In this document: positions 1-32,000 of the stretch, one piece after another
How the letters are laid out: each line of letters starts with the position of its first letter
How positions within the stretch are numbered: position 1 is the first letter of the stretch
DNA from: Acaryochloris marina MBIC11017
GTDB lineage: Bacteria; Cyanobacteriota; Cyanobacteriia; Thermosynechococcales; Thermosynechococcaceae
Length of the DNA: 32,000 nt
Direction of reading: 5' to 3'
Assembly: GCF_000018105.1 (NCBI RefSeq)
Contig: NC_009929.1
Span: 120,001 to 152,000, forward strand
Notes under the pieces: generated by a model
The model's input: the letters and a program-made list of their open reading frames with translations, nothing else
Database searches by the model: none
Told to the model about the DNA's origin: nothing
Program-made: the position numbers and the translations under genes

Positions 1-1008
1 CTGATGCATCAGCTGATTGAGCAGATGTTCGGGCGTCTATTCCAATCGGAAGATCGTCACCACCATGATGCTGCGGTCCTTGGTGTCCCACCGGGACGAC
101 TCGCGTTGACGACCGACTCCTATGTGGTCCATCCCCTATTTTTCCCAGGAGGGGATATTGGTTCGCTAGCTGTCTACGGCACTGTGAATGATCTGGCGAT
201 GGCAGGGGCTCGTCCCCTTTACCTCAGCACCAGCTTTATTCTGGAAGAGGGACTCTCTATGACTACCCTTTGGCAAGTTGTGCAATCCATGCAACAGGCC
301 GCCCACCAAGCTGATGTTCAGATCGTCACGGGTGATACAAAAGTGGTGGAACGAGGAAAAGGGGATGGTGTGTTCATTAATACGGCAGGTGTGGGGATAA
401 TTGAACATCACCAGACCATCCATCCTCAATCGATCCAGCCAGGTGATCTGGTCATCCTTAATGGTGACCTAGGCCGTCATGGTATGGCTGTTTTGGCGGA
501 ACGGGAAGGGTTGGAATTTGAGAGTGAAATCAAGAGCGATTCAGCTCCTCTGAATCATGTGGTGTTAGATCTGTTCGCCCATGGTGTCGAGCTGCACTGT
601 ATGCGGGATTTAACACGGGGAGGATTAGCGAGTGCCTTAAATGAGATCGCTTTGGCAACTGGGGTTGCGATCTCACTGGATGAAACCTGTATTCCTATCC
701 GAGAGGACGTCCAGGGTGCCTGTGAAATTCTAGGATTTGATCCCTTGTATGTAGCGAATGAAGGCCGTTTCATCGCCTTTGTTCCACCACAATCTGTAGA
801 CTTAGCCCTTGCCAGACTGAATGCCCCACTGTCCTTCCCCTTATCTGGGCAGAGCGATACCCATCCTCAAATGAGACATCAGCATCCGGCACAGGTGATT
901 GGTCAAGTCACAACCACCACATCCCCTCGGGTTACCCTAACCAACCGACTTGGTGTGGAGAGAATCGTTGATTTCTTAAGTGGGGAGCAACTCCCTCGAA
1001 TTTGCTAA
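1..1008 (+). CDS. hypE: Hydrogenase maturation protein HypE, 5' end cut by the window edge
   Basis: The frame is open from nt 1. PurM/AIR-synthase-like motifs are present ([34 protein letters not shown]), and the ORF ends in the diagnostic C-terminal PRIC-stop. The Met at nt 4 aligns with an internal Met of E. coli HypE (GGQAMQQLI), so roughly 15-20 codons lie upstream of the window. Confidence 0.9.
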
Positions 1009-1095
1009 GTGATTGAGTCTCGTCAACGTAAATATACGAGTAGGACAATGCCCTGTTTCTGGTACTTGGATGCTCAGAAAATCCTCACAATTGAA

Positions 1096-1115
1096 GCGCT
1101 AACTATAGTTAGCGC
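1096..1115. promoter_or_regulatory. Perfect 20-bp palindrome in the hypE-ppsA intergenic region (operator or hairpin candidate)
   Basis: GCGCTAACTA|TAGTTAGCGC is its own reverse complement. Its centre reads TATAGT/ACTATA, which is -10-like on both strands. It lies 88 nt after the hypE stop and 87 nt before the ppsA ATG. Confidence 0.4.
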
Positions 1116-1201
1116 CTTAAAAATTCTGATGTAAGTGATAGAGCGCCTTTAATTCACGCATTTATCTCAAACCAAATTCGAGATTCCTGGAGCTTAAATT
1201 C

Positions 1202-3715
1202 ATGATTCACACAGAACCCCGCCTTTTCTCGGAAACCAGCCGTAAGCAAGCATTGATATTAGGTTTCGATGAGGTGGGCATTGCCGATATTCCCCTAGTT
1301 GGCGGCAAAAATGCCTCCCTAGGTGAAATGATTCAGCACCTGGTTCCTCTAGGCGTGAACGTCCCCAATGGCTTTGCCACTACCGCCTATGCCTATCGAT
1401 ATTTTATTCAGCAAGCAGGGATTGAAGCTCAACTCCGGCAGATTTTTACCGATTTAGATATCGAAGATGTCGATAATTTACGTCAGCGAGGACGACAGGC
1501 GCGCGCTCTGATTCTCCACACCCCCTTTCCCAAAGATCTGGAGCTAGCGATTTCCACCTCCTATTGCCAATTATGTGAACAATATGGCGTGGGCAATGTC
1601 GCTGAGAGTCGAGACTCCAAAACCCAAGAACGCCTGCAAGCCTACCATTACAACGTTGATGTCGCTGTCCGCTCTAGTGCTACAGCCGAAGACCTACCCG
1701 ATGCGAGCTTTGCTGGACAACAGGAAACCTACCTGAATGTTCATGGCGTTAAGCAGGTTTTAGAATCCTGCCATAAATGCTTTGCTTCCATCTTCACAGA
1801 CCGGGCGATTTCCTATCGCACCCTCAAAGGCTTTGATCATTTCCAGGTGGCCCTATCTGTGGGAGTGCAAAAGATGGTGCGCTCGGATCTAGCGTCTTCA
1901 GGGGTAATGTTCTCCATCGATACCGAAACTGGATTTAAGAATGCTGCATTAGTCACCTCTGCCTATGGTCTAGGTGAGAATGTGGTCCAAGGTGCCGTCA
2001 ACCCTGATGAATTTTTGGTTTTCAAACCTACCCTCCAGGAAGGCTTAAGCCCCATTCTGAGCAAGCGATTGGGCAGTAAAGAAATCAAAATGGTCTATGA
2101 CCTGGGGGGAAGTAAACTCACCAAAAATATTGCTGTCCCTCAATCTGACCGTGCTGAATTCTCGGCTAATGATGCGGAAATTCTCACCTTGGCACGTTGG
2201 GTTTGCATTATTGAAGATCACTATTCCCAGGTTCGGGGTATGGATACCCCCATGGATATTGAATGGGCCAAAGATGGCCAAACAGGGGAGTTATTTATTG
2301 TTCAGGCTCGTCCAGAAACGGTGCAGTCTCAAAAGGTTGCTAATCGCCTATCATCTTATCGGATGACAGTGGATACTCGACCCGCTGCCCTGATTGAAGG
2401 TCGAGCCGTAGGCGATCGCATTGGCCAAGGTACAGCCCGAGTGATTGCTTCTGTCCAAGGCATTTCCGAATTTCAGGCTGGAGAGGTCTTGGTGACCAAC
2501 CGCACCGATCCCGACTGGGAGCCAATTATGAAAAAGGCCAGTGCCATTGTTACAAACCAGGGGGGCAGGACCTGCCATGCAGCCATTATTGCCCGTGAAA
2601 TGGGTATTCCGGCTATTGTCGGTTGCGGTACGGCTACAGAGGTTCTCCAAACAGGACAGGACGTCACGATCTCCTGTGCTGAAGGTGAAGCGGGACAAGT
2701 TTATCCGGGGCTCCTTCCCTTTGTCGTTGAGGAAACAGCTTTGGATGAACTCCCTCCGACCCGGACGCAAATCTTGATGAATGTGGGCAATCCTGATGAA
2801 GCCTTTGGATTGGCTGCGATTCCCTGTGATGGGGTTGGATTAGCTCGGTTGGAGTTTATTATTGCGAACCAGATCAAGATCCATCCCTTAGCACTTTTGA
2901 GGTATGACGAGTTGACTGACGTCGATGCCAAACTGATCATCGCCCAATTGACGTCCCACTATGATCATAAACCTGACTACTTTGTGGATAAACTGGCCCA
3001 AGGGGTGGGAATGATTGCAGCCGCTTTTTATCCCAATCCAGTGATTGTTCGCATGTCCGACTTTAAGAGTAATGAATATGCCAACTTAATCGGCGGACGA
3101 CAGTTTGAACCCATGGAAGAAAACCCAATGATTGGTTGGCGGGGGGCTTCTCGCTATTACGACCCGAATTACCGTCAAGCCTATTCCTTAGAATGTCAGG
3201 CTCTGAAGCGTGTTCGTGATGAGATGGGACTGCGGAACGTGATTCCCATGATTCCCTTCTGCCGTACTCCTGAAGAAGGCCAGCAGGTCTTGAAGGAAAT
3301 GGCCCAGCATGGTCTGCAACGGGGTGAAAACGGTCTTCAGGTGTATGTGATGTGCGAAGTACCCAGCAATGTGGTGCTGGCAGAGGAATTTGCAGAGGTG
3401 TTTGATGGCTTCTCCATCGGCTCCAATGACTTAACCCAACTGACCCTAGGACTAGACCGAGACTCTGCCCTCGTCGCCCATATCTTTGATGAACGTAATG
3501 CCGCTGTGAAGAATCTGGTACGCCAGGTGATCTCCGTTGCCAAGGCAAAAGGCCGCAAAATTGGCATCTGTGGGCAGGCTCCCAGTGACTATCCTGAGTT
3601 TGCCCAGTTCTTGGTGGAGGAAGGGATTGATTCTATTAGCCTTAACCCAGATACGGTGCTTAAAACTCGGCTGGCCATTGCCCAAGTTGAAGCCCAAACG
3701 ACAACTACCCACTGA
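1202..3715 (+). CDS. ppsA: Phosphoenolpyruvate synthase (pyruvate, water dikinase)
   Basis: 837-aa ORF with an N-terminal ATP-grasp region (VGGKNASLGEM). The phospho-histidine swivel motif GGRTCHAAIIAREMGIPAIVG and a C-terminal PEP-utilising TIM barrel (GFSIGSNDLTQLTLG, ICGQAPSD) are both present. Confidence 0.93.
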   Translation: MIHTEPRLFSETSRKQALILGFDEVGIADIPLVGGKNASLGEMIQHLVPLGVNVPNGFATTAYAYRYFIQQAGIEAQLRQIFTDLDIEDVDNLRQRGRQARALILHTPFPKDLELAISTSYCQLCEQYGVGNVAESRDSKTQERLQAYHYNVDVAVRSSATAEDLPDASFAGQQETYLNVHGVKQVLESCHKCFASIFTDRAISYRTLKGFDHFQVALSVGVQKMVRSDLASSGVMFSIDTETGFKNAALVTSAYGLGENVVQGAVNPDEFLVFKPTLQEGLSPILSKRLGSKEIKMVYDLGGSKLTKNIAVPQSDRAEFSANDAEILTLARWVCIIEDHYSQVRGMDTPMDIEWAKDGQTGELFIVQARPETVQSQKVANRLSSYRMTVDTRPAALIEGRAVGDRIGQGTARVIASVQGISEFQAGEVLVTNRTDPDWEPIMKKASAIVTNQGGRTCHAAIIAREMGIPAIVGCGTATEVLQTGQDVTISCAEGEAGQVYPGLLPFVVEETALDELPPTRTQILMNVGNPDEAFGLAAIPCDGVGLARLEFIIANQIKIHPLALLRYDELTDVDAKLIIAQLTSHYDHKPDYFVDKLAQGVGMIAAAFYPNPVIVRMSDFKSNEYANLIGGRQFEPMEENPMIGWRGASRYYDPNYRQAYSLECQALKRVRDEMGLRNVIPMIPFCRTPEEGQQVLKEMAQHGLQRGENGLQVYVMCEVPSNVVLAEEFAEVFDGFSIGSNDLTQLTLGLDRDSALVAHIFDERNAAVKNLVRQVISVAKAKGRKIGICGQAPSDYPEFAQFLVEEGIDSISLNPDTVLKTRLAIAQVEAQTTTTH

Positions 3716-3872
3716 CCTTAAATGCGGGCTAGCACCAGACAGTCAGAAGGTGATGGCATGCGGTGTCATGGAGCGTTGATTCCTTCCGGATGCCCTCACA
3801 CTTTCCTCAAGATTCAGCACTAAAACTCGAATCAACGGTATCTACATCTTCTATGGGACACATTGCAGTTAG

Positions 3873-5712
<1,840 letters not shown>

Positions 5713-5726
5713 AGGCGGAGTTGCGG

Positions 5727-6041
5727 ATGGAAAATGCACGACTAGCGAAGGGCATCAACCAAGTGGACAAGCATGGTTTTCAAAAGCAAGTTAAGGATAA
5801 AGTCAACCGCAAACTAAAGGCTCGACACGAAAAAAAGAGCGTTTGGTTTGGTCTCGGTCTGTTCGGGTTAGTGGGGTGGTCAGTGGCTATTCCAACACTA
5901 TTGGGGATTGCCATCGGGAGTTGGCTCGACAACCATGTCCCCAGCCGCTATTCGTGGACCTTAACCATGCTGGTGGTGGGGGTGGGCTTAGGGTGTCTTA
6001 ACGCCTGGTATTGGATCAAAAAGGAAAGTCACCATGAGTGA
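5727..6041 (+). CDS. atpQ: AtpQ (AtpZ/AtpI-like small membrane protein of N-ATPase operons)
   Basis: A basic N-terminus is followed by two hydrophobic helices (VWFGLGLFGLVGWSVAIPTLLGIAIGSWL and WTLTMLVVGVGLGCLNAWYWI). ATG 5727 is preceded by GGCGGAG; the ORF-track start at 5721 is TTG. It sits third in the operon, as in atpDCQR. Confidence 0.7.
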   Translation: MENARLAKGINQVDKHGFQKQVKDKVNRKLKARHEKKSVWFGLGLFGLVGWSVAIPTLLGIAIGSWLDNHVPSRYSWTLTMLVVGVGLGCLNAWYWIKKESHHE

Positions 6042-7263
6042 AACGATCCTCCTTTATTTAGTTTTACTCGTAGGGACAACAATTGTTCTTGCCATCCTTT
6101 TTAAAGCAGGGGCCGAACGGCTAGGCATCCCTCCTTTAGTTGGATATTTATTGCTAGGTTTTGTTTTACAACTTCTGGATTTTCGAGGCTTTCTAGCTTC
6201 CGAAGTGGTGTTGGAGGTCTATAGTTTTTTAGCTGAATTAGGGATTATTTCTCTACTGTTCCGTGTGGGATTAGAATGCAATCTCACTGGATTATTGCGT
6301 CAGTTACCTCGAGCTTGCTTGCTCCTCGTCGGTGATGTGATCTGTAGTGGTTCACTAGGTTTTATCACGGCCTATTTCCTTTTGAATTTATCTCTGGTTG
6401 CCAGCCTATTTATTGGCATTGCCTTGGTCGCAACCAGTGTTGGGATTTCAATTAGCGTTTGGCAAGATTCCCAGGCCCTTAATTCCATAAATGGAGAGTT
6501 GTTACTAGATATTGCAGAAATGGATGATATTGCGGCTATTATCCTGATGTCTTTATTGTTCTCCCTTGCGCCTTCCTGGCAGCATGGAACTGAAATCAAG
6601 TTTCTGCCGCTTTTAGAAACCATTATTGGGCCTTTTTGCTTAAAGGTGATAATTTTTAGCACCTTCTGCTTGATCTTTTTTCGCTATATTGAGCAGCCCT
6701 TAACTCAATTTTTTGAGCGCATAGAACCGGCCCCCGATCCGATGCTGATGGTTGCCGGAACAGGCTTTGTTATTGCTGCTATAGCAGGGCTTTTAGGTTT
6801 CTCAGTTGCGGTTGGGGCCTTCTTTGCCGGACTGGCATTTAGCCGAGATCCTCACGCGGTTAGAATCGATGCATCTTTTGGCACACTCTACGAATTTTTT
6901 GTGCCGTTTTTCTTTATCAATATTGGTCTACAAATTCAATTTACAGGCCTAGCAACCACAGTTGGTATCAGCCTAGTCCTGCTCAGTGCTGCCCTGATTG
7001 GCAAACTGATGGGAGTCGGAGGATTACTACTCCTGACTCAAGGTGACCTTTCGAGCGCAACACTACTCGGAATCAGTATGATTCCTCGAGCCGAAATTAC
7101 GATGGTGATCCTGCAACGAGGACGTGACTTGGGCACTTGGGCCGTCTCTGTCCAGATATTTGCGGGTATGACCTTGGTTGCGATCGCAACCTGTATTATC
7201 GCGCCGATGCTGTTATATCCGTTACTTAAGCAATGGCCCCAACTCCAGGAGGTGGAAGCATGA
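6034..7263 (+). CDS. Cation/proton antiporter, CPA2 (NapA/Kef-type membrane domain only, no RCK/KTN domain)
   Basis: 409 aa and almost entirely hydrophobic. Motifs present: LFRVGLE, ATS (aa 133-135), paired aspartates DD (aa 164-165) and IPRAEITMVI. Its ATG overlaps the atpQ stop (ATGAGTGA), and its TGA overlaps the atpR ATG (ATGA). Confidence 0.85.
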   Translation: MSETILLYLVLLVGTTIVLAILFKAGAERLGIPPLVGYLLLGFVLQLLDFRGFLASEVVLEVYSFLAELGIISLLFRVGLECNLTGLLRQLPRACLLLVGDVICSGSLGFITAYFLLNLSLVASLFIGIALVATSVGISISVWQDSQALNSINGELLLDIAEMDDIAAIILMSLLFSLAPSWQHGTEIKFLPLLETIIGPFCLKVIIFSTFCLIFFRYIEQPLTQFFERIEPAPDPMLMVAGTGFVIAAIAGLLGFSVAVGAFFAGLAFSRDPHAVRIDASFGTLYEFFVPFFFINIGLQIQFTGLATTVGISLVLLSAALIGKLMGVGGLLLLTQGDLSSATLLGISMIPRAEITMVILQRGRDLGTWAVSVQIFAGMTLVAIATCIIAPMLLYPLLKQWPQLQEVEA

Positions 7264-7595
7264 ATAGTCATTCCCCTGCCCTATTCACCTCCTTAATTTT
7301 GGGGAGTAGCTTAGGACTCCTTTACTTCGGTGGACTATGGATCACGATTCTCCGATTTAACCGCACCACTCAACCCATCCTGTTGATGTGGAGTAGTTTT
7401 CTACTCCGTCTGGGCACGGTTTTAGGGGTGTTTCACCTTATCCTTCAGAACGGTATGAGCGATCATCTGCTGGCCCCTCTACTGCTGACATTTCTGGGAT
7501 TTCTGGGGGCTCGAAATCTCTTAATTTCCAGCATTATTCCTCTGCCTAAAAAGATCAAGAAGGGCAGAAAAGACGTTGTGAATTATGACTTATAA
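7260..7595 (+). CDS. atpR: AtpR (N-ATPase-specific small membrane subunit)
   Basis: 111 aa with three hydrophobic segments and an AtpR-like GLLYFGGLWITILR motif. ATG 7260 is preceded by AGGAGG (7247-7252). The ORF-track start at 7233 would fall inside the antiporter gene. Confidence 0.7.
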   Translation: MNSHSPALFTSLILGSSLGLLYFGGLWITILRFNRTTQPILLMWSSFLLRLGTVLGVFHLILQNGMSDHLLAPLLLTFLGFLGARNLLISSIIPLPKKIKKGRKDVVNYDL

Positions 7596-7736
7596 GCTCT
7601 AAATCAAAGAATTTTCTCAATACTCTGTATCGCAAAGAAGTTTGGCCAAAAGACTTAAACATAGCTCTTTCAACACAGCATCAGAATTTATCGTTGTTAT
7701 CACTTTTAAAGTTTCTTGGTATGGAGCCCAAATGTA

Positions 7737-8441
7737 ATGCATCTAACACCCGATCAAACTATTTTTTGGCAATGGGGGTTGTTCTCTCTCAATGCGACGC
7801 TGATCTTCACTTGGCTTGTCATGGGGGTGTTGGTGGTTGGCTCATGGTTCGTGACCCGACACCTCTCTGCCTCGACTCAGATCTCCCGGGGACAAAACCT
7901 GTTAGAGGTCATTGTGTTGGGCATTAGAGATCAGATTCAAGAAATCATTGACCAACCCGCAGACCCGTACTTACCGTTTATCGGCACCTTATTTATCTTT
8001 ATTGCCCTATCAAATCTGTTGAGTGTTATCCCCGGTTACCAACCACCGACGGGGTCCTTATCCACCACAACGGCTCTGGCACTTTGTGTCTTTTTCGCAG
8101 TCCCCCTCTATGGCGTTCAGAAGAAGGGTGTGCGGGGTTACTTACAGCAGTACTTGCAGCCTAACCCCATCATGCTGCCATTCAATATCATTGGGGATTT
8201 CTCCAGAATTGTGGCCCTAGCTGTCCGCCTGTTTGGCAATGTCATGAGTGGAACGATGATCGTCGGCATCCTACTGTCGGTAGCTCCCTTGTTTTTCCCA
8301 GTCATGATGCAGGTCTTGGGGCTCTTAACGGGCGTGATTCAAGCCTATATTTTCGCCATTTTAGCCATGGTTTTCATTGCAGCGGCGAGTCAAGTGGATC
8401 AGCACAACTATCAAACAGACAGTGAGGTCTCCCATGGATAA
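7737..8441 (+). CDS. atpB: N-type F-ATPase a subunit
   Basis: Polytopic membrane protein with the essential stator arginine in its usual context (LAVRLFGNVMSG). ATG 7737 is preceded by GGAG (7723-7726); TTG 7716 is an alternative start. Confidence 0.85.
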   Translation: MHLTPDQTIFWQWGLFSLNATLIFTWLVMGVLVVGSWFVTRHLSASTQISRGQNLLEVIVLGIRDQIQEIIDQPADPYLPFIGTLFIFIALSNLLSVIPGYQPPTGSLSTTTALALCVFFAVPLYGVQKKGVRGYLQQYLQPNPIMLPFNIIGDFSRIVALAVRLFGNVMSGTMIVGILLSVAPLFFPVMMQVLGLLTGVIQAYIFAILAMVFIAAASQVDQHNYQTDSEVSHG

Positions 8442-8721
8442 TATTGCCCTTGTGGGCATGGCTTCGATTGTGATCTCTGGACTCACCATTGCCATTGGCT
8501 CCATCGGTCCAGCCCTAGGGGAAGGTCGTGCCTTATCCCAGGCACTAAGCGCCCTGGCGCAACAACCTGATGAAGCCAATACCATCACCAGAGTGCTGTT
8601 TGTGGGGATGGCATTGGTCGAATCAACGGCCATTTACTGTTTTGTGATTACATTGATTCTGATTTTTGCCAATCCATTTTGGACCTATGTGGTGGAGCAG
8701 GCCAGCACCAATGGAGGATAA
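8434..8721 (+). CDS. atpE: N-type F-ATPase c subunit (rotor ring)
   Basis: 95-aa helical hairpin with loop QQPD, helix 1 GPALGEG and helix 2 MALVESTAIY. ATG 8434 overlaps the atpB stop by 8 nt and is preceded by GTGAGG. Confidence 0.9.
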   Translation: MDNIALVGMASIVISGLTIAIGSIGPALGEGRALSQALSALAQQPDEANTITRVLFVGMALVESTAIYCFVITLILIFANPFWTYVVEQASTNGG

Positions 8722-8723
8722 CC

Positions 8724-9515
8724 ATGTTGATTGATCCACTTACTGTGGTGGCCCAAATCATCAATTTCCTGATTCTAGTGGCCTTACTCAGGCGGTTTCT
8801 CTACACCCCGATCACTCAAGTGATGAAAAAGCGAGAACGGCTGATTGCTCAACAGTTACAGGATGCTGCTCATCAGCAAGAAGTCGCTCAGCAAGAAGCT
8901 GAACGGTGGCGTCAGATGCAGCAATCTTTAGAACATCGCCAAGCCTCGTTTTTGACCCAAGCGCAAGACGCAGCAGACGAACATCGACATCAGTTGTTGC
9001 AGCAAATTCGGGACGAAGTGGATAGTACCCAAGCTCAATGGAGAGAGGCCGTCAAGCGTGAGCAGCACGTGTTTCTAAGTGCCCTACAGCAGCGAGCAGG
9101 ACAGCAGCTAGCTGCAACCCTTCGATGTATTCTTCAAGACTTAGCAAGTGCCAATTTAGAGCAACAAATCCTGGAGACTTTTATTACTCGCCTTAGCCAT
9201 TTACCTTTTTCAGAGCAGGGGGTTCTGGAAACATCCTTATCCAATGCAAGGGGAGAGGAACTCGTTATCTCCAGTACATTTCCAATGCCGGAGGATCGCA
9301 AAGCCCAAATTCTTGCGGTCCTCCATCAGTATGCTCCTGCGATGGAATCGAGTGTTTACCAGTTTGTAACCATTCCAGACTTGATTTGTGGGATTGAACT
9401 CAAGATTCCTGGATATAAGCTGGCTTGGACGATCGAGCAATATCTTGAGCAGTTAGAGGTGAAGTTAAATCAGGTATGGGATGGCATGGAAAAATCATGG
9501 GTTGAGCAGGGGTAG
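8724..9515 (+). CDS. atpF: N-type F-ATPase b subunit (long, 263 aa)
   Basis: A single N-terminal TM helix (LTVVAQIINFLILVALL) is followed by a long charged Q/E/R-rich helix and then a C-terminal globular-looking part. ATG 8724 lies 2 nt after the atpE stop and is preceded by GGAGGA. Confidence 0.75.
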   Translation: MLIDPLTVVAQIINFLILVALLRRFLYTPITQVMKKRERLIAQQLQDAAHQQEVAQQEAERWRQMQQSLEHRQASFLTQAQDAADEHRHQLLQQIRDEVDSTQAQWREAVKREQHVFLSALQQRAGQQLAATLRCILQDLASANLEQQILETFITRLSHLPFSEQGVLETSLSNARGEELVISSTFPMPEDRKAQILAVLHQYAPAMESSVYQFVTIPDLICGIELKIPGYKLAWTIEQYLEQLEVKLNQVWDGMEKSWVEQG

Positions 9516-9518
9516 ACC

Positions 9519-11060
9519 ATGGAGGCTCCCAAACTCGATATTTTGAAACCCGTACTCCAACACATCTTTGCGGCCTTTGATCAGGTGGAAGGTGAGTATC
9601 CATTCGAGTTGCAGAGTCAGGAAATTGGCATTGTGACTTCTTTAGGTCATGGTATTGCCCGAGCGACTGGCCTGTTGCAGGTGCAATCGGAGGAGTTAGT
9701 CAAATTTCCCGGCGATCGGATGGGGCTAGCCTTCAACTTAGATCCAGATGAGGTGGGTTTGATTTTGTTGGATGATGGACATTCCCTGAAGGCAGGGTGT
9801 GAGGTCCAGCGCACAGGCCGGGTTTTGGATGTCCCCGTAGGAGAGGGTTTACTGGGTCGAGTCGTGGATGCAACCGGTCGTCCGTTGGATCAACGAGGAT
9901 TAGTGACTGCGCAAGAACGACGCCCCGTTGAACGGGAGGCTCCTGCCATCATGGACCGGGCTCCTGTAACCGTGCCCCTTCAGACAGGCATTAAGGCCAT
10001 TGATGCTCTTATTCCTATTGGTCGGGGACAGCGGGAACTGATTGTTGGTGATCGGCAAACGGGAAAAACTGCGATTGCCGTCGATACTATCCTCAACCAA
10101 AAAGATCAGGATGTGATTTGTGTGTATTGCGCCATTGGTCAGCGCAGTTCTGCCGTGGCCAAGCTAATTGCTGAGCTTCGCAATCGTGGGGCGATGGACT
10201 ACTGCATTGTCGTGGTAGCGGAGGGGGAAGCCTCACCCGGCCTGCAATATATCACCCCCTATGCTGCGACCACGATGGCAGAGTACTTTATGGAACAAGG
10301 GCAAGATGTGTTGATTGTTTATGACGATCTGATTCAACATGCCCGAGCCTATCGTGAGCTATCGCTTCTATTGCGCCGCCCGCCGGGACGAGAAGCCTTT
10401 CCAGGAGATATTTTTTATATTCATGCTCGGCTGCTGGAGCGGGCGACGTGCCTGCGGCCTGAGTTAGGGGGAGGCTCTCTAACGGCGTTGCCCATTGTCG
10501 AGACGGAAGCCCAAAATCTATCGGCCTATATCCCCACGAACTTAGTCTCAATTACAGATGGACAAATCTATCTCACCCCTGATTTGTTTCAAAAGGGAAT
10601 ATTCCCTGCCGTTGATGTGGGCAAATCGGTTTCCCGAGTCGGAGGCAAAGCCCAGCTTCCTGCTTACCGAGATGTTGCGGGCGATTTACGACTGTCCTAC
10701 ACGCAGTTTGAAGAATTGGAATCTTTTGCTCGGTTTGGAACCCGTTTAGAAGAATCCACTCGGCAATCTTTAGAGCGAGGTCGTCGGGTGCGTGAAGTGC
10801 TGCAACAACCTCAATTTCAGCCTTTACCCGTTGCAGAGCAAATTGCTGTAATGCTAGCGGTGACTCAGGGACAGTTTGATCTCGTGCCCATTGAGCAAGT
10901 GTCCCAAGCCCAACAGCTTATAGGAGAAGCGATACGACGGGAGCTACCGAATATTTGCGATCGCATCCAGAATGCAGGGCAGTTAAGTGAAACGGATCGG
11001 GAGACGTTGCTGAACTGGATCGCCAACCACATATTAAAGGACTCAGACAATGAGTTGTAA
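9519..11060 (+). CDS. atpA: N-type F-ATPase alpha subunit
   Basis: 513 aa with Walker [16 protein letters not shown] and [12 protein letters not shown]. The ATG lies 3 nt after the atpF stop. Confidence 0.93.
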
Positions 11061-11154
11061 TGACTAAATCTAAAGGCCTGCTCTATGCCCTGAAGCCCAT
11101 CCATTGATGATGTCTGCAATAACCAGTCAACATTCATACCCGGCCATTAACATC

Positions 11155-12033
11155 ATGCAAACCCTAGAAACCCTTAAGCGAAAAATTGCCAGCACTCAGG
11201 AGTTGCAGACCGTTGCTAAAACGATGAAAGCTCTAGCCGCCGCCAATATCCGTCAGTATGAACAGGCTGCCAATGCCCTTCAGCACTACCGCCAGACCTT
11301 GGCGATGGCGATACAAATTCTCCGAATAAATTATCCGGATACGTTAACTCACCTGAGACCCCGTGCGCACCCTCGTTTGGGAATAGTGATTTTCGGTTCG
11401 GATCAGGGGATGTGTGGTCGCTTCAATGAGCAGTTGTCAGAGATGGTGATTCAGCACCTAGAGCAGCACTCTTCTCAGGGTGGGCAACCCCTTCTGTTAG
11501 GGATGGGAGCCCGAATTTGCGATAGCATCATTGATCAAGGTTACGCCATTGAGCGATATCTTTCGGTTCCAGCCTCAGTTGACGGCATCACATCTAAGGC
11601 CCAAACGATCGTTGTCCAGCTTGAACAATGGCGTAACCAATGTCAGGTAGACCAAATTTGGGTGTTCCATAATCAACCCATCCGTGGTCATACCAGTACC
11701 CCCCACCGACAACAGCTCTTTCCCCTTGAATCTGACCGTGATCGCTCCTCCTCCTGGTCGACTCGCTGTCGTCCAATGGTCTTTCTGAGTCGAGAGAGAT
11801 TGTTCTCAGCCATATTTCGGCAGCATTTTTTTGTTGCCCTATACCAAGCCTGCGCTGAGTCCCTAGCCAGTGAAAATGCCAGTCGCTTGACCTCAATGCA
11901 GTTAGCGCAAACCAATATTGCTGAACATTTGATGGAGCTACAAGCTGCTTTTCAACAGCAACGCCAAACAAAAATCACGGAAGAGTTGCTGGATATCGTG
12001 TCAGGCTTTGAGGCCCTTAACCAATCCCACTAG
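11155..12033 (+). CDS. atpG: N-type F-ATPase gamma subunit
   Basis: The N-terminal helix MQTLETLKRKIASTQELQTVAKTMKALAAA and the C-terminal helix SENASRLTSMQ...ITEELLDIVSGFEAL are typical of gamma. The upstream in-frame starts TTG 11104 and ATG 11107 cannot be excluded. Confidence 0.82.
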   Translation: MQTLETLKRKIASTQELQTVAKTMKALAAANIRQYEQAANALQHYRQTLAMAIQILRINYPDTLTHLRPRAHPRLGIVIFGSDQGMCGRFNEQLSEMVIQHLEQHSSQGGQPLLLGMGARICDSIIDQGYAIERYLSVPASVDGITSKAQTIVVQLEQWRNQCQVDQIWVFHNQPIRGHTSTPHRQQLFPLESDRDRSSSWSTRCRPMVFLSRERLFSAIFRQHFFVALYQACAESLASENASRLTSMQLAQTNIAEHLMELQAAFQQQRQTKITEELLDIVSGFEALNQSH

Positions 12034-12599
12034 TGGCTCAAGGCAGGGGCCGCGAGCGGTTCACAAAGGATATCTGCACAAGTTGCCACCGTTTGCCACT
12101 CTTGCACCACTTGAGTGGGGACTTCAACTTTAATGAACTTCATCCCTTTTGTCGGAATCAACAGGTAAAGAGCAGCGTCTAACTTAGGCACAACTGGTTG
12201 GAGATTATACTGGGCAACATTGGGGCCAGGGAGGAGTTCAGTATACAAAGACTCTGGGAGATTCTTCACTTTTACAGTTTTTCCTTGAGACGTGACCAGG
12301 GTAAGAGGCAGAGAATGATCGATATCTACAAAGCCAGGGCAGCCAGCTAGCATCAGGTCAATCTTAGGGGGGCTAGCAATGCCCACATGCTTGGATGCGA
12401 CGACTAACCAATCATTCCCTTGTTGATCGAGTAGATGTTGTCGAGATTGATAGAGCATCTGACCTTGTGCTTCTCTTGTCATGCTCACGTCTGCGATCGC
12501 AGATGAACTGATCCCATTGCCCATATTGGTCAAGAGCAGCAGCACTAAGGTACTGATCATTAACAACAACAATAGATTTCTACGAATCCAAACTCTCAT
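12030..12599 (-). CDS. Hypothetical exported or membrane-anchored protein
   Basis: The N-terminus MRVWIRRNLLLLLMISTLVLLLL has a signal/anchor character, and the remainder is soluble and beta-rich. I recognised no catalytic motif. The ORF-track start at 12614 is TTG; ATG 12599 is preferred. Confidence 0.55.
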   Translation of the reverse strand: MRVWIRRNLLLLLMISTLVLLLLTNMGNGISSSAIADVSMTREAQGQMLYQSRQHLLDQQGNDWLVVASKHVGIASPPKIDLMLAGCPGFVDIDHSLPLTLVTSQGKTVKVKNLPESLYTELLPGPNVAQYNLQPVVPKLDAALYLLIPTKGMKFIKVEVPTQVVQEWQTVATCADILCEPLAAPALSH

Positions 12600-12658
12600 T
12601 TGTCTATTCCTCAATTTATATGGATGTAGAGGGTTATGAATGAGGTTGATAGTGGACC

Positions 12659-12874
12659 TTAGAAAATCTCACAAGAGTATTGCCAGCAACGCTCTAACAA
12701 CATACGCTGCTGTTCAATTTCACATTTCCTGACATAGCAACGTTCCAACAGCTCTCTGTCATAAGTGTGGGAAAACATCATGGGATTTAGGATGGATTTA
12801 GGCTTAAATAGAGGCTGATTCAGGTAGAGCCAAACCATCATCACCAACCTCGTGAAGGAATGCTTTGGTTTCAT
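12659..12874 (-). CDS. Small hypothetical protein (71 aa, four Cys in the C-terminal 30 aa)
   Basis: The ATG is preceded on the minus strand by GGAGGT with a 9-nt spacer (GGAGGTCGTAAGCCGATG). It lies 59 nt downstream of the DUF4278-like gene on the same strand. No recognisable family. Confidence 0.4.
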   Translation of the reverse strand: MKPKHSFTRLVMMVWLYLNQPLFKPKSILNPMMFSHTYDRELLERCYVRKCEIEQQRMLLERCWQYSCEIF

Positions 12875-12933
12875 CGGCTTACGACCTCCAATGTTTCATT
12901 GTGCTGAATGAAGCCAAATGAGCTTCAGAATCC

Positions 12934-13380
12934 TTAACTCATAGCAGCATGGCTGCGCTCATAAGTCACTCGAAAGCTCGGGTGGACTTTTCCTTGAATA
13001 TGATTCCAGTATTTTGAGGGATCTACCTTAAGGTGAATCTCTGATGTCGCCCGACCGAGCATACTTTGCTGGCGGTGCTTAATAATCCGATGATGATCCA
13101 TCATTAACCACCGGGCTTCTTCAGCGACCGACACCCAATCATCTCCAACTGTCTCAGTTTGGTTTACCCTTTGTGATTGAGGCATATCAGTCGGTGATTC
13201 ACCAGCATGATACGCCACACCACGGTAGGTGAGATCAGCACTGATTGGGGGGACAGGGGGCTCCTGCAGCTCTCGGCGTCGGTAACTTAATCCACGATAT
13301 TTCCCTACGCCAGCACTGTGGCCATAGTTAACCACTGGAGGACGATAGTCGTAATCAATGCCTCTATAGGTCAGTTTCAT
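12934..13380 (-). CDS. DUF4278-like cyanobacterial protein
   Basis: The N-terminus MKLTYRGIDYDY and a second LTYRGVAY repeat match my recollection of the DUF4278 signature. Function unknown. Confidence 0.65.
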   Translation of the reverse strand: MKLTYRGIDYDYRPPVVNYGHSAGVGKYRGLSYRRRELQEPPVPPISADLTYRGVAYHAGESPTDMPQSQRVNQTETVGDDWVSVAEEARWLMMDHHRIIKHRQQSMLGRATSEIHLKVDPSKYWNHIQGKVHPSFRVTYERSHAAMS

Positions 13381-13439
13381 GGTCTTTTCTCCTTTAAGAA
13401 GTTCCCGATACCTCTTACTTAAAATCTATTGCGAGGGTC

Positions 13440-13489
13440 TGAGGAGCTTGTGAAGAATGGTTGACACCTCAATCTTCACAAGCTCCTCA
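13440..13489. promoter_or_regulatory. Perfect 17-bp inverted repeat with a 16-nt loop, in a divergent intergenic region
   Basis: TGAGGAGCTTGTGAAGA (13440-13456) pairs perfectly with TCTTCACAAGCTCCTCA (13473-13489). The loop ATGGTTGACACCTCAA contains TTGACA. Confidence 0.5.
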
Positions 13490-13640
13490 AATTCGGAGAG
13501 CTGGATCAATCGGATGGATAAAGGGGTTGGGCAAATACCCTTCAATAAGTGTTGTTCTCCGAACGGTGGCTAGTCCGATTTACCGTTACCCTGAAGAATA
13601 AGGACTGAATCCGTCACCTCAGCTCCCTAGGAGGATTACA

Positions 13641-16019
13641 GTGAGAATCCTAGTTGTGGAAGATGATGAGTTAGTTGCTGAAGCGCTGCAAACTTTACTC
13701 GTCGATTTGAATTATGCCGTTGAGCTGGCAACAGATGGCCAGACCGCGGCAGAATTGGTCGAAGCATTCGAATACGATCTCATCCTTTCAGATGTAATGT
13801 TGCCTAGACTGGATGGGGTTGGTCTTTGCCAACAGTTGCGATCCCAAGGCTATCAAATTCCGATCTTGCTACTTACGGGCAAGGATAGCAGCCATGATCG
13901 CGCGATTGGACTTGACGCTGGGGCAGATGACTACGTCGTTAAACCGTTTGATCCAGAAGAATTAGCGGCTCGGGTAAGGGCCTTACTTCGCAGAGGGGAA
14001 GCCATCAAACCCCCAATCTTAAAATGGGAAAACTTACAGCTAGACCCCAGAGCATGTGAGGTCAAATATCAAGATGTTCTCCTCAAGCTCACTCCCAAAG
14101 AATATGCCCTCGTAGAGTTAATGATGCGGAATACCCGCCGTGTATTTAGTTGCGGAATGATTTTAGAACATATATGGACATATGAGGATACACCTGGCGA
14201 AGAAGCAGTCAGAACTCATATCAAGGGCCTCCGCCAAAAATTAAAAGCATCGGGAGCACCCACGGACTTGATTGAAACCGTTTATGGCATTGGGTATCGC
14301 CTGAAACCACTAGCAGAACTAAAAAAAAATCAAGGGACATCTGTTCAAACACCAGAAGTCAAAATTAAGCAGCAAACCATGAGTGCGATTGCTGATATTT
14401 GGATTAAGTTTCAGCCCCGTATCCAGGAACAGATCAATCAATTAGATAAGGCTGTAGTAGCAGTGACTGAGGGTTGCTTGAATAACGAATTAAGGCAATC
14501 GGCTCAACAAGAAGCCCATACCTTAGCCGGTGGATTAGGGACCTTTGGTTTATCGAAAGGGTCCCAGTTAGCGCGTGAGATTGAACATCTATTGCGATCT
14601 CATTCCTCCCTCGACGCCAAGCAATCCCTGCAGTTTCAACAGGATGTCGAGGCGCTGAGGCGGGAAATAAATTATGCTAGCCAACCTGCCACTCAAGTGA
14701 CCTCAGACCGTCAAGATGAATTGGGGCAATGGGTTGTTCTAGTGATAGATGCTGATACCCCTTCCCGAGATGCTCTAGCGACGGAGGCTCGTCAGCATCA
14801 GATTCGATATCTAACGGCAGAGAGCATTGACCTGGCACGAGACCTCATTCAGGAACAGTCCCCGCATCTCATCCTCTTTGATCCTGCAGGCCAGTCTCCA
14901 ATCCAAAGCCTAACCTTTTTAGAGGCTCTACTGTATCTTCCACTACCCATTCCAGTCTTGATCTGGACAGCTGATGAGGAACGGTATCAAGAGATGGCTA
15001 AAGCCTACTCTAGCGGCCAACGACCAATCTCAAAATCTTTACCCCTTCAACAAGTGTGGGATCGGGTTGAACACACCCTCCAAAGTAAGGGGGGCAAAGA
15101 AGCCCGGATCATGATTGTGGATGATGACCCACAAATCTTGGAAACCGTAGCGGCCCTATGCAAACCCTGGGGGCTTGAGGTCATTGGACTTGACGAGCCG
15201 ACTCAGTTTTGGGAAACGCTGACCAATTCTCCACCGGATCTGCTGTTACTCGATGTAGAGATGCCCGAAATTGGCGGGATAGATCTGTGCAGGGTTGTTC
15301 GCAATGATATTCAGTGGGAGCAGTTGCCCATCATTTTTCTAACTGCCCACACGGAGGCTGATGTGGTCAACCAAGTTTATGCTTCAGGGGCAGATGATTT
15401 CATCAGCAAGCCCATTGTCGGACCAGAATTGGTGGTTCGTATTCTCAACCGTTTAGAACGGACTCGATTACAGCGCCGTCTTTCCACCATTGATCCTTTG
15501 GCCCGAGTGCTCAGCCGCCACGAATCGACCCATGCCCTGGAATTGCTGTTGAGTGAGGTGGCGCATCAACCTCGCAGCATGTGTCTTGTTATTCTGGAAA
15601 TAGAGCGTCTTCAGCAGATTAATGATTGCTTTGGTTACGCGGTAGGCGACAGTATCCTGAGACAGTTTGCTCAAGCGTTGTTAGGGTTGGCATCTACTGA
15701 AGATGTGATTGCCCGTAGAGGTGGTAACCAATTCTTAGTGGGGTTGTTAGGAGCCACCAAAGCTGAGGGAGGTCAAAGAGTTCAAGACTTCTTGAATGTT
15801 GTCCATAAGACCCCCTATTCAATACCTGATGGCACCAACATTCAGATTACCTGTAGTGCAAGTGTGGTTCATTGTCCTGAGGACAGTCAAGATTTTCAAG
15901 ATCTGTGCATTTTGGCAGAAGAGACGTTGACTGAAGCCAGAGCATTAGGGTGGGGGCAAGTTCGCATAGCCAATCAGTCCCTATCCCTCCCAGCCAAACT
16001 GCATGCCGAGAAAGGCTAG
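13641..16019 (+). CDS. Multidomain response regulator: REC - OmpR-type winged helix - Hpt - REC-like - REC - degenerate GGDEF
   Basis: GTG start preceded by TAGGAGGA. Domains as read:
- REC1: D51 in LILSDVMLP, K101.
- wHTH: LTPKEYALVELM...YGIGYRLK.
- Hpt-like: H293 in QEAHTLAGGLGTFG.
- REC2: aa ~365-470.
- REC3: DDD 494-496, D538, T568, K590.
- GGDEF fold with GGNQF (aa 694-698) and STED in place of the RxxD I-site. Confidence 0.88.
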   Translation: MRILVVEDDELVAEALQTLLVDLNYAVELATDGQTAAELVEAFEYDLILSDVMLPRLDGVGLCQQLRSQGYQIPILLLTGKDSSHDRAIGLDAGADDYVVKPFDPEELAARVRALLRRGEAIKPPILKWENLQLDPRACEVKYQDVLLKLTPKEYALVELMMRNTRRVFSCGMILEHIWTYEDTPGEEAVRTHIKGLRQKLKASGAPTDLIETVYGIGYRLKPLAELKKNQGTSVQTPEVKIKQQTMSAIADIWIKFQPRIQEQINQLDKAVVAVTEGCLNNELRQSAQQEAHTLAGGLGTFGLSKGSQLAREIEHLLRSHSSLDAKQSLQFQQDVEALRREINYASQPATQVTSDRQDELGQWVVLVIDADTPSRDALATEARQHQIRYLTAESIDLARDLIQEQSPHLILFDPAGQSPIQSLTFLEALLYLPLPIPVLIWTADEERYQEMAKAYSSGQRPISKSLPLQQVWDRVEHTLQSKGGKEARIMIVDDDPQILETVAALCKPWGLEVIGLDEPTQFWETLTNSPPDLLLLDVEMPEIGGIDLCRVVRNDIQWEQLPIIFLTAHTEADVVNQVYASGADDFISKPIVGPELVVRILNRLERTRLQRRLSTIDPLARVLSRHESTHALELLLSEVAHQPRSMCLVILEIERLQQINDCFGYAVGDSILRQFAQALLGLASTEDVIARRGGNQFLVGLLGATKAEGGQRVQDFLNVVHKTPYSIPDGTNIQITCSASVVHCPEDSQDFQDLCILAEETLTEARALGWGQVRIANQSLSLPAKLHAEKG

Positions 16020-16191
16020 CTAGAATAGAGATAAAGGAGTCTGCTAGGTGTCTGGCCGTGACAATGGGTTCCGCGTAATTTGACAAACAAAATGATCCAC
16101 ACTTGTTGAACGTCACAGACTGCTCTGATCCCACTGAAAATTTCAGAGACTCTAGTTGCCCGTTCTTGGATGAGTAACTATTGCGCTAGAA

Positions 16192-17103
16192 ATGTTTAGG
16201 CAAAATCTACGAGTCGATACCTTCGAACGCCAGCTTGCTGCAATAGTTGGGGTAAGTTTACTCATGGCAGCTTATTCCTTCGGAAGTCCGGTCAATTTAA
16301 CCACTCCAAGGGGGGAAAACCTTTCTGTAGAGAAGATTACTGTATCGCTGGATGAGCGTTCTTCTAGTATTCATGATGCTCAGACCCTCAAGCTAGCCTC
16401 AAATGAGCCCCCTTCAACTTGTTACCAATTCCCGACTCAATTTCAAGGACAAACCATTTACGGGGTGCAGCTTCCCCGCCATCAAAAAGCGATCGCCCTC
16501 ACGTTTGATGATGGTCCCTGGCCTCATAACACATCAACTGTATTGACTATTCTCCAGCAACACCAAGTCAAAGCCACTTTTTTTGTATTGGGTCGTAATG
16601 TAGCTCAATATCCCCACTTAATCCAACAGATTGCGACGGCAGGACATGCGATTGGCAATCACTCTTGGAGCCATGGCTATCAAGATCACAGCCTTGAAAT
16701 GGCACAGGCTGAGATTCAGCAAACGACTGATATTGTTAAACAGCACACTGGACATAAGACGGCTCTATTTCGTCCCCCTGGAGGGTTTCTGGACAATGGT
16801 TTAGTAGCCCAAGCGAGTTCTCAAAAGATGGTTACTGTCTTGTGGACGATTGACGATACCTATGAAGGGTCTGTGGATTTAGCCGTGCAAAACGTCATTC
16901 AAAATGCAACACCTGGAGGCATCGTACTGATGCATGATGGCGGGGGTAATCGCGAATTAATGATTAAGGCTCTGCCTTTAGTGATCTCCGAACTAAAACA
17001 GCAAGGCTACCAACTCGTTACAATCCCACAACTGTTAAATTTGGCAGACACTCAGGTCAGGTCGGAGGATGCCATTGATTGCATGTCGTCCGACCTTACC
17101 TGA
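16192..17103 (+). CDS. Polysaccharide deacetylase (NodB homology, CE4), N-terminal membrane anchor or signal
   Basis: CE4 motifs appear in order: TFDDGP, GNHSWSH, LFRPPGG and IVLMHDGG. The N-terminal segment LAAIVGVSLLMAAYSF is hydrophobic. Confidence 0.85.
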   Translation: MFRQNLRVDTFERQLAAIVGVSLLMAAYSFGSPVNLTTPRGENLSVEKITVSLDERSSSIHDAQTLKLASNEPPSTCYQFPTQFQGQTIYGVQLPRHQKAIALTFDDGPWPHNTSTVLTILQQHQVKATFFVLGRNVAQYPHLIQQIATAGHAIGNHSWSHGYQDHSLEMAQAEIQQTTDIVKQHTGHKTALFRPPGGFLDNGLVAQASSQKMVTVLWTIDDTYEGSVDLAVQNVIQNATPGGIVLMHDGGGNRELMIKALPLVISELKQQGYQLVTIPQLLNLADTQVRSEDAIDCMSSDLT

Positions 17104-17181
17104 GGATACTGACTCCCTTTTGGGTGAAGAAGAGCGTGAATGTGCGATCAAGTTGTGATCGCAGGTATCCGTTCAGTCTAT

Positions 17182-17700
17182 TCAAATGGAGTCTTCTGAA
17201 ACAACCGTTTCTCCTTGAATCACCAAGACAGAACAAGGGGCATGGTGGACGATATGGTTGCTGACACTCCCAAGAAAAAGTTCCTTGAGTCCCGTGCGAC
17301 CATGGCGTCCCACGACAATCAGATCAGCGTGCCAGTCTTTAGCCCGTTTACAAATCTGAGGCCCTGGATTACCTAATTCAGTCTCAAAGGTTGTCTTTAT
17401 ACCTTGATGCTCTGCTTTTAGGCAAAATTCTTGCAACCATAGTTTGGATTCCGCAATTTGTGCGTCCCAGGCTTGCCTTGCCAACTCGTAATCCACAGCA
17501 GATGGAGAAAGGTAACCTGATTCTAAAGGAGTCCCTACCGGTGAGATCGTTGAATTACCCAAAGGATTAATTTCTGCCTCTACACTATGAAACAGCTTTA
17601 CCTCAGCTGCATGTAATTTTGCTTCTACCAATGCCTGTTCATAAACTGCAGGTTGAAGGAAGGAAGTATCTAGTGCAACCAAAATGCGATGATATCTCAT
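17182..17700 (-). CDS. Universal stress protein (single UspA domain)
   Basis: ILVALDTS...DLIVVGRHGRTGLKELFLGSVSNHIVHHAPCSVLVI is a USP ATP-binding-type motif. ATG 17700 is preceded on the minus strand by GGAGGAATCCTG. I consider the longer ORF-track start at 17817 unlikely. Confidence 0.8.
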   Translation of the reverse strand: MRYHRILVALDTSFLQPAVYEQALVEAKLHAAEVKLFHSVEAEINPLGNSTISPVGTPLESGYLSPSAVDYELARQAWDAQIAESKLWLQEFCLKAEHQGIKTTFETELGNPGPQICKRAKDWHADLIVVGRHGRTGLKELFLGSVSNHIVHHAPCSVLVIQGETVVSEDSI

Positions 17701-17730
17701 CAGGATTCCTCCATAGAAATAACAACCGTC

Positions 17731-17757
17731 TTGACAGTTCCCATCCCCCCCTATATC
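17731..17757 (+). promoter_or_regulatory. Sigma70-like promoter candidate with a C7 tract in the spacer
   Basis: TTGACA (17731-17736) is followed by a 15-nt spacer that ends in CCCCCCC (17745-17751), then TATATC (17752-17757). It points toward the ferredoxin-nitroreductase gene. This is a sequence pattern only. Confidence 0.25.
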
Positions 17758-18078
17758 TCCATGGTAGAGCTTTATTTTCACAAGCAGCGATAAAAGATTT
17801 TGCCGCAGAGCTGGCAAGTAATTGGAAATATGGCTTTATTCTTGTCTCCAGCGGAGGGGTTTCGTCAACGCTCATCGATTAGGCGAGGGGGGACGGGGAT
17901 AGACAATTGGCACCCTCACAAATTGCTCATTTAGTATGCCTAGGCTCAAAGATAGAGATGGCAATATCAGTCAAAGTTAGTCCTATAGCAGGGGGGGACT
18001 TCACCTGTGATGTGAGGACATCCTGGTGTCAGAAGCGAAACATCAGCCAGCATGTGCAAAGGCTAAGGAGTCAGCATT

Positions 18079-18951
18079 ATGGCGACTATCCAGATTGATG
18101 CCGAACGCTGTCAGAAATGTGGAAAATGTGTGCAGATTTGTCCAACGATCTTTGCACAACATACCAAAGGGGCAATTCCTCACTTGCTAGACACTACTCG
18201 ATGTATCGAATGTGGGCATTGCGTCGCCATTTGTCCCAGCGAGGCGATTTCTCATTCGAGTTTTCCGTCTGGCACCATCGCTCCAATCCAGCCAGAACAA
18301 CTGCCCGATACGGCACAATTCATGGAACTATTGCGATCGCGCCGTTCCATTCGTGAATTCAGCAAGAGGCAAGTTGATCGGGCACTGATTGAACAAATTA
18401 TTGAGGCAGCCTGCTTTGCGCCCAGTTCCCACAATGTCCAAAGTACAGAGTACATCGTCGTCCAAGACCCCGCCATGCGCCAGCAAATTGTTGAACTGAC
18501 CATCGCTCAATACCGACAGTGGCGCAAACTACTCGGCAATCCAATCGCACGAACCCTGACACGGCTGGTGAGAGGCTCAACCGGGCAAGCCACGTTAGAC
18601 GAACTACGCGAAGCCTTTACAAACCTAATCAACCAGTACGGTCAGGGAAGCGACCCCATTCTGCGAGAAGCTCCTACCCTGCTGATCTTCCATGGCGATC
18701 GTCACATCGGTTTCGCTGGGGTTAACGCCAACCTTGCCTTGCAAAATGCCAGTTTAGTGTGTGAAACCTTGAAGTTGGGTGCTTTTTATACTGGCTATGT
18801 CGTTGCTGGCAGTAATTTTAATCCTCGGCTGGCCAGACTACTGAAACTCCCACCAAATCACAAAATCTATGCTGGTTTAGCAATCGGTCATCCTAGATTT
18901 CACTATAAAAATTGGATTGAGCGCAAACCTACTCAGATTCAATGGTTTTAA
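18079..18951 (+). CDS. 2x[4Fe-4S] ferredoxin domain fused to a nitroreductase-family flavoprotein
   Basis: Two CxxCxxCxxxCP motifs (CQKCGKCVQICP and CIECGHCVAICP) are followed by nitroreductase-type LLRSRRSIREF...APSSHNVQ. The ATG is preceded by AAGGAG. Confidence 0.85.
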   Translation: MATIQIDAERCQKCGKCVQICPTIFAQHTKGAIPHLLDTTRCIECGHCVAICPSEAISHSSFPSGTIAPIQPEQLPDTAQFMELLRSRRSIREFSKRQVDRALIEQIIEAACFAPSSHNVQSTEYIVVQDPAMRQQIVELTIAQYRQWRKLLGNPIARTLTRLVRGSTGQATLDELREAFTNLINQYGQGSDPILREAPTLLIFHGDRHIGFAGVNANLALQNASLVCETLKLGAFYTGYVVAGSNFNPRLARLLKLPPNHKIYAGLAIGHPRFHYKNWIERKPTQIQWF

Positions 18952-19212
18952 GACCTGAAATCGCCAGACAGTTCTGATTCTTCAGAATAACTTAAGCTTG
19001 TGAAGCATACTGAACGGTTAGTGTAACCCCGGTTGAAATTTTCACTAGCCATAAGCGGCTAAAGCTCATGTTTTCCTCATTATGTTGCTCTATAACCCTA
19101 AGCAGAAAAGCCAAGAATAGATGTTTGAGTCAGTCTTCCCTTCTGGAAGTTCGACGGAAATAGAAATCATCAGTAAAAGCTTGACTAGAGCGGAATACTT
19201 TAGGAGGTTGTC

Positions 19213-20286
19213 ATGTTGAAAAAAATTCTGGTGGCTCTAGATCATTCAGCCTTTAGCCAGAAAACCTTTATGCAATCTCTGGTTTTAGCCAAGGCAACCC
19301 ATGCAAAGCTGATGCTGTTTCATGTCATCTCATCGACTGAGGAAGGATATCCTCCTTATCCCTTGATGCCAGGTGTGTTGGAGGAGTTTGACCTGTCATA
19401 TGCTGGAGTCGCAAACTCTTATCTCAATGACTTAGATGTCTTCAAAGCCAGCAGTTTTGAGTTACTCAGATCTCGAGCCAATCAGGCTAAAGAAAAGGGT
19501 CTGACCGTTTTCTACCAACAATCCATGGGAGATCCAGGTCGAGAGATTTGCGAAATCTCTCGACAATGGAAAGCGGATACGATCATCATCGGACGCCGCA
19601 GCCGAAATCTTCTTAGCAAAGTTCTATTGGGCAGTGTTAGCAACTACGTCACACACCATGCTCCTTGTTCAGTGTTGATTGTCCACCACCAGGATGTGCC
19701 GGAGTTCATCCCCAAACAATCTATAAATACTTTAGAGGCGAATAAACTGTCTTTCGAAGAATGGCGCGGAAAGTTGTCTTACCGCAGTATCTTAGTGGCC
19801 TTGGATGGGGGTGACATTAACCAGCCTATCGTTAATAGAGCAATAAATCTTGCCAAGAGAATGTCCACAGCTCGGTTGATGTTGCTGCATGTCTTGCCCC
19901 ATGATGTGGCAAAAGTTCCCATTCCTAGTCCCCCTCCAACCGCAATTGCTCAGCAACGGCTGGATAACTATCCTAGTTTGCGTGATGACATCCTCTACAG
20001 CCAACAACGACAATGGAATGCCTATGATAGTGATTGCTTACCCCAATTGCGATCCTATACTGCGATCGCAAGGGAAGCAGGTATTCCAACTGAATTTATT
20101 CAACAACCTGGATCTCCCGGTGAAGTCATTTGTGAATTTGCTAAGAACAGATCATCAGACTTAATTCTAGTGGGTAATCGAGGTCGTTCAGGACTTAGCG
20201 AAATGCTTCTTGGAAGTGTGGGGAAATATGTTGCGAACCATGCGTCCTGTTCCGTGATGGTCGTTCGTCCTCAGCAACCGGCATGA
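19213..20286 (+). CDS. Tandem universal stress protein (two UspA domains)
   Basis: Two repeats of the pattern ILVALD...(I/L)(I/L)(I/V)G(R/N)R(S/G)R...LLGSV(S/G)xYVxxHAxCSV(L/M)(I/V)V. The ATG is preceded by AGGAGG. Confidence 0.85.
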   Translation: MLKKILVALDHSAFSQKTFMQSLVLAKATHAKLMLFHVISSTEEGYPPYPLMPGVLEEFDLSYAGVANSYLNDLDVFKASSFELLRSRANQAKEKGLTVFYQQSMGDPGREICEISRQWKADTIIIGRRSRNLLSKVLLGSVSNYVTHHAPCSVLIVHHQDVPEFIPKQSINTLEANKLSFEEWRGKLSYRSILVALDGGDINQPIVNRAINLAKRMSTARLMLLHVLPHDVAKVPIPSPPPTAIAQQRLDNYPSLRDDILYSQQRQWNAYDSDCLPQLRSYTAIAREAGIPTEFIQQPGSPGEVICEFAKNRSSDLILVGNRGRSGLSEMLLGSVGKYVANHASCSVMVVRPQQPA

Positions 20287-20333
20287 AGACAAAAGATGTG
20301 CTCTTAGAACATCGCAGAGCGATCCAATAACTG

Positions 20334-20867
20334 TTGAGTGAAGGGAGTCAAACTATTGTGGATGGCAAACCTCATCCCAGTGGAGATCAGCGTTTTAGGG
20401 TGCTAGAGGCAACGATGAAACGTCATCAATATCAGCCCAATTCACTGATTGAAGTTTTGCATAAGGCTCAGGAATTGTTCGGATATTTAGAACGCGACAT
20501 CCTATTACACATTGCCCACAGTTTAAAGTTACCCCCTAGTCAAGTCTATGGTGTAGCCACCTTCTATCACTTTTTCTCGCTAACACCTTCTGGACGCCAT
20601 ACCTGTGTGGTTTGTATGGGAACGGCATGTTTTGTCAAAGGGGCTGCATCACTCCTGTCAACAGTGGAACAGATCGCTCACATTCAAGCTGGGGAAACTA
20701 CTCAAGATGGAGGCTTGTCACTCAGCACTGCTCGTTGCCTGGGGGCCTGTGGGAGTGCTCCTGCTGTGGTGTTGGATGGTCAAGTGGTTGGCTATCAAAC
20801 CTCAGAAAACTTAGGTCAGCAAGTCACGCAAATGATGGACCATCCTCAATCTAAGGTCGCAACATAA
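20334..20867 (+). CDS. hoxE: Bidirectional hydrogenase diaphorase subunit HoxE (NuoE-like, 2Fe-2S)
   Basis: HPSGDQRF...KRHQYQPNSLIEVLHKAQE matches cyanobacterial HoxE. The cluster cysteines are CVVCMGTAC and CLGACGSAP. The start is non-ATG: TTG 20334, or GTG 20358 after GAAGGGAG. Confidence 0.88.
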   Translation: MSEGSQTIVDGKPHPSGDQRFRVLEATMKRHQYQPNSLIEVLHKAQELFGYLERDILLHIAHSLKLPPSQVYGVATFYHFFSLTPSGRHTCVVCMGTACFVKGAASLLSTVEQIAHIQAGETTQDGGLSLSTARCLGACGSAPAVVLDGQVVGYQTSENLGQQVTQMMDHPQSKVAT

Positions 20868-22523
20868 ATGGATTTACAAGAGCTACAAACCCTTGCTGAG
20901 CGAGAACAAGAGATTCTCGATGCGCCTTGCATCCGCTGCTGTACGGTGGGGGGCTGTTTATCTGCTAATGCCTTGGCAGTAAAAGAACAAATTGAAGTTG
21001 AGATCGCAACTCAAGACCTCAACCCTCCTATGCACGTTCGGGGGGTGGGCTGCATGGGACTGTGTAGCCGAGGTCCCCTAGTCCGACTAGACCCCGCAGG
21101 CATTCTCTACGATCAAGTAACCCCCGAAGACGCCCCTGAACTGGTCCACGCCTGCCATAAAACCCTCCAACCCCATCTGCCTAAAGCCTTATCAAATAGT
21201 TCTCCGCTCCAACCCTCCTCTTATCAGCCCCGACATCACCCTTTCTTCACCCTGCAACACCCCATCGTCCTCGAAAACAGTGGTCATATTGACCCTAAGG
21301 AAATCAAGGATTATATGGCCCAAAAAGGCTATCTAGCCCTTACCCAAGCCCTTTACGATATGACCCCCAGTGATGTAATTGATCAGATTACTCAAAGTGG
21401 TCTTCGAGGGCGAGGCGGCGGCGGATACCCCACAGGCTTGAAATGGTCAACAGTCGCCAAAATGCCCCCTGGACAAAAGTATGTGATTTGCAATGGTGAT
21501 GAAGGTGACCCAGGTGCCTTTATGGATCGCAGTGTCTTAGAAAGTGATCCCCATCGGGTGTTAGAGGGGATGGCAATTGCAGCCTACGCTGTCGGTGCCA
21601 ACCAAGGCTACATCTATATTCGAGGTGAGTATCCTCTCGCCATCAATCACCTCGAAACGGCCCTGCGTCAAGCTCGCAAGCAAGGTTTACTCGGTAGTCA
21701 AATTTTTGAGTCTCCCTTTGACTTTCGGATCGATATCCGTATTGGGGCGGGGGCCTTTGTTTGTGGCGAGGAAACAGCCCTAATGGCCTCCATCGAAGGG
21801 AAGCGTGGATTACCTCACCCTCGACCACCTTACCCTGCTGAATCTGGACTCTGGGGTTGTCCAACATTGATTAATAATGTGGAAACTTTTGCCAATATCG
21901 CTCCGATTATTCGCAATGGGGCTGAATGGTTTGTTGGGATTGGTACAGACAAGAGCAAAGGAACCAAAGTGTTTTCCTTAGCGGGCAAGATCCAAAATAC
22001 CGGATTGATTGAAGTCCCCATGGGTACCTCCCTGCGCCAAATTGTTGAACAGATGGGCGGGGGTGTCCTTGATGGATCGGCTAAAGCAGTGCAAACGGGT
22101 GGCCCCTCAGGGGGATGTATTCCTGCCCATGCCTTTGATACACCCGTAGATTATGAATCTCTGACCCGTTTGGGGTCCATTATGGGGTCCGGTGGCATGA
22201 TTGTCATGGATCAGGCCACCAATATGGTGGATGTCGCTCGTTTCTTTATGGAATTTTGCATGGAAGAGTCCTGTGGTAAGTGTGTTCCCTGTAGAGCAGG
22301 AACGGTTCAGCTTTACCAGTTACTCACAAAAATCTGTGATGGAAAAGCAAGAAAAGAGGATTTAGAGTCTCTAAACCAACTTTGCGAAATGGTCAAGGAT
22401 ACTAGCCTATGTGGCCTTGGAAAATCTGCCCCCAATCCTATTCTTAGTACCCTACGTTTTTTCAAAGATGAGTACTTAACGCTGATGCATAATGAGGGTT
22501 CTGGCGATTATCACCCCCCATAA
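20868..22523 (+). CDS. hoxF: Bidirectional hydrogenase diaphorase subunit HoxF (NuoF-like; FMN/NAD(P)H, Fe-S)
   Basis: N-terminal thioredoxin-like 2Fe-2S domain, [23 protein letters not shown] and the 4Fe-4S motif [10 protein letters not shown]. The ATG immediately follows the hoxE TAA. Confidence 0.93.
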
Positions 22524-22651
22524 GATAGCGTCAGACTTGGGTTTAAGACTGTTGAGTTTTGTTAGTTCAGAAACGATTTAACTTAACATTACAGAACTCA
22601 AAAAATGTCCTACTTTTTCTATAAACTTAGTCCGAATAATTCTGAAGATGA

Positions 22652-22660
22652 GCATGCAAA
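22652..22660. repeat. Left copy of the 9-bp target-site duplication GCATGCAAA
   Basis: It is identical to 23730-23738 and directly abuts the left inverted repeat of the IS. Confidence 0.85.
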
Positions 22661-23729
22661 GGCACTGTTCATTTAAGAAGTGACTGCTAGGATGATTCTG
22701 CAGTATCAGTTTCAGAGCAATGCAATGCATCCATTGTCAAAGTGAGAACGTCGTTAAGAACGGAACTAAGACGCTGAAAACAGCTCAAGTGGTTCAGTAC
22801 TTTCTGTGCAAAGACTGTGGTCGTCGCTTCAACGAGCGTAGTGGGACGCCGATGGCGAGATTGAGAACGCCAGTGGAGACGATATCAATGGCCATCAATG
22901 CCCGCACGGAAGGCTTAGGGATTAGAGCCGCAGGGAGAGTACTCAGGAAATCTCCCAACAGTATTATCCTTTGGGAGAAGCGTTTATCCGCACAATTATC
23001 AAATTTCTCTCCTCCTTCTCCAAAAGAATCAGAGGTCACAATTGAAGGCGATGAAGTGTACACCCGCGTAGGTGAGAATCTCCCCCCCCCTGGCTTAGTG
23101 AAGGTTGGACCATTCATTTCATCGACCGTGAGAGTCGCTATTGGTTCGAGGCTCACGCGGGTCTTAAGGATGAATCATTATTTGAGAAAAGTGTCAAAGC
23201 TGCTTGGGATTGGGCTAAACCCAGTTCATCGATTCGTTGGTTCACAGATGGAGAACGTCGATACTCCAAGGTGTTGTGGAAGCTAGCGAGTACTTACTTG
23301 CCCAGGAGTACCACGACCCAGGCCTATCCTTTTCGCAAAGTATGGCGAGCGGGTTTAGAGGTGGCGATGAAGATCAAAGGTTCCCAAGGAAAACCTCGGG
23401 TAGTGTGGGTTAATCGAGAGCATCCTTATACGGCCATTAGCCCCAAGAGCGATGTTCATGCCAATCATCTTGAAGCCCTCCACAGTTCTTTGAGACGACG
23501 GGCTAGCGGTTATCGTAGACGCCAGAATCACTATGCCAAAACCGTTGAGGGATTACAAAGAGCCCTGAACGTGCAGCGATTGATTCACAATTGGTGTCGT
23601 ACTCACTACAGCCATGGATACCAGCGAACCCCAGCAATGGTGATGGGATTTATCCAAAGGCCCGTTAAGATTGGCGAAGTGTTGACCGTCAGAGCTTTTA
23701 ATTGCCTCACTTCTTAACTGAACAGTGCC
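22661..23729 (+). mobile_element. IS1-family insertion sequence (1069 bp)
   Basis: The 23-bp terminal inverted repeats (22661-22683 GGCACTGTTCATTTAAGAAGTGA versus the reverse complement of 23707-23729) match at 22/23 positions. They begin GGnnnTG, as IS1-family ends do. The element is flanked by 9-bp direct repeats and has a two-ORF transposase joined by a -1 frame change. Confidence 0.85.
22720..23717 (+). CDS. IS1-type transposase (InsA-like zinc-finger/HTH part plus DDE part, joined only by a -1 frameshift in a C9 run)
   Basis: - Frame 1: CIHCQS...CKDCGRRF zinc finger, an HTH (GIRAAGRVL) and IEGDEVYT.
- Frame 0 opens at 23076, just before the C9 run (23082-23090). It reads PWLSEGWTIHFIDRESRYWF...WFTDGERRY...HANHLEALHSSLRRR, which is DDE-like, and runs to the stop at 23717. 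Confidence 0.75.
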
Positions 23730-23738
23730 GCATGCAAA
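23730..23738. repeat. Right copy of the 9-bp target-site duplication GCATGCAAA
   Basis: It is identical to 22652-22660 and directly abuts the right inverted repeat. It contains the present ATG (23732) of the downstream gene. Confidence 0.85.
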
Positions 23739-24691
23739 ATCCTGTTGAACCAAGCCGCTTCCCTCATCCCCCAGTAAAGGTATGGGGGCGAGGCGTTAGG
23801 CTGACTTTGCTGACCACTCTTTGTAGTCTCTTCACCCTAGCTAACCCTCAGCTTGTTTCCGCAGAAACGGTCCTTGAAAAAATAGAACGTACCAGCACAG
23901 TAACCGCTGGAACGAACAAGAATACCCTTCCCTTTGCCTTCCAAGATGAGCAAGGGCAATTCCAGGGGTACTCGATTGAAATGCTGAAACAGATACAGGC
24001 CCAATTATCGAAAAAACTTGGTAAAGAGATTAATCTCGAACTTGTTGCGCTGACCCCCAACGAACGAATTCCTAAATTAGTCGCAGGGGAAGTAGACATT
24101 GTCTGTGATGCGAGCAGCTATACCTGGGAGCGGGACAAGGATATAGACTTTTCCGTCAGCTATGGTTTGACAGGCACTCGCTTGTTGATTAAGCAAGGGA
24201 AAAAGGCATGGGAACCTGAGATGTTGGTGAATCAGAAAATAGCTGCTGTGGCGGGCACAACGAATGAGATTGCGATTCGTCGAGCGCAGCCCAAAGCCCA
24301 AATCATCGTTCTCCCAGATCATACTCAGGGTTACAAAGCGCTGGAGCAGGGAACAGTTGATGCATTTGCAGCAGACGGCATTTTACTCGAAGGTTGGCTA
24401 CAAACCAGCCAGAACCCCGAGGACTTCACCGTTGTCGGGTATTTCTCAAGAGAGGGCATTGCCTGCATGGTGCCTGAGAATAATTCTAAATTTGTTAATC
24501 AAGTGAATTACTCACTCGTGCGTTTTATGGAGGGTTACTTAAAGGGTAAAGAACCCTATGTCAAAACGTTTGATCGTTGGTTTGGCCCTGAGGCTAAAGT
24601 CCCTCTCACTCAAGATCTGAGATCTTTAGTCCTAGAAACCATGCAGCTAGTGATTGATTTTAAAGAAGAAATTCCTGAAAGCGATCTTTAA
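23732..24691 (+). CDS. Periplasmic solute-binding protein, family 3 (amino-acid ABC-type), orphan
   Basis: Signal peptide LTLLTTLCSLFTLANPQLVSA, followed by a PBP type 2 pattern (TVTAGTNKNTLPFAF, GYSIEMLK, DIVCDASSYT, DFSVSY, VDAFAADGILL). No permease or ATPase genes are nearby. Confidence 0.8.
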   Translation: MQNPVEPSRFPHPPVKVWGRGVRLTLLTTLCSLFTLANPQLVSAETVLEKIERTSTVTAGTNKNTLPFAFQDEQGQFQGYSIEMLKQIQAQLSKKLGKEINLELVALTPNERIPKLVAGEVDIVCDASSYTWERDKDIDFSVSYGLTGTRLLIKQGKKAWEPEMLVNQKIAAVAGTTNEIAIRRAQPKAQIIVLPDHTQGYKALEQGTVDAFAADGILLEGWLQTSQNPEDFTVVGYFSREGIACMVPENNSKFVNQVNYSLVRFMEGYLKGKEPYVKTFDRWFGPEAKVPLTQDLRSLVLETMQLVIDFKEEIPESDL

Positions 24692-24989
24692 GATTACCAA
24701 TCGTGAACTGTTTATTTCAGGCCGTCCTCTGATGAGGCGAAAGTCGAGCACTGCCCCAATCAGTCGGATTCGATAGGGGATGGATTACGGTAGAACAAGA
24801 CTTGCAAACTGCGGTGAGATAAGGTTTGCAATGTGCCTGTTTCACCTTACCTTGACCAGCTATCACTCACGTTTTCCTCATATTGTCTATATAGCCTCAA
24901 ATTAAGAGGTCAGATGTCACATTCTCTGAGAACTGACACCTTTTCCTCAACTTTGACTGCAAACAGTTTAGTTGTGAGGGCATTCGATT

Positions 24990-25181
24990 ATGGCTACACT
25001 CAAGGATAAATCTCTATCCATCCAATCCTTAAGCAAAACAGTTCGACGCTTCCTGAGCTATATCGCTCAACCGATTCTCCGTATCTTTAGTCCCTCCCAT
25101 GATGATTATCCAAAGGTGGGGGTCCAACCCTTTGAAGGTGATCCAGCTGATCCAGATTTAAACCAGGAAGGGTCTTGGTAA
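24990..25181 (+). CDS. Small hypothetical ORF (63 aa) upstream of hoxU
   Basis: It is the only sizeable ORF in the 530-bp gap, on the same strand as hox, with GAGGG 9 nt upstream of the ATG. No recognisable motif, so this is weak. Confidence 0.3.
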   Translation: MATLKDKSLSIQSLSKTVRRFLSYIAQPILRIFSPSHDDYPKVGVQPFEGDPADPDLNQEGSW

Positions 25182-25221
25182 GGATTGGATACACAGCGGA
25201 AGGAAAAGGCTGGTATGGGCT

Positions 25222-25941
25222 ATGGATGTTAAGACCCTCAAGATTGACGATCAACTGATCAGTGCTCGGGGAGATGAAACAATCCTTGAGGCCGCTACCG
25301 CATCAGGGATTCATATTCCGACGCTATGCAACTTGCAGGGTGTTTCCTTATGGGGAGCCTGTCGACTCTGTTTAGTCGAGGTTAGTGGAAGTTCTAAGCT
25401 ATTGGCCGCTTGCGTCACACCAGTGGCAGAGGGGATGATCGTTCAAACCCAAACCAAACGGCTTAAACATTATCGGCGCATGATCGTTGAACTGCTATTT
25501 GCGGAAGGGAATCATATCTGTTCAGTATGTGTTTCCAATCACCACTGCGAATTGCAGGATCTTGCTATTGAGATGGGGATTGATCATGTGCGCTTTACCT
25601 ATCAATTCCCAGATCGCTCTGTTGATATTTCCCATCCTCAATTTGGCGTTGATCATAATCGCTGTGTTTTATGTACACGTTGTATTCGAGTTTGTGATGA
25701 GATTGAAGGGGCTCATACCTGGGATATGGCAGGTCGAGGCCGGAAGTCCCGAGTGATCACAGATTTGAACCAGCCTTGGGGGGAAGCCGAGAGCTGTACC
25801 GCTTGTGGAAAGTGTGTCAATGCCTGTCCCACAGGAGCCATCTTTCGACGTGGTTCAACGGTTGCGGAGATGGAGCACGATCGGAGCCAACTTGAATTTA
25901 TTTCTACTGCGAGAACGAGGCGAGAATGGGTGCAAAAGTGA
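25222..25941 (+). CDS. hoxU: Bidirectional hydrogenase diaphorase subunit HoxU (NuoG N-terminal-like Fe-S protein)
   Basis: It has a 2Fe-2S motif (CRLCLVEV), NHICSVCVSNHHCELQ, CVLCTRCIRVCDEIEG and CTACGKCVNACPTGA. It is colinear with my recollection of Synechocystis HoxU. Confidence 0.93.
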   Translation: MDVKTLKIDDQLISARGDETILEAATASGIHIPTLCNLQGVSLWGACRLCLVEVSGSSKLLAACVTPVAEGMIVQTQTKRLKHYRRMIVELLFAEGNHICSVCVSNHHCELQDLAIEMGIDHVRFTYQFPDRSVDISHPQFGVDHNRCVLCTRCIRVCDEIEGAHTWDMAGRGRKSRVITDLNQPWGEAESCTACGKCVNACPTGAIFRRGSTVAEMEHDRSQLEFISTARTRREWVQK

Positions 25942-26061
25942 GGGATAAATTCCAGACAGTGCAAGGAAATCAGTTTTGAGGTTGGAATAGTGAGTTTGAA
26001 TGCATCTCGTGAAGGTGTTCGAACTTAGAAGTGCACAACTATTTTGGGTTACGGAGGTAGG

Positions 26062-26607
26062 ATGGCAAAACTGAAGTTAGCGACTGTTTGGCTAGGCGGA
26101 TGCTCAGGATGCCATATGTCTTTCCTAGACCTTGACGAGTGGTTATTTGAGTTGGCCCACCAAGTCGATCTGGTCTACAGCCCTTTTATGGATGCCAAGC
26201 AGTATCCACAAGAAGTGGATGTGGCACTCGTCGAAGGCGCAATAGCCAATACCGATCATTGGGAGATGATTCATCAGGTTCGTGATTGCACTCAATACCT
26301 GATTGCCTTTGGGGATTGTGCTGTTACGGGGAATGTCACCGCCTTACGTAATCTTTTGGGTACTGCGGAGGGGGTACTTGAGCGGTCTTACATAAACTTG
26401 GCTGATCTGGTGCCTCAGATTCCTGCAGAGGAAGCGATTGTCCCCCCTTTATTGGATTGGGTTAAACCCGTACATACCGTTGTTCCCGTCGATCTCTATT
26501 TACCGGGTTGCCCACCATCACCTTCTCGAATCAAATTTGTATTAGAAGCGCTACTGCAGGGGAAGAGGCCTCAACTCGAGGGTCGAGATCAAATTAAATT
26601 CGGGTGA
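26062..26607 (+). CDS. hoxY: [NiFe] hydrogenase small subunit HoxY
   Basis: MAKLKLATVWLGGCSGCHMSFLD, FGDCAVTGN and LPGCPP supply the proximal cluster ligands. ATG 26062 is preceded by GGAGGTAGG; the ORF-track start at 26044 is TTG. Confidence 0.92.
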   Translation: MAKLKLATVWLGGCSGCHMSFLDLDEWLFELAHQVDLVYSPFMDAKQYPQEVDVALVEGAIANTDHWEMIHQVRDCTQYLIAFGDCAVTGNVTALRNLLGTAEGVLERSYINLADLVPQIPAEEAIVPPLLDWVKPVHTVVPVDLYLPGCPPSPSRIKFVLEALLQGKRPQLEGRDQIKFG

Positions 26608-26680
26608 CAAAGCCTCAAACCAATGGTCAAGGGCCTCTGCTCAGTTCCTATCAATCGTGGACGTATCAAGGAGTACCAAG

Positions 26681-27226
26681 ATGCTTAAAGTTAGAGACAT
26701 TATGACCCAAGAGGTGATTGCGATTCAGGATACTGCAACAGTGGCACAAGCCATTGCTCTAATGCAATACCATAAAGTCCGCTCCCTCATTATCGAGCAC
26801 CCTGAAGGTCAAACCGCTTACGGGATCATCACTGAGCGAGATATTGTTTACCGAGTCATGGCTGTTGGCAAAGATCCCCATGAAATTGGCGTTCAAGAGC
26901 TTGTCCGCGAACCCTGTATTACAGCCCATCCTGATCTCACTGTGGAAGAAATGGCTCAATTGTTTGCAGCAGCAGGCATTCAGAGAGCGCCAGTAATTGA
27001 TGGACAGCAGCTTTTAGGCATCATTTCCGTCACTGACTTAGTGATGAAAACGGATGGAAAGCAGAACTATCAAGCCGATTGGCTCGCGTTGCAAGTTGAA
27101 AATGCGTTAAAGCATGCCCGGATTATTTGTGGTGATCCGCAAACCCAGATTTCAAAAGAATGCTCTGTAGCCTGGGATGTGGTTGAAGCTTTTGAAGACC
27201 AAGCTGCCTTAAACGGAGCTATTTAG
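26681..27226 (+). CDS. CBS-pair protein with a short C-terminal CP12-like module (CBS-CP12 fusion, copy 1)
   Basis: Two CBS motifs (VRDIMTQEVIAI...GIITERDIV and ITAHPDLTV...GIISVTDLV) are followed by CGDPQTQISKEC-SVAWDVVEAFE, that is, a CP12 N-terminal Cys pair plus an AWDxVEE core. ATG 26681 is preceded by AAGGAG. Confidence 0.8.
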   Translation: MLKVRDIMTQEVIAIQDTATVAQAIALMQYHKVRSLIIEHPEGQTAYGIITERDIVYRVMAVGKDPHEIGVQELVREPCITAHPDLTVEEMAQLFAAAGIQRAPVIDGQQLLGIISVTDLVMKTDGKQNYQADWLALQVENALKHARIICGDPQTQISKECSVAWDVVEAFEDQAALNGAI

Positions 27227-27272
27227 TCCTTCAGAACAGGCTACTTTATCACTTTCAGTGTAGGTACCTCAG

Positions 27273-28700
27273 ATGCACACTAAATCATCGAGACAATATT
27301 TTAGACAAGTGCTGTTGTTTCTAATGGCCTTGGTCATTACCCCATTGCTATTAGCGGTTTCTGCGGTTGGAGCCCCCAATTTCGTGACGCAAGATCAGAT
27401 CACCGTGGGGGCAACAGAGGTCATTCAAGGTAACTATTATGCAACTGGGGACCGTATAACGGTTGACGGGACCTTAAAAGATAATCTGTTTGCAGCAGGA
27501 GACACCATTCAACTATCGGGCACCGTTGAGAAGGATGTTTACTTAGCGGGTGATGAAATAACGATTGATGGCACTGTTAAAGGCGATGCTATTCTGGCCG
27601 GCGCTTTGGTTGCCCTCAATGGGTCTGTTGAAGGCGATTTAATCGCCGCAGGGCAAGCCGTGGTGGTGAACGGAACGGTTCAAGACGACGTGCGGATAGC
27701 AGGAGAGGCACTGCTTCTCAAAAATCAGGCTCGGGTGAAAGATGACATGATCGCCGCAGGGCTGAGCCTGGAAAGTCAACCCCAAACGTCCATCGGTGGC
27801 ACTCTCACGGTTGCGAGTGGTCAAGCACTACTGGCAGGAACGGTTGATCAGGATGTTGTGGGGGGTATGGGAGGACTAACCTTAGAGGGGACAGTGGGTC
27901 AAGATGTGGCCGTTACCGTCGGTGATAACCAGACTTGGAAACCTATATTCGGACCTAGCCCTCGCCTTAAGATTCCTGATGTGCCGGCAGGATTAACCCT
28001 CACAGATTCGGCCCAAGTCAAAGGTCGGTTGACCTACAAATCACCAACTACTGCCTCCCTAAAAGATGGATCACAAGTGACAGGTAAAATCACGCATCAA
28101 CCGATTCCAGAATGGGAACCGACGCCAGTCAAGCCGACGAATATCGTGCTAGATCAACTGCAGCGCTTGCTGACGATTGGGTTAGTGGGATGTGCCATGC
28201 TTTGGGCATTTCCAAAGTGGACAGAAGGATTAACGCAGAATATTCAGACTCGACCGTTGAGAACGTTGGGTTGGGGCATTGTGACCAGTGTGTTGGTGGG
28301 AGTAGCAAGTGTTGTGATCGCAGTTCTGACCATCCTTGCATTTATTGTGCTTATCTTGACCCTCCAAGGATTAGCCTGGCCCATTCTGGGGGTCGGAACC
28401 CTCGCTAATCTGGCCCTATGGGTCGGTATTGGCAGCTTCGTGAGTTTGATTGCCCCCGTATTAATCAGCAACCTAGGTGGACGCTGGCTCTGCAGCCAAT
28501 TCAATTTGAATAAGACCGCGAACCGATTTATCCCATTCCTGATGGGGGTAGTGGTTCTGATGTTGATTACCGCTATTCCCCTGATCGGCGGAATCATCAG
28601 CATTGTCATTATTTTCTTGAGCTTAGGTGCACTCTGGAATTGGGGAAGGTCACGGTGGGCTAAGCCCCCCTTGCAAGCTCAGGAGGCACTAGTGGGTTGA
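27273..28700 (+). CDS. Signal-peptide protein with a ~8-turn 17-residue-repeat beta-helix (bactofilin-like) and a C-terminal 4-TM domain
   Basis: - N-terminus: LLFLMALVITPLLLAVSAVGA.
- aa 59-216: 17-residue repeats G-x-x-(I/V)-x-(I/L/V)-x-G-(T/S)-V-x-x-D-(I/V/L)-x-x-A, e.g. GDTIQLSGTVEKDVYLA, GDEITIDGTVKGDAILA, GALVALNGSVEGDLIAA, GQAVVVNGTVQDDVRIA.
- aa ~297-465: four long hydrophobic segments. Confidence 0.75.
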   Translation: MHTKSSRQYFRQVLLFLMALVITPLLLAVSAVGAPNFVTQDQITVGATEVIQGNYYATGDRITVDGTLKDNLFAAGDTIQLSGTVEKDVYLAGDEITIDGTVKGDAILAGALVALNGSVEGDLIAAGQAVVVNGTVQDDVRIAGEALLLKNQARVKDDMIAAGLSLESQPQTSIGGTLTVASGQALLAGTVDQDVVGGMGGLTLEGTVGQDVAVTVGDNQTWKPIFGPSPRLKIPDVPAGLTLTDSAQVKGRLTYKSPTTASLKDGSQVTGKITHQPIPEWEPTPVKPTNIVLDQLQRLLTIGLVGCAMLWAFPKWTEGLTQNIQTRPLRTLGWGIVTSVLVGVASVVIAVLTILAFIVLILTLQGLAWPILGVGTLANLALWVGIGSFVSLIAPVLISNLGGRWLCSQFNLNKTANRFIPFLMGVVVLMLITAIPLIGGIISIVIIFLSLGALWNWGRSRWAKPPLQAQEALVG

Positions 28701-28740
28701 GCGGAGATAGGTTCTGGCATAACCGATGGGAGAAATCGCA

Positions 28741-29367
28741 ATGATGAAAGTTGCAGACATTATGACTACAGAAGTCATCAAAATTCGGAATTCGGCGAAG
28801 GTTGCTGAGGCCGTCCGATTGATGCGACGACATGGAATTCATGCCCTAATTGTTGATCGGAACCATGAGCAAGATGCTTACGGAATTGTGACCGCCTTCG
28901 ATATCGTTGCGAAGGTAACGGCCTTTGGTCGTGATCCACGGCAGGTGAGAGTCTATGAAATTATGACGAAACCTTGTTTGGTACTCAATCCGGAACTCGG
29001 GGTCGAATATGCCGCACGATTATTGACCACTACCGGTATACATGCCGCACCCATTATCCAGTGGAGTCTGCTGGGCATTCTCTCAATCTCTGACATTCTC
29101 GATCAAGGGGATTTCTTGGAGAATCCCTTGGAGGTGGAGCTTGCTCAAAAAACACAGCAATTAATTGCGGACGCTCATGCAATTTGTAAGCAAAAGGGCA
29201 CTAACTCCAAAGCCTGTAGACAAGCTTGGCAAGACGTTGATGCAGTCCAAGCGGAAGCGGCTCATCAACGGGCCGAAAAGCTCGAAAAAACAGCTTTTGA
29301 AGCGTTTTGTGAGGAGTACCCAGAAGCCTTCAAAGATCGAGAGTATGATGCCTGGTGTAGTGGATAG
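28741..29367 (+). CDS. CBS-pair protein with a full-length but variant CP12 module (CBS-CP12 fusion, copy 2)
   Basis: The CBS pair (VADIMTTEVIKI...GIVTAFDIV and LVLNPELGV...GILSISDIL) is followed by CKQKGTNSKAC-RQAWQDVDAVQAEAAHQRAEK...FCEEYPEAFKDREYDAWC. ATG 28741 aligns with the start of copy 1; ATG 28726 is an alternative. Confidence 0.8.
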   Translation: MMKVADIMTTEVIKIRNSAKVAEAVRLMRRHGIHALIVDRNHEQDAYGIVTAFDIVAKVTAFGRDPRQVRVYEIMTKPCLVLNPELGVEYAARLLTTTGIHAAPIIQWSLLGILSISDILDQGDFLENPLEVELAQKTQQLIADAHAICKQKGTNSKACRQAWQDVDAVQAEAAHQRAEKLEKTAFEAFCEEYPEAFKDREYDAWCSG

Positions 29368-29404
29368 CTAGCTCATGTTTATCCTAAAAAACAGATAACT
29401 TACA

Positions 29405-30889
29405 ATGCCTCAGAGAATCATCATTGATCCAGTCACTCGGATTGAAGGCCATGCCAAAATCTCGATTTACTTGGATGACGCAGGTGAAGTTACGGATGCT
29501 CGATTTCATGTGACGGAGTTTCGTGGATTTGAGAAGTTTTGCGAAGGCCGACCCTTTTGGGAGATGCCGGGGATTACCCCGCGCATCTGTGGGATTTGTC
29601 CAGTCAGCCACCTACTCGCGTCAGCGAAAGCTGGAGACCAGATTCTTGCCGTCCACATTCCTCCAGCGGCTGAGAAATTGCGCCGCTTAATGAACTTAGG
29701 ACAGATTATTCAGTCCCATGCCTTGAGTTTTTTTCATCTGAGTAGTCCTGACCTACTGTTGGGGTGGGAGAGCGATCCAGCTCAGCGAAATGTATTTGGC
29801 CTGATGGCCGCAGAGCCGGATCTGGCCCGCAGCGGTATCCGACTACGCCAGTTTGGTCAGGAGGTGATTCAGCATTTAGGAGGGCAGAAAATTCACCCGG
29901 CTTGGGCTGTCCCCGGAGGTGTGCGATCGGCTCTAACCGACCAGGGACGTGAACAAATCCGAGCGGGGTTGCTAGAGGTACGATCAACGGCCCTTTCAAC
30001 CCTGAAACGGTTCAAAGACTTGTTAGAAGACCATGCCAGTGAGGCTCGAATATTTGGGAATTTCCCCAGCTTATTTATGGGGTTAATCAACCCAAAGGGA
30101 CTCTGGGAACATTACCAGGGCTGTTTACGGTTTGTGGATAGTGTCGGCAATATCATTGCGGATCATCTTGATCCGAGCCAATTCCAGTCCTTTATTGGCG
30201 AAGCGGTTCAGACTGATTCTTATTTGAAGTCTCCCTACTATCGTCCCTTGGGCTATCCTGATCAGACTCCAGGTCTGTGCCGTTTAGAGAGTGGCATGTA
30301 TCGGGTGGGACCGTTAGCCCGACTCAACGTCTGCGATCGCATGGGCACACCCTTAGCCGATCAGGAATTGCAAGAATTCCGCCAGCGGGGCAATGGGACC
30401 GTTACCTCTTCCTTCTACTACCATTACGCTCGCTTAATTGAGATCTTGGCCTGTATTGAACGCATTGAGCAGCAGATAGAGGATCCAGGACTTTGTCAAC
30501 CGCCCTTAAGAGCCCAGGCAGATGTCAATCAATTAGAGGGGGTTGGAGTGAGTGAAGCACCACGGGGGACGCTGTTTCATCACTATCAAGTGGATGCAAC
30601 GGGGTTACTCCAATCCGTTAATCTGATCATCGCCACGGGGCAAAATAATCTGGCCATGAACCGCACCGTTGCTCAGATTGCTCGTCACTACCTCCATGGA
30701 CCCGATATTCCTGAATCGATGCTCAATCGGGTCGAAGCAGGTATTCGGGCCTTTGATCCTTGTTTAAGTTGCTCGACTCATGCGGCAGGCCAGATGCCAC
30801 TTCATATCCAGTGCAAATCAGCACATAGTGGCCAAGTCCTAAGTGAGGTATGGAGAACCTCAACGGGGGAATTTCAAGTTAAAGGTTGA
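29405..30889 (+). CDS. hoxH: [NiFe] hydrogenase large subunit HoxH
   Basis: It carries the N-terminal Ni-Fe ligand motif [10 protein letters not shown] and the C-terminal [10 protein letters not shown] 35-aa extension follows, of the kind removed by the maturation endopeptidase. Confidence 0.95.
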
Positions 30890-30922
30890 GAATATCAGTG
30901 CTTTTGTCAATGATTGTTTCCC

Positions 30923-31159
30923 TTAGACAGGTGGGCTGATATTGTCCAAGAGTTGTAAGGTCCGCTCAGCTTCTTCAACATCAATAACGTTCAAAGCAAA
31001 CCCCACATGGACAATGACATAGTCACCCACCTCCGCATGGGGAACATAAGCAAGGCTGACGTCCTTCAGAACGCCTCCAAAACTCACTTTCCCCGCCCGT
31101 AACAGTGGGTCATCATGATCCAAGATGCTGACAATCTGGCCGGGTACCGCTAAGCACAT
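30923..31159 (-). CDS. hypC: Hydrogenase maturation chaperone HypC
   Basis: 78 aa beginning with the invariant MCLAVPGQIV (Cys2). It overlaps the hypF stop by 10 nt. Confidence 0.9.
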   Translation of the reverse strand: MCLAVPGQIVSILDHDDPLLRAGKVSFGGVLKDVSLAYVPHAEVGDYVIVHVGFALNVIDVEEAERTLQLLDNISPPV

Positions 31160-32000
31160 GGTGAATCTGCCTCGACAAAGGGCTGTTGTCTGTCAAAAGT
31201 CTCATTGACCTTGGGAAAGCGTCCCGCATAGTGGCGATGGGCAGCCATGATTTGTCCAAGGGCAATCCCTCCATCATTAGTAGGGACTTGCTGATGCCAG
31301 TAGGGGCGATACTGGTTTTCCCGCAACCTGTGGATGGCTTTTTCACTCAAATATTGATTTTGAAAACATCCGCCCGTGAGCACGATATATGGCTCGCCGA
31401 TTTGATGGGCGATCTGGACAATGATTTCAACCAAAGTATTGTGAAACTTAGTGGAGATCCAGCTAGTATCAACGCCCTGGTCAATATCGGCCAGAATGGC
31501 TATCAGCATCGGTTCCCAATCCATCACGAAGGGCAATGAAGAGGAGAGATGGAAAGGATAGTCGTCTTCCGTTGCAACCCTGCCCAAGATAGACTCTAAG
31601 GCCATCGCTGCTTGCCCCTCAAAATGGGTGGTTTGCATCAGGTCCGTGAGGGATGCGATCGCATCAAAGAATCGCCCCACACTTGAGGTCAGAGGGGTAT
31701 TCAGAGACCGATCCAGCATTGACTGCAATACCTGGGCAGACGGCTGGGAAAAAGCCTTCAAGGGCGCTAAGCCTTCCCACTCAAAAATCTCGCCCCCAAA
31801 GCAGGTATAGAGCAGCCCCATCGCCGTTCGTCTGGGCTCACGAGCGGCTTGGTCACCACCGGGTAAGAAAAAGGGACGCCAGTAGCCGACCCGCTCAAAC
31901 CCAGTTGGTGTGATTTGCAGAAATTCTCCGCCCCAGACGGTCTCATCCAATCCATAACCCGCCCCATCCCAAGCAATTCCCAGAACAGGAGCTGCTAAAT
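31150..32000 (-). CDS. hypF: Carbamoyltransferase HypF, C-terminal part (5' end outside the window)
   Basis: The minus-strand frame is open to the window edge, reading LAAPVLGIAWDGAGYGLDETVWGGEF upstream of the ORF-track TTG. Kae1/YrdC-like C-terminal motifs are present (VLTGGCFQNQYL, VPTNDGGIALGQ). Confidence 0.88.
   Translation of the reverse strand, partial: LAAPVLGIAWDGAGYGLDETVWGGEFLQITPTGFERVGYWRPFFLPGGDQAAREPRRTAMGLLYTCFGGEIFEWEGLAPLKAFSQPSAQVLQSMLDRSLNTPLTSSVGRFFDAIASLTDLMQTTHFEGQAAMALESILGRVATEDDYPFHLSSSLPFVMDWEPMLIAILADIDQGVDTSWISTKFHNTLVEIIVQIAHQIGEPYIVLTGGCFQNQYLSEKAIHRLRENQYRPYWHQQVPTNDGGIALGQIMAAHRHYAGRFPKVNETFDRQQPFVEADSPCA

Follow-up and report, generated by a model that had tools for sequence, protein, structure and literature searches.

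What N-type ATPases do in the cell remains mostly a matter of conjecture, with Na+ or H+ export, salt tolerance and phagosome survival as the suggested functions. The canonical order of the genes in N-ATPase operons is atpDCQRBEFAG (Dibrova, Galperin & Mulkidjanian 2010, PMC2881411). Passages of the same paper mention an inserted gene and, in Cyanothece, an insert of two genes, for N-ATPase operons (PMC2881411); the statement, made in a sequence-only reading of the present locus, that the canonical order has nothing between atpQ and atpR was therefore not quite right. The Na+-dependent F1F0-ATPase of the cyanobacterium Aphanothece halophytica (Soontharapirakkul et al. 2011, as cited in PMC12342949) is encoded by an N-type operon and is implicated in salt tolerance by way of Na+ export. 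A full-text literature search found no paper that connects N-ATPase operons with an antiporter embedded in them. The A. halophytica operon reportedly has nine genes.

A rotary Na+-ATPase operon that includes a secondary cation transporter is found in Enterococcus hirae. The last gene of its V-type Na+-ATPase operon ntp, ntpJ, encodes the KtrII K+ transporter component, so that pump and transporter are expressed together to maintain Na+ and K+ homeostasis when pH and salt are high. The E. hirae operon differs from the operon described here in the type of rotary enzyme (V-type versus N/F-type), in the transporter family (Trk/Ktr versus CPA2) and in the position of the transporter gene, which is operon-terminal and not embedded. 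Thermus thermophilus NapA (TtNapA) is not known to be encoded inside an ATPase operon.

The window analyzed here, a 32-kb stretch of Acaryochloris marina DNA, harbors all nine genes of the canonical N-ATPase operon in the same order. Unlike the canonical operon, it contains a tenth gene, here called X, which encodes a NapA-type antiporter and lies between atpQ and atpR. The results presented here reveal that this insertion is a widespread, co-inherited variant of the N-ATPase operon that has also been secondarily lost.

Results

The operon and its tenth gene

The genes lie on the plus strand in the order D-C-Q-X-R-B-E-F-A-G (Table 1). Open reading frames and family matches agree with the order given in the sequence-only reading, and the open reading frames and coordinates given there were correct in every detail. 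Like the canonical operon, the locus has atpQ and atpR, a long b subunit of the kind described for N-ATPases in PMC4154653, a c subunit with two glutamates and the ESTxxY motif, and no delta subunit; a delta/OSCP family match was absent among the open reading frames in 3879-12033. The products of atpB, atpE, atpF, atpA and atpG each match "alternate F1F0" TIGR033xx models, with atpG slightly below the cutoff of TIGR03323 (276 bits, cutoff 282). AtpR is likewise slightly below the cutoff of TIGR03165 (52.7 bits, cutoff 55.5). The atpQ-atpR adjacency is broken by X (1230 nt). Since the remaining N-ATPase adjacencies are all intact, the locus is a variant of the N-ATPase operon and not a different system. 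The sole sizeable gap within the membrane-sector part of the operon, of approximately 120-141 nt, is found 5' of atpB. No second atp operon is present within the 32-kb window. RefSeq names X on A. marina plasmids "cation:proton antiporter", and the operon is plasmid-borne in close relatives.

Table 1. Genes, junction elements and antiporter motif codons of the N-ATPase operon (positions in the window)
Feature	Position	Strand	Basis or remark
atpD, N-ATPase F1 beta subunit	3879..5327	+	TIGR03305 alt_F1F0_F1_bet 786 bits, cutoff 752
atpC, epsilon subunit	5317..5712	+	TIGR03166, NF004871; 11-nt overlap with atpD
atpQ, gene1/AtpI-like N-ATPase accessory membrane protein	5727..6041	+	PF09527 E 2e-15; TIGR02230 137 bits, cutoff 46.7
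atpQ start codons	ATG 5727; alternative TTG 5721	+	
Shine-Dalgarno-like AAGGAAAG	6021..6028	+	made by conserved K-(K/R)-E-S codons of the atpQ C-terminus
ATGAGTGA, X start codon overlapping atpQ stop codon by 8 nt	6034..6041	+	sequence
X, 409-aa CPA2 cation/proton antiporter of the NapA type, membrane-only	6034..7263	+	PF00999 E 1.8e-44
Codons A133-T134-S135-V136, unwound TM4, CPA motif positions 1-4	6430..6441	+	align with TtNapA A125-T126-S127-V128
Codons D164-D165, TM5 "DD" ion/proton-binding pair, CPA positions 6-7	6523..6528	+	align with TtNapA D156-D157
Codon K324, TM10 lysine, CPA position 8, partner of D164	7003..7005	+	aligns with TtNapA K305; invariant
AGGAGG, Shine-Dalgarno for atpR, within X 3' end	7247..7252	+	sequence
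ATGA, atpR start overlapping X stop by 4 nt	7260..7263	+	sequence
atpR, small N-ATPase-specific membrane protein	7260..7595	+	PF12966 E 5.9e-22
atpB, subunit a	7737..8441	+	TIGR03306 346 bits; ATG 7737, alternative TTG 7716
atpE, subunit c	8434..8721	+	TIGR03322 147 bits; 8-nt overlap with atpB
atpF, long subunit b, 263-278 aa	8724..9515	+	TIGR03321, NF011044
atpA, F1 alpha subunit	9519..11060	+	TIGR03324 821 bits
atpG, gamma subunit	11155..12033	+	PF00231 E 3.7e-58; ATG 11155, alternative TTG 11104

X is a NapA-type antiporter

The product of X had been described as membrane-only, and PF00999, which covers residues 18-399, is indeed its sole domain. Because the 409 residues contain no other domain, X lacks RCK/KTN. 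The motifs LFRVGLE (75-81), ATS (133-135) and DD (164-165) are present as described. The best NCBIfam match of X is TIGR00932 (CPA2), at 119.8 bits and thus below the cutoff of 238.3; assignment to CPA2 therefore rests on structural, motif and PDB-profile evidence. In the PDB profile comparison, the closest solved relative was TtNapA (E 5e-34), with KefC at 1e-9. The AF2 model of X (pLDDT 76.7) has NapA 5bz2 as its top Foldseek match (TM 0.77/0.81), and 4bwz is also among the top matches. TtNapA (4bwz, 5bz2, 5bz3; NapA-I clade) and X share approximately 26% identity and have in common the length class, the fold, the ATSV/DD/K residues, an Arg/Glu in the unwound TM11 (PRAE versus PRGE) and the lack of a cytoplasmic regulatory domain.

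The CPA motif residues do not vary among the 76 copies compared. T134 and S135 are invariant in 43/43 in-operon copies and in 33/33 solo copies, as are D164-D165 and K324 in all 76. CPA position 5 of X is I160, i.e. non-Glu. Electrogenic CPA2 clades are marked by an aspartate at position 6 together with a lysine at position 8, and K+-selective CPA2 proteins have an unwound TM4 of the Ser-Ala-Thr pattern (x-S-A-T) (PMC6181914, Masrati et al. 2018). By these rules X is predicted to be electrogenic and of the Na+ type, not K+-selective like Kef, because its ATSV/non-Glu/DD/K combination equals that of TtNapA. Sequence, fold and CPA motif thus support the electrogenic NapA-type class proposed earlier, and X is predicted to be a functional, electrogenic NapA-type CPA2 Na+(Li+)/H+ antiporter. 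Its predicted transport direction, stoichiometry and substrate are read from these motifs.

Alternatively, X could chiefly exchange K+/H+ or Na+/H+-K+ in the manner of GerN or Kef, balancing charge or K+ during Na+ export by the ATPase. Close homologs are labeled "Na(+)/H(+)-K(+) antiporter GerN" in one source and "Kef-type K+ transport system" in others, and TM5 of the X family contains the invariant acidic residues D159 and E162, extra residues that are absent from TtNapA. However, the database names are automatic annotations, and TM4 of X carries the A-T-S-V of Na+-selective TtNapA where K+-selective CPA2 proteins have Ser-Ala-Thr. E. coli KefC and KefB (8bxg, 8by2) resemble X in the CPA2 membrane domain and the NhaA/NapA fold (Foldseek TMq 0.73-0.75), but X has DD/ATSV instead of the Kef-type motif and is without the KTN/RCK domain. 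The match to KefC is also far weaker than that to NapA, and the KefC (NF002924) and KefB models score only 41.6 and 37.3 bits on X, against cutoffs of 752 and 804. An exchanger of the GerN/Kef type is considered quite unlikely.

X recurs in N-ATPase operons and is co-inherited with them

X directly follows atpQ in 43 of the 81 closest X loci, and the synteny check proposed in the sequence-only reading thus reveals no strain-specific insertion. The antiporter-containing N-ATPase operon recurs in at least seven phylum-level groups. In-operon X is found in Cyanobacteriota, Cytophagia, Balneolales, Desulfobacterota, Brocadiaceae, KSB1 and Calditrichota, and independent gene calls with Pfam place it in Ca. 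Abyssubacteria also. Five further genomes among the 81 loci have X beside the N-ATPase operon but outside the slot between atpQ and atpR, where it is divergent from atpD, upstream of atpD or convergent with atpG. The recurrence of this operon variant suggests cooperation of pump and exchanger in salt and pH homeostasis.

X has been inherited together with the ATPase genes. Distances between X proteins correlate with those of AtpD (Mantel r 0.91) and AtpR (0.85; n=29 and p ~5e-4 for both), with a range of 0.70-0.91 over the atp genes. X is under purifying selection, with a dN/dS of 0.10 compared to 0.00-0.20 for the atp genes. Foreign composition had been regarded as a possible sign of a passenger, and X shows no anomaly in GC, GC3 or codon usage. 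X ranks low in these measures (GC3 0.43; neighbors, 0.46-0.59) but is no outlier, and a high T content is usual for membrane genes. Composition was rejected as evidence of recent acquisition. It is proposed that the ATPase and X move between phyla as one laterally transferred cassette.

The junctions of X

Both junctions of X and the AGGAGG upstream of atpR were found at the sites given in the sequence-only reading. Operons often contain overlaps of 4 or 8 nt, and a single one is weak evidence by itself. The overlap of the atpQ stop and the X start is exactly 8 nt in 32/42 in-operon loci from several phyla, and the octamer follows an RTGNNTGA/TAA pattern; this conservation across loci places the X junction beyond chance. 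The distance from the X stop to the atpR start is -8 to +6 nt in 25/37 loci. In style, the X junctions (-8 and -4 nt) resemble those of atpD/atpC (-11) and atpB/atpE (-8). The GGA of AAGGAAAG is located 8 nt upstream of the X start, and most in-operon loci have an equivalent, AAGGAGAG, at this location. AAGGAAAG is a putative ribosome-binding site for X. GGAGG-like elements are also present at the same spot upstream of atpR in other loci. A scan of 3600-12700 gave 5 promoter-like sites compared to 9.7 expected by chance and 11 terminator-like sites compared to 8.9, with chance estimated from shuffled sequence; sites of either kind are no commoner within the operon than chance predicts. The earlier claim that X is co-translated and no passenger insertion holds as regards integration and co-inheritance, which are evident from the 43/81 loci, the 8-nt junction and the Mantel correlations of 0.70-0.91; from the junctions we infer that X is probably co-translated with the atp genes.

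X might be a tolerated passenger, a common housekeeping antiporter that entered a permissive intergenic site in the past and has been carried along by the laterally mobile operon ever since, in the absence of functional cooperation with the ATPase. The junction of X and atpR is broken up in Pleurocapsales and Coleofasciculus by 65-4600 nt of DNA with IS elements and defense genes in it, and the unrelated genes gathered at this site encode IS605 OrfB-like, PIN, GmrSD/HEPN and P-type ATPase proteins. The P-type ATPase, a type-II cation ATPase, was gained immediately after X in two Pleurocapsales operons. Passenger status would also fit the absence of X from most N-ATPase operons, its repeated deletion, and conserved residues that fail to tell solo from in-operon copies. 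However, in a neutral gene the catalytic residues would not have stayed invariant over several phyla, nor dN/dS at 0.10, and an exact 8-nt coupling junction would not have been kept in 32/42 loci. X also turns up beside the operon in five genomes, in three arrangements other than Q-X-R, which argues against hitch-hiking too; this reading is regarded as unlikely.

X is accessory to the ATPase

Canonical Q-R operons account for 63/74 informative metagenomic N-ATPase operons, and ~85% of sampled operons are without X. Deletion scars of X were detected in four operons, three by HMM (L148, L135 and L103) and one, L130, by a nucleotide match to L148. The scar scan gave no X-remnant signal in other Q-R spacers of 60-290 nt. 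Deletion of X on at least four occasions indicates that the ATPase does not need it, and because of the repeated loss X is regarded as an accessory partner of the ATPase and no obligate subunit. A neighbor-joining tree of AtpD+AtpC, which is without bootstrap support, interleaves Q-X with Q-R operons, and gain and loss are for this reason judged from the scars. Solo members of the X family reside in unrelated chromosomal contexts with identical catalytic residues. Solo copies have no neighbors conserved across clades, merely lineage-level synteny. No residue separates in-operon from solo X (criterion, ≥85% of one group versus ≤35% of the other), and X is therefore without visible specialization for the ATPase.

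These observations bear on whether X forms a pump-exchanger supercomplex by attaching to AtpQ, to AtpR or at the a/c-ring interface, or needs AtpQ or AtpR for its own assembly. X is located exactly between two N-ATPase-specific membrane proteins and is probably translationally coupled to both, and X and AtpR distances are strongly correlated (Mantel r 0.85). However, shared descent explains the correlation equally well, the operons with X deletion scars are otherwise intact, and many genomes encode X in other positions or alone. Among the 120 best homologs there was no AtpQ-X or X-AtpR fusion, and the lack of a residue that distinguishes in-operon from solo X also counts against docking or dependence of this kind, which appears improbable. 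An obligate physical association of X with AtpQ/AtpR is disfavored. A specific form of docking, in which AtpQ and/or AtpR would act as adaptors that hold X on the N-ATPase for local hand-over of Na+/H+ within a supercomplex, is likewise given a low probability. If docking were true, the Q-X-R arrangement would be old, and some "canonical" atpDCQRBEFAG operons would be secondarily without X.

The coupling ion

The atpE product contains the full Na+-ligand pattern, GPALGE ... VESTAIY, with a glutamate in both helices, as in related operons. ESTxxY is present in subunit c of every X-containing operon, and the helix-1 glutamate in nearly all. Almost all c subunits have ESTxxY whether their operons contain X or not; the c motif is therefore consistent with Na+ but non-specific for X. 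The suggestion that the antiporter determines the effective coupling ion is not borne out, since the Na+ ligands are complete with or without X, and the choice of ion resides in the c ring.

A Na+-type c ring could also serve a sodium cycle, in which X would set up a Na+ gradient at the expense of proton-motive force and this gradient would drive the N-ATPase as an ATP synthase. F-type enzymes are reversible, and the Na+ motif in subunit c is in line with such a cycle. The one solved N-type c ring is large, c17, and its authors proposed an ion pump (PMC5376962). From general bioenergetics, a c17 ring would allow synthesis at low ion-motive force. However, N-ATPases always occur beside a normal F-ATP synthase and are read as exporters (PMC2881411, PMC5376962), and passing from proton-motive force through a Na+ gradient to ATP is an extra step that brings no obvious benefit. 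The occurrence in saline lineages, together with Usp genes and the extra P-type cation pump, suggests stress export instead, and a sodium cycle is very unlikely.

Discussion

The best explanation, held with moderate confidence, is that X is a co-expressed Na+/pH partner in a recurring variant of the Na+-type N-ATPase operon and not an obligate subunit. The most plausible function is the "two-component ion circuit" raised in the sequence-only reading. X and the N-ATPase would share one polycistronic message, in the variant order atpDCQ-X-RBEFAG. The N-ATPase would spend ATP on the electrogenic expulsion of Na+, generating a membrane potential, inside negative. The antiporter would draw on this potential to exchange further cytoplasmic Na+ for external H+, which would relieve the electrical back-pressure on the pump and keep the cytoplasm from alkalinizing. 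Together the two may act as a roughly electroneutral, ATP-powered device that moves Na+ out and H+ in, serves the homeostasis of salt and alkaline pH and has no need of a pre-existing proton-motive force. The physiological division of labor between pump and exchanger is presumed, and the benefit of the pairing rests on an energetic argument because both proteins would export Na+.

A conserved variant in which a Na+-type N-ATPase is wired to a Na+/H+ exchanger of predicted electrogenic type provides a concrete, testable hypothesis. Closely related operons exist with X, with a deletion scar or with X relocated, and they therefore constitute a natural experiment on the contribution of the antiporter. 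For annotation, the order atpDCQRBEFAG is not invariant, and the atpQ-atpR spacers of seemingly canonical operons may hold remnants of a lost gene. If pump and exchanger cooperate, the operon would encode an ATP-driven Na+-out/H+-in module that passes between phyla as a single cassette.

Results

Ten consecutive plus-strand ORFs of the window read atpDCQ-X-RBEFAG, X being the gene for a 409-residue predicted cation/proton antiporter. The gene names given in the sequence-only reading are borne out by Pfam and NCBIfam, and the structural subunits match the 'alternate F1F0 ATPase' NCBIfam models TIGR03305, TIGR03166, TIGR03306, TIGR03322, TIGR03321, TIGR03324 and TIGR03323. Its observation is confirmed in detail as well: PF00999 is the single domain of X (residues 18-399 of 409, E 1.8e-44), with no RCK/KTN domain; the motifs LFRVGLE, ATS and DD lie at residues 75-81, 133-135 and 164-165; and the junction elements are where they had been placed. 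The operon is an N-ATPase by every defining feature tested except strict Q-R adjacency, since X separates atpQ from atpR, which adjoin in the N-ATPase operon of Dibrova et al. 2010. Between atpR and atpB is the one sizeable non-coding gap of the operon's membrane-sector half, 141 nt long up to the ATG of atpB, or 120 nt if counted to a TTG at 7716. A consensus scan of this gap found no promoter and no terminator; an internal regulatory element could lie there.

Features of the window and of comparison loci (L-numbers, fetched from other genomes or metagenome contigs). Positions are those of the window unless a locus is named.
Feature	Position	Strand	Annotation
PEP-synthase-like gene	1202-3715	+	PPDK_N, PEP-utilizers, PEP-utilizers_C
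atpD	3879-5327	+	TIGR033xx 'alternate F1F0' group
atpC	5317-5712	+	NCBIfam
atpQ	5727-6041	+	PF09527, TIGR02230
Shine-Dalgarno-like element	6021-6028		AAGGAAAG
atpQ/X overlap	6034-6041		ATGAGTGA
X	6034-7263	+	PF00999
D159 codon of X	6508-6510		TM5
E162 codon of X	6517-6519		TM5
Element before atpR	7247-7252		AGGAGG
X/atpR overlap	7260-7263		ATGA
atpR	7260-7595	+	PF12966
atpR-atpB gap	7596-7736		non-coding
atpB	7737-8441	+	NCBIfam
atpE	8434-8721	+	NCBIfam
atpF	8724-9515	+	NCBIfam
atpA	9519-11060	+	NCBIfam
atpG	11155-12033	+	NCBIfam
Downstream genes	13641-22523		regulatory, stress and redox genes
792-aa protein	13641-16019		two receiver domains, Trans_reg_C, Hpt, GGDEF
Universal stress protein gene 1	17182-17817	-	
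Ferredoxin-nitroreductase fusion	18079-18951		
Universal stress protein gene 2	19213-20286		
Complex1_51K/NADH_4Fe-4S protein	20868-22523		looks like a HoxF/NuoF-type diaphorase subunit
PEP-synthase-like gene, other loci	L050 2169-4586; L059 4247-6766; L065 4384-6786; L073 6647-9061; L077 2-2545; L086 216-2627; L111 233-2641; L115 2-2392; L135 3-1685; L144 204-2621; L162 1-862		
P-type cation ATPase gene	L013 3386-6181; L016 10224-12980		Cation_ATPase_N, E1-E2_ATPase, Cation_ATPase_C
Mobile/defence inserts at X-atpR	L016 13100-14652; L035 2527-4204; L007 10601-11056		
baeRF-family gene	L162 9906-11078		bacterial eRF1-like
X remnant	L148 1726-1904		
X scars	L130 995-1067; L103 4795-4875; L135 4783-4898		

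A profile built from X and 14 relatives found Thermus thermophilus NapA (4bwz, 5bz2, 5bz3) as its best solved relative, over the full length at E ~5e-34, with KefC far weaker at 1e-9. This alignment pairs NapA T126/S127, D156/D157 and K305 with T134/S135, D164/D165 and K324 of X. An AlphaFold2 model of X (pLDDT 76.7, pTM 0.79) had inward-facing NapA as its top Foldseek match (TM 0.77/0.81), followed by KefC, NHA2 and CPA1 structures. In the eight-position CPA motif of Masrati et al. 2018, positions 1-4 form the unwound TM4, position 5 is Glu in CPA1 only, positions 6-7 are the ND/DD pair and position 8 is Arg or Lys in TM10; the combination of Asp at position 6 with Lys at position 8 is the sign of the electrogenic clades NhaA, NapA and GerN, and in K+-selective CPA2s positions 2-3 are Ser-Ala and position 4 is usually Thr (PMC6181914). 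The motif of X, ATSV / I160 / DD / K324, is identical to that of T. thermophilus NapA, and X is therefore predicted to be a NapA-type CPA2 antiporter, electrogenic and Na+(Li+)-selective. It has the fold and motif of that type and falls outside the Kef systems. That X performs K+-linked exchange is unlikely, with Thr-Ser at positions 2-3. The curated NCBIfam CPA2 subfamily model scores X at 119.8 bits, below its cutoff of 238.3, so CPA2 membership rests on fold, motif and PDB profile. T. thermophilus NapA lacks counterparts of two acidic TM5 residues just before DD, D159 and E162, which are invariant in a 15-sequence X-family alignment; it has Gly and Val there (LGAAVIDD versus LDVAEMDD in the X family).

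When the X alignment was run against GTDB genomes, one for each species, 195 relatives came up. The best 80 were fetched, the window atp proteins were mapped on their ORFs and the X proteins were placed on a tree. Among these 80 loci and the window, X directly follows atpQ in an N-ATPase operon in 43 of 81, stands beside such an operon in another arrangement in five (divergent from atpD in L023, a few kb upstream of atpD in L052 and L073, convergent with atpG in L046 and L078), and is solo, with atp genes absent from the available flanks, in 33. A synteny survey had been suggested in the sequence-only reading, and it places the Q-X order in cyanobacteria (Acaryochloris, Leptolyngbyaceae, Pleurocapsales, Xenococcus PCC 7305, Coleofasciculus, Rivularia, Mastigocoleus, Phormidium) and in Cytophagia, Balneolales, Desulfobacteraceae, Desulfatiglandaceae, Syntrophales, Brocadiaceae, KSB1 and Calditrichota. 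In Ca. Abyssubacteria (L162), independently called genes and their precomputed Pfam annotation give the order PF09527 / PF00999 / PF12966, again with an 8-nt overlap. A strain-specific insertion of foreign composition, which that reading had named as a refuting outcome, is ruled out by this distribution and by the unremarkable base composition of X.

Solo copies had no neighbours conserved across clades, and no residue separated the 33 solo from the 43 in-operon copies. Waterburya agarophytonicola (L013/L021) and Cyanobacteriota HOU_bin.0041 (L016/L018) each carry two closely related X genes, one in the operon and one solo. Their solo copies nest within the in-operon Pleurocapsales clade of the X tree, which suggests duplication out of the operon.

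The closest homologue of X, in Acaryochloris sp. CCMEE 5410, is 98% identical. Plasmids of A. marina S15 and Acaryochloris sp. 'Moss Beach' match the whole operon at 88.7% DNA identity; on them RefSeq has the same ten genes with the same overlaps and names X 'cation:proton antiporter'. The presence of the gene in Acaryochloris is already on record, and Dibrova et al. 2010 show insertions for A. marina and Cyanothece. Also shared with these plasmids are the upstream PEP synthase gene and, downstream, DUF3122, DUF4278 and response regulator genes. A full-length PEP-synthase-like gene immediately precedes atpD, in the same orientation, in the window and altogether in ~13 of 47 N-ATPase loci with enough upstream sequence, from unrelated phyla; it overlaps the atpD start in L050 and L086, and in L070 it directly precedes a solo X. 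Several regulatory, stress and redox genes lie downstream of the window operon, and a universal stress protein gene also adjoins the operon in Ca. Abyssubacteria.

Pairwise distances of X correlate with those of AtpD (Mantel r 0.91), AtpR (0.85), AtpC (0.79), AtpQ (0.70) and AtpB (0.70) across 29 in-operon loci (2000 permutations, p ~5e-4); the yardstick among subunits, AtpD against AtpB, is 0.75. The main groups of the X tree reappear in the AtpD+AtpC tree. Measured against the A. marina S15 plasmid, X of the window has a dN/dS of 0.10, within the 0.00-0.20 of the atp genes, and no copy, whether in-operon (43) or solo (33), departs from T134, S135, D164, D165, K324 and R352. Together with its ordinary composition, these results indicate that X is functional and has moved along with the operon, also between phyla.

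With starts chosen by alignment, 32 of 42 in-operon loci show an overlap of exactly 8 nt between the stop of atpQ and the start of X, in an octamer of the pattern RTGNNTGA/TAA. The conserved K-(K/R)-E-S codons that close atpQ, just upstream of this octamer, spell the Shine-Dalgarno-like element AAGGAGAG. The X stop lies -8 to +6 nt from the atpR start in 25 of 37 loci, and a GGAGG element is often found within the 3' end of X. In the window, the X junctions (-8 and -4 nt) resemble those of atpD/atpC (-11) and atpB/atpE (-8). The conserved overlaps, in the same style as those of bona fide subunit genes, strongly suggest co-translation of X with its atp neighbours. That X is a physical subunit of the N-ATPase or part of a supercomplex is improbable. 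Canonical operons, with atpQ next to atpR, have a variable Q-R junction (-80 to +292 nt, start picks being noisy).

The X-atpR junction is broken by 65-4600 nt in Pleurocapsales and Coleofasciculus. The inserts include GmrSD/HEPN genes (GmrSD_N with RiboL-PSP HEPN), an IS605 OrfB-like gene (OrfB/Cas12f-like TNB, with a weak DUF6163 match adjoining) and a PIN-domain gene. In two Pleurocapsales genomes (L013, L016) the gene for a type-II P-type cation ATPase stands between X and atpR, immediately following X, so that rotary pump, exchanger and P-type pump are all encoded in one operon. Dibrova et al. 2010 mention a 'two-gene insertion' for Cyanothece, to which this arrangement may correspond. 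A second insertion-prone spot is atpA-atpG, which holds a baeRF-family gene in L162 and, among cyanobacterial operons, gaps of 1.7-3.6 kb in L030, L039 and L041; L015 has an atpF-atpA gap of ~2 kb.

For sampling independent of X, metagenome contigs were scanned with an AtpQ alignment headed by AtpQ of an insertion-free operon (L073). Among 74 informative loci, 63 were canonical Q-R, nine had an intact X after atpQ, one (L148) had a large X remnant and one (L157) had no atpR. The remnant keeps the GTGAGTGA junction and a stub, VSEYELNYP, equal to the X N-terminus of relatives L143 and L150, then the last ~45 codons of X (E 6e-18 to X positions 358-402) and the ATGA junction with atpR. Three 'canonical' operons bear scars: a 43-nt tail ~95% identical to that of L148 (L130; score 69 versus a maximum of 30 in 500 shuffles), a segment encoding ...MLKRWPQ... 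that matches the X C-terminus (L103), and a fragment matching X positions 203-236 (L135). No X signal was detected in other Q-R spacers of 60-290 nt. The remnant and scars indicate that X was lost repeatedly and that some Q-R operons are secondarily X-less. Q-X and Q-R operons are interleaved in the AtpD+AtpC tree, a neighbour-joining tree without support values from which events were not counted. X is dispensable. That it is a tolerated passenger is rather unlikely for a gene under purifying selection.

Discussion

A Na+-motif N-ATPase and a NapA-type exchanger share one tight gene string, are co-inherited and are both under purifying selection. The identity of X and its operon membership are held with high confidence. 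Later papers found on N-ATPase operons give atpDCQRBEFAG only, and a full-text literature search found none linking the operon to an embedded antiporter. Four points appear to be undescribed: that X is a NapA-type exchanger, that it marks an operon variant, widespread and co-inherited, which occurs in at least seven groups of phylum level, the conserved 8-nt atpQ/X coupling junction, and the X deletion scars surviving in 'canonical' operons. In Enterococcus hirae, the last gene of the V-type Na+-ATPase operon, ntpJ, encodes a K+ transporter component. This ntp operon is a functional precedent for a Na+-ATPase operon with a secondary cation transporter.

The c subunits were aligned from the window and 39 loci, comprising X-containing operons with atpE and three in which X stands beside the operon. 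All have ESTxxY in helix 2 and all but one have the helix-1 Glu, L065 having Gln. This two-Glu/ESTxxY pattern is taken as diagnostic of Na+ binding (PMC2881411, PMC12342949), and almost all canonical metagenome operons share it. This speaks against the proposal of the sequence-only reading that the antiporter determines the effective coupling ion: with the motif alike with and without X, ion choice lies in the c ring, independent of X. The ion indicated by the motif, Na+, is a prediction and not a measurement. The sole N-type ring studied biochemically, that of Burkholderia pseudomallei, is H+-specific (c17; PMC5376962).

It is somewhat favoured that the co-inherited N-ATPase and NapA-type exchanger form a Na+-out/H+-in cassette. 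A role in cation stress fits the P-type cation pump in the same slot in two genomes, the Usp genes near the window operon and in L162, and the tie of X to the operon in three other arrangements. That the pair instead runs a Na+ cycle for ATP synthesis, with the same predicted Na+ ring, is quite improbable.

For the Na+-out/H+-in cassette, the physiological model is evenly balanced in our judgement. The ATPase would expel Na+ using ATP and make the cell inside negative, and this potential would drive the exchanger, which would be electrogenic, taking in more than one H+ for each Na+ released, so that additional Na+ is expelled and H+ imported. The exchange would dissipate a potential that would otherwise bring the pump to a halt, and would counteract cytoplasmic alkalinisation, the sum being an ATP-driven, roughly electroneutral exchange of Na+ out for H+ in. 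Such a module would work at low proton-motive force or with a reversed pH component, as in alkaline or highly saline surroundings, in darkness or under anoxia, and a single transfer could install the pump-exchanger pair in a new host.

Follow-up and report, generated by a model that had tools for sequence, protein, structure and literature searches.

A complex response regulator of Acaryochloris marina with an RcaC-like domain order, a degenerate GGDEF domain and a candidate Pho-box-like target site

OmpR-family regulators are normally two-domain proteins. One gene in the 32-kb stretch of Acaryochloris marina MBIC11017 DNA analysed here (the window) encodes a regulator of this type that continues into an HPt domain, two further receivers and a GGDEF domain with a degenerate active site. 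This raises the questions of how phosphate would travel through such a protein, which DNA it might bind and what role could be left for the GGDEF domain. We consider it reasonably probable, taking family membership, the mechanism and the local regulon proposed below jointly, that the protein belongs to a cyanobacteria-wide family of complex response regulators, the core of which is laid out like RcaC.

The gene starts with a GTG codon preceded by AGGAGG (13629-13634), and the N-terminus of the deduced protein (MRILVVEDDE) agrees with the family consensus. Its nearest homologue, in Acaryochloris sp. CCMEE 5410, is 96% identical. The six-domain reading of the original prediction was borne out both by Pfam and by the AlphaFold2 model (mean pLDDT 75), which contains three (beta-alpha)5 receivers, a four-helix bundle and a GGDEF fold. 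The residues cited in that prediction (D51, K101, H293, D414, T443, K465, D494-D496, D538, T568, K590 and the GGDEF motifs) were all found at the positions given. The features of the protein and the candidate regulatory sites in the window are listed in Table 1.

Table 1. Domains of the regulator and candidate boxes in the window (PWM, score in the position weight matrix scan)
Feature	Position	Strand	Evidence
Complex response regulator gene, 792 aa, REC1-wHTH-HPt-REC2-REC3-degenerate GGDEF	13641..16019	+	ORF, Pfam, homology
REC1, canonical receiver, aa 1-119, D8, D9, D51, T79, K101	13641..13997	+	Pfam Response_reg 3-113, strong
OmpR/PhoB-type winged helix, aa 127-222	14019..14306	+	Pfam Trans_reg_C 148-221, 75.6 bits
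HPt four-helix bundle, aa 238-346	14352..14678	+	Pfam Hpt 254-341, E 2e-13 scanned alone
REC2, divergent receiver, aa 365-481	14733..15083	+	Pfam about 369-475, weak
REC3, canonical receiver, aa 488-606, D494, D495, D496, D538, T568, K590	15102..15458	+	Pfam about 490-601, 91.6 bits
GGDEF fold, active site and I-site both putatively dead, aa 616-776	15486..15968	+	Pfam GGDEF 616-769, 80 bits
Candidate box facing the regulator gene, CTTCACAAGCTCCTCA, right arm of inverted repeat	13474..13489	+	PWM 30.3
Candidate box facing the divergent DUF4278 gene (12934-13380, -), left arm	13440..13455	-	PWM 21.7
Candidate box, 70 bp before the N-ATPase-type operon (first gene at 3879)	3794..3809	+	PWM 19.1
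Weaker candidate box 115 bp upstream of ppsA (PEP synthase, 1202-3715)	1072..1087	+	PWM 15.8
Candidate box upstream of the nitroreductase-ferredoxin gene (18079-18951)	17914..17929	+	PWM 12.5
Candidate box in the intergenic stretch before hoxU (25222)	24865..24880	+	PWM 12.5

In the first receiver (pLDDT about 88 in the model), D51, T79 and K101 were each kept in 198 of 198 homologues. Residues 2-223 match MtrA, RegX3 and RpaA in the PDB, and the best-scoring models for the REC1-wHTH part were PhoB, MtrA and RppA. The four HPt helices were modelled at 238-276, 282-301, 305-319 and 326-346; H293 (codon 14517-14519) lies within EAHTLAG and was retained in 196/198 homologues. REC2 is the most divergent part of the core: scanned alone it scored 23 bits, which is below the Pfam cut-off of 30.2, and the model has a (beta-alpha)5 fold at 365-481. 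Here D370-x-D372 replaces the DD pair, D414 and T443 are present, and K465 is followed by S, not P; in the family D414 was kept in 179 and K465 in 185 of the 198 sequences. In REC3 the presumed phospho-acceptor D538 was conserved in 196/198 homologues, and a stalk helix (596-616) connects this receiver to the GGDEF domain.

The position of the DNA-binding domain near the N-terminal end had been regarded as unusual. This assessment does not stand, as REC-wHTH-HPt-REC-REC is the reported layout of RcaC, and the GGDEF-bearing version occurs across cyanobacteria. RcaC of Fremyella diplosiphon has three CheY-like receivers and a winged helix (PMC4390838). Compared by description, the first about 615 amino acids of the regulator have the same domain order, whereas RcaC lacks the GGDEF domain. 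An HPt domain was reportedly described in RcaC by Li and Kehoe in 2005, with the numbering D51/H316/D576. No protein named RcaC was among the best 120 homology matches, and no phycobilisome genes were found in the window. A relative in Hydrococcus (locus L070) consisting of the cassette only adjoins a cpeC/D-cpeS-cpeT cluster, an observation that is only suggestive. Another OmpR-type cyanobacterial regulator with an extra C-terminal receiver is the FaRLiP regulator RfpB (REC-wHTH-REC), which receives the input of a phytochrome kinase via the single-domain receiver RfpC (PMC4390838); unlike the Acaryochloris protein, RfpB as described has no HPt domain, third receiver or GGDEF domain.

How widespread the architecture is had been posed as a question by the original prediction, and homology searches found REC-wHTH-HPt-REC-REC-GGDEF across cyanobacteria. 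At least 120 full-length homologues were obtained in the homology search, and 581 relatives in species genomes; the best 80 of these 581 loci were all cyanobacterial with the exception of one contig labelled Rhizobium. The RcaC-type cassette, corresponding to the first 615 amino acids of the regulator, was followed by GGDEF, by PAS-GAF-HisKA-HATPase-REC-REC, by GAF, or by nothing. In a census of 249 sequences 117 had a canonical and about 65 a degenerate GGDEF domain, 37 were cassette-only and 30 were fused to a kinase. The family is widespread and unstudied, and its members carry generic annotations such as 'response regulator' or 'GGDEF-like protein'. A literature search for family members found no binding, phosphotransfer or enzymatic data, and one for RcaC together with GGDEF nothing relevant.

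Several described proteins were considered as family members. Synechocystis Slr1588 was rejected as an orthologue, its architecture being REC-EAL. Anabaena CdgS/CdgK and Alr3599 are ordinary REC-GGDEF proteins or other cyclases with no sign of family membership, and for Leptolyngbya Dgc2 no mention of receiver, HPt or DNA-binding domains was found, nor any link to the family. Tll1049 of T. vulcanus, listed as CheY-CheY-CheY-GGDEF, is a possible orthologue; disruption of Tll1049 in Thermosynechococcus did not result in an aggregation phenotype.

A candidate for the DNA site came from the region upstream of the gene. The original prediction had pointed to the repeat at 13440-13489 as a starting point for the search for targets, and this proved a fruitful hint: the inverted repeat 13440-13459/13470-13489 (20-nt arms, 95% complementary) consists of two inverted copies of an 18-bp family-wide box, TTCCTCA-N4-TTCCTCA. 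The Pho-box layout, a signature of OmpR/PhoB-type activators, has two direct 7-bp repeats that are separated by 4 bp and take the place of the -35 element. The candidate site shares with the Pho box of PhoB the two 7-bp direct repeats, the 4-bp spacer and the fixed short distance to the -10 element, and differs from it in sequence and regulon, just as the regulator differs from PhoB in having six domains rather than two. Other explanations of the inverted repeat were discarded. An intrinsic terminator was rejected, as there was no T-run and no terminator call, and the spacing was wrong for a CRP-type TGTGA-N6-TCACA site. As RNA the repeat folds strongly (-35 kcal/mol, z -5.8), but an RNA hairpin was also rejected, since two inverted copies of a DNA box explain the folding and the box occurs singly elsewhere.

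The box was found four times in the window versus 0.48 expected, and 74 times in 1.04 Mb of family loci versus 0-2 times in shuffled sequence. Of 78 box matches 71 were intergenic, 64 faced a gene start 16-280 bp away, and in 44 of 71 box sites the sequence TAnnnT began exactly at +11. In the scan of the window with a position weight matrix six sites scored above every shuffle (shuffle maximum 9.2); all six are intergenic and correctly oriented, the intergenic share of the window being only 11.8%. Boxes were present in loci of all three C-terminal classes, and so was, nearly invariant throughout the family, the recognition helix PGEEAVRTHIKGLRQKLK of the winged helix. The box was first found in regions selected for flanking the regulator gene, which makes these counts partly circular; this is relieved by the other loci, by the spacing to the -10 element and by a scan of metagenome contigs, an independent check that yielded 124 exact matches, 62% of them intergenic, with boxes upstream of ppsA, usp, hsp20, HoxW-like, HoxF-like and PFOR-like genes. 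A scan for the L-box of RcaC, a direct repeat of 11-bp period, gave 30 matches to TTGTTA-N5-TTGTTA versus 24.8 expected, i.e. no enrichment. The regulator would resemble RcaC in acting through a promoter box and differ from it in the box itself and in its targets, candidates for which are ppsA, usp, hox and N-ATPase genes, whereas those of RcaC are phycobilisome genes. A literature search for the box sequence found nothing relevant.

Among the individual sites, the box facing the regulator gene is conserved in the Acaryochloris loci L085, L084 and L081 and has a weak -10-like element (CTGGAT) at +11, whereas TAGATT starts 11 nt downstream of the box facing the DUF4278 gene. A scan for the sigma-70 consensus found nothing upstream of the regulator gene and the ATPase operon. 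The N-ATPase operon has a box in the same position in A. thomasi (L081), and exact boxes stand upstream of ppsA in L081 and L082. The nitroreductase box, with TAGGCT at +11, lies in a region common to a divergent Usp gene, and the hoxU box is followed by TAGCCT at +11. Outside the window, boxes stand in front of usp, ppsA, hsp20, nifJ-like and hox genes. The predicted local targets are ppsA, the N-ATPase operon, the DUF4278 and nitroreductase genes, hoxU and the regulator itself. Judged from the sites, the regulator probably switches on the neighbouring stress, fermentation and hydrogenase genes through the box, and we infer that a phosphorelay controls it and that it activates a regulon for stress and dark fermentation (usp, hsp20, nifJ-like, hox).

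The box is assigned to the regulator family, as its candidate binding site, because of its co-location with the family genes, its place upstream of the regulator gene and its Pho-box-like geometry; another regulator could bind it. It might belong to a different factor, e.g. a global stress or anaerobiosis regulator, with the RcaC-like gene as merely one of the targets. In favour of such a factor are the many metagenome contigs that carry the box without a family gene, and the plus-strand box of the regulator gene, which lacks a good -10 element. However, these contigs are mostly too short to hold the regulator, and direct 7-bp repeats spaced by 4 bp in place of a -35 element point to an OmpR/PhoB-type activator, of which the family gene is the only one recurrent in these loci. 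Taking into account also that box density around family genes is raised about 10-fold or more in all three C-terminal classes, and that the box is matched in conservation by the recognition helix, we regard a different factor as rather unlikely.

As to the phosphate, an internal relay from REC to HPt to REC had been predicted. A His-Asp relay via H293 is plausible in view of the conservation of H293, D51 and D538 (see above), but it is doubtful that it is self-contained. In 21 of 50 GGDEF-class loci a kinase is encoded directly downstream of the regulator, followed by a single-domain receiver. A kinase and a single receiver also lie downstream in two cases of a degenerate GGDEF domain, namely A. 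thomasi (L081, kinase 12354-14897, receiver 14902-15282) and a Thermosynechococcaceae MAG, and in some relatives the kinase is fused to the cassette. The linked kinases are of the PAS/GAF or ETR1_N types. Since relatives encode a kinase and a single receiver downstream, or fuse the kinase to the cassette, the relay is, by gene neighbourhood, probably not self-contained. The adjoining sensor kinase and small single-domain receiver of the relatives recall RcaE and RcaF, which together with RcaC form the Rca phosphorelay (RcaE-RcaF-RcaC) of type III chromatic acclimation. Neither a kinase nor a single-domain receiver was found in the 32-kb window or in the A. marina-group loci.

In the mechanism that we propose, a PAS/GAF histidine kinase would hand the phosphate to the small single-domain receiver, the presumed counterpart of RcaF, from which it would pass to H293 of the HPt domain and on to D51 of REC1 and/or D538 of REC3. 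Phosphorylated REC1 would activate the winged helix, which may bind TTCCTCA-N4-TTCCTCA as a head-to-tail dimer. Since the box would take the place of the -35 element, 11 nt upstream of the -10 element, transcription activation is proposed to be PhoB-like. In most members phosphorylated REC3 would simultaneously activate the diguanylate cyclase at the C-terminus, in the manner of PleD, WspR and DgcR, and one signal would be converted into both transcription and c-di-GMP. In Acaryochloris the cyclase active site and the I-site appear to have been lost, with the domain still conserved.

It is unlikely, in our estimate, that the relay is instead closed on the transcription factor itself, running from REC1 through H293 to REC3, with REC1 phosphorylated by an unlinked kinase or by acetyl phosphate and the dead GGDEF domain acting as a ligand sensor. 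Such a relay would agree with three phospho-sites that are intact and almost invariant, with the lack of a kinase or single receiver in the window and in the A. marina-group loci, and, regarding the sensor, with the retention of the guanine-contacting N661 and D670. Yet the cassette of the relatives is accompanied by, or fused to, a kinase and a single receiver, which fits external His-Asp input to the HPt domain as in the Rca phosphorelay, and a REC1-to-HPt transfer would take phosphate away from the very domain that is expected to activate DNA binding. A ligand sensor is further disfavoured because the residues for metal, phosphate and I-site contacts, on which classical binding of GTP or c-di-GMP depends, are lost.

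These losses became apparent in the alignment with PleD. Residues 485-776 (REC3, stalk helix and GGDEF) align to PleD 150-446 with an E value of 1e-30, the REC3-stalk-GGDEF part of the model superposes on DgcR (Foldseek, TM 0.77), and REC2-REC3-GGDEF mimics the REC-REC-GGDEF layout of PleD. The GGDEF fold alone gave a TM of 0.9 with solved GGDEF domains, among them that of DosC (Foldseek). Loss of the acidic residues in GG(D/E)EF abolishes diguanylate cyclase activity, and in mutational data on PleD and WspR each of the changes of the kind listed here abolishes activity or I-site binding. In the regulator the motif reads GGNQF (694-698), with N696 and Q697 for E370 and E371 of PleD; the upstream motif is LEIERL (652-657, with E653 and E655), in which E653 replaces D327; W771 replaces R446; and STED (685-688) stands at the I-site, with S685 for R359. 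R767 corresponds to PleD K442. Retained are the two glycines of the motif, D688 of RxxD, and the guanine contacts N335 and D344 as N661 and D670. By this alignment essentially every catalytic determinant appears to be gone, in line with the predicted dead GGDEF domain. Thus, unlike PleD, WspR and DgcR, the regulator would have lost the A-site, the metal-binding site, the phosphate-binding R446 and the I-site, and its module is appended to a complete transcription factor and an HPt domain; the receiver next to GGDEF is canonical, whereas PleD has an adaptor in that place.

This degeneracy is confined to part of the family. Most GGDEF members keep GG(D/E)EF and the RxxD I-site, and the canonical motif, GGEEF or GGDEF, is that of the majority (114 sequences). 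As all 12-13 members of the clade of the regulator are degenerate and the sister groups canonical, the loss of the catalytic site in the Acaryochloris clade is secondary and not a family-wide trait. The domain is nevertheless under purifying selection (dN/dS 0.075-0.085), so that the non-catalytic role that had been suggested for it, as a sensor or interaction module, is reasonable; sensing of c-di-GMP by the classical route is unlikely given the degenerate I-site, the Arg position of which is S, A, T or C within the clade. Most likely, the Acaryochloris domain now serves for dimerisation or regulation, possibly with nucleotide binding. That it still works in c-di-GMP signalling, whether as a cyclase of atypical kind or by binding c-di-GMP at the I-site and so rendering the transcription factor responsive to it, seems quite improbable. 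The apparently intact fold, the retained GG and D688, the purifying selection and the fact that degenerate GGDEF receptors are a known class could all be cited for it, but GG(D/E)EF has lost its two acidic residues, Glu stands for the metal-binding Asp and Trp for R446, and Ser replaces the I-site Arg, a position with A, T, C or S clade-wide. Finally, decay of the gene into a remnant orphaned of its kinase and receiver partners, which the loss of these partners from the A. marina-group locus and of the enzymatic site might suggest, is very improbable, as the 792-codon frame, all phospho-sites and the upstream boxes are preserved and the overall dN/dS is 0.10 (0.04-0.18 in every domain; 0.036-0.18 in those other than GGDEF).

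A broader reading of the family is put forward tentatively. The family may be the hitherto missing dedicated activator of a dark, anoxic and stress regulon of cyanobacteria, acting via the Pho-box-like element on ppsA, hsp20, usp arrays, nifJ/PFOR and hox hydrogenase, joined in Acaryochloris by the N-ATPase. In most cyanobacteria one phosphorelay would drive both the regulon and c-di-GMP synthesis; in Acaryochloris the cyclase half would have become a non-catalytic module, possibly sensing GTP or (p)ppGpp because the guanine contacts are retained.

If the proposed role is correct, a large anonymous family present in hundreds of cyanobacterial species would gain a function, a binding site and a regulon, and the box would provide a handle for regulon prediction in any cyanobacterial genome. 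The regulon would comprise genes for universal stress proteins and a small heat-shock protein together with those for the bidirectional hydrogenase, PFOR, PEP synthase and a Na+-type ATPase, a set of applied and ecological interest. The family would be a natural case of one phosphorelay protein coupling transcription to second-messenger synthesis, in which the second output (cyclase, kinase or nothing) has been repeatedly swapped or inactivated by evolution, and output modularity in two-component signalling would become directly testable.

The original prediction had described, from the DNA alone, an OmpR-type response regulator continued by an HPt domain, two further receivers and a degenerate GGDEF domain. 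The open reading frame, the domain order and all listed residues were confirmed by Pfam, by position, by structure prediction and by Foldseek. The N-terminus MRILVVEDDE agrees with the consensus of the homologues. D51 and K101 of REC1, D414, T443 and K465 of REC2, D494-496, D538, T568 and K590 of REC3, H293 within EAHTLAG, and the GGDEF-domain motifs LEIERL (652-657), STED (685-688) and GGNQF (694-698) were all found at the predicted positions. An AlphaFold2 model (32 homologues as input, mean pLDDT 75) folds all three receivers, the divergent REC2 among them, as (beta-alpha)5 domains, places H293 in a four-helix bundle (238-346) and shows residues 218-248 as a disordered linker; the GGDEF fold is confident. 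Using Foldseek, the N-terminus matched OmpR/PhoB regulators, the C-terminal half PleD, DgcR (TM 0.77) and WspR, and the GGDEF domain DosC (TM 0.92).

The architecture had been considered unusual, but domain and homology searches revealed a cyanobacterial family. Its Pfam set was shared by more than 120 full-length proteins (47-52% identical; Microcoleus, Scytonema, Brasilonema, Chroococcidiopsis, Leptolyngbya and others), the closest among the matches listed being that of Acaryochloris sp. CCMEE 5410 (96%), and a scan of one genome per species gave 581 relatives. The best 80 of the 581 loci were all cyanobacterial except one contig labelled Rhizobium. This 107-kb contig of the 'Rhizobium sp. 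Q54' MAG (CALRKB020000012.1) carries a typical cyanobacterial member, 48% identical, and is probably a mis-binned cyanobacterial contig. In approximately one third of the best 80 loci the match was limited to residues 1-615, the REC-wHTH-HPt-REC-REC cassette, which continues into PAS-GAF-PAS-HisKA-HATPase-REC-REC in Nostocales (1,300-1,760 aa), into PAS-HisKA-HATPase or a GAF domain in others, or ends at ~625 aa. Since the cassettes share 55-60% identity between the cassette-only, kinase-fused and GGDEF classes, the C-terminal output must have been exchanged repeatedly. The cassette has the layout reported for the chromatic-acclimation regulator RcaC, the end of the phosphorelay RcaE-RcaF-RcaC. 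RcaC reportedly contains an HPt domain, its phosphorylation sites being numbered D51/H316/D576. Because the comparison rests on layout, and no match named RcaC was among the homologues listed, RcaC-type membership is shown for the architecture only. In these terms the window protein joins an RcaC-type regulator to a module of the PleD/WspR type, which is inactivated here.

An alignment of 198 sequences included 114 GGDEF-class members with GGEEF or GGDEF, most of them also with LDLDxF and an RxED I-site, and ~45 that were degenerate in various ways. A neighbour-joining tree built on the cassette places the window protein in a clade of 12-13 sequences (Acaryochloris and Thermosynechococcaceae-like MAGs), every one degenerate, whereas the next sister groups are canonical, which marks the loss as secondary. 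Mapping onto PleD bore out the predicted dead domain: D327, D329, E370, E371, K442, R446 and the I-site R359 are replaced by E653, E655, N696, Q697, R767, W771 and S685, respectively, and the guanine contacts N335 (N661) and D344 (D670) and the I-site D362 (D688) are kept. Judging by the established effects of mutations in PleD and WspR, the domain is expected to have lost both its cyclase activity and I-site binding of the classical kind. The dN/dS of the GGDEF segment was 0.075 and 0.085 against the 90%- and 74%-identical A. marina orthologues, within the range of the other domains (0.04-0.18), and these low values argue that the domain still does something. It thus appears catalytically incompetent but constrained, and may now have a structural or ligand-sensing role. 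A Nostocales subclade of the GGDEF class (L031, L042, L045, L049, L054, L059) carries another degenerate signature, GGTEF with I-site HTQD, and here the cyclase motif was lost independently; in L031 a PAS hybrid kinase with ETR1_N (ethylene-receptor-like) is linked to it.

The genes of the window form a coherent island, in the order hypE-like, ppsA, ATPase operon, DUF3122/DUF4278, regulator, polysaccharide deacetylase, usp, nitroreductase, tandem usp, hox genes and hypF. The hox genes are interspersed with CBS and CBS-CP12 genes and also interrupted by a solute-binding protein gene. The ATPase arrangement, with ATPase_gene1 and AtpR Pfam matches, recurred in three other Acaryochloris loci, and DUF4278 and DUF3122 lay between ATPase operon and regulator in every Acaryochloris locus examined. 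The family gene, ppsA and usp arrays occur together again in Scytonema, Rivularia, Richelia, Mastigocoleus and others. Relatives have 3-5 tandem usp genes after ppsA beside the regulator (A. thomasi locus L081, 18980-21670; L082, locus of a relative, 13708-15293), and 19 of 83 loci had usp genes no more than 6 kb away from the family gene.

Coordinates of features in the window and, in the last line, in the A. thomasi locus L081
Feature	Position	Strand	Remarks
Box	1072-1087	+	upstream of ppsA
Box	3794-3809	+	upstream of N-ATPase operon
Alternative F-type ATPase operon	3879-12033	+	N-ATPase order: beta, epsilon, AtpQ-like, AtpR-like, a, c, b, alpha, gamma
Na+/H+ exchanger gene	6034-7263		between AtpQ-like and AtpR-like genes
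DUF3122 gene	12030-12614	-	
DUF4278 gene	12934-13380	-	
Box	13440-13455	-	upstream of DUF4278
Box	13474-13489	+	upstream of regulator gene
Regulator ORF	13641-16019	+	792 aa; GTG start six bases after AGGAGG
Response_reg (REC1)	aa 3-113		Pfam
Trans_reg_C	aa 148-221		Pfam
Hpt	aa 254-341		Pfam, E 2e-13 scanned alone
Weak receiver (REC2)	aa ~369-475		Pfam 23 bits, below cut-off of 30.2
Strong receiver (REC3)	aa ~490-601		Pfam 91.6 bits
GGDEF	aa 616-769		Pfam 80 bits
Region with polysaccharide deacetylase gene	16020-17103		
usp genes	17182-17817, 19213-20286		
Box	17914-17929	+	upstream of nitroreductase-ferredoxin
Bidirectional-hydrogenase cluster	20334-31950		
hoxE	20334-20867		
hoxF	20868-22523		
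ORFs without Pfam match	22720-23286, 23271-23717, 27273-28700		in hox cluster
Box	24865-24880	+	upstream of hoxU
hoxU	25222-25941		
hoxY	26044-26607		
CBS-domain gene	26657-27226		in hox cluster
CBS-CP12 fusion gene	28726-29367		in hox cluster
hoxH	29405-30889		
hypF	31150-31950	-	
Kinase and single-domain receiver	L081 12354-15282		after the A. thomasi orthologue

In 21 of 50 GGDEF-class loci the regulator is followed on the same strand, after 3-560 bp, by a PAS/GAF histidine kinase (sometimes with ETR1_N, in some cases a hybrid) and then by a single-domain receiver of 125-186 aa. In the nearest two degenerate-GGDEF outgroups, A. thomasi and a Thermosynechococcaceae MAG, the order is regulator, PAS-GAF-PAS kinase (846 aa), receiver (125 aa), DUF1830, ppsA and 3-5 usp. 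Kinase and receiver were absent from the window and the A. marina-group loci, where the polysaccharide deacetylase takes their place, and ppsA precedes the ATPase operon in the window, whereas in the outgroups it lies downstream of the regulator. The kinase fusion in Nostocales and the operons elsewhere argue for an external kinase and an RcaF-like shuttle as partners of the cassette. The interpretation of the protein as an internal relay was partly supported: its phosphorylation sites are intact, but the relatives argue against a closed relay. Phosphate would flow from the kinase through the single receiver to H293 and on to D51 and/or D538; in canonical members REC3 may control cyclase activity.

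Direct repeats with a 10-12-bp period were sought in the window, A. thomasi and the MAG, in each case in upstream regions. A shared box was found with the 16-nt core CCTCACAAGTTCCTCA and the extended consensus tTCCTCAcaagTTCCTCAaat; it has the layout of the Pho box, two 7-bp repeats separated by a 4-bp spacer. The window contained four matches with up to 3 mismatches (0.48 expected; none of 100 shuffles reached four), and with a PWM six sites outscored every one of 10 shuffles. Each of these sites lies between genes and faces the next one, the intergenic share of the window being just 11.8%. The inverted repeat at 13440-13489, proposed as the starting point of a target search, proved to consist of two inverted boxes serving divergent genes; its arms, not its loop, are conserved among Acaryochloris loci. 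DUF4278 has the best-formed box and promoter (TAGATT) of the window.

Across 85 family-anchored loci (1.04 Mb) 74 matches with up to 2 mismatches were found versus 0-2 in shuffles. Including the window, 71 of 78 were intergenic, and for 64 a gene start in the same orientation followed 16-280 bp downstream. In 44 of 71 sites a TAnnnT hexamer begins exactly 11 nt past the box, the spacing to be expected of an activator-dependent promoter in which the box stands in for the -35 element; a search for a canonical -35/-10 pair upstream of the regulator gene and of the ATPase operon found none. The downstream genes were usp (14 sites), ppsA (11), hsp20 (7), the family gene itself (7), a small Cys-rich protein (5), DUF4278 (3) and the N-ATPase (2). 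In an unbiased scan of metagenome contigs the exact 16-mer matched 124 times (62% intergenic), upstream of ppsA (7), HoxW-like protease (3), HoxF-like (2) and PFOR-like (2) genes and also of usp, hsp20, nitroreductase, hemerythrin and others. The literature searched contained no match to the box. Boxes were present in loci of all three C-terminal classes, which also share a nearly invariant recognition helix, PGEEAVRT(H/Q)IKGLRQKLK.

In the region L070 1793-7890 of Hydrococcus rivularis NIES-593, two phycobilisome rod-linker genes, cpeS, cpeT and a small cpeR-like ORF immediately precede a cassette-only member (629 aa), and this adjacency makes it a candidate true RcaC-type chromatic-acclimation regulator. 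Its recognition helix is of the variant form ENAVRTHIKELRHKLK, and its locus yielded no box.

The sequences show a conserved and positioned box and the genes associated with it. The window protein would bind the box and activate the promoters bearing it, and the value added by this analysis is a testable cis-element with a predicted regulon.

What the first reader, a model, noticed from the sequence alone, without database searches (positions are those of the whole stretch)
22652..23738. Recent IS1-family insertion inside the hox operon, landing on the start codons of the next gene
Seen:
- The 1069-bp element has 23-bp terminal inverted repeats (22/23 match, starting GGCACTG, i.e. GGnnnTG).
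- It is flanked by a perfect 9-bp direct repeat GCATGCAAA (22652-22660 and 23730-23738).
- Removing the element and one repeat copy restores ...CTGAAG ATG AGC ATG CAA AAT CCT... . The target was therefore codons 2-4 of the solute-binding-protein gene, whose original ATG is at 22648.
- The duplication happens to regenerate an in-frame ATG (23732), but with IS DNA in place of the native upstream region.

Established: IS1-family elements make 8-9-bp duplications, and intact duplications indicate no later rearrangement.

Inference: the element separates hoxEF from hoxU-hoxY-hoxH by an extra ~1.1 kb. It may be polar on the hydrogenase structural genes, or it may drive them from an outward promoter. 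Either way, this strain's Hox expression may differ from that of relatives.
Basis: partly seen in the sequence, partly recalled or inferred. Interest (0 to 1): 0.6.

Follow-up and report, generated by a model that had tools for sequence, protein, structure and literature searches.

The report
IS1-type insertion in hydrogenase cluster
A 1.07-kb ISAcma40-like (IS1-family) insertion sequence sits between hoxF and a binding-protein gene on plasmid pREB4 of Acaryochloris marina MBIC11017; it is real and strain-specific, but it is already annotated and of an ordinary kind.

Summary
A 1069-bp element (22661-23729) has 23-nt inverted repeats (22/23) and a perfect 9-bp duplication, GCATGCAAA. A 98.65%-identical relative (Logan SRR13264212) has the exact empty site with one GCATGCAAA, and three more distant Acaryochloris relatives are also unoccupied. 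Seven independent short-read assemblies carry the occupied left junction.

The window is A. marina MBIC11017 plasmid pREB4: the element's ORFs are AM1_D0178/D0179. The element is 95.9% identical in DNA to a sister copy whose joined product RefSeq names 'IS1-like element ISAcma40 family transposase'.

- The ATG inside the duplication is the start conserved in all Acaryochloris relatives compared. The upstream ATG (22648) is ACG in strains S15 and Moss Beach. The binding-protein ORF is therefore intact and has lost only its native 5' region.
- The transposase is split at a C9 tract. Most relatives carry T2-3C6-7 with ORF2 in the +1 frame, whereas this copy puts ORF2 in the -1 frame. It is probably attenuated or non-autonomous.

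The effect on hoxUYH is untested. The element points the same way as hox, and no terminator-like or outward promoter-like site was found. This is an ordinary, already annotated insertion of low to moderate interest.

The parts
22661..23729 (+). ISAcma40-like IS1-family insertion sequence, 1069 bp, transposase on the same strand as the hox genes
   Evidence: IRs and duplication. It is 95.9% nt identical to sister copy L096, whose ORF2 is P0123; RefSeq names the joined product of that copy 'IS1-like element ISAcma40 family transposase'. It is absent from the empty sites in L093, L010 and L011, and the N-terminus of L094's product implies an unoccupied site there too.
22652..22660 (.). Left copy of the target-site duplication GCATGCAAA; contains an ATG (22654)
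   Evidence: a single copy is present in empty site L093
23730..23738 (.). Right copy of the target-site duplication; its ATG (23732) starts the intact binding-protein ORF
22661..22683 (+). Left inverted repeat (GGCACTGTTCATTTAAGAAGTGA)
   Evidence: the GGCACTG ends are conserved across the family
23707..23729 (-). Right inverted repeat (22/23 match to the left one)
22720..23286 (+). ORF1 = AM1_D0178 (188 aa): zinc ribbon, HTH and first catalytic D up to the C tract, then an out-of-frame tail
   Evidence: Exact match to ABW32673.1. IS1/IS1595 zinc domain NF050000 at 39 bits, cut-off 28. hhalign against E. coli InsAB' gives 97% probability.
23082..23090 (+). C9 homopolymer where ORF1 (frame 1) and ORF2 (frame 0, i.e. 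-1) meet; the family norm is T2-3C6-7 with ORF2 in the +1 frame
   Evidence: the same C9 is seen in Illumina-based contig L095
23076..23717 (+). ORF2 reading frame (rest of the DDE domain: WFTDGERRY, HANHLEA); GenBank calls only its last 147 aa as AM1_D0179
   Evidence: invariant D176 and E251 in alignment A2
22648..22683 (+). Remnant 11-codon ORF (MSMQRHCSFKK*) left behind the native ribosome-binding region of the binding-protein gene; it ends inside the left IR
   Evidence: read directly
23732..24691 (+). Family-3 solute-binding protein gene (GrrP-like), complete ORF with signal peptide; IS DNA now lies upstream
   Evidence: PF00497 at 1.1e-23; TIGR04262 at 195 bits, cut-off 190; orthologue starts compared
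20358..20867 (+). hoxE
   Evidence: NF005747 at 267 bits; gene call in L001
20868..22523 (+). hoxF
   Evidence: Complex1_51K and NADH_4Fe-4S domains
25222..25941 (+). hoxU
   Evidence: NF005745 at 427 bits
26062..26607 (+). hoxY
   Evidence: PF01058; gene call in L009
29405..30889 (+). hoxH
   Evidence: PF27537 HoxH and PF00374 on the L009 gene call; annotated 'Ni/Fe hydrogenase subunit alpha' in S15

Best explanation
The window is part of plasmid pREB4 of Acaryochloris marina MBIC11017. A copy of an ISAcma40-type IS1-family insertion sequence transposed into the hox gene cluster after this strain split from its closest sequenced relatives. It made a 9-bp (possibly 8-bp) target duplication that contains the conserved start codon of the solute-binding-protein gene downstream of hoxF.

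Consequences that are shown:
- hoxEF is now 1078 bp further from the binding-protein gene and hoxU.
- The binding-protein ORF is intact, but IS DNA has replaced its native 5' leader.
- An 11-codon remnant ORF behind the old leader ends inside the left IR.

Consequences that are inferred:
- The element points the same way as hox and shows no intrinsic-terminator-like site.
- Cyanobacteria lack Rho (my own knowledge, not tested here).
- Transcription from upstream therefore probably reads through into the binding-protein gene and hoxU. I expect only mild polarity on hoxUYH and mainly weaker translation of the binding protein.

The element's own transposase needs recoding between two frames. Relatives place ORF2 in the +1 frame at a T2-3C6-7 tract. 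This copy has C9, which places ORF2 in the -1 frame. It is probably a tract-length variant that makes little or no full-length transposase and would move only with help from sister copies.
For: Identity of the source:
- ORF1 equals AM1_D0178 exactly.
- ORF2 equals AM1_D0179.
- The joined 331-aa product equals WP_148216080.1 at 331 of 331 positions once one proline of the tract is removed.
- hoxEFUYH is reported on pREB4 (PMC9324425).

Anatomy.

Empty sites:
- L093, 98.65% identical, ungapped, one copy of the 9-mer.
- S15 and Moss Beach plasmids, 88% identical.
- L094, whose product begins MSMQNP.

Occupied junctions appear in independent read sets.

Start codon: S15's annotated start is the ATG inside the 9-mer, and the codon corresponding to 22648 is ACG there.

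Family assignment:
- NCBIfam's best hit is the IS1 transposase model.
- The zinc domain scores above its cut-off.
- hhalign against InsAB' gives 97% probability, E 1.2e-10.
- Across about 55 relatives the ends are GGCACTG, the length is 1065-1069 bp and the duplications are 8-9 bp.

Frames:
-. Of 64 loci, 51 are +1, 9 in frame, 3 in the -1 frame and 1 in frame with an extra codon.
- The sister copy has CTT+C7.
- C9 is confirmed in an Illumina-derived contig.

No + strand terminator-like or promoter-like site lies in 22300-25400, no Rfam element matches, and the IS-to-gene junction shows no unusual fold.

All hox ORFs downstream are intact.
Against: - No transcript or activity data for genes downstream of the element could be retrieved; the supplementary tables held no values for AM1_D0178-D0182.
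- The promoter and terminator scans are crude consensus matches, and cyanobacterial promoters often lack a -35 element.
- A long-range IRL-IRR duplex in read-through RNA could occlude the start codon, which lies 3 nt after the right IR. It could also attract RNase III. This was not tested.
- The C9 tract could still support -1 slippage (C_CCC_CCC), so 'attenuated' is an inference.
- RefSeq issues a 331-aa joined protein for this locus. That requires skipping 2 nt of C9, and I could not see how this was modelled.
- The three MBIC11017 copies visible to me differ by about 4% from one another, so no donor copy was identified. The copy number in the full genome could not be counted because the genome is not in the searchable collections.
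Confidence: 0.85

Rival explanations
1. The insertion is strongly polar. It uncouples hoxUYH from the hoxE promoter, so MBIC11017 has little or no bidirectional hydrogenase compared with IS-free relatives.
For: The element adds 1.07 kb of mostly untranslated or frame-broken RNA between hoxF and hoxU. The native leader of the next gene is displaced. The IRs could form a 23-bp duplex in read-through RNA next to the start codon.
Against: The element is co-oriented with hox and shows no intrinsic-terminator-like site on the + strand. Cyanobacteria lack Rho (my own knowledge). hoxU, hoxY and hoxH are intact ORFs with full-length family matches. [quoted passage not shown] A 530-bp spacer before hoxU could hold its own promoter.
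Confidence: 0.15
2. The C9 copy is still autonomous. Ribosomal -1 slippage on C_CCC_CCC, or RNA-polymerase stuttering on the 9-C run, restores the frame, so this copy makes its own transposase.
For: Both ORF halves are free of stops, and all invariant family residues including D111, D176 and E251 are kept. The same C9 version is found in a second genomic context, contig L095 from DRR194265, and another family member has the same frame arrangement (L025). RefSeq issues a joined protein for the locus.
Against: Only 3 of 64 family loci have this frame, against 51 in +1. The sister copies in the same strain have CTT+C7. L095 may be a k-mer-graph chimera of copies. Slippage on C/G runs is less documented than on A/T runs (my own knowledge; the review read discusses T9 and T5C5 cases).
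Confidence: 0.25
3. The insertion is old and fixed in the lineage, or it is an assembly artefact of a repeated element.
For: The IS is repeated in the genome, and short-read contigs break about 30 nt inside it. The copy differs by about 4% from the other copies seen.
Against: The duplication is perfect and the IRs match 22/23. The empty site is present in a 98.65%-identical relative and in three more distant ones. Both junctions are recovered from independent read sets.
Confidence: 0.03

Closest known systems
ISAcma40 (IS1 family; RefSeq label 'IS1-like element ISAcma40 family transposase', WP_076611790.1)
   Same: The terminal inverted repeats are the same. Length is 1068 vs 1069 bp. DNA identity is 95.9%, and 319 of 331 amino acids match. 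The duplication is 9 bp. The host species is the same.
   Different: The tract is CT+C9 here instead of CTT+C7, so ORF2 lies in the -1 frame rather than +1. This copy keeps the catalytic D in WFTDGE, where the chromosomal reference copy reads WFTGGE.
IS1 of Escherichia coli (InsA / InsAB')
   Same: The N-terminal zinc ribbon, HTH and first catalytic aspartate are homologous (hhalign 97%; hmmsearch 1.4e-11). The ends fit GGnnnTG, the duplication is 8-9 bp, and the transposase is made from two frames.
   Different: The element is 1069 bp rather than 768 bp. The transposase is 331 aa rather than 232 aa, with about 40 extra residues between the second D and the E. No Pfam DDE_Tnp_IS1 hit was found, and the NCBIfam IS1 score of 58.7 is below the cut-off of 100. 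Recoding is at a pyrimidine/C tract into the +1 frame in most members, not -1 at A6C.
Roseiflexus IS630-family element with transcriptional slippage at T5C5 (reviewed in PMC5009743)
   Same: A T-then-C pyrimidine tract separates the two transposase frames, and loss of one C in the message would give the full-length protein. This is the same arithmetic as the +1 arrangement of this family.
   Different: It belongs to a different IS family. The mechanism here is untested. The upstream hairpin needed in Roseiflexus is only weakly supported here.

Membership tests
IS1 family (ISfinder definition, recalled from memory) | Terminal inverted repeats of about 20-25 bp beginning GGnnnTG | tested here: met
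   23-nt IRs starting GGCACTG; the same ends occur in about 55 related loci.
IS1 family (ISfinder definition, recalled from memory) | Target-site duplication of 8-9 bp | tested here: met
   9 bp here; mostly 8 bp and some 9 bp in relatives; 9 bp with 8 of 9 matching in sister copy L096.
IS1 family (ISfinder definition, recalled from memory) | Transposase N-terminus with an InsA-type zinc ribbon and HTH | tested here: met
   NF050000 at 39 bits, cut-off 28. A profile of 13 relatives against E. coli InsAB' gives hhalign probability 97%, E 1.2e-10, residues 1-124. hmmsearch gives 1.4e-11.
IS1 family (ISfinder definition, recalled from memory) | InsB-type DDE catalytic domain (curated model thresholds) | tested here: inconclusive
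   NF033558 transpos_IS1 is the best family hit (E 7.4e-16, model positions 1-167 of 199, reaching the WFTDG motif), but 58.7 bits is below the cut-off of 100. No Pfam DDE_Tnp_IS1 hit even at E<=10. No solved-structure relative was found.
IS1 family (ISfinder definition, recalled from memory) | Two ORFs fused by -1 frameshifting at A6C (classical IS1 group) | tested here: not met
   There is no A6C. The frames meet at a C tract: most relatives need +1, some are a single ORF, and this copy needs -1. Single-ORF subgroups are accepted within the family (my recollection), so this does not exclude membership.
ISAcma40 (same element or isoform) | Near-identical ends and high identity to the reference element | tested here: met
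   The IRs are identical. DNA identity is 95.9% over 1069 nt, and 319 of 331 aa match WP_076611790.1. The ISfinder entry itself could not be consulted.
Cyanobacterial bidirectional [NiFe] hydrogenase (hoxEFUYH) cluster | All five structural genes present and intact around the insertion | tested here: met
   HoxE and HoxU equivalog models score above their cut-offs. HoxF and HoxY domains are present. HoxH carries PF27537 and PF00374. Gene order is the same as in S15 and Moss Beach.

The most novel reading that the evidence does not exclude
The C tract of this IS1 subgroup may act as both a programmed recoding site and an unstable length switch. The +1 state (T2-3C6-7) is kept in 51 of 64 loci across members only 45-70% identical in protein. 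This suggests regulated synthesis of transposase, either by +1 ribosomal slippage at CCC_C or by RNA-polymerase slippage that drops one C. Copies in the same genome differ only in tract length: L017 vs L042-44, and L058 vs L086. On this reading, the hox-embedded copy is locked in a rare C9 state, so strong read-through from the hox promoter cannot make transposase, which is why an insertion in a co-oriented, inducible operon is tolerated.
Probability: 0.2. Interest if true: 0.45.

Novelty: already known. Interest (0 to 1): 0.22.

Why it matters
For people working on Acaryochloris: the type strain MBIC11017 is the strain used for the hox expression studies cited in PMC8949462. It carries an insertion sequence inside its hydrogenase cluster that IS-free relatives lack, so its Hox regulation and the expression of the adjacent binding protein may not represent the species. 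Papers that compare the hox plasmid region among strains (PMC9324425, PMC8949462) do not mention the insertion in the passages I read. Beyond that, this is a routine example of IS1-family transposition. The only wider point is the conserved C-tract recoding site of this cyanobacterial IS1 subgroup, whose mechanism appears unstudied in the literature I could search.

Tried and rejected
- PLSDB megablast with the element found no match. pREB plasmids of MBIC11017 are evidently not in that collection, so copies could not be counted there.
- An exact IR pattern scan of genome contigs found no match, so the source genome is not in that collection either.
- Exact-protein look-ups for ORF1, WP_148216080.1 and AM1_D0179 in the assembly index found nothing. 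The source was identified instead through exact cluster look-ups.
- Pfam gave no significant hit for the transposase, and a PDB profile search gave only noise.
- Hypothetical C8- or C10-based products of this copy are not in the protein collection. This argues against C9 being an error of the 2008 assembly, and the tract was then confirmed in L095.
- Supplementary tables of the A. marina oxygen RNA-seq paper held only pathway lists for AM1_D0176, AM1_D0177 and AM1_D0182, with no expression values.
- Literature searches for ISAcma40 and for IS1-family frameshifting in cyanobacteria found nothing specific. Swingley 2008 is not held.
- Rfam gave no credible hit in 20000-26000.
- The IS-to-gene junction folds no better than shuffled sequence, z = -0.03.
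- A 5-bp hairpin upstream of the C tract pairs in 87.6% of cells, but column shuffles give 86.5%, only 2 cells show double changes, and RNAalifold does not recover it. This is inconclusive.
- I considered that the binding protein and the 63-aa ORF after it might be a GrrP/GrrA RiPP pair, because TIGR04262 is just above its cut-off. I rejected this because the 63-aa product is not glycine-rich.

Full report
**The observation.** Two 23-nt arms at 22661-22683 and 23707-23729 are 96% complementary (22/23). They are flanked directly by two perfect copies of GCATGCAAA at 22652-22660 and 23730-23738. A degenerate pattern for the arm matches nowhere else in the window at up to three mismatches, and none is expected in shuffled sequence. 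The element is 1069 bp.

**The surroundings.** Family scans identify:
- hoxE (20358-20867) and hoxF (20868-22523).
- The element.
- A family-3 solute-binding protein gene (23732-24691), GrrP-like and just above that model's cut-off.
- A 63-aa ORF.
- hoxU (25222-25941) and hoxY (26062-26607).
- A CBS protein, a 475-aa bactofilin-like/DUF8173 protein and a CBS-CP12 protein.
- hoxH (29405-30889).

The 475-aa ORF is therefore not hoxH. Gene order is the same in the plasmids of A. marina S15 and Acaryochloris sp. 'Moss Beach'.

**The source.**
- ORF1 of the element (188 aa, including its out-of-frame tail) is exactly AM1_D0178 of Acaryochloris marina MBIC11017, on a 226,680-bp replicon.
- The last 147 aa of ORF2 are exactly AM1_D0179.
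- RefSeq lists a joined 331-aa 'IS1 family transposase' (WP_148216080.1) on a contig of the same size. It equals my conceptual fusion at all 331 positions once one proline of the tract is removed.
- The literature places hoxEFUYH on pREB4 of this strain (PMC9324425).

The window is therefore pREB4 of the type strain, and the element is already annotated.

**Is the insertion real and recent?**
- Eight short-read (Logan) contigs encode the identical HoxF. Seven of them end 2-30 nt inside the left end of the element and carry the occupied junction ...GCATGCAAAGG.... The eighth stops before the site.
- A contig with the identical binding protein starts inside the right end of the element and carries ...CAGTGCCGCATGCAAAATCC.
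- A contig from a different sample (SRR13264212, L093) is 98.65% identical over 1333 nt.
- S15 and Moss Beach (88% identical) are also empty. A relative whose product is 90% identical in protein begins MSMQNP, which implies an uninterrupted site.

The insertion therefore post-dates the split from a relative only about 1.4% diverged in this region.

The sister copy recovered from DRR374621 (L096) has flanks ATTATCTCA and ATTATATCA, matching at 8 of 9 positions. This shows what an older insertion of the same element looks like. The perfect duplication here fits a younger event.

No donor was identified. The copies visible to me (chromosome, pREB3, pREB4) differ by about 4% in protein. The full genome is not in the searchable collections.

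- In S15 and Moss Beach that triplet is ACG. RefSeq starts the S15 gene at the ATG that lies inside the 9-mer.
- That second ATG is present in all Acaryochloris relatives compared. The first ATG is present only in the window's clade and in the relative with the 90%-identical product, where a gene caller did use it.
- The more conservative reading is that the duplication contains the native start codon itself. The copy at 23732 is then not a lucky regeneration.
- Either way, the protein after the insertion lacks at most Met-Ser and keeps its signal peptide.
- What is lost is the native leader, purine-rich CTGAAGATGAGC, now replaced by GAACAGTGCCGC. A 24-nt block (22613-22637, containing TATAAA) is perfectly conserved with S15 in an otherwise roughly 80%-identical spacer. 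It now lies 1.1 kb from the ORF.
- Behind the old leader, an 11-codon ORF now ends in the left IR.

**Family.**
- NCBIfam's best hit is the IS1 transposase model (E 7.4e-16), which aligns through the WFTDG motif but scores below the curated cut-off. The IS1/IS1595 zinc-ribbon domain scores above its cut-off. Pfam gives nothing significant.
- A profile of 13 relatives aligns with E. coli InsAB' over the zinc ribbon, HTH and first catalytic aspartate at 97% probability.
- In about 55 related loci from many cyanobacteria the ends are GGCACTG, the length is 1065-1069 bp, and the duplications are 8 bp, sometimes 9 bp.
- RefSeq names the chromosomal sister 'IS1-like element ISAcma40 family transposase'. 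The window copy is 95.9% identical to that sister in DNA and has identical IRs.
- It is therefore an ISAcma40 isoform within a divergent cyanobacterial branch of the IS1 family.
- It does not share the classical A6C -1 frameshift site.

**The transposase frames.**
- ORF1 (frame 1) and ORF2 (frame 0) meet at a run of nine C (23082-23090).
- Across 64 family loci, the distance between the GDE and GW motifs puts ORF2 in the +1 frame in 51, in frame in 9, in the -1 frame in 3 (this copy, L095 and L025) and in frame with an extra codon in 1.
- The usual tract is CTTCCCCCCC, CTTTCCCCCC or CGTCCCCCCC.
- The other MBIC11017-type copies have CTT+C7. The window copy has a T-to-C change plus one extra C.
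- C9 is not a sequencing error of the 2008 assembly. An Illumina-derived contig (DRR194265, L095) carries the same tract within a 270-nt identical stretch. Products expected from C8 or C10 are not on record.
- Copies of one element in one genome that differ only in tract length (L017 vs L042-44; L058 vs L086) show that the tract length is unstable.
- I infer that the +1 arrangement is a programmed recoding site. It could work by ribosomal +1 slippage on CCC_C, or by loss of one C through polymerase slippage, as described for a Roseiflexus IS630 element at T5C5 (PMC5009743).
- I also infer that the window copy is an off-register variant that makes little full-length enzyme. Both halves are otherwise intact and keep all invariant residues, so residual -1 slippage cannot be excluded.
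- A candidate 5-bp hairpin just upstream of the tract is not supported beyond sequence conservation.

**Effect on hox.** This part is inference.
- The element is co-oriented with the cluster.
- The consensus scan finds no terminator-like and no promoter-like site on the + strand between 22300 and 25400.
- No Rfam element is present, and the junction RNA folds no better than shuffled sequence.
- Cyanobacteria lack Rho (my own knowledge).
- All downstream hox genes are intact.
[quoted passage not shown] It does not say which genes were measured.
- I therefore expect read-through from hoxE/F, or from the transposase promoter, into the binding-protein gene and hoxU, with at most moderate polarity and with reduced translation of the binding protein.
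- Strong polarity remains possible (about 15%). There is no evidence for an outward promoter.
- I could not retrieve expression values for AM1_D0176-D0190.

**Verdict.** This is a correct and careful observation of an ordinary thing. It is a strain-specific, fairly recent, already annotated ISAcma40-type IS1-family insertion in the hox cluster of pREB4. The functional consequence remains untested. Interest is low to moderate. The only lead with wider reach is the conserved C-tract recoding site of this IS1 subgroup.

Noticed in passing
window 23047-23100; loci L012-L091, L095, L096: This cyanobacterial IS1 subgroup has a conserved pyrimidine/C tract (T2-3C6-7) between the two halves of the transposase. 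ORF2 is in the +1 frame in 51 of 64 loci, in frame in 9, in the -1 frame in 3 and in frame with an extra codon in 1. Copies within one genome differ only in tract length. This looks like a programmed +1 recoding site that is also length-unstable, unlike the A6C -1 site of classical IS1.
   Followed up: partly
window 22613-22637: A 24-nt block, TTTTTCTATAAACTTAGTCCGAAT, is identical in the window and in A. marina S15, within a hoxF-to-binding-protein spacer that is otherwise only about 80% identical. It contains TATAAA about 25 nt upstream of the start codons and may be a promoter or regulatory site. The IS now separates it from the ORF.
   Followed up: no
window 26681-29367: Three non-hox genes lie between hoxY and hoxH: a CBS-domain protein, a 475-aa bactofilin-like/DUF8173 protein annotated 'polymer-forming cytoskeletal protein' in S15, and a CBS-CP12 fusion protein. 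The arrangement is conserved in S15 and Moss Beach. In Moss Beach the 475-aa gene is split into two annotated ORFs.
   Followed up: partly
window 24990-25181: A 63-aa ORF between the binding-protein gene and hoxU is annotated as a hypothetical protein at the same place in S15 and Moss Beach. It is not glycine-rich, so it is not a GrrA-type peptide, even though the neighbouring binding protein scores just above the GrrP model cut-off.
   Followed up: partly
protein P0122 / P0123 (chromosomal ISAcma40 copy of A. marina; DNA in L096): The chromosomal copy that carries the ISAcma40 name reads WFTGGERRY where the family-invariant second catalytic aspartate should be (WFTDGERRY in the window copy). 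The named reference copy may itself be catalytically dead.
   Followed up: no
L011 about 5400-5574 (Acaryochloris sp. 'Moss Beach' pMB02): Relative to S15, an extra G in a G run (GGGGGG vs GGGGG) near the 5' end of the binding-protein gene goes with a shortened annotation: the gene starts at 5574 rather than about 5363. The binding-protein gene may therefore be disrupted independently in that strain.
   Followed up: no
RefSeq protein WP_148216080.1 (P0126) vs window 23080-23093: The 331-aa RefSeq product reads ...NLPPW..., which needs two of the nine C's to be skipped. A -1 slip would give NLPPPW (332 aa). I could not work out how the annotation pipeline joined the frames.
   Followed up: partly

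Follow-up and report, generated by a model that had tools for sequence, protein, structure and literature searches.

The window analyzed here is a 32,000-nt stretch of Acaryochloris marina MBIC11017 (contig NC_009929.1, positions 120,001 to 152,000, forward strand). It contains a hox hydrogenase cluster with three additional genes, here called ORF1, ORF2, and ORF3, between hoxY and hoxH (Table 1). The HoxH encoded in the window is 97% identical to HoxH in the Acaryochloris sp. IP29b_bin.137 genome. For hoxY, translation probably begins at the ATG at 26062, and a TTG at 26044 is in frame as well; the RefSeq ortholog is 546 nt long. The maturation genes hypC and hypF are convergent with the hox cluster. 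The window also encodes universal stress proteins and a protein resembling PEP synthase, and it carries hyp genes and the operon of an alternative ATPase.

Table 1. Genes of the hox cluster and its surroundings in the 32,000-nt window
Gene	Position	Strand	Description
hoxE	20334-20867	+	Diaphorase gene at the start of the hox cluster; Pfam 2Fe-2S_thioredx match
hoxF	20868-22523	+	Diaphorase gene; Pfam Complex1_51K and NADH_4Fe-4S matches
hoxU	25222-25941	+	NCBIfam HoxU equivalog (426.9 bits; cutoff, 333)
hoxY	26062-26607	+	Hydrogenase small subunit; Pfam Oxidored_q6 (101.5 bits)
ORF1	26681-27226	+	181 aa; truncated CBS-CP12, clade B, "CBS-CP12-N-tr" variant
ORF2	27273-28700	+	475 aa; DUF8173-family membrane protein
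ORF3	28741-29367	+	208 aa; full-length CBS-CP12, clade A
hoxH	29405-30889	+	Hydrogenase large subunit; Pfam NiFeSe_Hases match; ATG start
hypC	30923-31159	-	Maturation gene; Pfam HupF_HypC match
hypF (3' part)	within 30923-31950	-	Maturation gene; Pfam HypF_C_2 match

The three genes lie on the same strand between the hoxY stop and the hoxH ATG, with gaps of 73, 46, 40, and 37 nt, as had been described in an earlier reading made without database searches (the sequence-only reading). That reading saw no terminators in the gaps and took co-transcription with hoxYH as the simplest explanation, and our scan of the four intergenic gaps agrees with it, with neither a terminator-like nor a sigma-70-like site found, although a crude consensus scan of this kind is weak evidence. 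The trio has the layout of hox-operon accessory genes (same strand, short gaps, no terminator-like site between the flanking hox genes), and we infer that ORF1, ORF2, and ORF3 are transcribed and made together with HoxY and HoxH. The GC content of the trio is in line with that of the neighboring genes, and an AAGGAG Shine-Dalgarno sequence lies upstream of the ORF1 ATG. The ORF1 protein has a 100% identical counterpart of 181 aa among the RefSeq proteins of Acaryochloris, and ORF3 has the same length as all of its orthologs. Values of dN/dS computed against three relatives were 0.09 to 0.10 for ORF1, 0.14 to 0.22 for ORF2, and 0.04 to 0.09 for ORF3, compared with a range of 0.04 to 0.19 for hoxU, hoxY, and hoxH. 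The three ORFs are real, intact genes under purifying selection.

The outer two genes encode paralogous CBS-pair proteins with C-terminal CP12-like modules, and the domain calls of the sequence-only reading were right. Pfam recognized the CBS pair in two stretches of each protein (ORF1, 81.9 bits; ORF3, 78.9 bits; cutoff, 24), and in the alignment the G-h-h-T/S-x-x-D ligand motifs are kept in every CBS domain of both. The two proteins share 41% identity across 176 residues (E value, 4e-42). ORF3 aligns end to end with the Microcystis CBS-CP12 structure 5NMU (E value, 7.7e-63; query residues 3 to 203 on chain residues 6 to 207), which places it in the CBS-CP12 fusion family (Stanley et al. 2013; Hackenberg et al. 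2018; PDB 5NMU, 5NPL, and 5NVD). Its CP12 domain is complete in extent (Pfam, 83.6 bits; profile positions 1 to 70 of 70). In ORF1 only the N-terminal half of CP12 was matched, just under the cutoff (22.2 versus 22.7 bits; profile positions 4 to 41 of 70). ORF1 thereby departs from the known full-length CBS-CP12 proteins and matches a published truncated variant, CBS-CP12-N-tr (PMC6142219).

Canonical CP12 is a disordered, redox-switched protein that scaffolds the GAPDH-CP12-PRK complex. Both ORF1 and ORF3 differ from it in carrying a fused CBS pair and in the CP12 module itself. [quoted passage not shown] In ORF3 the N-terminal cysteine pair is present, the core is degenerate (AWQDVDAVQAE), and the C terminus is noncanonical, ending in a conserved WCSG. 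The canonical C-terminal pair, C-x8-C, is not found in ORF3: an Asp occupies the position of the second cysteine, and the sole later Cys is that of WCSG. Among orthologs of ORF3 this pair is not conserved, its first Cys being replaced by Arg in those of locus L009 and of Acaryochloris "Moss Beach."

In the CBS-CP12 tree, ORF1 falls in one of two deep clades (B) and ORF3 in the other (A), and each clade occurs singly at the same hox position in other cyanobacteria. Thus, the two genes, which the sequence-only reading had described as a pair, are indeed paralogous, but they are ancient paralogs and not the product of a recent or local duplication. Acaryochloris differs from the known CBS-CP12 systems in having members of both ancient clades together, with a membrane-protein gene between them.

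The one characterized member of the CBS-CP12 family, from Microcystis, forms hexamers and binds AMP, and its inhibition of PRK depends on AMP; it does not form a GAPDH/PRK ternary complex (PMC6142219). Its gene neighborhood contains TrxA, not hox. By homology to this AMP-binding protein, it is reasonable to expect that ORF1 and ORF3 would sense adenine nucleotides and thiol redox state, as previously proposed from the letters alone. Calvin-cycle shutdown through CP12 chemistry, which was suggested at the same time, does not follow in any straightforward way, because the C-terminal half of CP12 is missing from ORF1 and the canonical second cysteine from ORF3, and because the characterized CBS-CP12 forms no ternary complex.

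To place the arrangement in context, we surveyed 80 species-level hoxH loci of group-3d NiFe hydrogenases, 51 of them cyanobacterial and 29 non-cyanobacterial. A CBS-CP12 gene lies directly upstream of hoxH in 30 of the 51 cyanobacterial loci, making this the majority state in the sample, and in none of the 29 non-cyanobacterial loci, where the hoxY-hoxH gaps are 5 to 160 nt. The slot upstream of hoxH is occupied by both ancient clades. Across 32 loci the gap between CBS-CP12 and hoxH has a median of 32.5 nt and is 20 nt or less in 10; in 6 the CBS-CP12 stop overlaps the hoxH start (for example, as TGATG or TAATG in L001, L010, L011, and L028). These overlaps and short gaps suggest translational coupling. 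It is important to note that 20 of the 51 cyanobacterial loci have no CBS-CP12 upstream of hoxH and that CBS-CP12 is altogether absent from Synechocystis 6803, according to Hackenberg et al. (PMC6142219); CBS-CP12 is therefore not needed for Hox function generally.

The linkage itself, which the sequence-only reading had raised as a possibility, is real and has been published. Hackenberg et al. reported CBS-CP12 genes in the hox clusters of Nostoc sp. PCC 7120 and Synechococcus sp. PCC 7002, at the same site adjoining hoxH as in our survey, and proposed a role in the neighboring pathway instead of in PRK/GAPDH regulation; the paper also cites Sjoholm 2007 for co-expression of CBS-CP12 and hox in Nostoc 7120 (PMC6142219).

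These observations bear on what the CBS-CP12 proteins act upon. They may act on phosphoribulokinase or other carbon targets, damping the Calvin cycle at high AMP and never touching the hydrogenase, with their site in the hox operon merely timing their production to the dark or anoxic fermentative switch. We consider this somewhat unlikely. All functional data for the family concern AMP-dependent PRK inhibition (PMC6142219), which counts against a hydrogenase-directed role, ORF3 closely resembles the Microcystis protein, and the neighborhood in the window is of a dark or low-energy type. Yet both ancient clades have retained the slot immediately upstream of hoxH, often with stop/start overlap, which is tighter than timing alone would need, and the truncated ORF1 type does without the C-terminal half of CP12. 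Moreover, the CBS-CP12 of the Synechococcus 7002 hox cluster (A0199) was unable to replace canonical CP12 in Synechocystis (PMC9514657).

The full trio is confined to the Acaryochloris lineage in the 80-locus survey. We found it in the window, at four further loci (L001, L002, L008, and L009), and on two Acaryochloris plasmids, those of A. marina S15 and "Moss Beach," the two matching complete plasmid records, in which the trio is annotated in RefSeq. Among its carriers are two Acaryochloris metagenome-assembled genomes and Acaryochloris thomasi, with proteins 61 to 75% identical in the latter. The arrangement is not unique to this strain and bounded by mobile-element scars, an outcome that the sequence-only reading had set against its own proposal: the trio is kept down to ∼60% identity in A. 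thomasi, and a search around it turned up neither flanking repeats nor mobile-element scars. ORF2 is possibly split by a frameshift in "Moss Beach," and the Thermosynechococcaceae genome L011 has two CBS-CP12 genes without ORF2 between them. In other cyanobacteria, each part of the trio occurs alone between hoxY and hoxH.

ORF2 starts with a hydrophobic helix that hydropathy identifies as a signal peptide or signal anchor. In the AlphaFold2 model (mean pLDDT, 88) this is followed by a beta-helix of ∼240 residues (approximately residues 36 to 276) and a C-terminal helical membrane bundle, in which the model and the positive-inside rule favor five helices instead of the four counted earlier. We assigned ORF2 to DUF8173 through its homologs, which carry PF26514 with or without PF04519 in precomputed matches; the A. 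thomasi homolog, 61% identical, has a PF26514 match and the UniRef name "DUF8173 domain-containing." The N-terminal helix and the beta-helix of the sequence-only reading held up, but the likeness to bactofilins proved marginal. ORF2 itself had no match to Pfam Bactofilin (PF04519) even at E values up to 10, the homologs P0014 and P0009 passed that model (31.5 and 34.6 bits; cutoff, 27.9), and the ORF2 family profile matched the Thermus bactofilin 6RIA with an E value of 0.002. ORF2 shares with bactofilins (PF04519; Thermus thermophilus 6RIA and Caulobacter BacA 2N3D) a right-handed beta-helix with G-D/N-turn repeats, and its relatives are annotated as "polymer-forming cytoskeletal protein," but the sequence similarity is weak. 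Further, bactofilins are small, cytoplasmic, and polymer forming, whereas ORF2 is an integral membrane protein whose beta-helix is predicted to be extracytoplasmic from the model, the positive-inside rule, and the distribution of hydropathy and charge. If so, just short basic loops would face the cytoplasm, which weakens the earlier idea that ORF2 is a membrane anchor for Hox.

A polytopic membrane protein inside a hydrogenase operon invites comparison with a transporter or channel, for example one supplying nickel to the hydrogenase, and nickel-uptake and transporter genes are often found near hydrogenase clusters. For ORF2 such a role would be very improbable. It matched no transporter family in Pfam or NCBIfam, and its best structural match to a transporter was no better than an E value of ∼0.5. 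In the family alignment the invariant or near-invariant residues of the membrane bundle are exclusively Gly, Pro, Trp, Leu, and Ala, with no conserved His, Asp, Glu, or Cys seen.

At least four lineages beyond Acaryochloris have an ORF2 homolog between hoxY and hoxH, namely, Cyanothece SIO1E1, Scytonema RU_4_4, bin J06639_1, and a genome from SRP128890; these homologs fall on separate branches of the family tree. A fifth case, the partial contig L088, has ORF2 followed by CBS-CP12. The wider DUF8173 family is overwhelmingly not linked to hox: it is widespread beyond cyanobacteria with unrelated neighbors (e.g., radical-SAM and PrsW-like genes), and 79 of 80 metagenomic relatives of ORF2 have no hox or CBS-CP12 neighbor. 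The copy in Calothrix NIES-4101 is unlinked. Another close homolog adjoins the gene for pyruvate:ferredoxin oxidoreductase (PFOR), an enzyme of fermentation and thus related in function.

Unrelated genes specific to single lineages make a hot spot of the hoxY-hoxH interval, among them a response-regulator receiver gene and a nitroreductase-like gene; in other cyanobacteria the hoxU-hoxY spacer likewise holds many unrelated genes. The hoxY-hoxH spacer may be a permissive landing site and the three genes, ORF2 especially, passengers that use the operon promoter and have no functional connection to H2 metabolism; ORF2 would then be a general envelope protein. The unrelated spacer genes, the spread of DUF8173 outside cyanobacteria, the unlinked Calothrix copy, and the missing or possibly frameshifted ORF2 of L011 and "Moss Beach" are all consistent with such hitchhiking. 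Nevertheless, we regard it as unlikely: at least five lineages, from separate branches of the family tree, have an ORF2 homolog in precisely this slot, a placement very unlikely to recur so often by chance, CBS-CP12 fills the slot in most of the cyanobacterial loci, and one close homolog of ORF2 adjoins PFOR.

We tentatively favor the reading, which we hold to be a real possibility, that the trio is an Acaryochloris-lineage elaboration of the reported cyanobacterial hox feature, with CBS-CP12 sensors acting on the hydrogenase. The full-length and truncated proteins would sense an adenine nucleotide, probably AMP, together with thiol redox state, and their output would target the hydrogenase module by way of the activity of HoxYH, its assembly with HoxEFU, or the maturation of HoxH. 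In this way H2 turnover would be linked to energy charge and to the redox state of photosynthesis. The DUF8173 protein would be a co-expressed membrane partner with its bulk in the periplasm or thylakoid lumen. Of all parts of this reading, the role of this protein has the fewest constraints, the most likely options being a membrane docking or signaling partner for CBS-CP12 and Hox or an envelope function in dark or anoxic conditions; the predicted extracytoplasmic beta-helix, the lack of hox linkage in nearly all metagenomic relatives, the missing ORF2 of L011, the frameshift of "Moss Beach," and the many unrelated genes at the hoxY-hoxH interval count against a hydrogenase-directed role. A more far-reaching version, which we consider quite unlikely, is that the DUF8173 protein is an unrecognized Hox accessory that forms, with two functionally distinct sensors, a membrane-sited AMP/thiol control point. 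This control point would govern HoxYH maturation, HoxEFU attachment, or localization and would explain in molecular terms why Hox, as has long been noted, is partly membrane associated and gated by redox and energy state.

Because the linkage of CBS-CP12 to hox was already published, just the repeated hox link of the membrane protein, which has joined a slot shared by two ancient paralog clades, looks new, and this association seems to be undescribed. The post-transcriptional regulation and physiological purpose of the cyanobacterial bidirectional hydrogenase matter for bio-hydrogen work, and Acaryochloris, in which the whole trio is carried by a plasmid, would be a compact system in which to ask whether these proteins couple H2 metabolism to energy charge and redox state. 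The payoff is moderate, as the core linkage is in the literature and sequence yields no mechanism by itself.

The hox operon of Synechocystis 6803, which carries interspersed ORFs of unknown function, is similar in that its accessory ORFs sit between structural hox genes and are presumed to be co-transcribed. It differs in that the Acaryochloris genes belong to recognizable families and, in contrast to most lineage-specific inserts, recur in position across many lineages. In Adonisia, a clade A CBS-CP12 gene follows hypA-hypB-hypF in the same cluster.

The region examined here belongs to a bidirectional [NiFe]-hydrogenase (hox) cluster, and hoxH is preceded by three genes, hereafter the trio: ORF1, a truncated CBS-CP12 gene; ORF2, which encodes a 475-amino-acid DUF8173-family membrane protein with a beta-helix; and ORF3, a full-length CBS-CP12 gene. 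The sequence-only reading of the trio as a CBS-CP12/membrane beta-helix/CBS-CP12 module was confirmed as an observation and supported in part as an interpretation. The gaps between hoxY and hoxH measured 73, 46, 40, and 37 nt, exactly as that reading gave them, and its remark that they lack hairpin terminators agreed with a crude consensus scan, which found no terminator-like or promoter-like sites in the four gaps. An Rfam scan of the whole window matched no RNA family, and thus the gaps carry no riboswitch or other RNA element.

Positions of hox genes and surrounding features in the window
Feature	Position	Strand	Remark
HypE-like AIR-synthase-family protein, PEP synthase-like enzyme, two universal stress proteins	4-3715 and 17182-20286		upstream of hox
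F-type ATPase operon	3879-12033		
Na+/H+ exchanger family gene	6034-7263		within ATPase operon
Ferredoxin-nitroreductase fusion gene	18079-18951		upstream of hox
hoxE	20334-20867		
hoxF	20868-22523		
Two overlapping ORFs and family-3 solute-binding protein gene	22720-24691		hoxF-hoxU interval; ORFs of 188 and 148 amino acids, no Pfam match
hoxU	25222-25941		
hoxY	26062-26607		
ORF1	26681-27226	+	
ORF2	27273-28700	+	
ORF3	28741-29367	+	
hoxH	29405-30889		preceded by trio
hypC and hypF		-	convergent with hox cluster

AAGGAG precedes ORF1 and GGGAGA precedes the ORF3 start at 28741, and the chosen starts yield proteins of 181 and 208 amino acids, the lengths of their orthologues. Against three relatives at increasing distance, dN/dS was 0.09 to 0.10 for ORF1, 0.14 to 0.22 for ORF2, and 0.04 to 0.09 for ORF3, and the hox genes fell in the same range. 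GC content was even throughout the trio region. The trio genes are real and operon-like, and the trio is conserved, under selection, and embedded in an operon. A recent mobile insertion was rejected: no flanking repeats turned up when the trio's surroundings were searched, the matches being the repeats within the ORF2 beta-helix and some short chance ones. An arrangement unique to this strain and bounded by mobile-element scars would have counted against the sequence-only reading; no such scars were detected around the trio, and it occurs in full at other loci, among them L001, L008, and L009.

A CBS pair is present in both ORF1 and ORF3. The CP12 domain of ORF3 is complete (83.6 bits), and ORF3 aligned over its full length with 5NMU, the solved structure of the Microcystis CBS-CP12 (E value, 7.7e-63). 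ORF1 has only the N-terminal half of CP12 (22.2 bits, profile positions 4 to 41 of 70); the N-terminal cysteine pair (CGDPQTQISKEC) is kept and is followed by an AWDVVEAFE core, after which the protein ends, an architecture that corresponds to the "CBS-CP12-N-tr" type of Hackenberg et al. (PMC6142219). At 41% protein identity the outer genes are indeed paralogous, and a neighbor-joining tree of 42 hox-linked CBS-CP12 proteins placed them in two deep clades, which indicates that they are ancient paralogues. Clade A (ORF3 type) takes in proteins from Nostoc, Limnothrix, and Coleofasciculaceae, and clade B (ORF1 type) takes in those from Leptolyngbya, Nodosilinea, and Leptothoe. A recent tandem or local duplication was rejected because the tree pairs each gene with orthologues from other orders.

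ORF3 keeps the N-terminal cysteine pair but, in its C-terminal pair, has another residue in place of the canonical second cysteine (the protein ends in ...FCEEYPEAFKDREYDAWCSG). WCSG is kept at the C terminus of many clade-A members, and the internal cysteine of this region is Arg in L009 and in Acaryochloris sp. "Moss Beach." A conserved C-terminal disulfide is therefore unlikely. Clade-A proteins differ from canonical CP12, whose description lacks the motif, by a conserved terminal (D/N)WC(S/G)G (window 29308-29367; L001, L005, L011, L018, L027, L042, L056, L078, and L082). In these proteins the terminal cysteine varies less than the internal one that would belong to the C-terminal pair.

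How often the trio or its parts recur, a comparison proposed in the sequence-only reading, was surveyed by a HoxH-anchored scan with one genome per species, in which 80 listed loci (51 cyanobacterial and 29 non-cyanobacterial) were parsed with tblastn. At least one CBS-CP12 gene lay directly 5' of hoxH in 30 of the 51 listed cyanobacterial loci, and the full trio B-ORF2-A in 2 (L008 and L009). Clade B alone was found upstream of hoxH at 14 of these loci, clade A alone at 11, and two clade-A-type genes at 1; one locus each had a clade-B gene followed by a clade-A gene and no ORF2 (L011, Thermosynechococcaceae), ORF2 followed by a clade-A gene (L035), and ORF2 by itself (L057). Neither a CBS-CP12 gene nor ORF2 was present at 20 loci, some of which have other, unrelated genes between hoxY and hoxH. 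No gene separated hoxY from hoxH in the 29 listed non-cyanobacterial loci (Verrucomicrobiota, Planctomycetota, Chloroflexota, and others), where the gap was 5 to 160 nt. The trio arrangement is restricted to cyanobacteria, and each of its components recurs independently at the hoxY-hoxH junction. The distance from the CBS-CP12 stop to the hoxH start had a median of 32.5 nt (32 loci), and the two overlapped in 6 of the 32, as TGATG or TAATG in L001, L010, L011, and L028. In Adonisia, the clade-A gene lies elsewhere, after hypA-hypB-hypF of the same cluster.

The hoxY-hoxH spacer is a hot spot for accessory genes in general. In other cyanobacteria (L012:6644-7150, L013:1277-1819, L034:6269-7315, and L048:5674-7918) it contains an ORF resembling a response-regulator receiver, one resembling a nitroreductase, and an ORF with a P-loop (GSGKT) motif together with one with predicted membrane helices, labels based on ORF sequence and hydropathy alone. 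A cyanobacterial-type hoxEFUY-CBS-CP12-hoxH cluster also appeared on a contig (L082) labeled as part of a Sphingobacterium thalpophilum metagenome-assembled genome; the contig is probably cyanobacterial and mis-binned.

For ORF2, at least 252 relatives reached an E value of ≤0.001 (8,000 candidates scored), most of them with PF26514 (DUF8173) and many also with a weak PF04519 (bactofilin) match. The term "bactofilin-like" was marginally supported: the family profile weakly matched a Thermus bactofilin (E value, 0.002), and ORF2 itself matched no Pfam or NCBIfam family even at E values up to 10 with a Pfam copy lacking PF26514. A confident AlphaFold2 model from a 43-sequence alignment (pLDDT, 88) bears out the beta-helix (residues 36 to 276), preceded by a helix at 6 to 32 and followed by helices at 288 to 312, 314 to 326, 328 to 363, 365 to 409, 419 to 433, and 438 to 462. 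The beta-helix is acidic (17 K/R versus 31 D/E), and the basic segments are the N terminus, residues 313 to 330, residues 403 to 417, and the C-terminal tail. All four can be cytoplasmic only if the beta-helix lies outside, which calls for five membrane helices after it rather than the four originally counted; the beta-helix, the bulk of the protein, is thus predicted to be extracytoplasmic. A Foldseek search of the whole protein against the PDB returned only generic beta-helix proteins, none significant (best E value, 0.08), and gave no lead to a function; the membrane domain (residues 283 to 475), re-predicted from a 16-sequence alignment, was too poor for a fold search (mean pLDDT, 58). A role as a nickel transporter was rejected, as the membrane helices have no conserved polar or metal-binding residues; conservation there is confined to Gly, Pro, Trp, Leu, and Ala.

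Copies of ORF2 at hox loci occur as hoxY-ORF2-A-hoxH in Cyanothece SIO1E1 (L005) and bin J06639_1 (L035) and as hoxY-ORF2-hoxH in Scytonema RU_4_4 (L006) and a genome from SRP128890 (L057); on a metagenome contig (L088), ORF2 is followed by a clade-A CBS-CP12 gene. The relative in Calothrix NIES-4101 (L007) is not linked to hox. In an ORF2-anchored metagenome scan, none of the 80 listed loci had hox neighbors and 1 had a CBS-CP12 neighbor; the other 79 relatives (31 to 46% identity) had neither adjacent. Radical SAM and PrsW-like genes, common neighbors of the metagenomic relatives, look like taxon-specific synteny. Hox-linked copies did not form a single clade in a crude tree of the family, and the linkage was either gained or retained repeatedly or is ancestral in cyanobacteria with frequent loss. 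The repeated presence of ORF2 between hoxY and hoxH is hard to ascribe to chance. The closest homologue beyond the Acaryochloris clade (52% identity), from a metagenome (L003:10001-15310), lies 480 nt 5' of, and on the same strand as, a gene for pyruvate:ferredoxin oxidoreductase that is called in several fragments; this pair is a further tie of the family to fermentative low-potential electron metabolism. A Fer4-nitroreductase gene near this homologue is similar to the ferredoxin-nitroreductase fusion gene upstream of hox in the window.

Hackenberg et al. (2018) report hox-cluster CBS-CP12 genes for Nostoc 7120 and Synechococcus 7002, cite CBS-CP12/hox co-expression in Nostoc, and propose a role in that pathway, not PRK/GAPDH regulation (PMC6142219); the sequence-only reading was right to suspect that the linkage had been noted. 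The linkage as such is known, and our finding is a lineage-specific form of a published arrangement. In a phylum-wide hydrogenase survey, CBS genes and interspersed ORFs go unmentioned (PMC5186783), and our literature searches found no relevant paper on DUF8173 or on a bactofilin-like protein in hox clusters. New here are the quantified linkage, the split of hox-linked CBS-CP12 proteins into two clades, and the finding that a DUF8173 membrane protein is repeatedly linked to hox.

The trio would be co-transcribed with hoxYH, and the CBS-CP12 proteins, by homology, may sense AMP and thiols; the tight, sometimes overlapping CBS-CP12/hoxH junction suggests that their output would be directed at the hydrogenase. 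In the strongest rival reading, the targets of these proteins are PRK or carbon metabolism, and co-expression is their only tie to hox; the hox-cluster CBS-CP12 of Synechococcus 7002 does not substitute for canonical CP12 in Synechocystis (PMC9514657). The role of ORF2 is the weakest link in a hydrogenase-directed module, because its bulk is predicted to be extracytoplasmic, L011 lacks it, unrelated genes occupy the spacer in other lineages, and the "Moss Beach" copy has a possible frameshift at a G-run, which could be a sequencing error.

HoxH of the window shares 97% identity with its counterpart in an Acaryochloris metagenome-assembled genome, and ORF1 has a match at 100% identity among RefSeq proteins, labeled "MULTISPECIES: Acaryochloris." The hoxU-hoxH block shares 91.7% DNA identity with plasmids of A. 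marina S15 and "Moss Beach," on which the trio is annotated, in order, as "CBS domain-containing protein," "polymer-forming cytoskeletal protein," and "CBS domain-containing protein." A. thomasi (L001) has the window's order, hoxU-hoxY-B-ORF2-A-hoxH. On the "Moss Beach" plasmid pMB02 (L168:11095-12524), two overlapping coding sequences are annotated for the ORF2 orthologue; the frameshift, located at the G-run of window sequence GTGGGGGGTATGGG, is either a real inactivation or a homopolymer sequencing error. Compared with its closest relative (L008:2236-2769), ORF1 has a dS of 0.745 and 85% protein identity, far more diverged than its neighbors hoxU, hoxY, ORF2, ORF3, and hoxH (dS, 0.10 to 0.25; 89 to 98% identity), which suggests local recombination or allele exchange confined to ORF1. 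In Logan assembly SRR12447975 (L002:1-3300), a contig that starts with a hoxY fragment has another trio copy (77 to 94% identical) next, and then a hypA fragment and unrelated genes instead of hoxH; this is either a rearranged locus that has lost hoxH or an assembly chimera.

The genes in the hoxF-hoxU interval, together with a 530-nt gap between the solute-binding protein gene and hoxU, indicate that hoxEF and hoxUYH may be separate transcription units here. The F-type ATPase operon runs beta, (epsilon), a, (c), b, alpha, gamma, an order similar to that of alternative "N-ATPase" operons, and no gene for a delta subunit was detected in it; the antiporter gene that interrupts it after the epsilon-sized ORF is an unusual insertion. 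The entire window looks like an island of dark or low-oxygen metabolism, and this island is plasmid-borne in related Acaryochloris strains.
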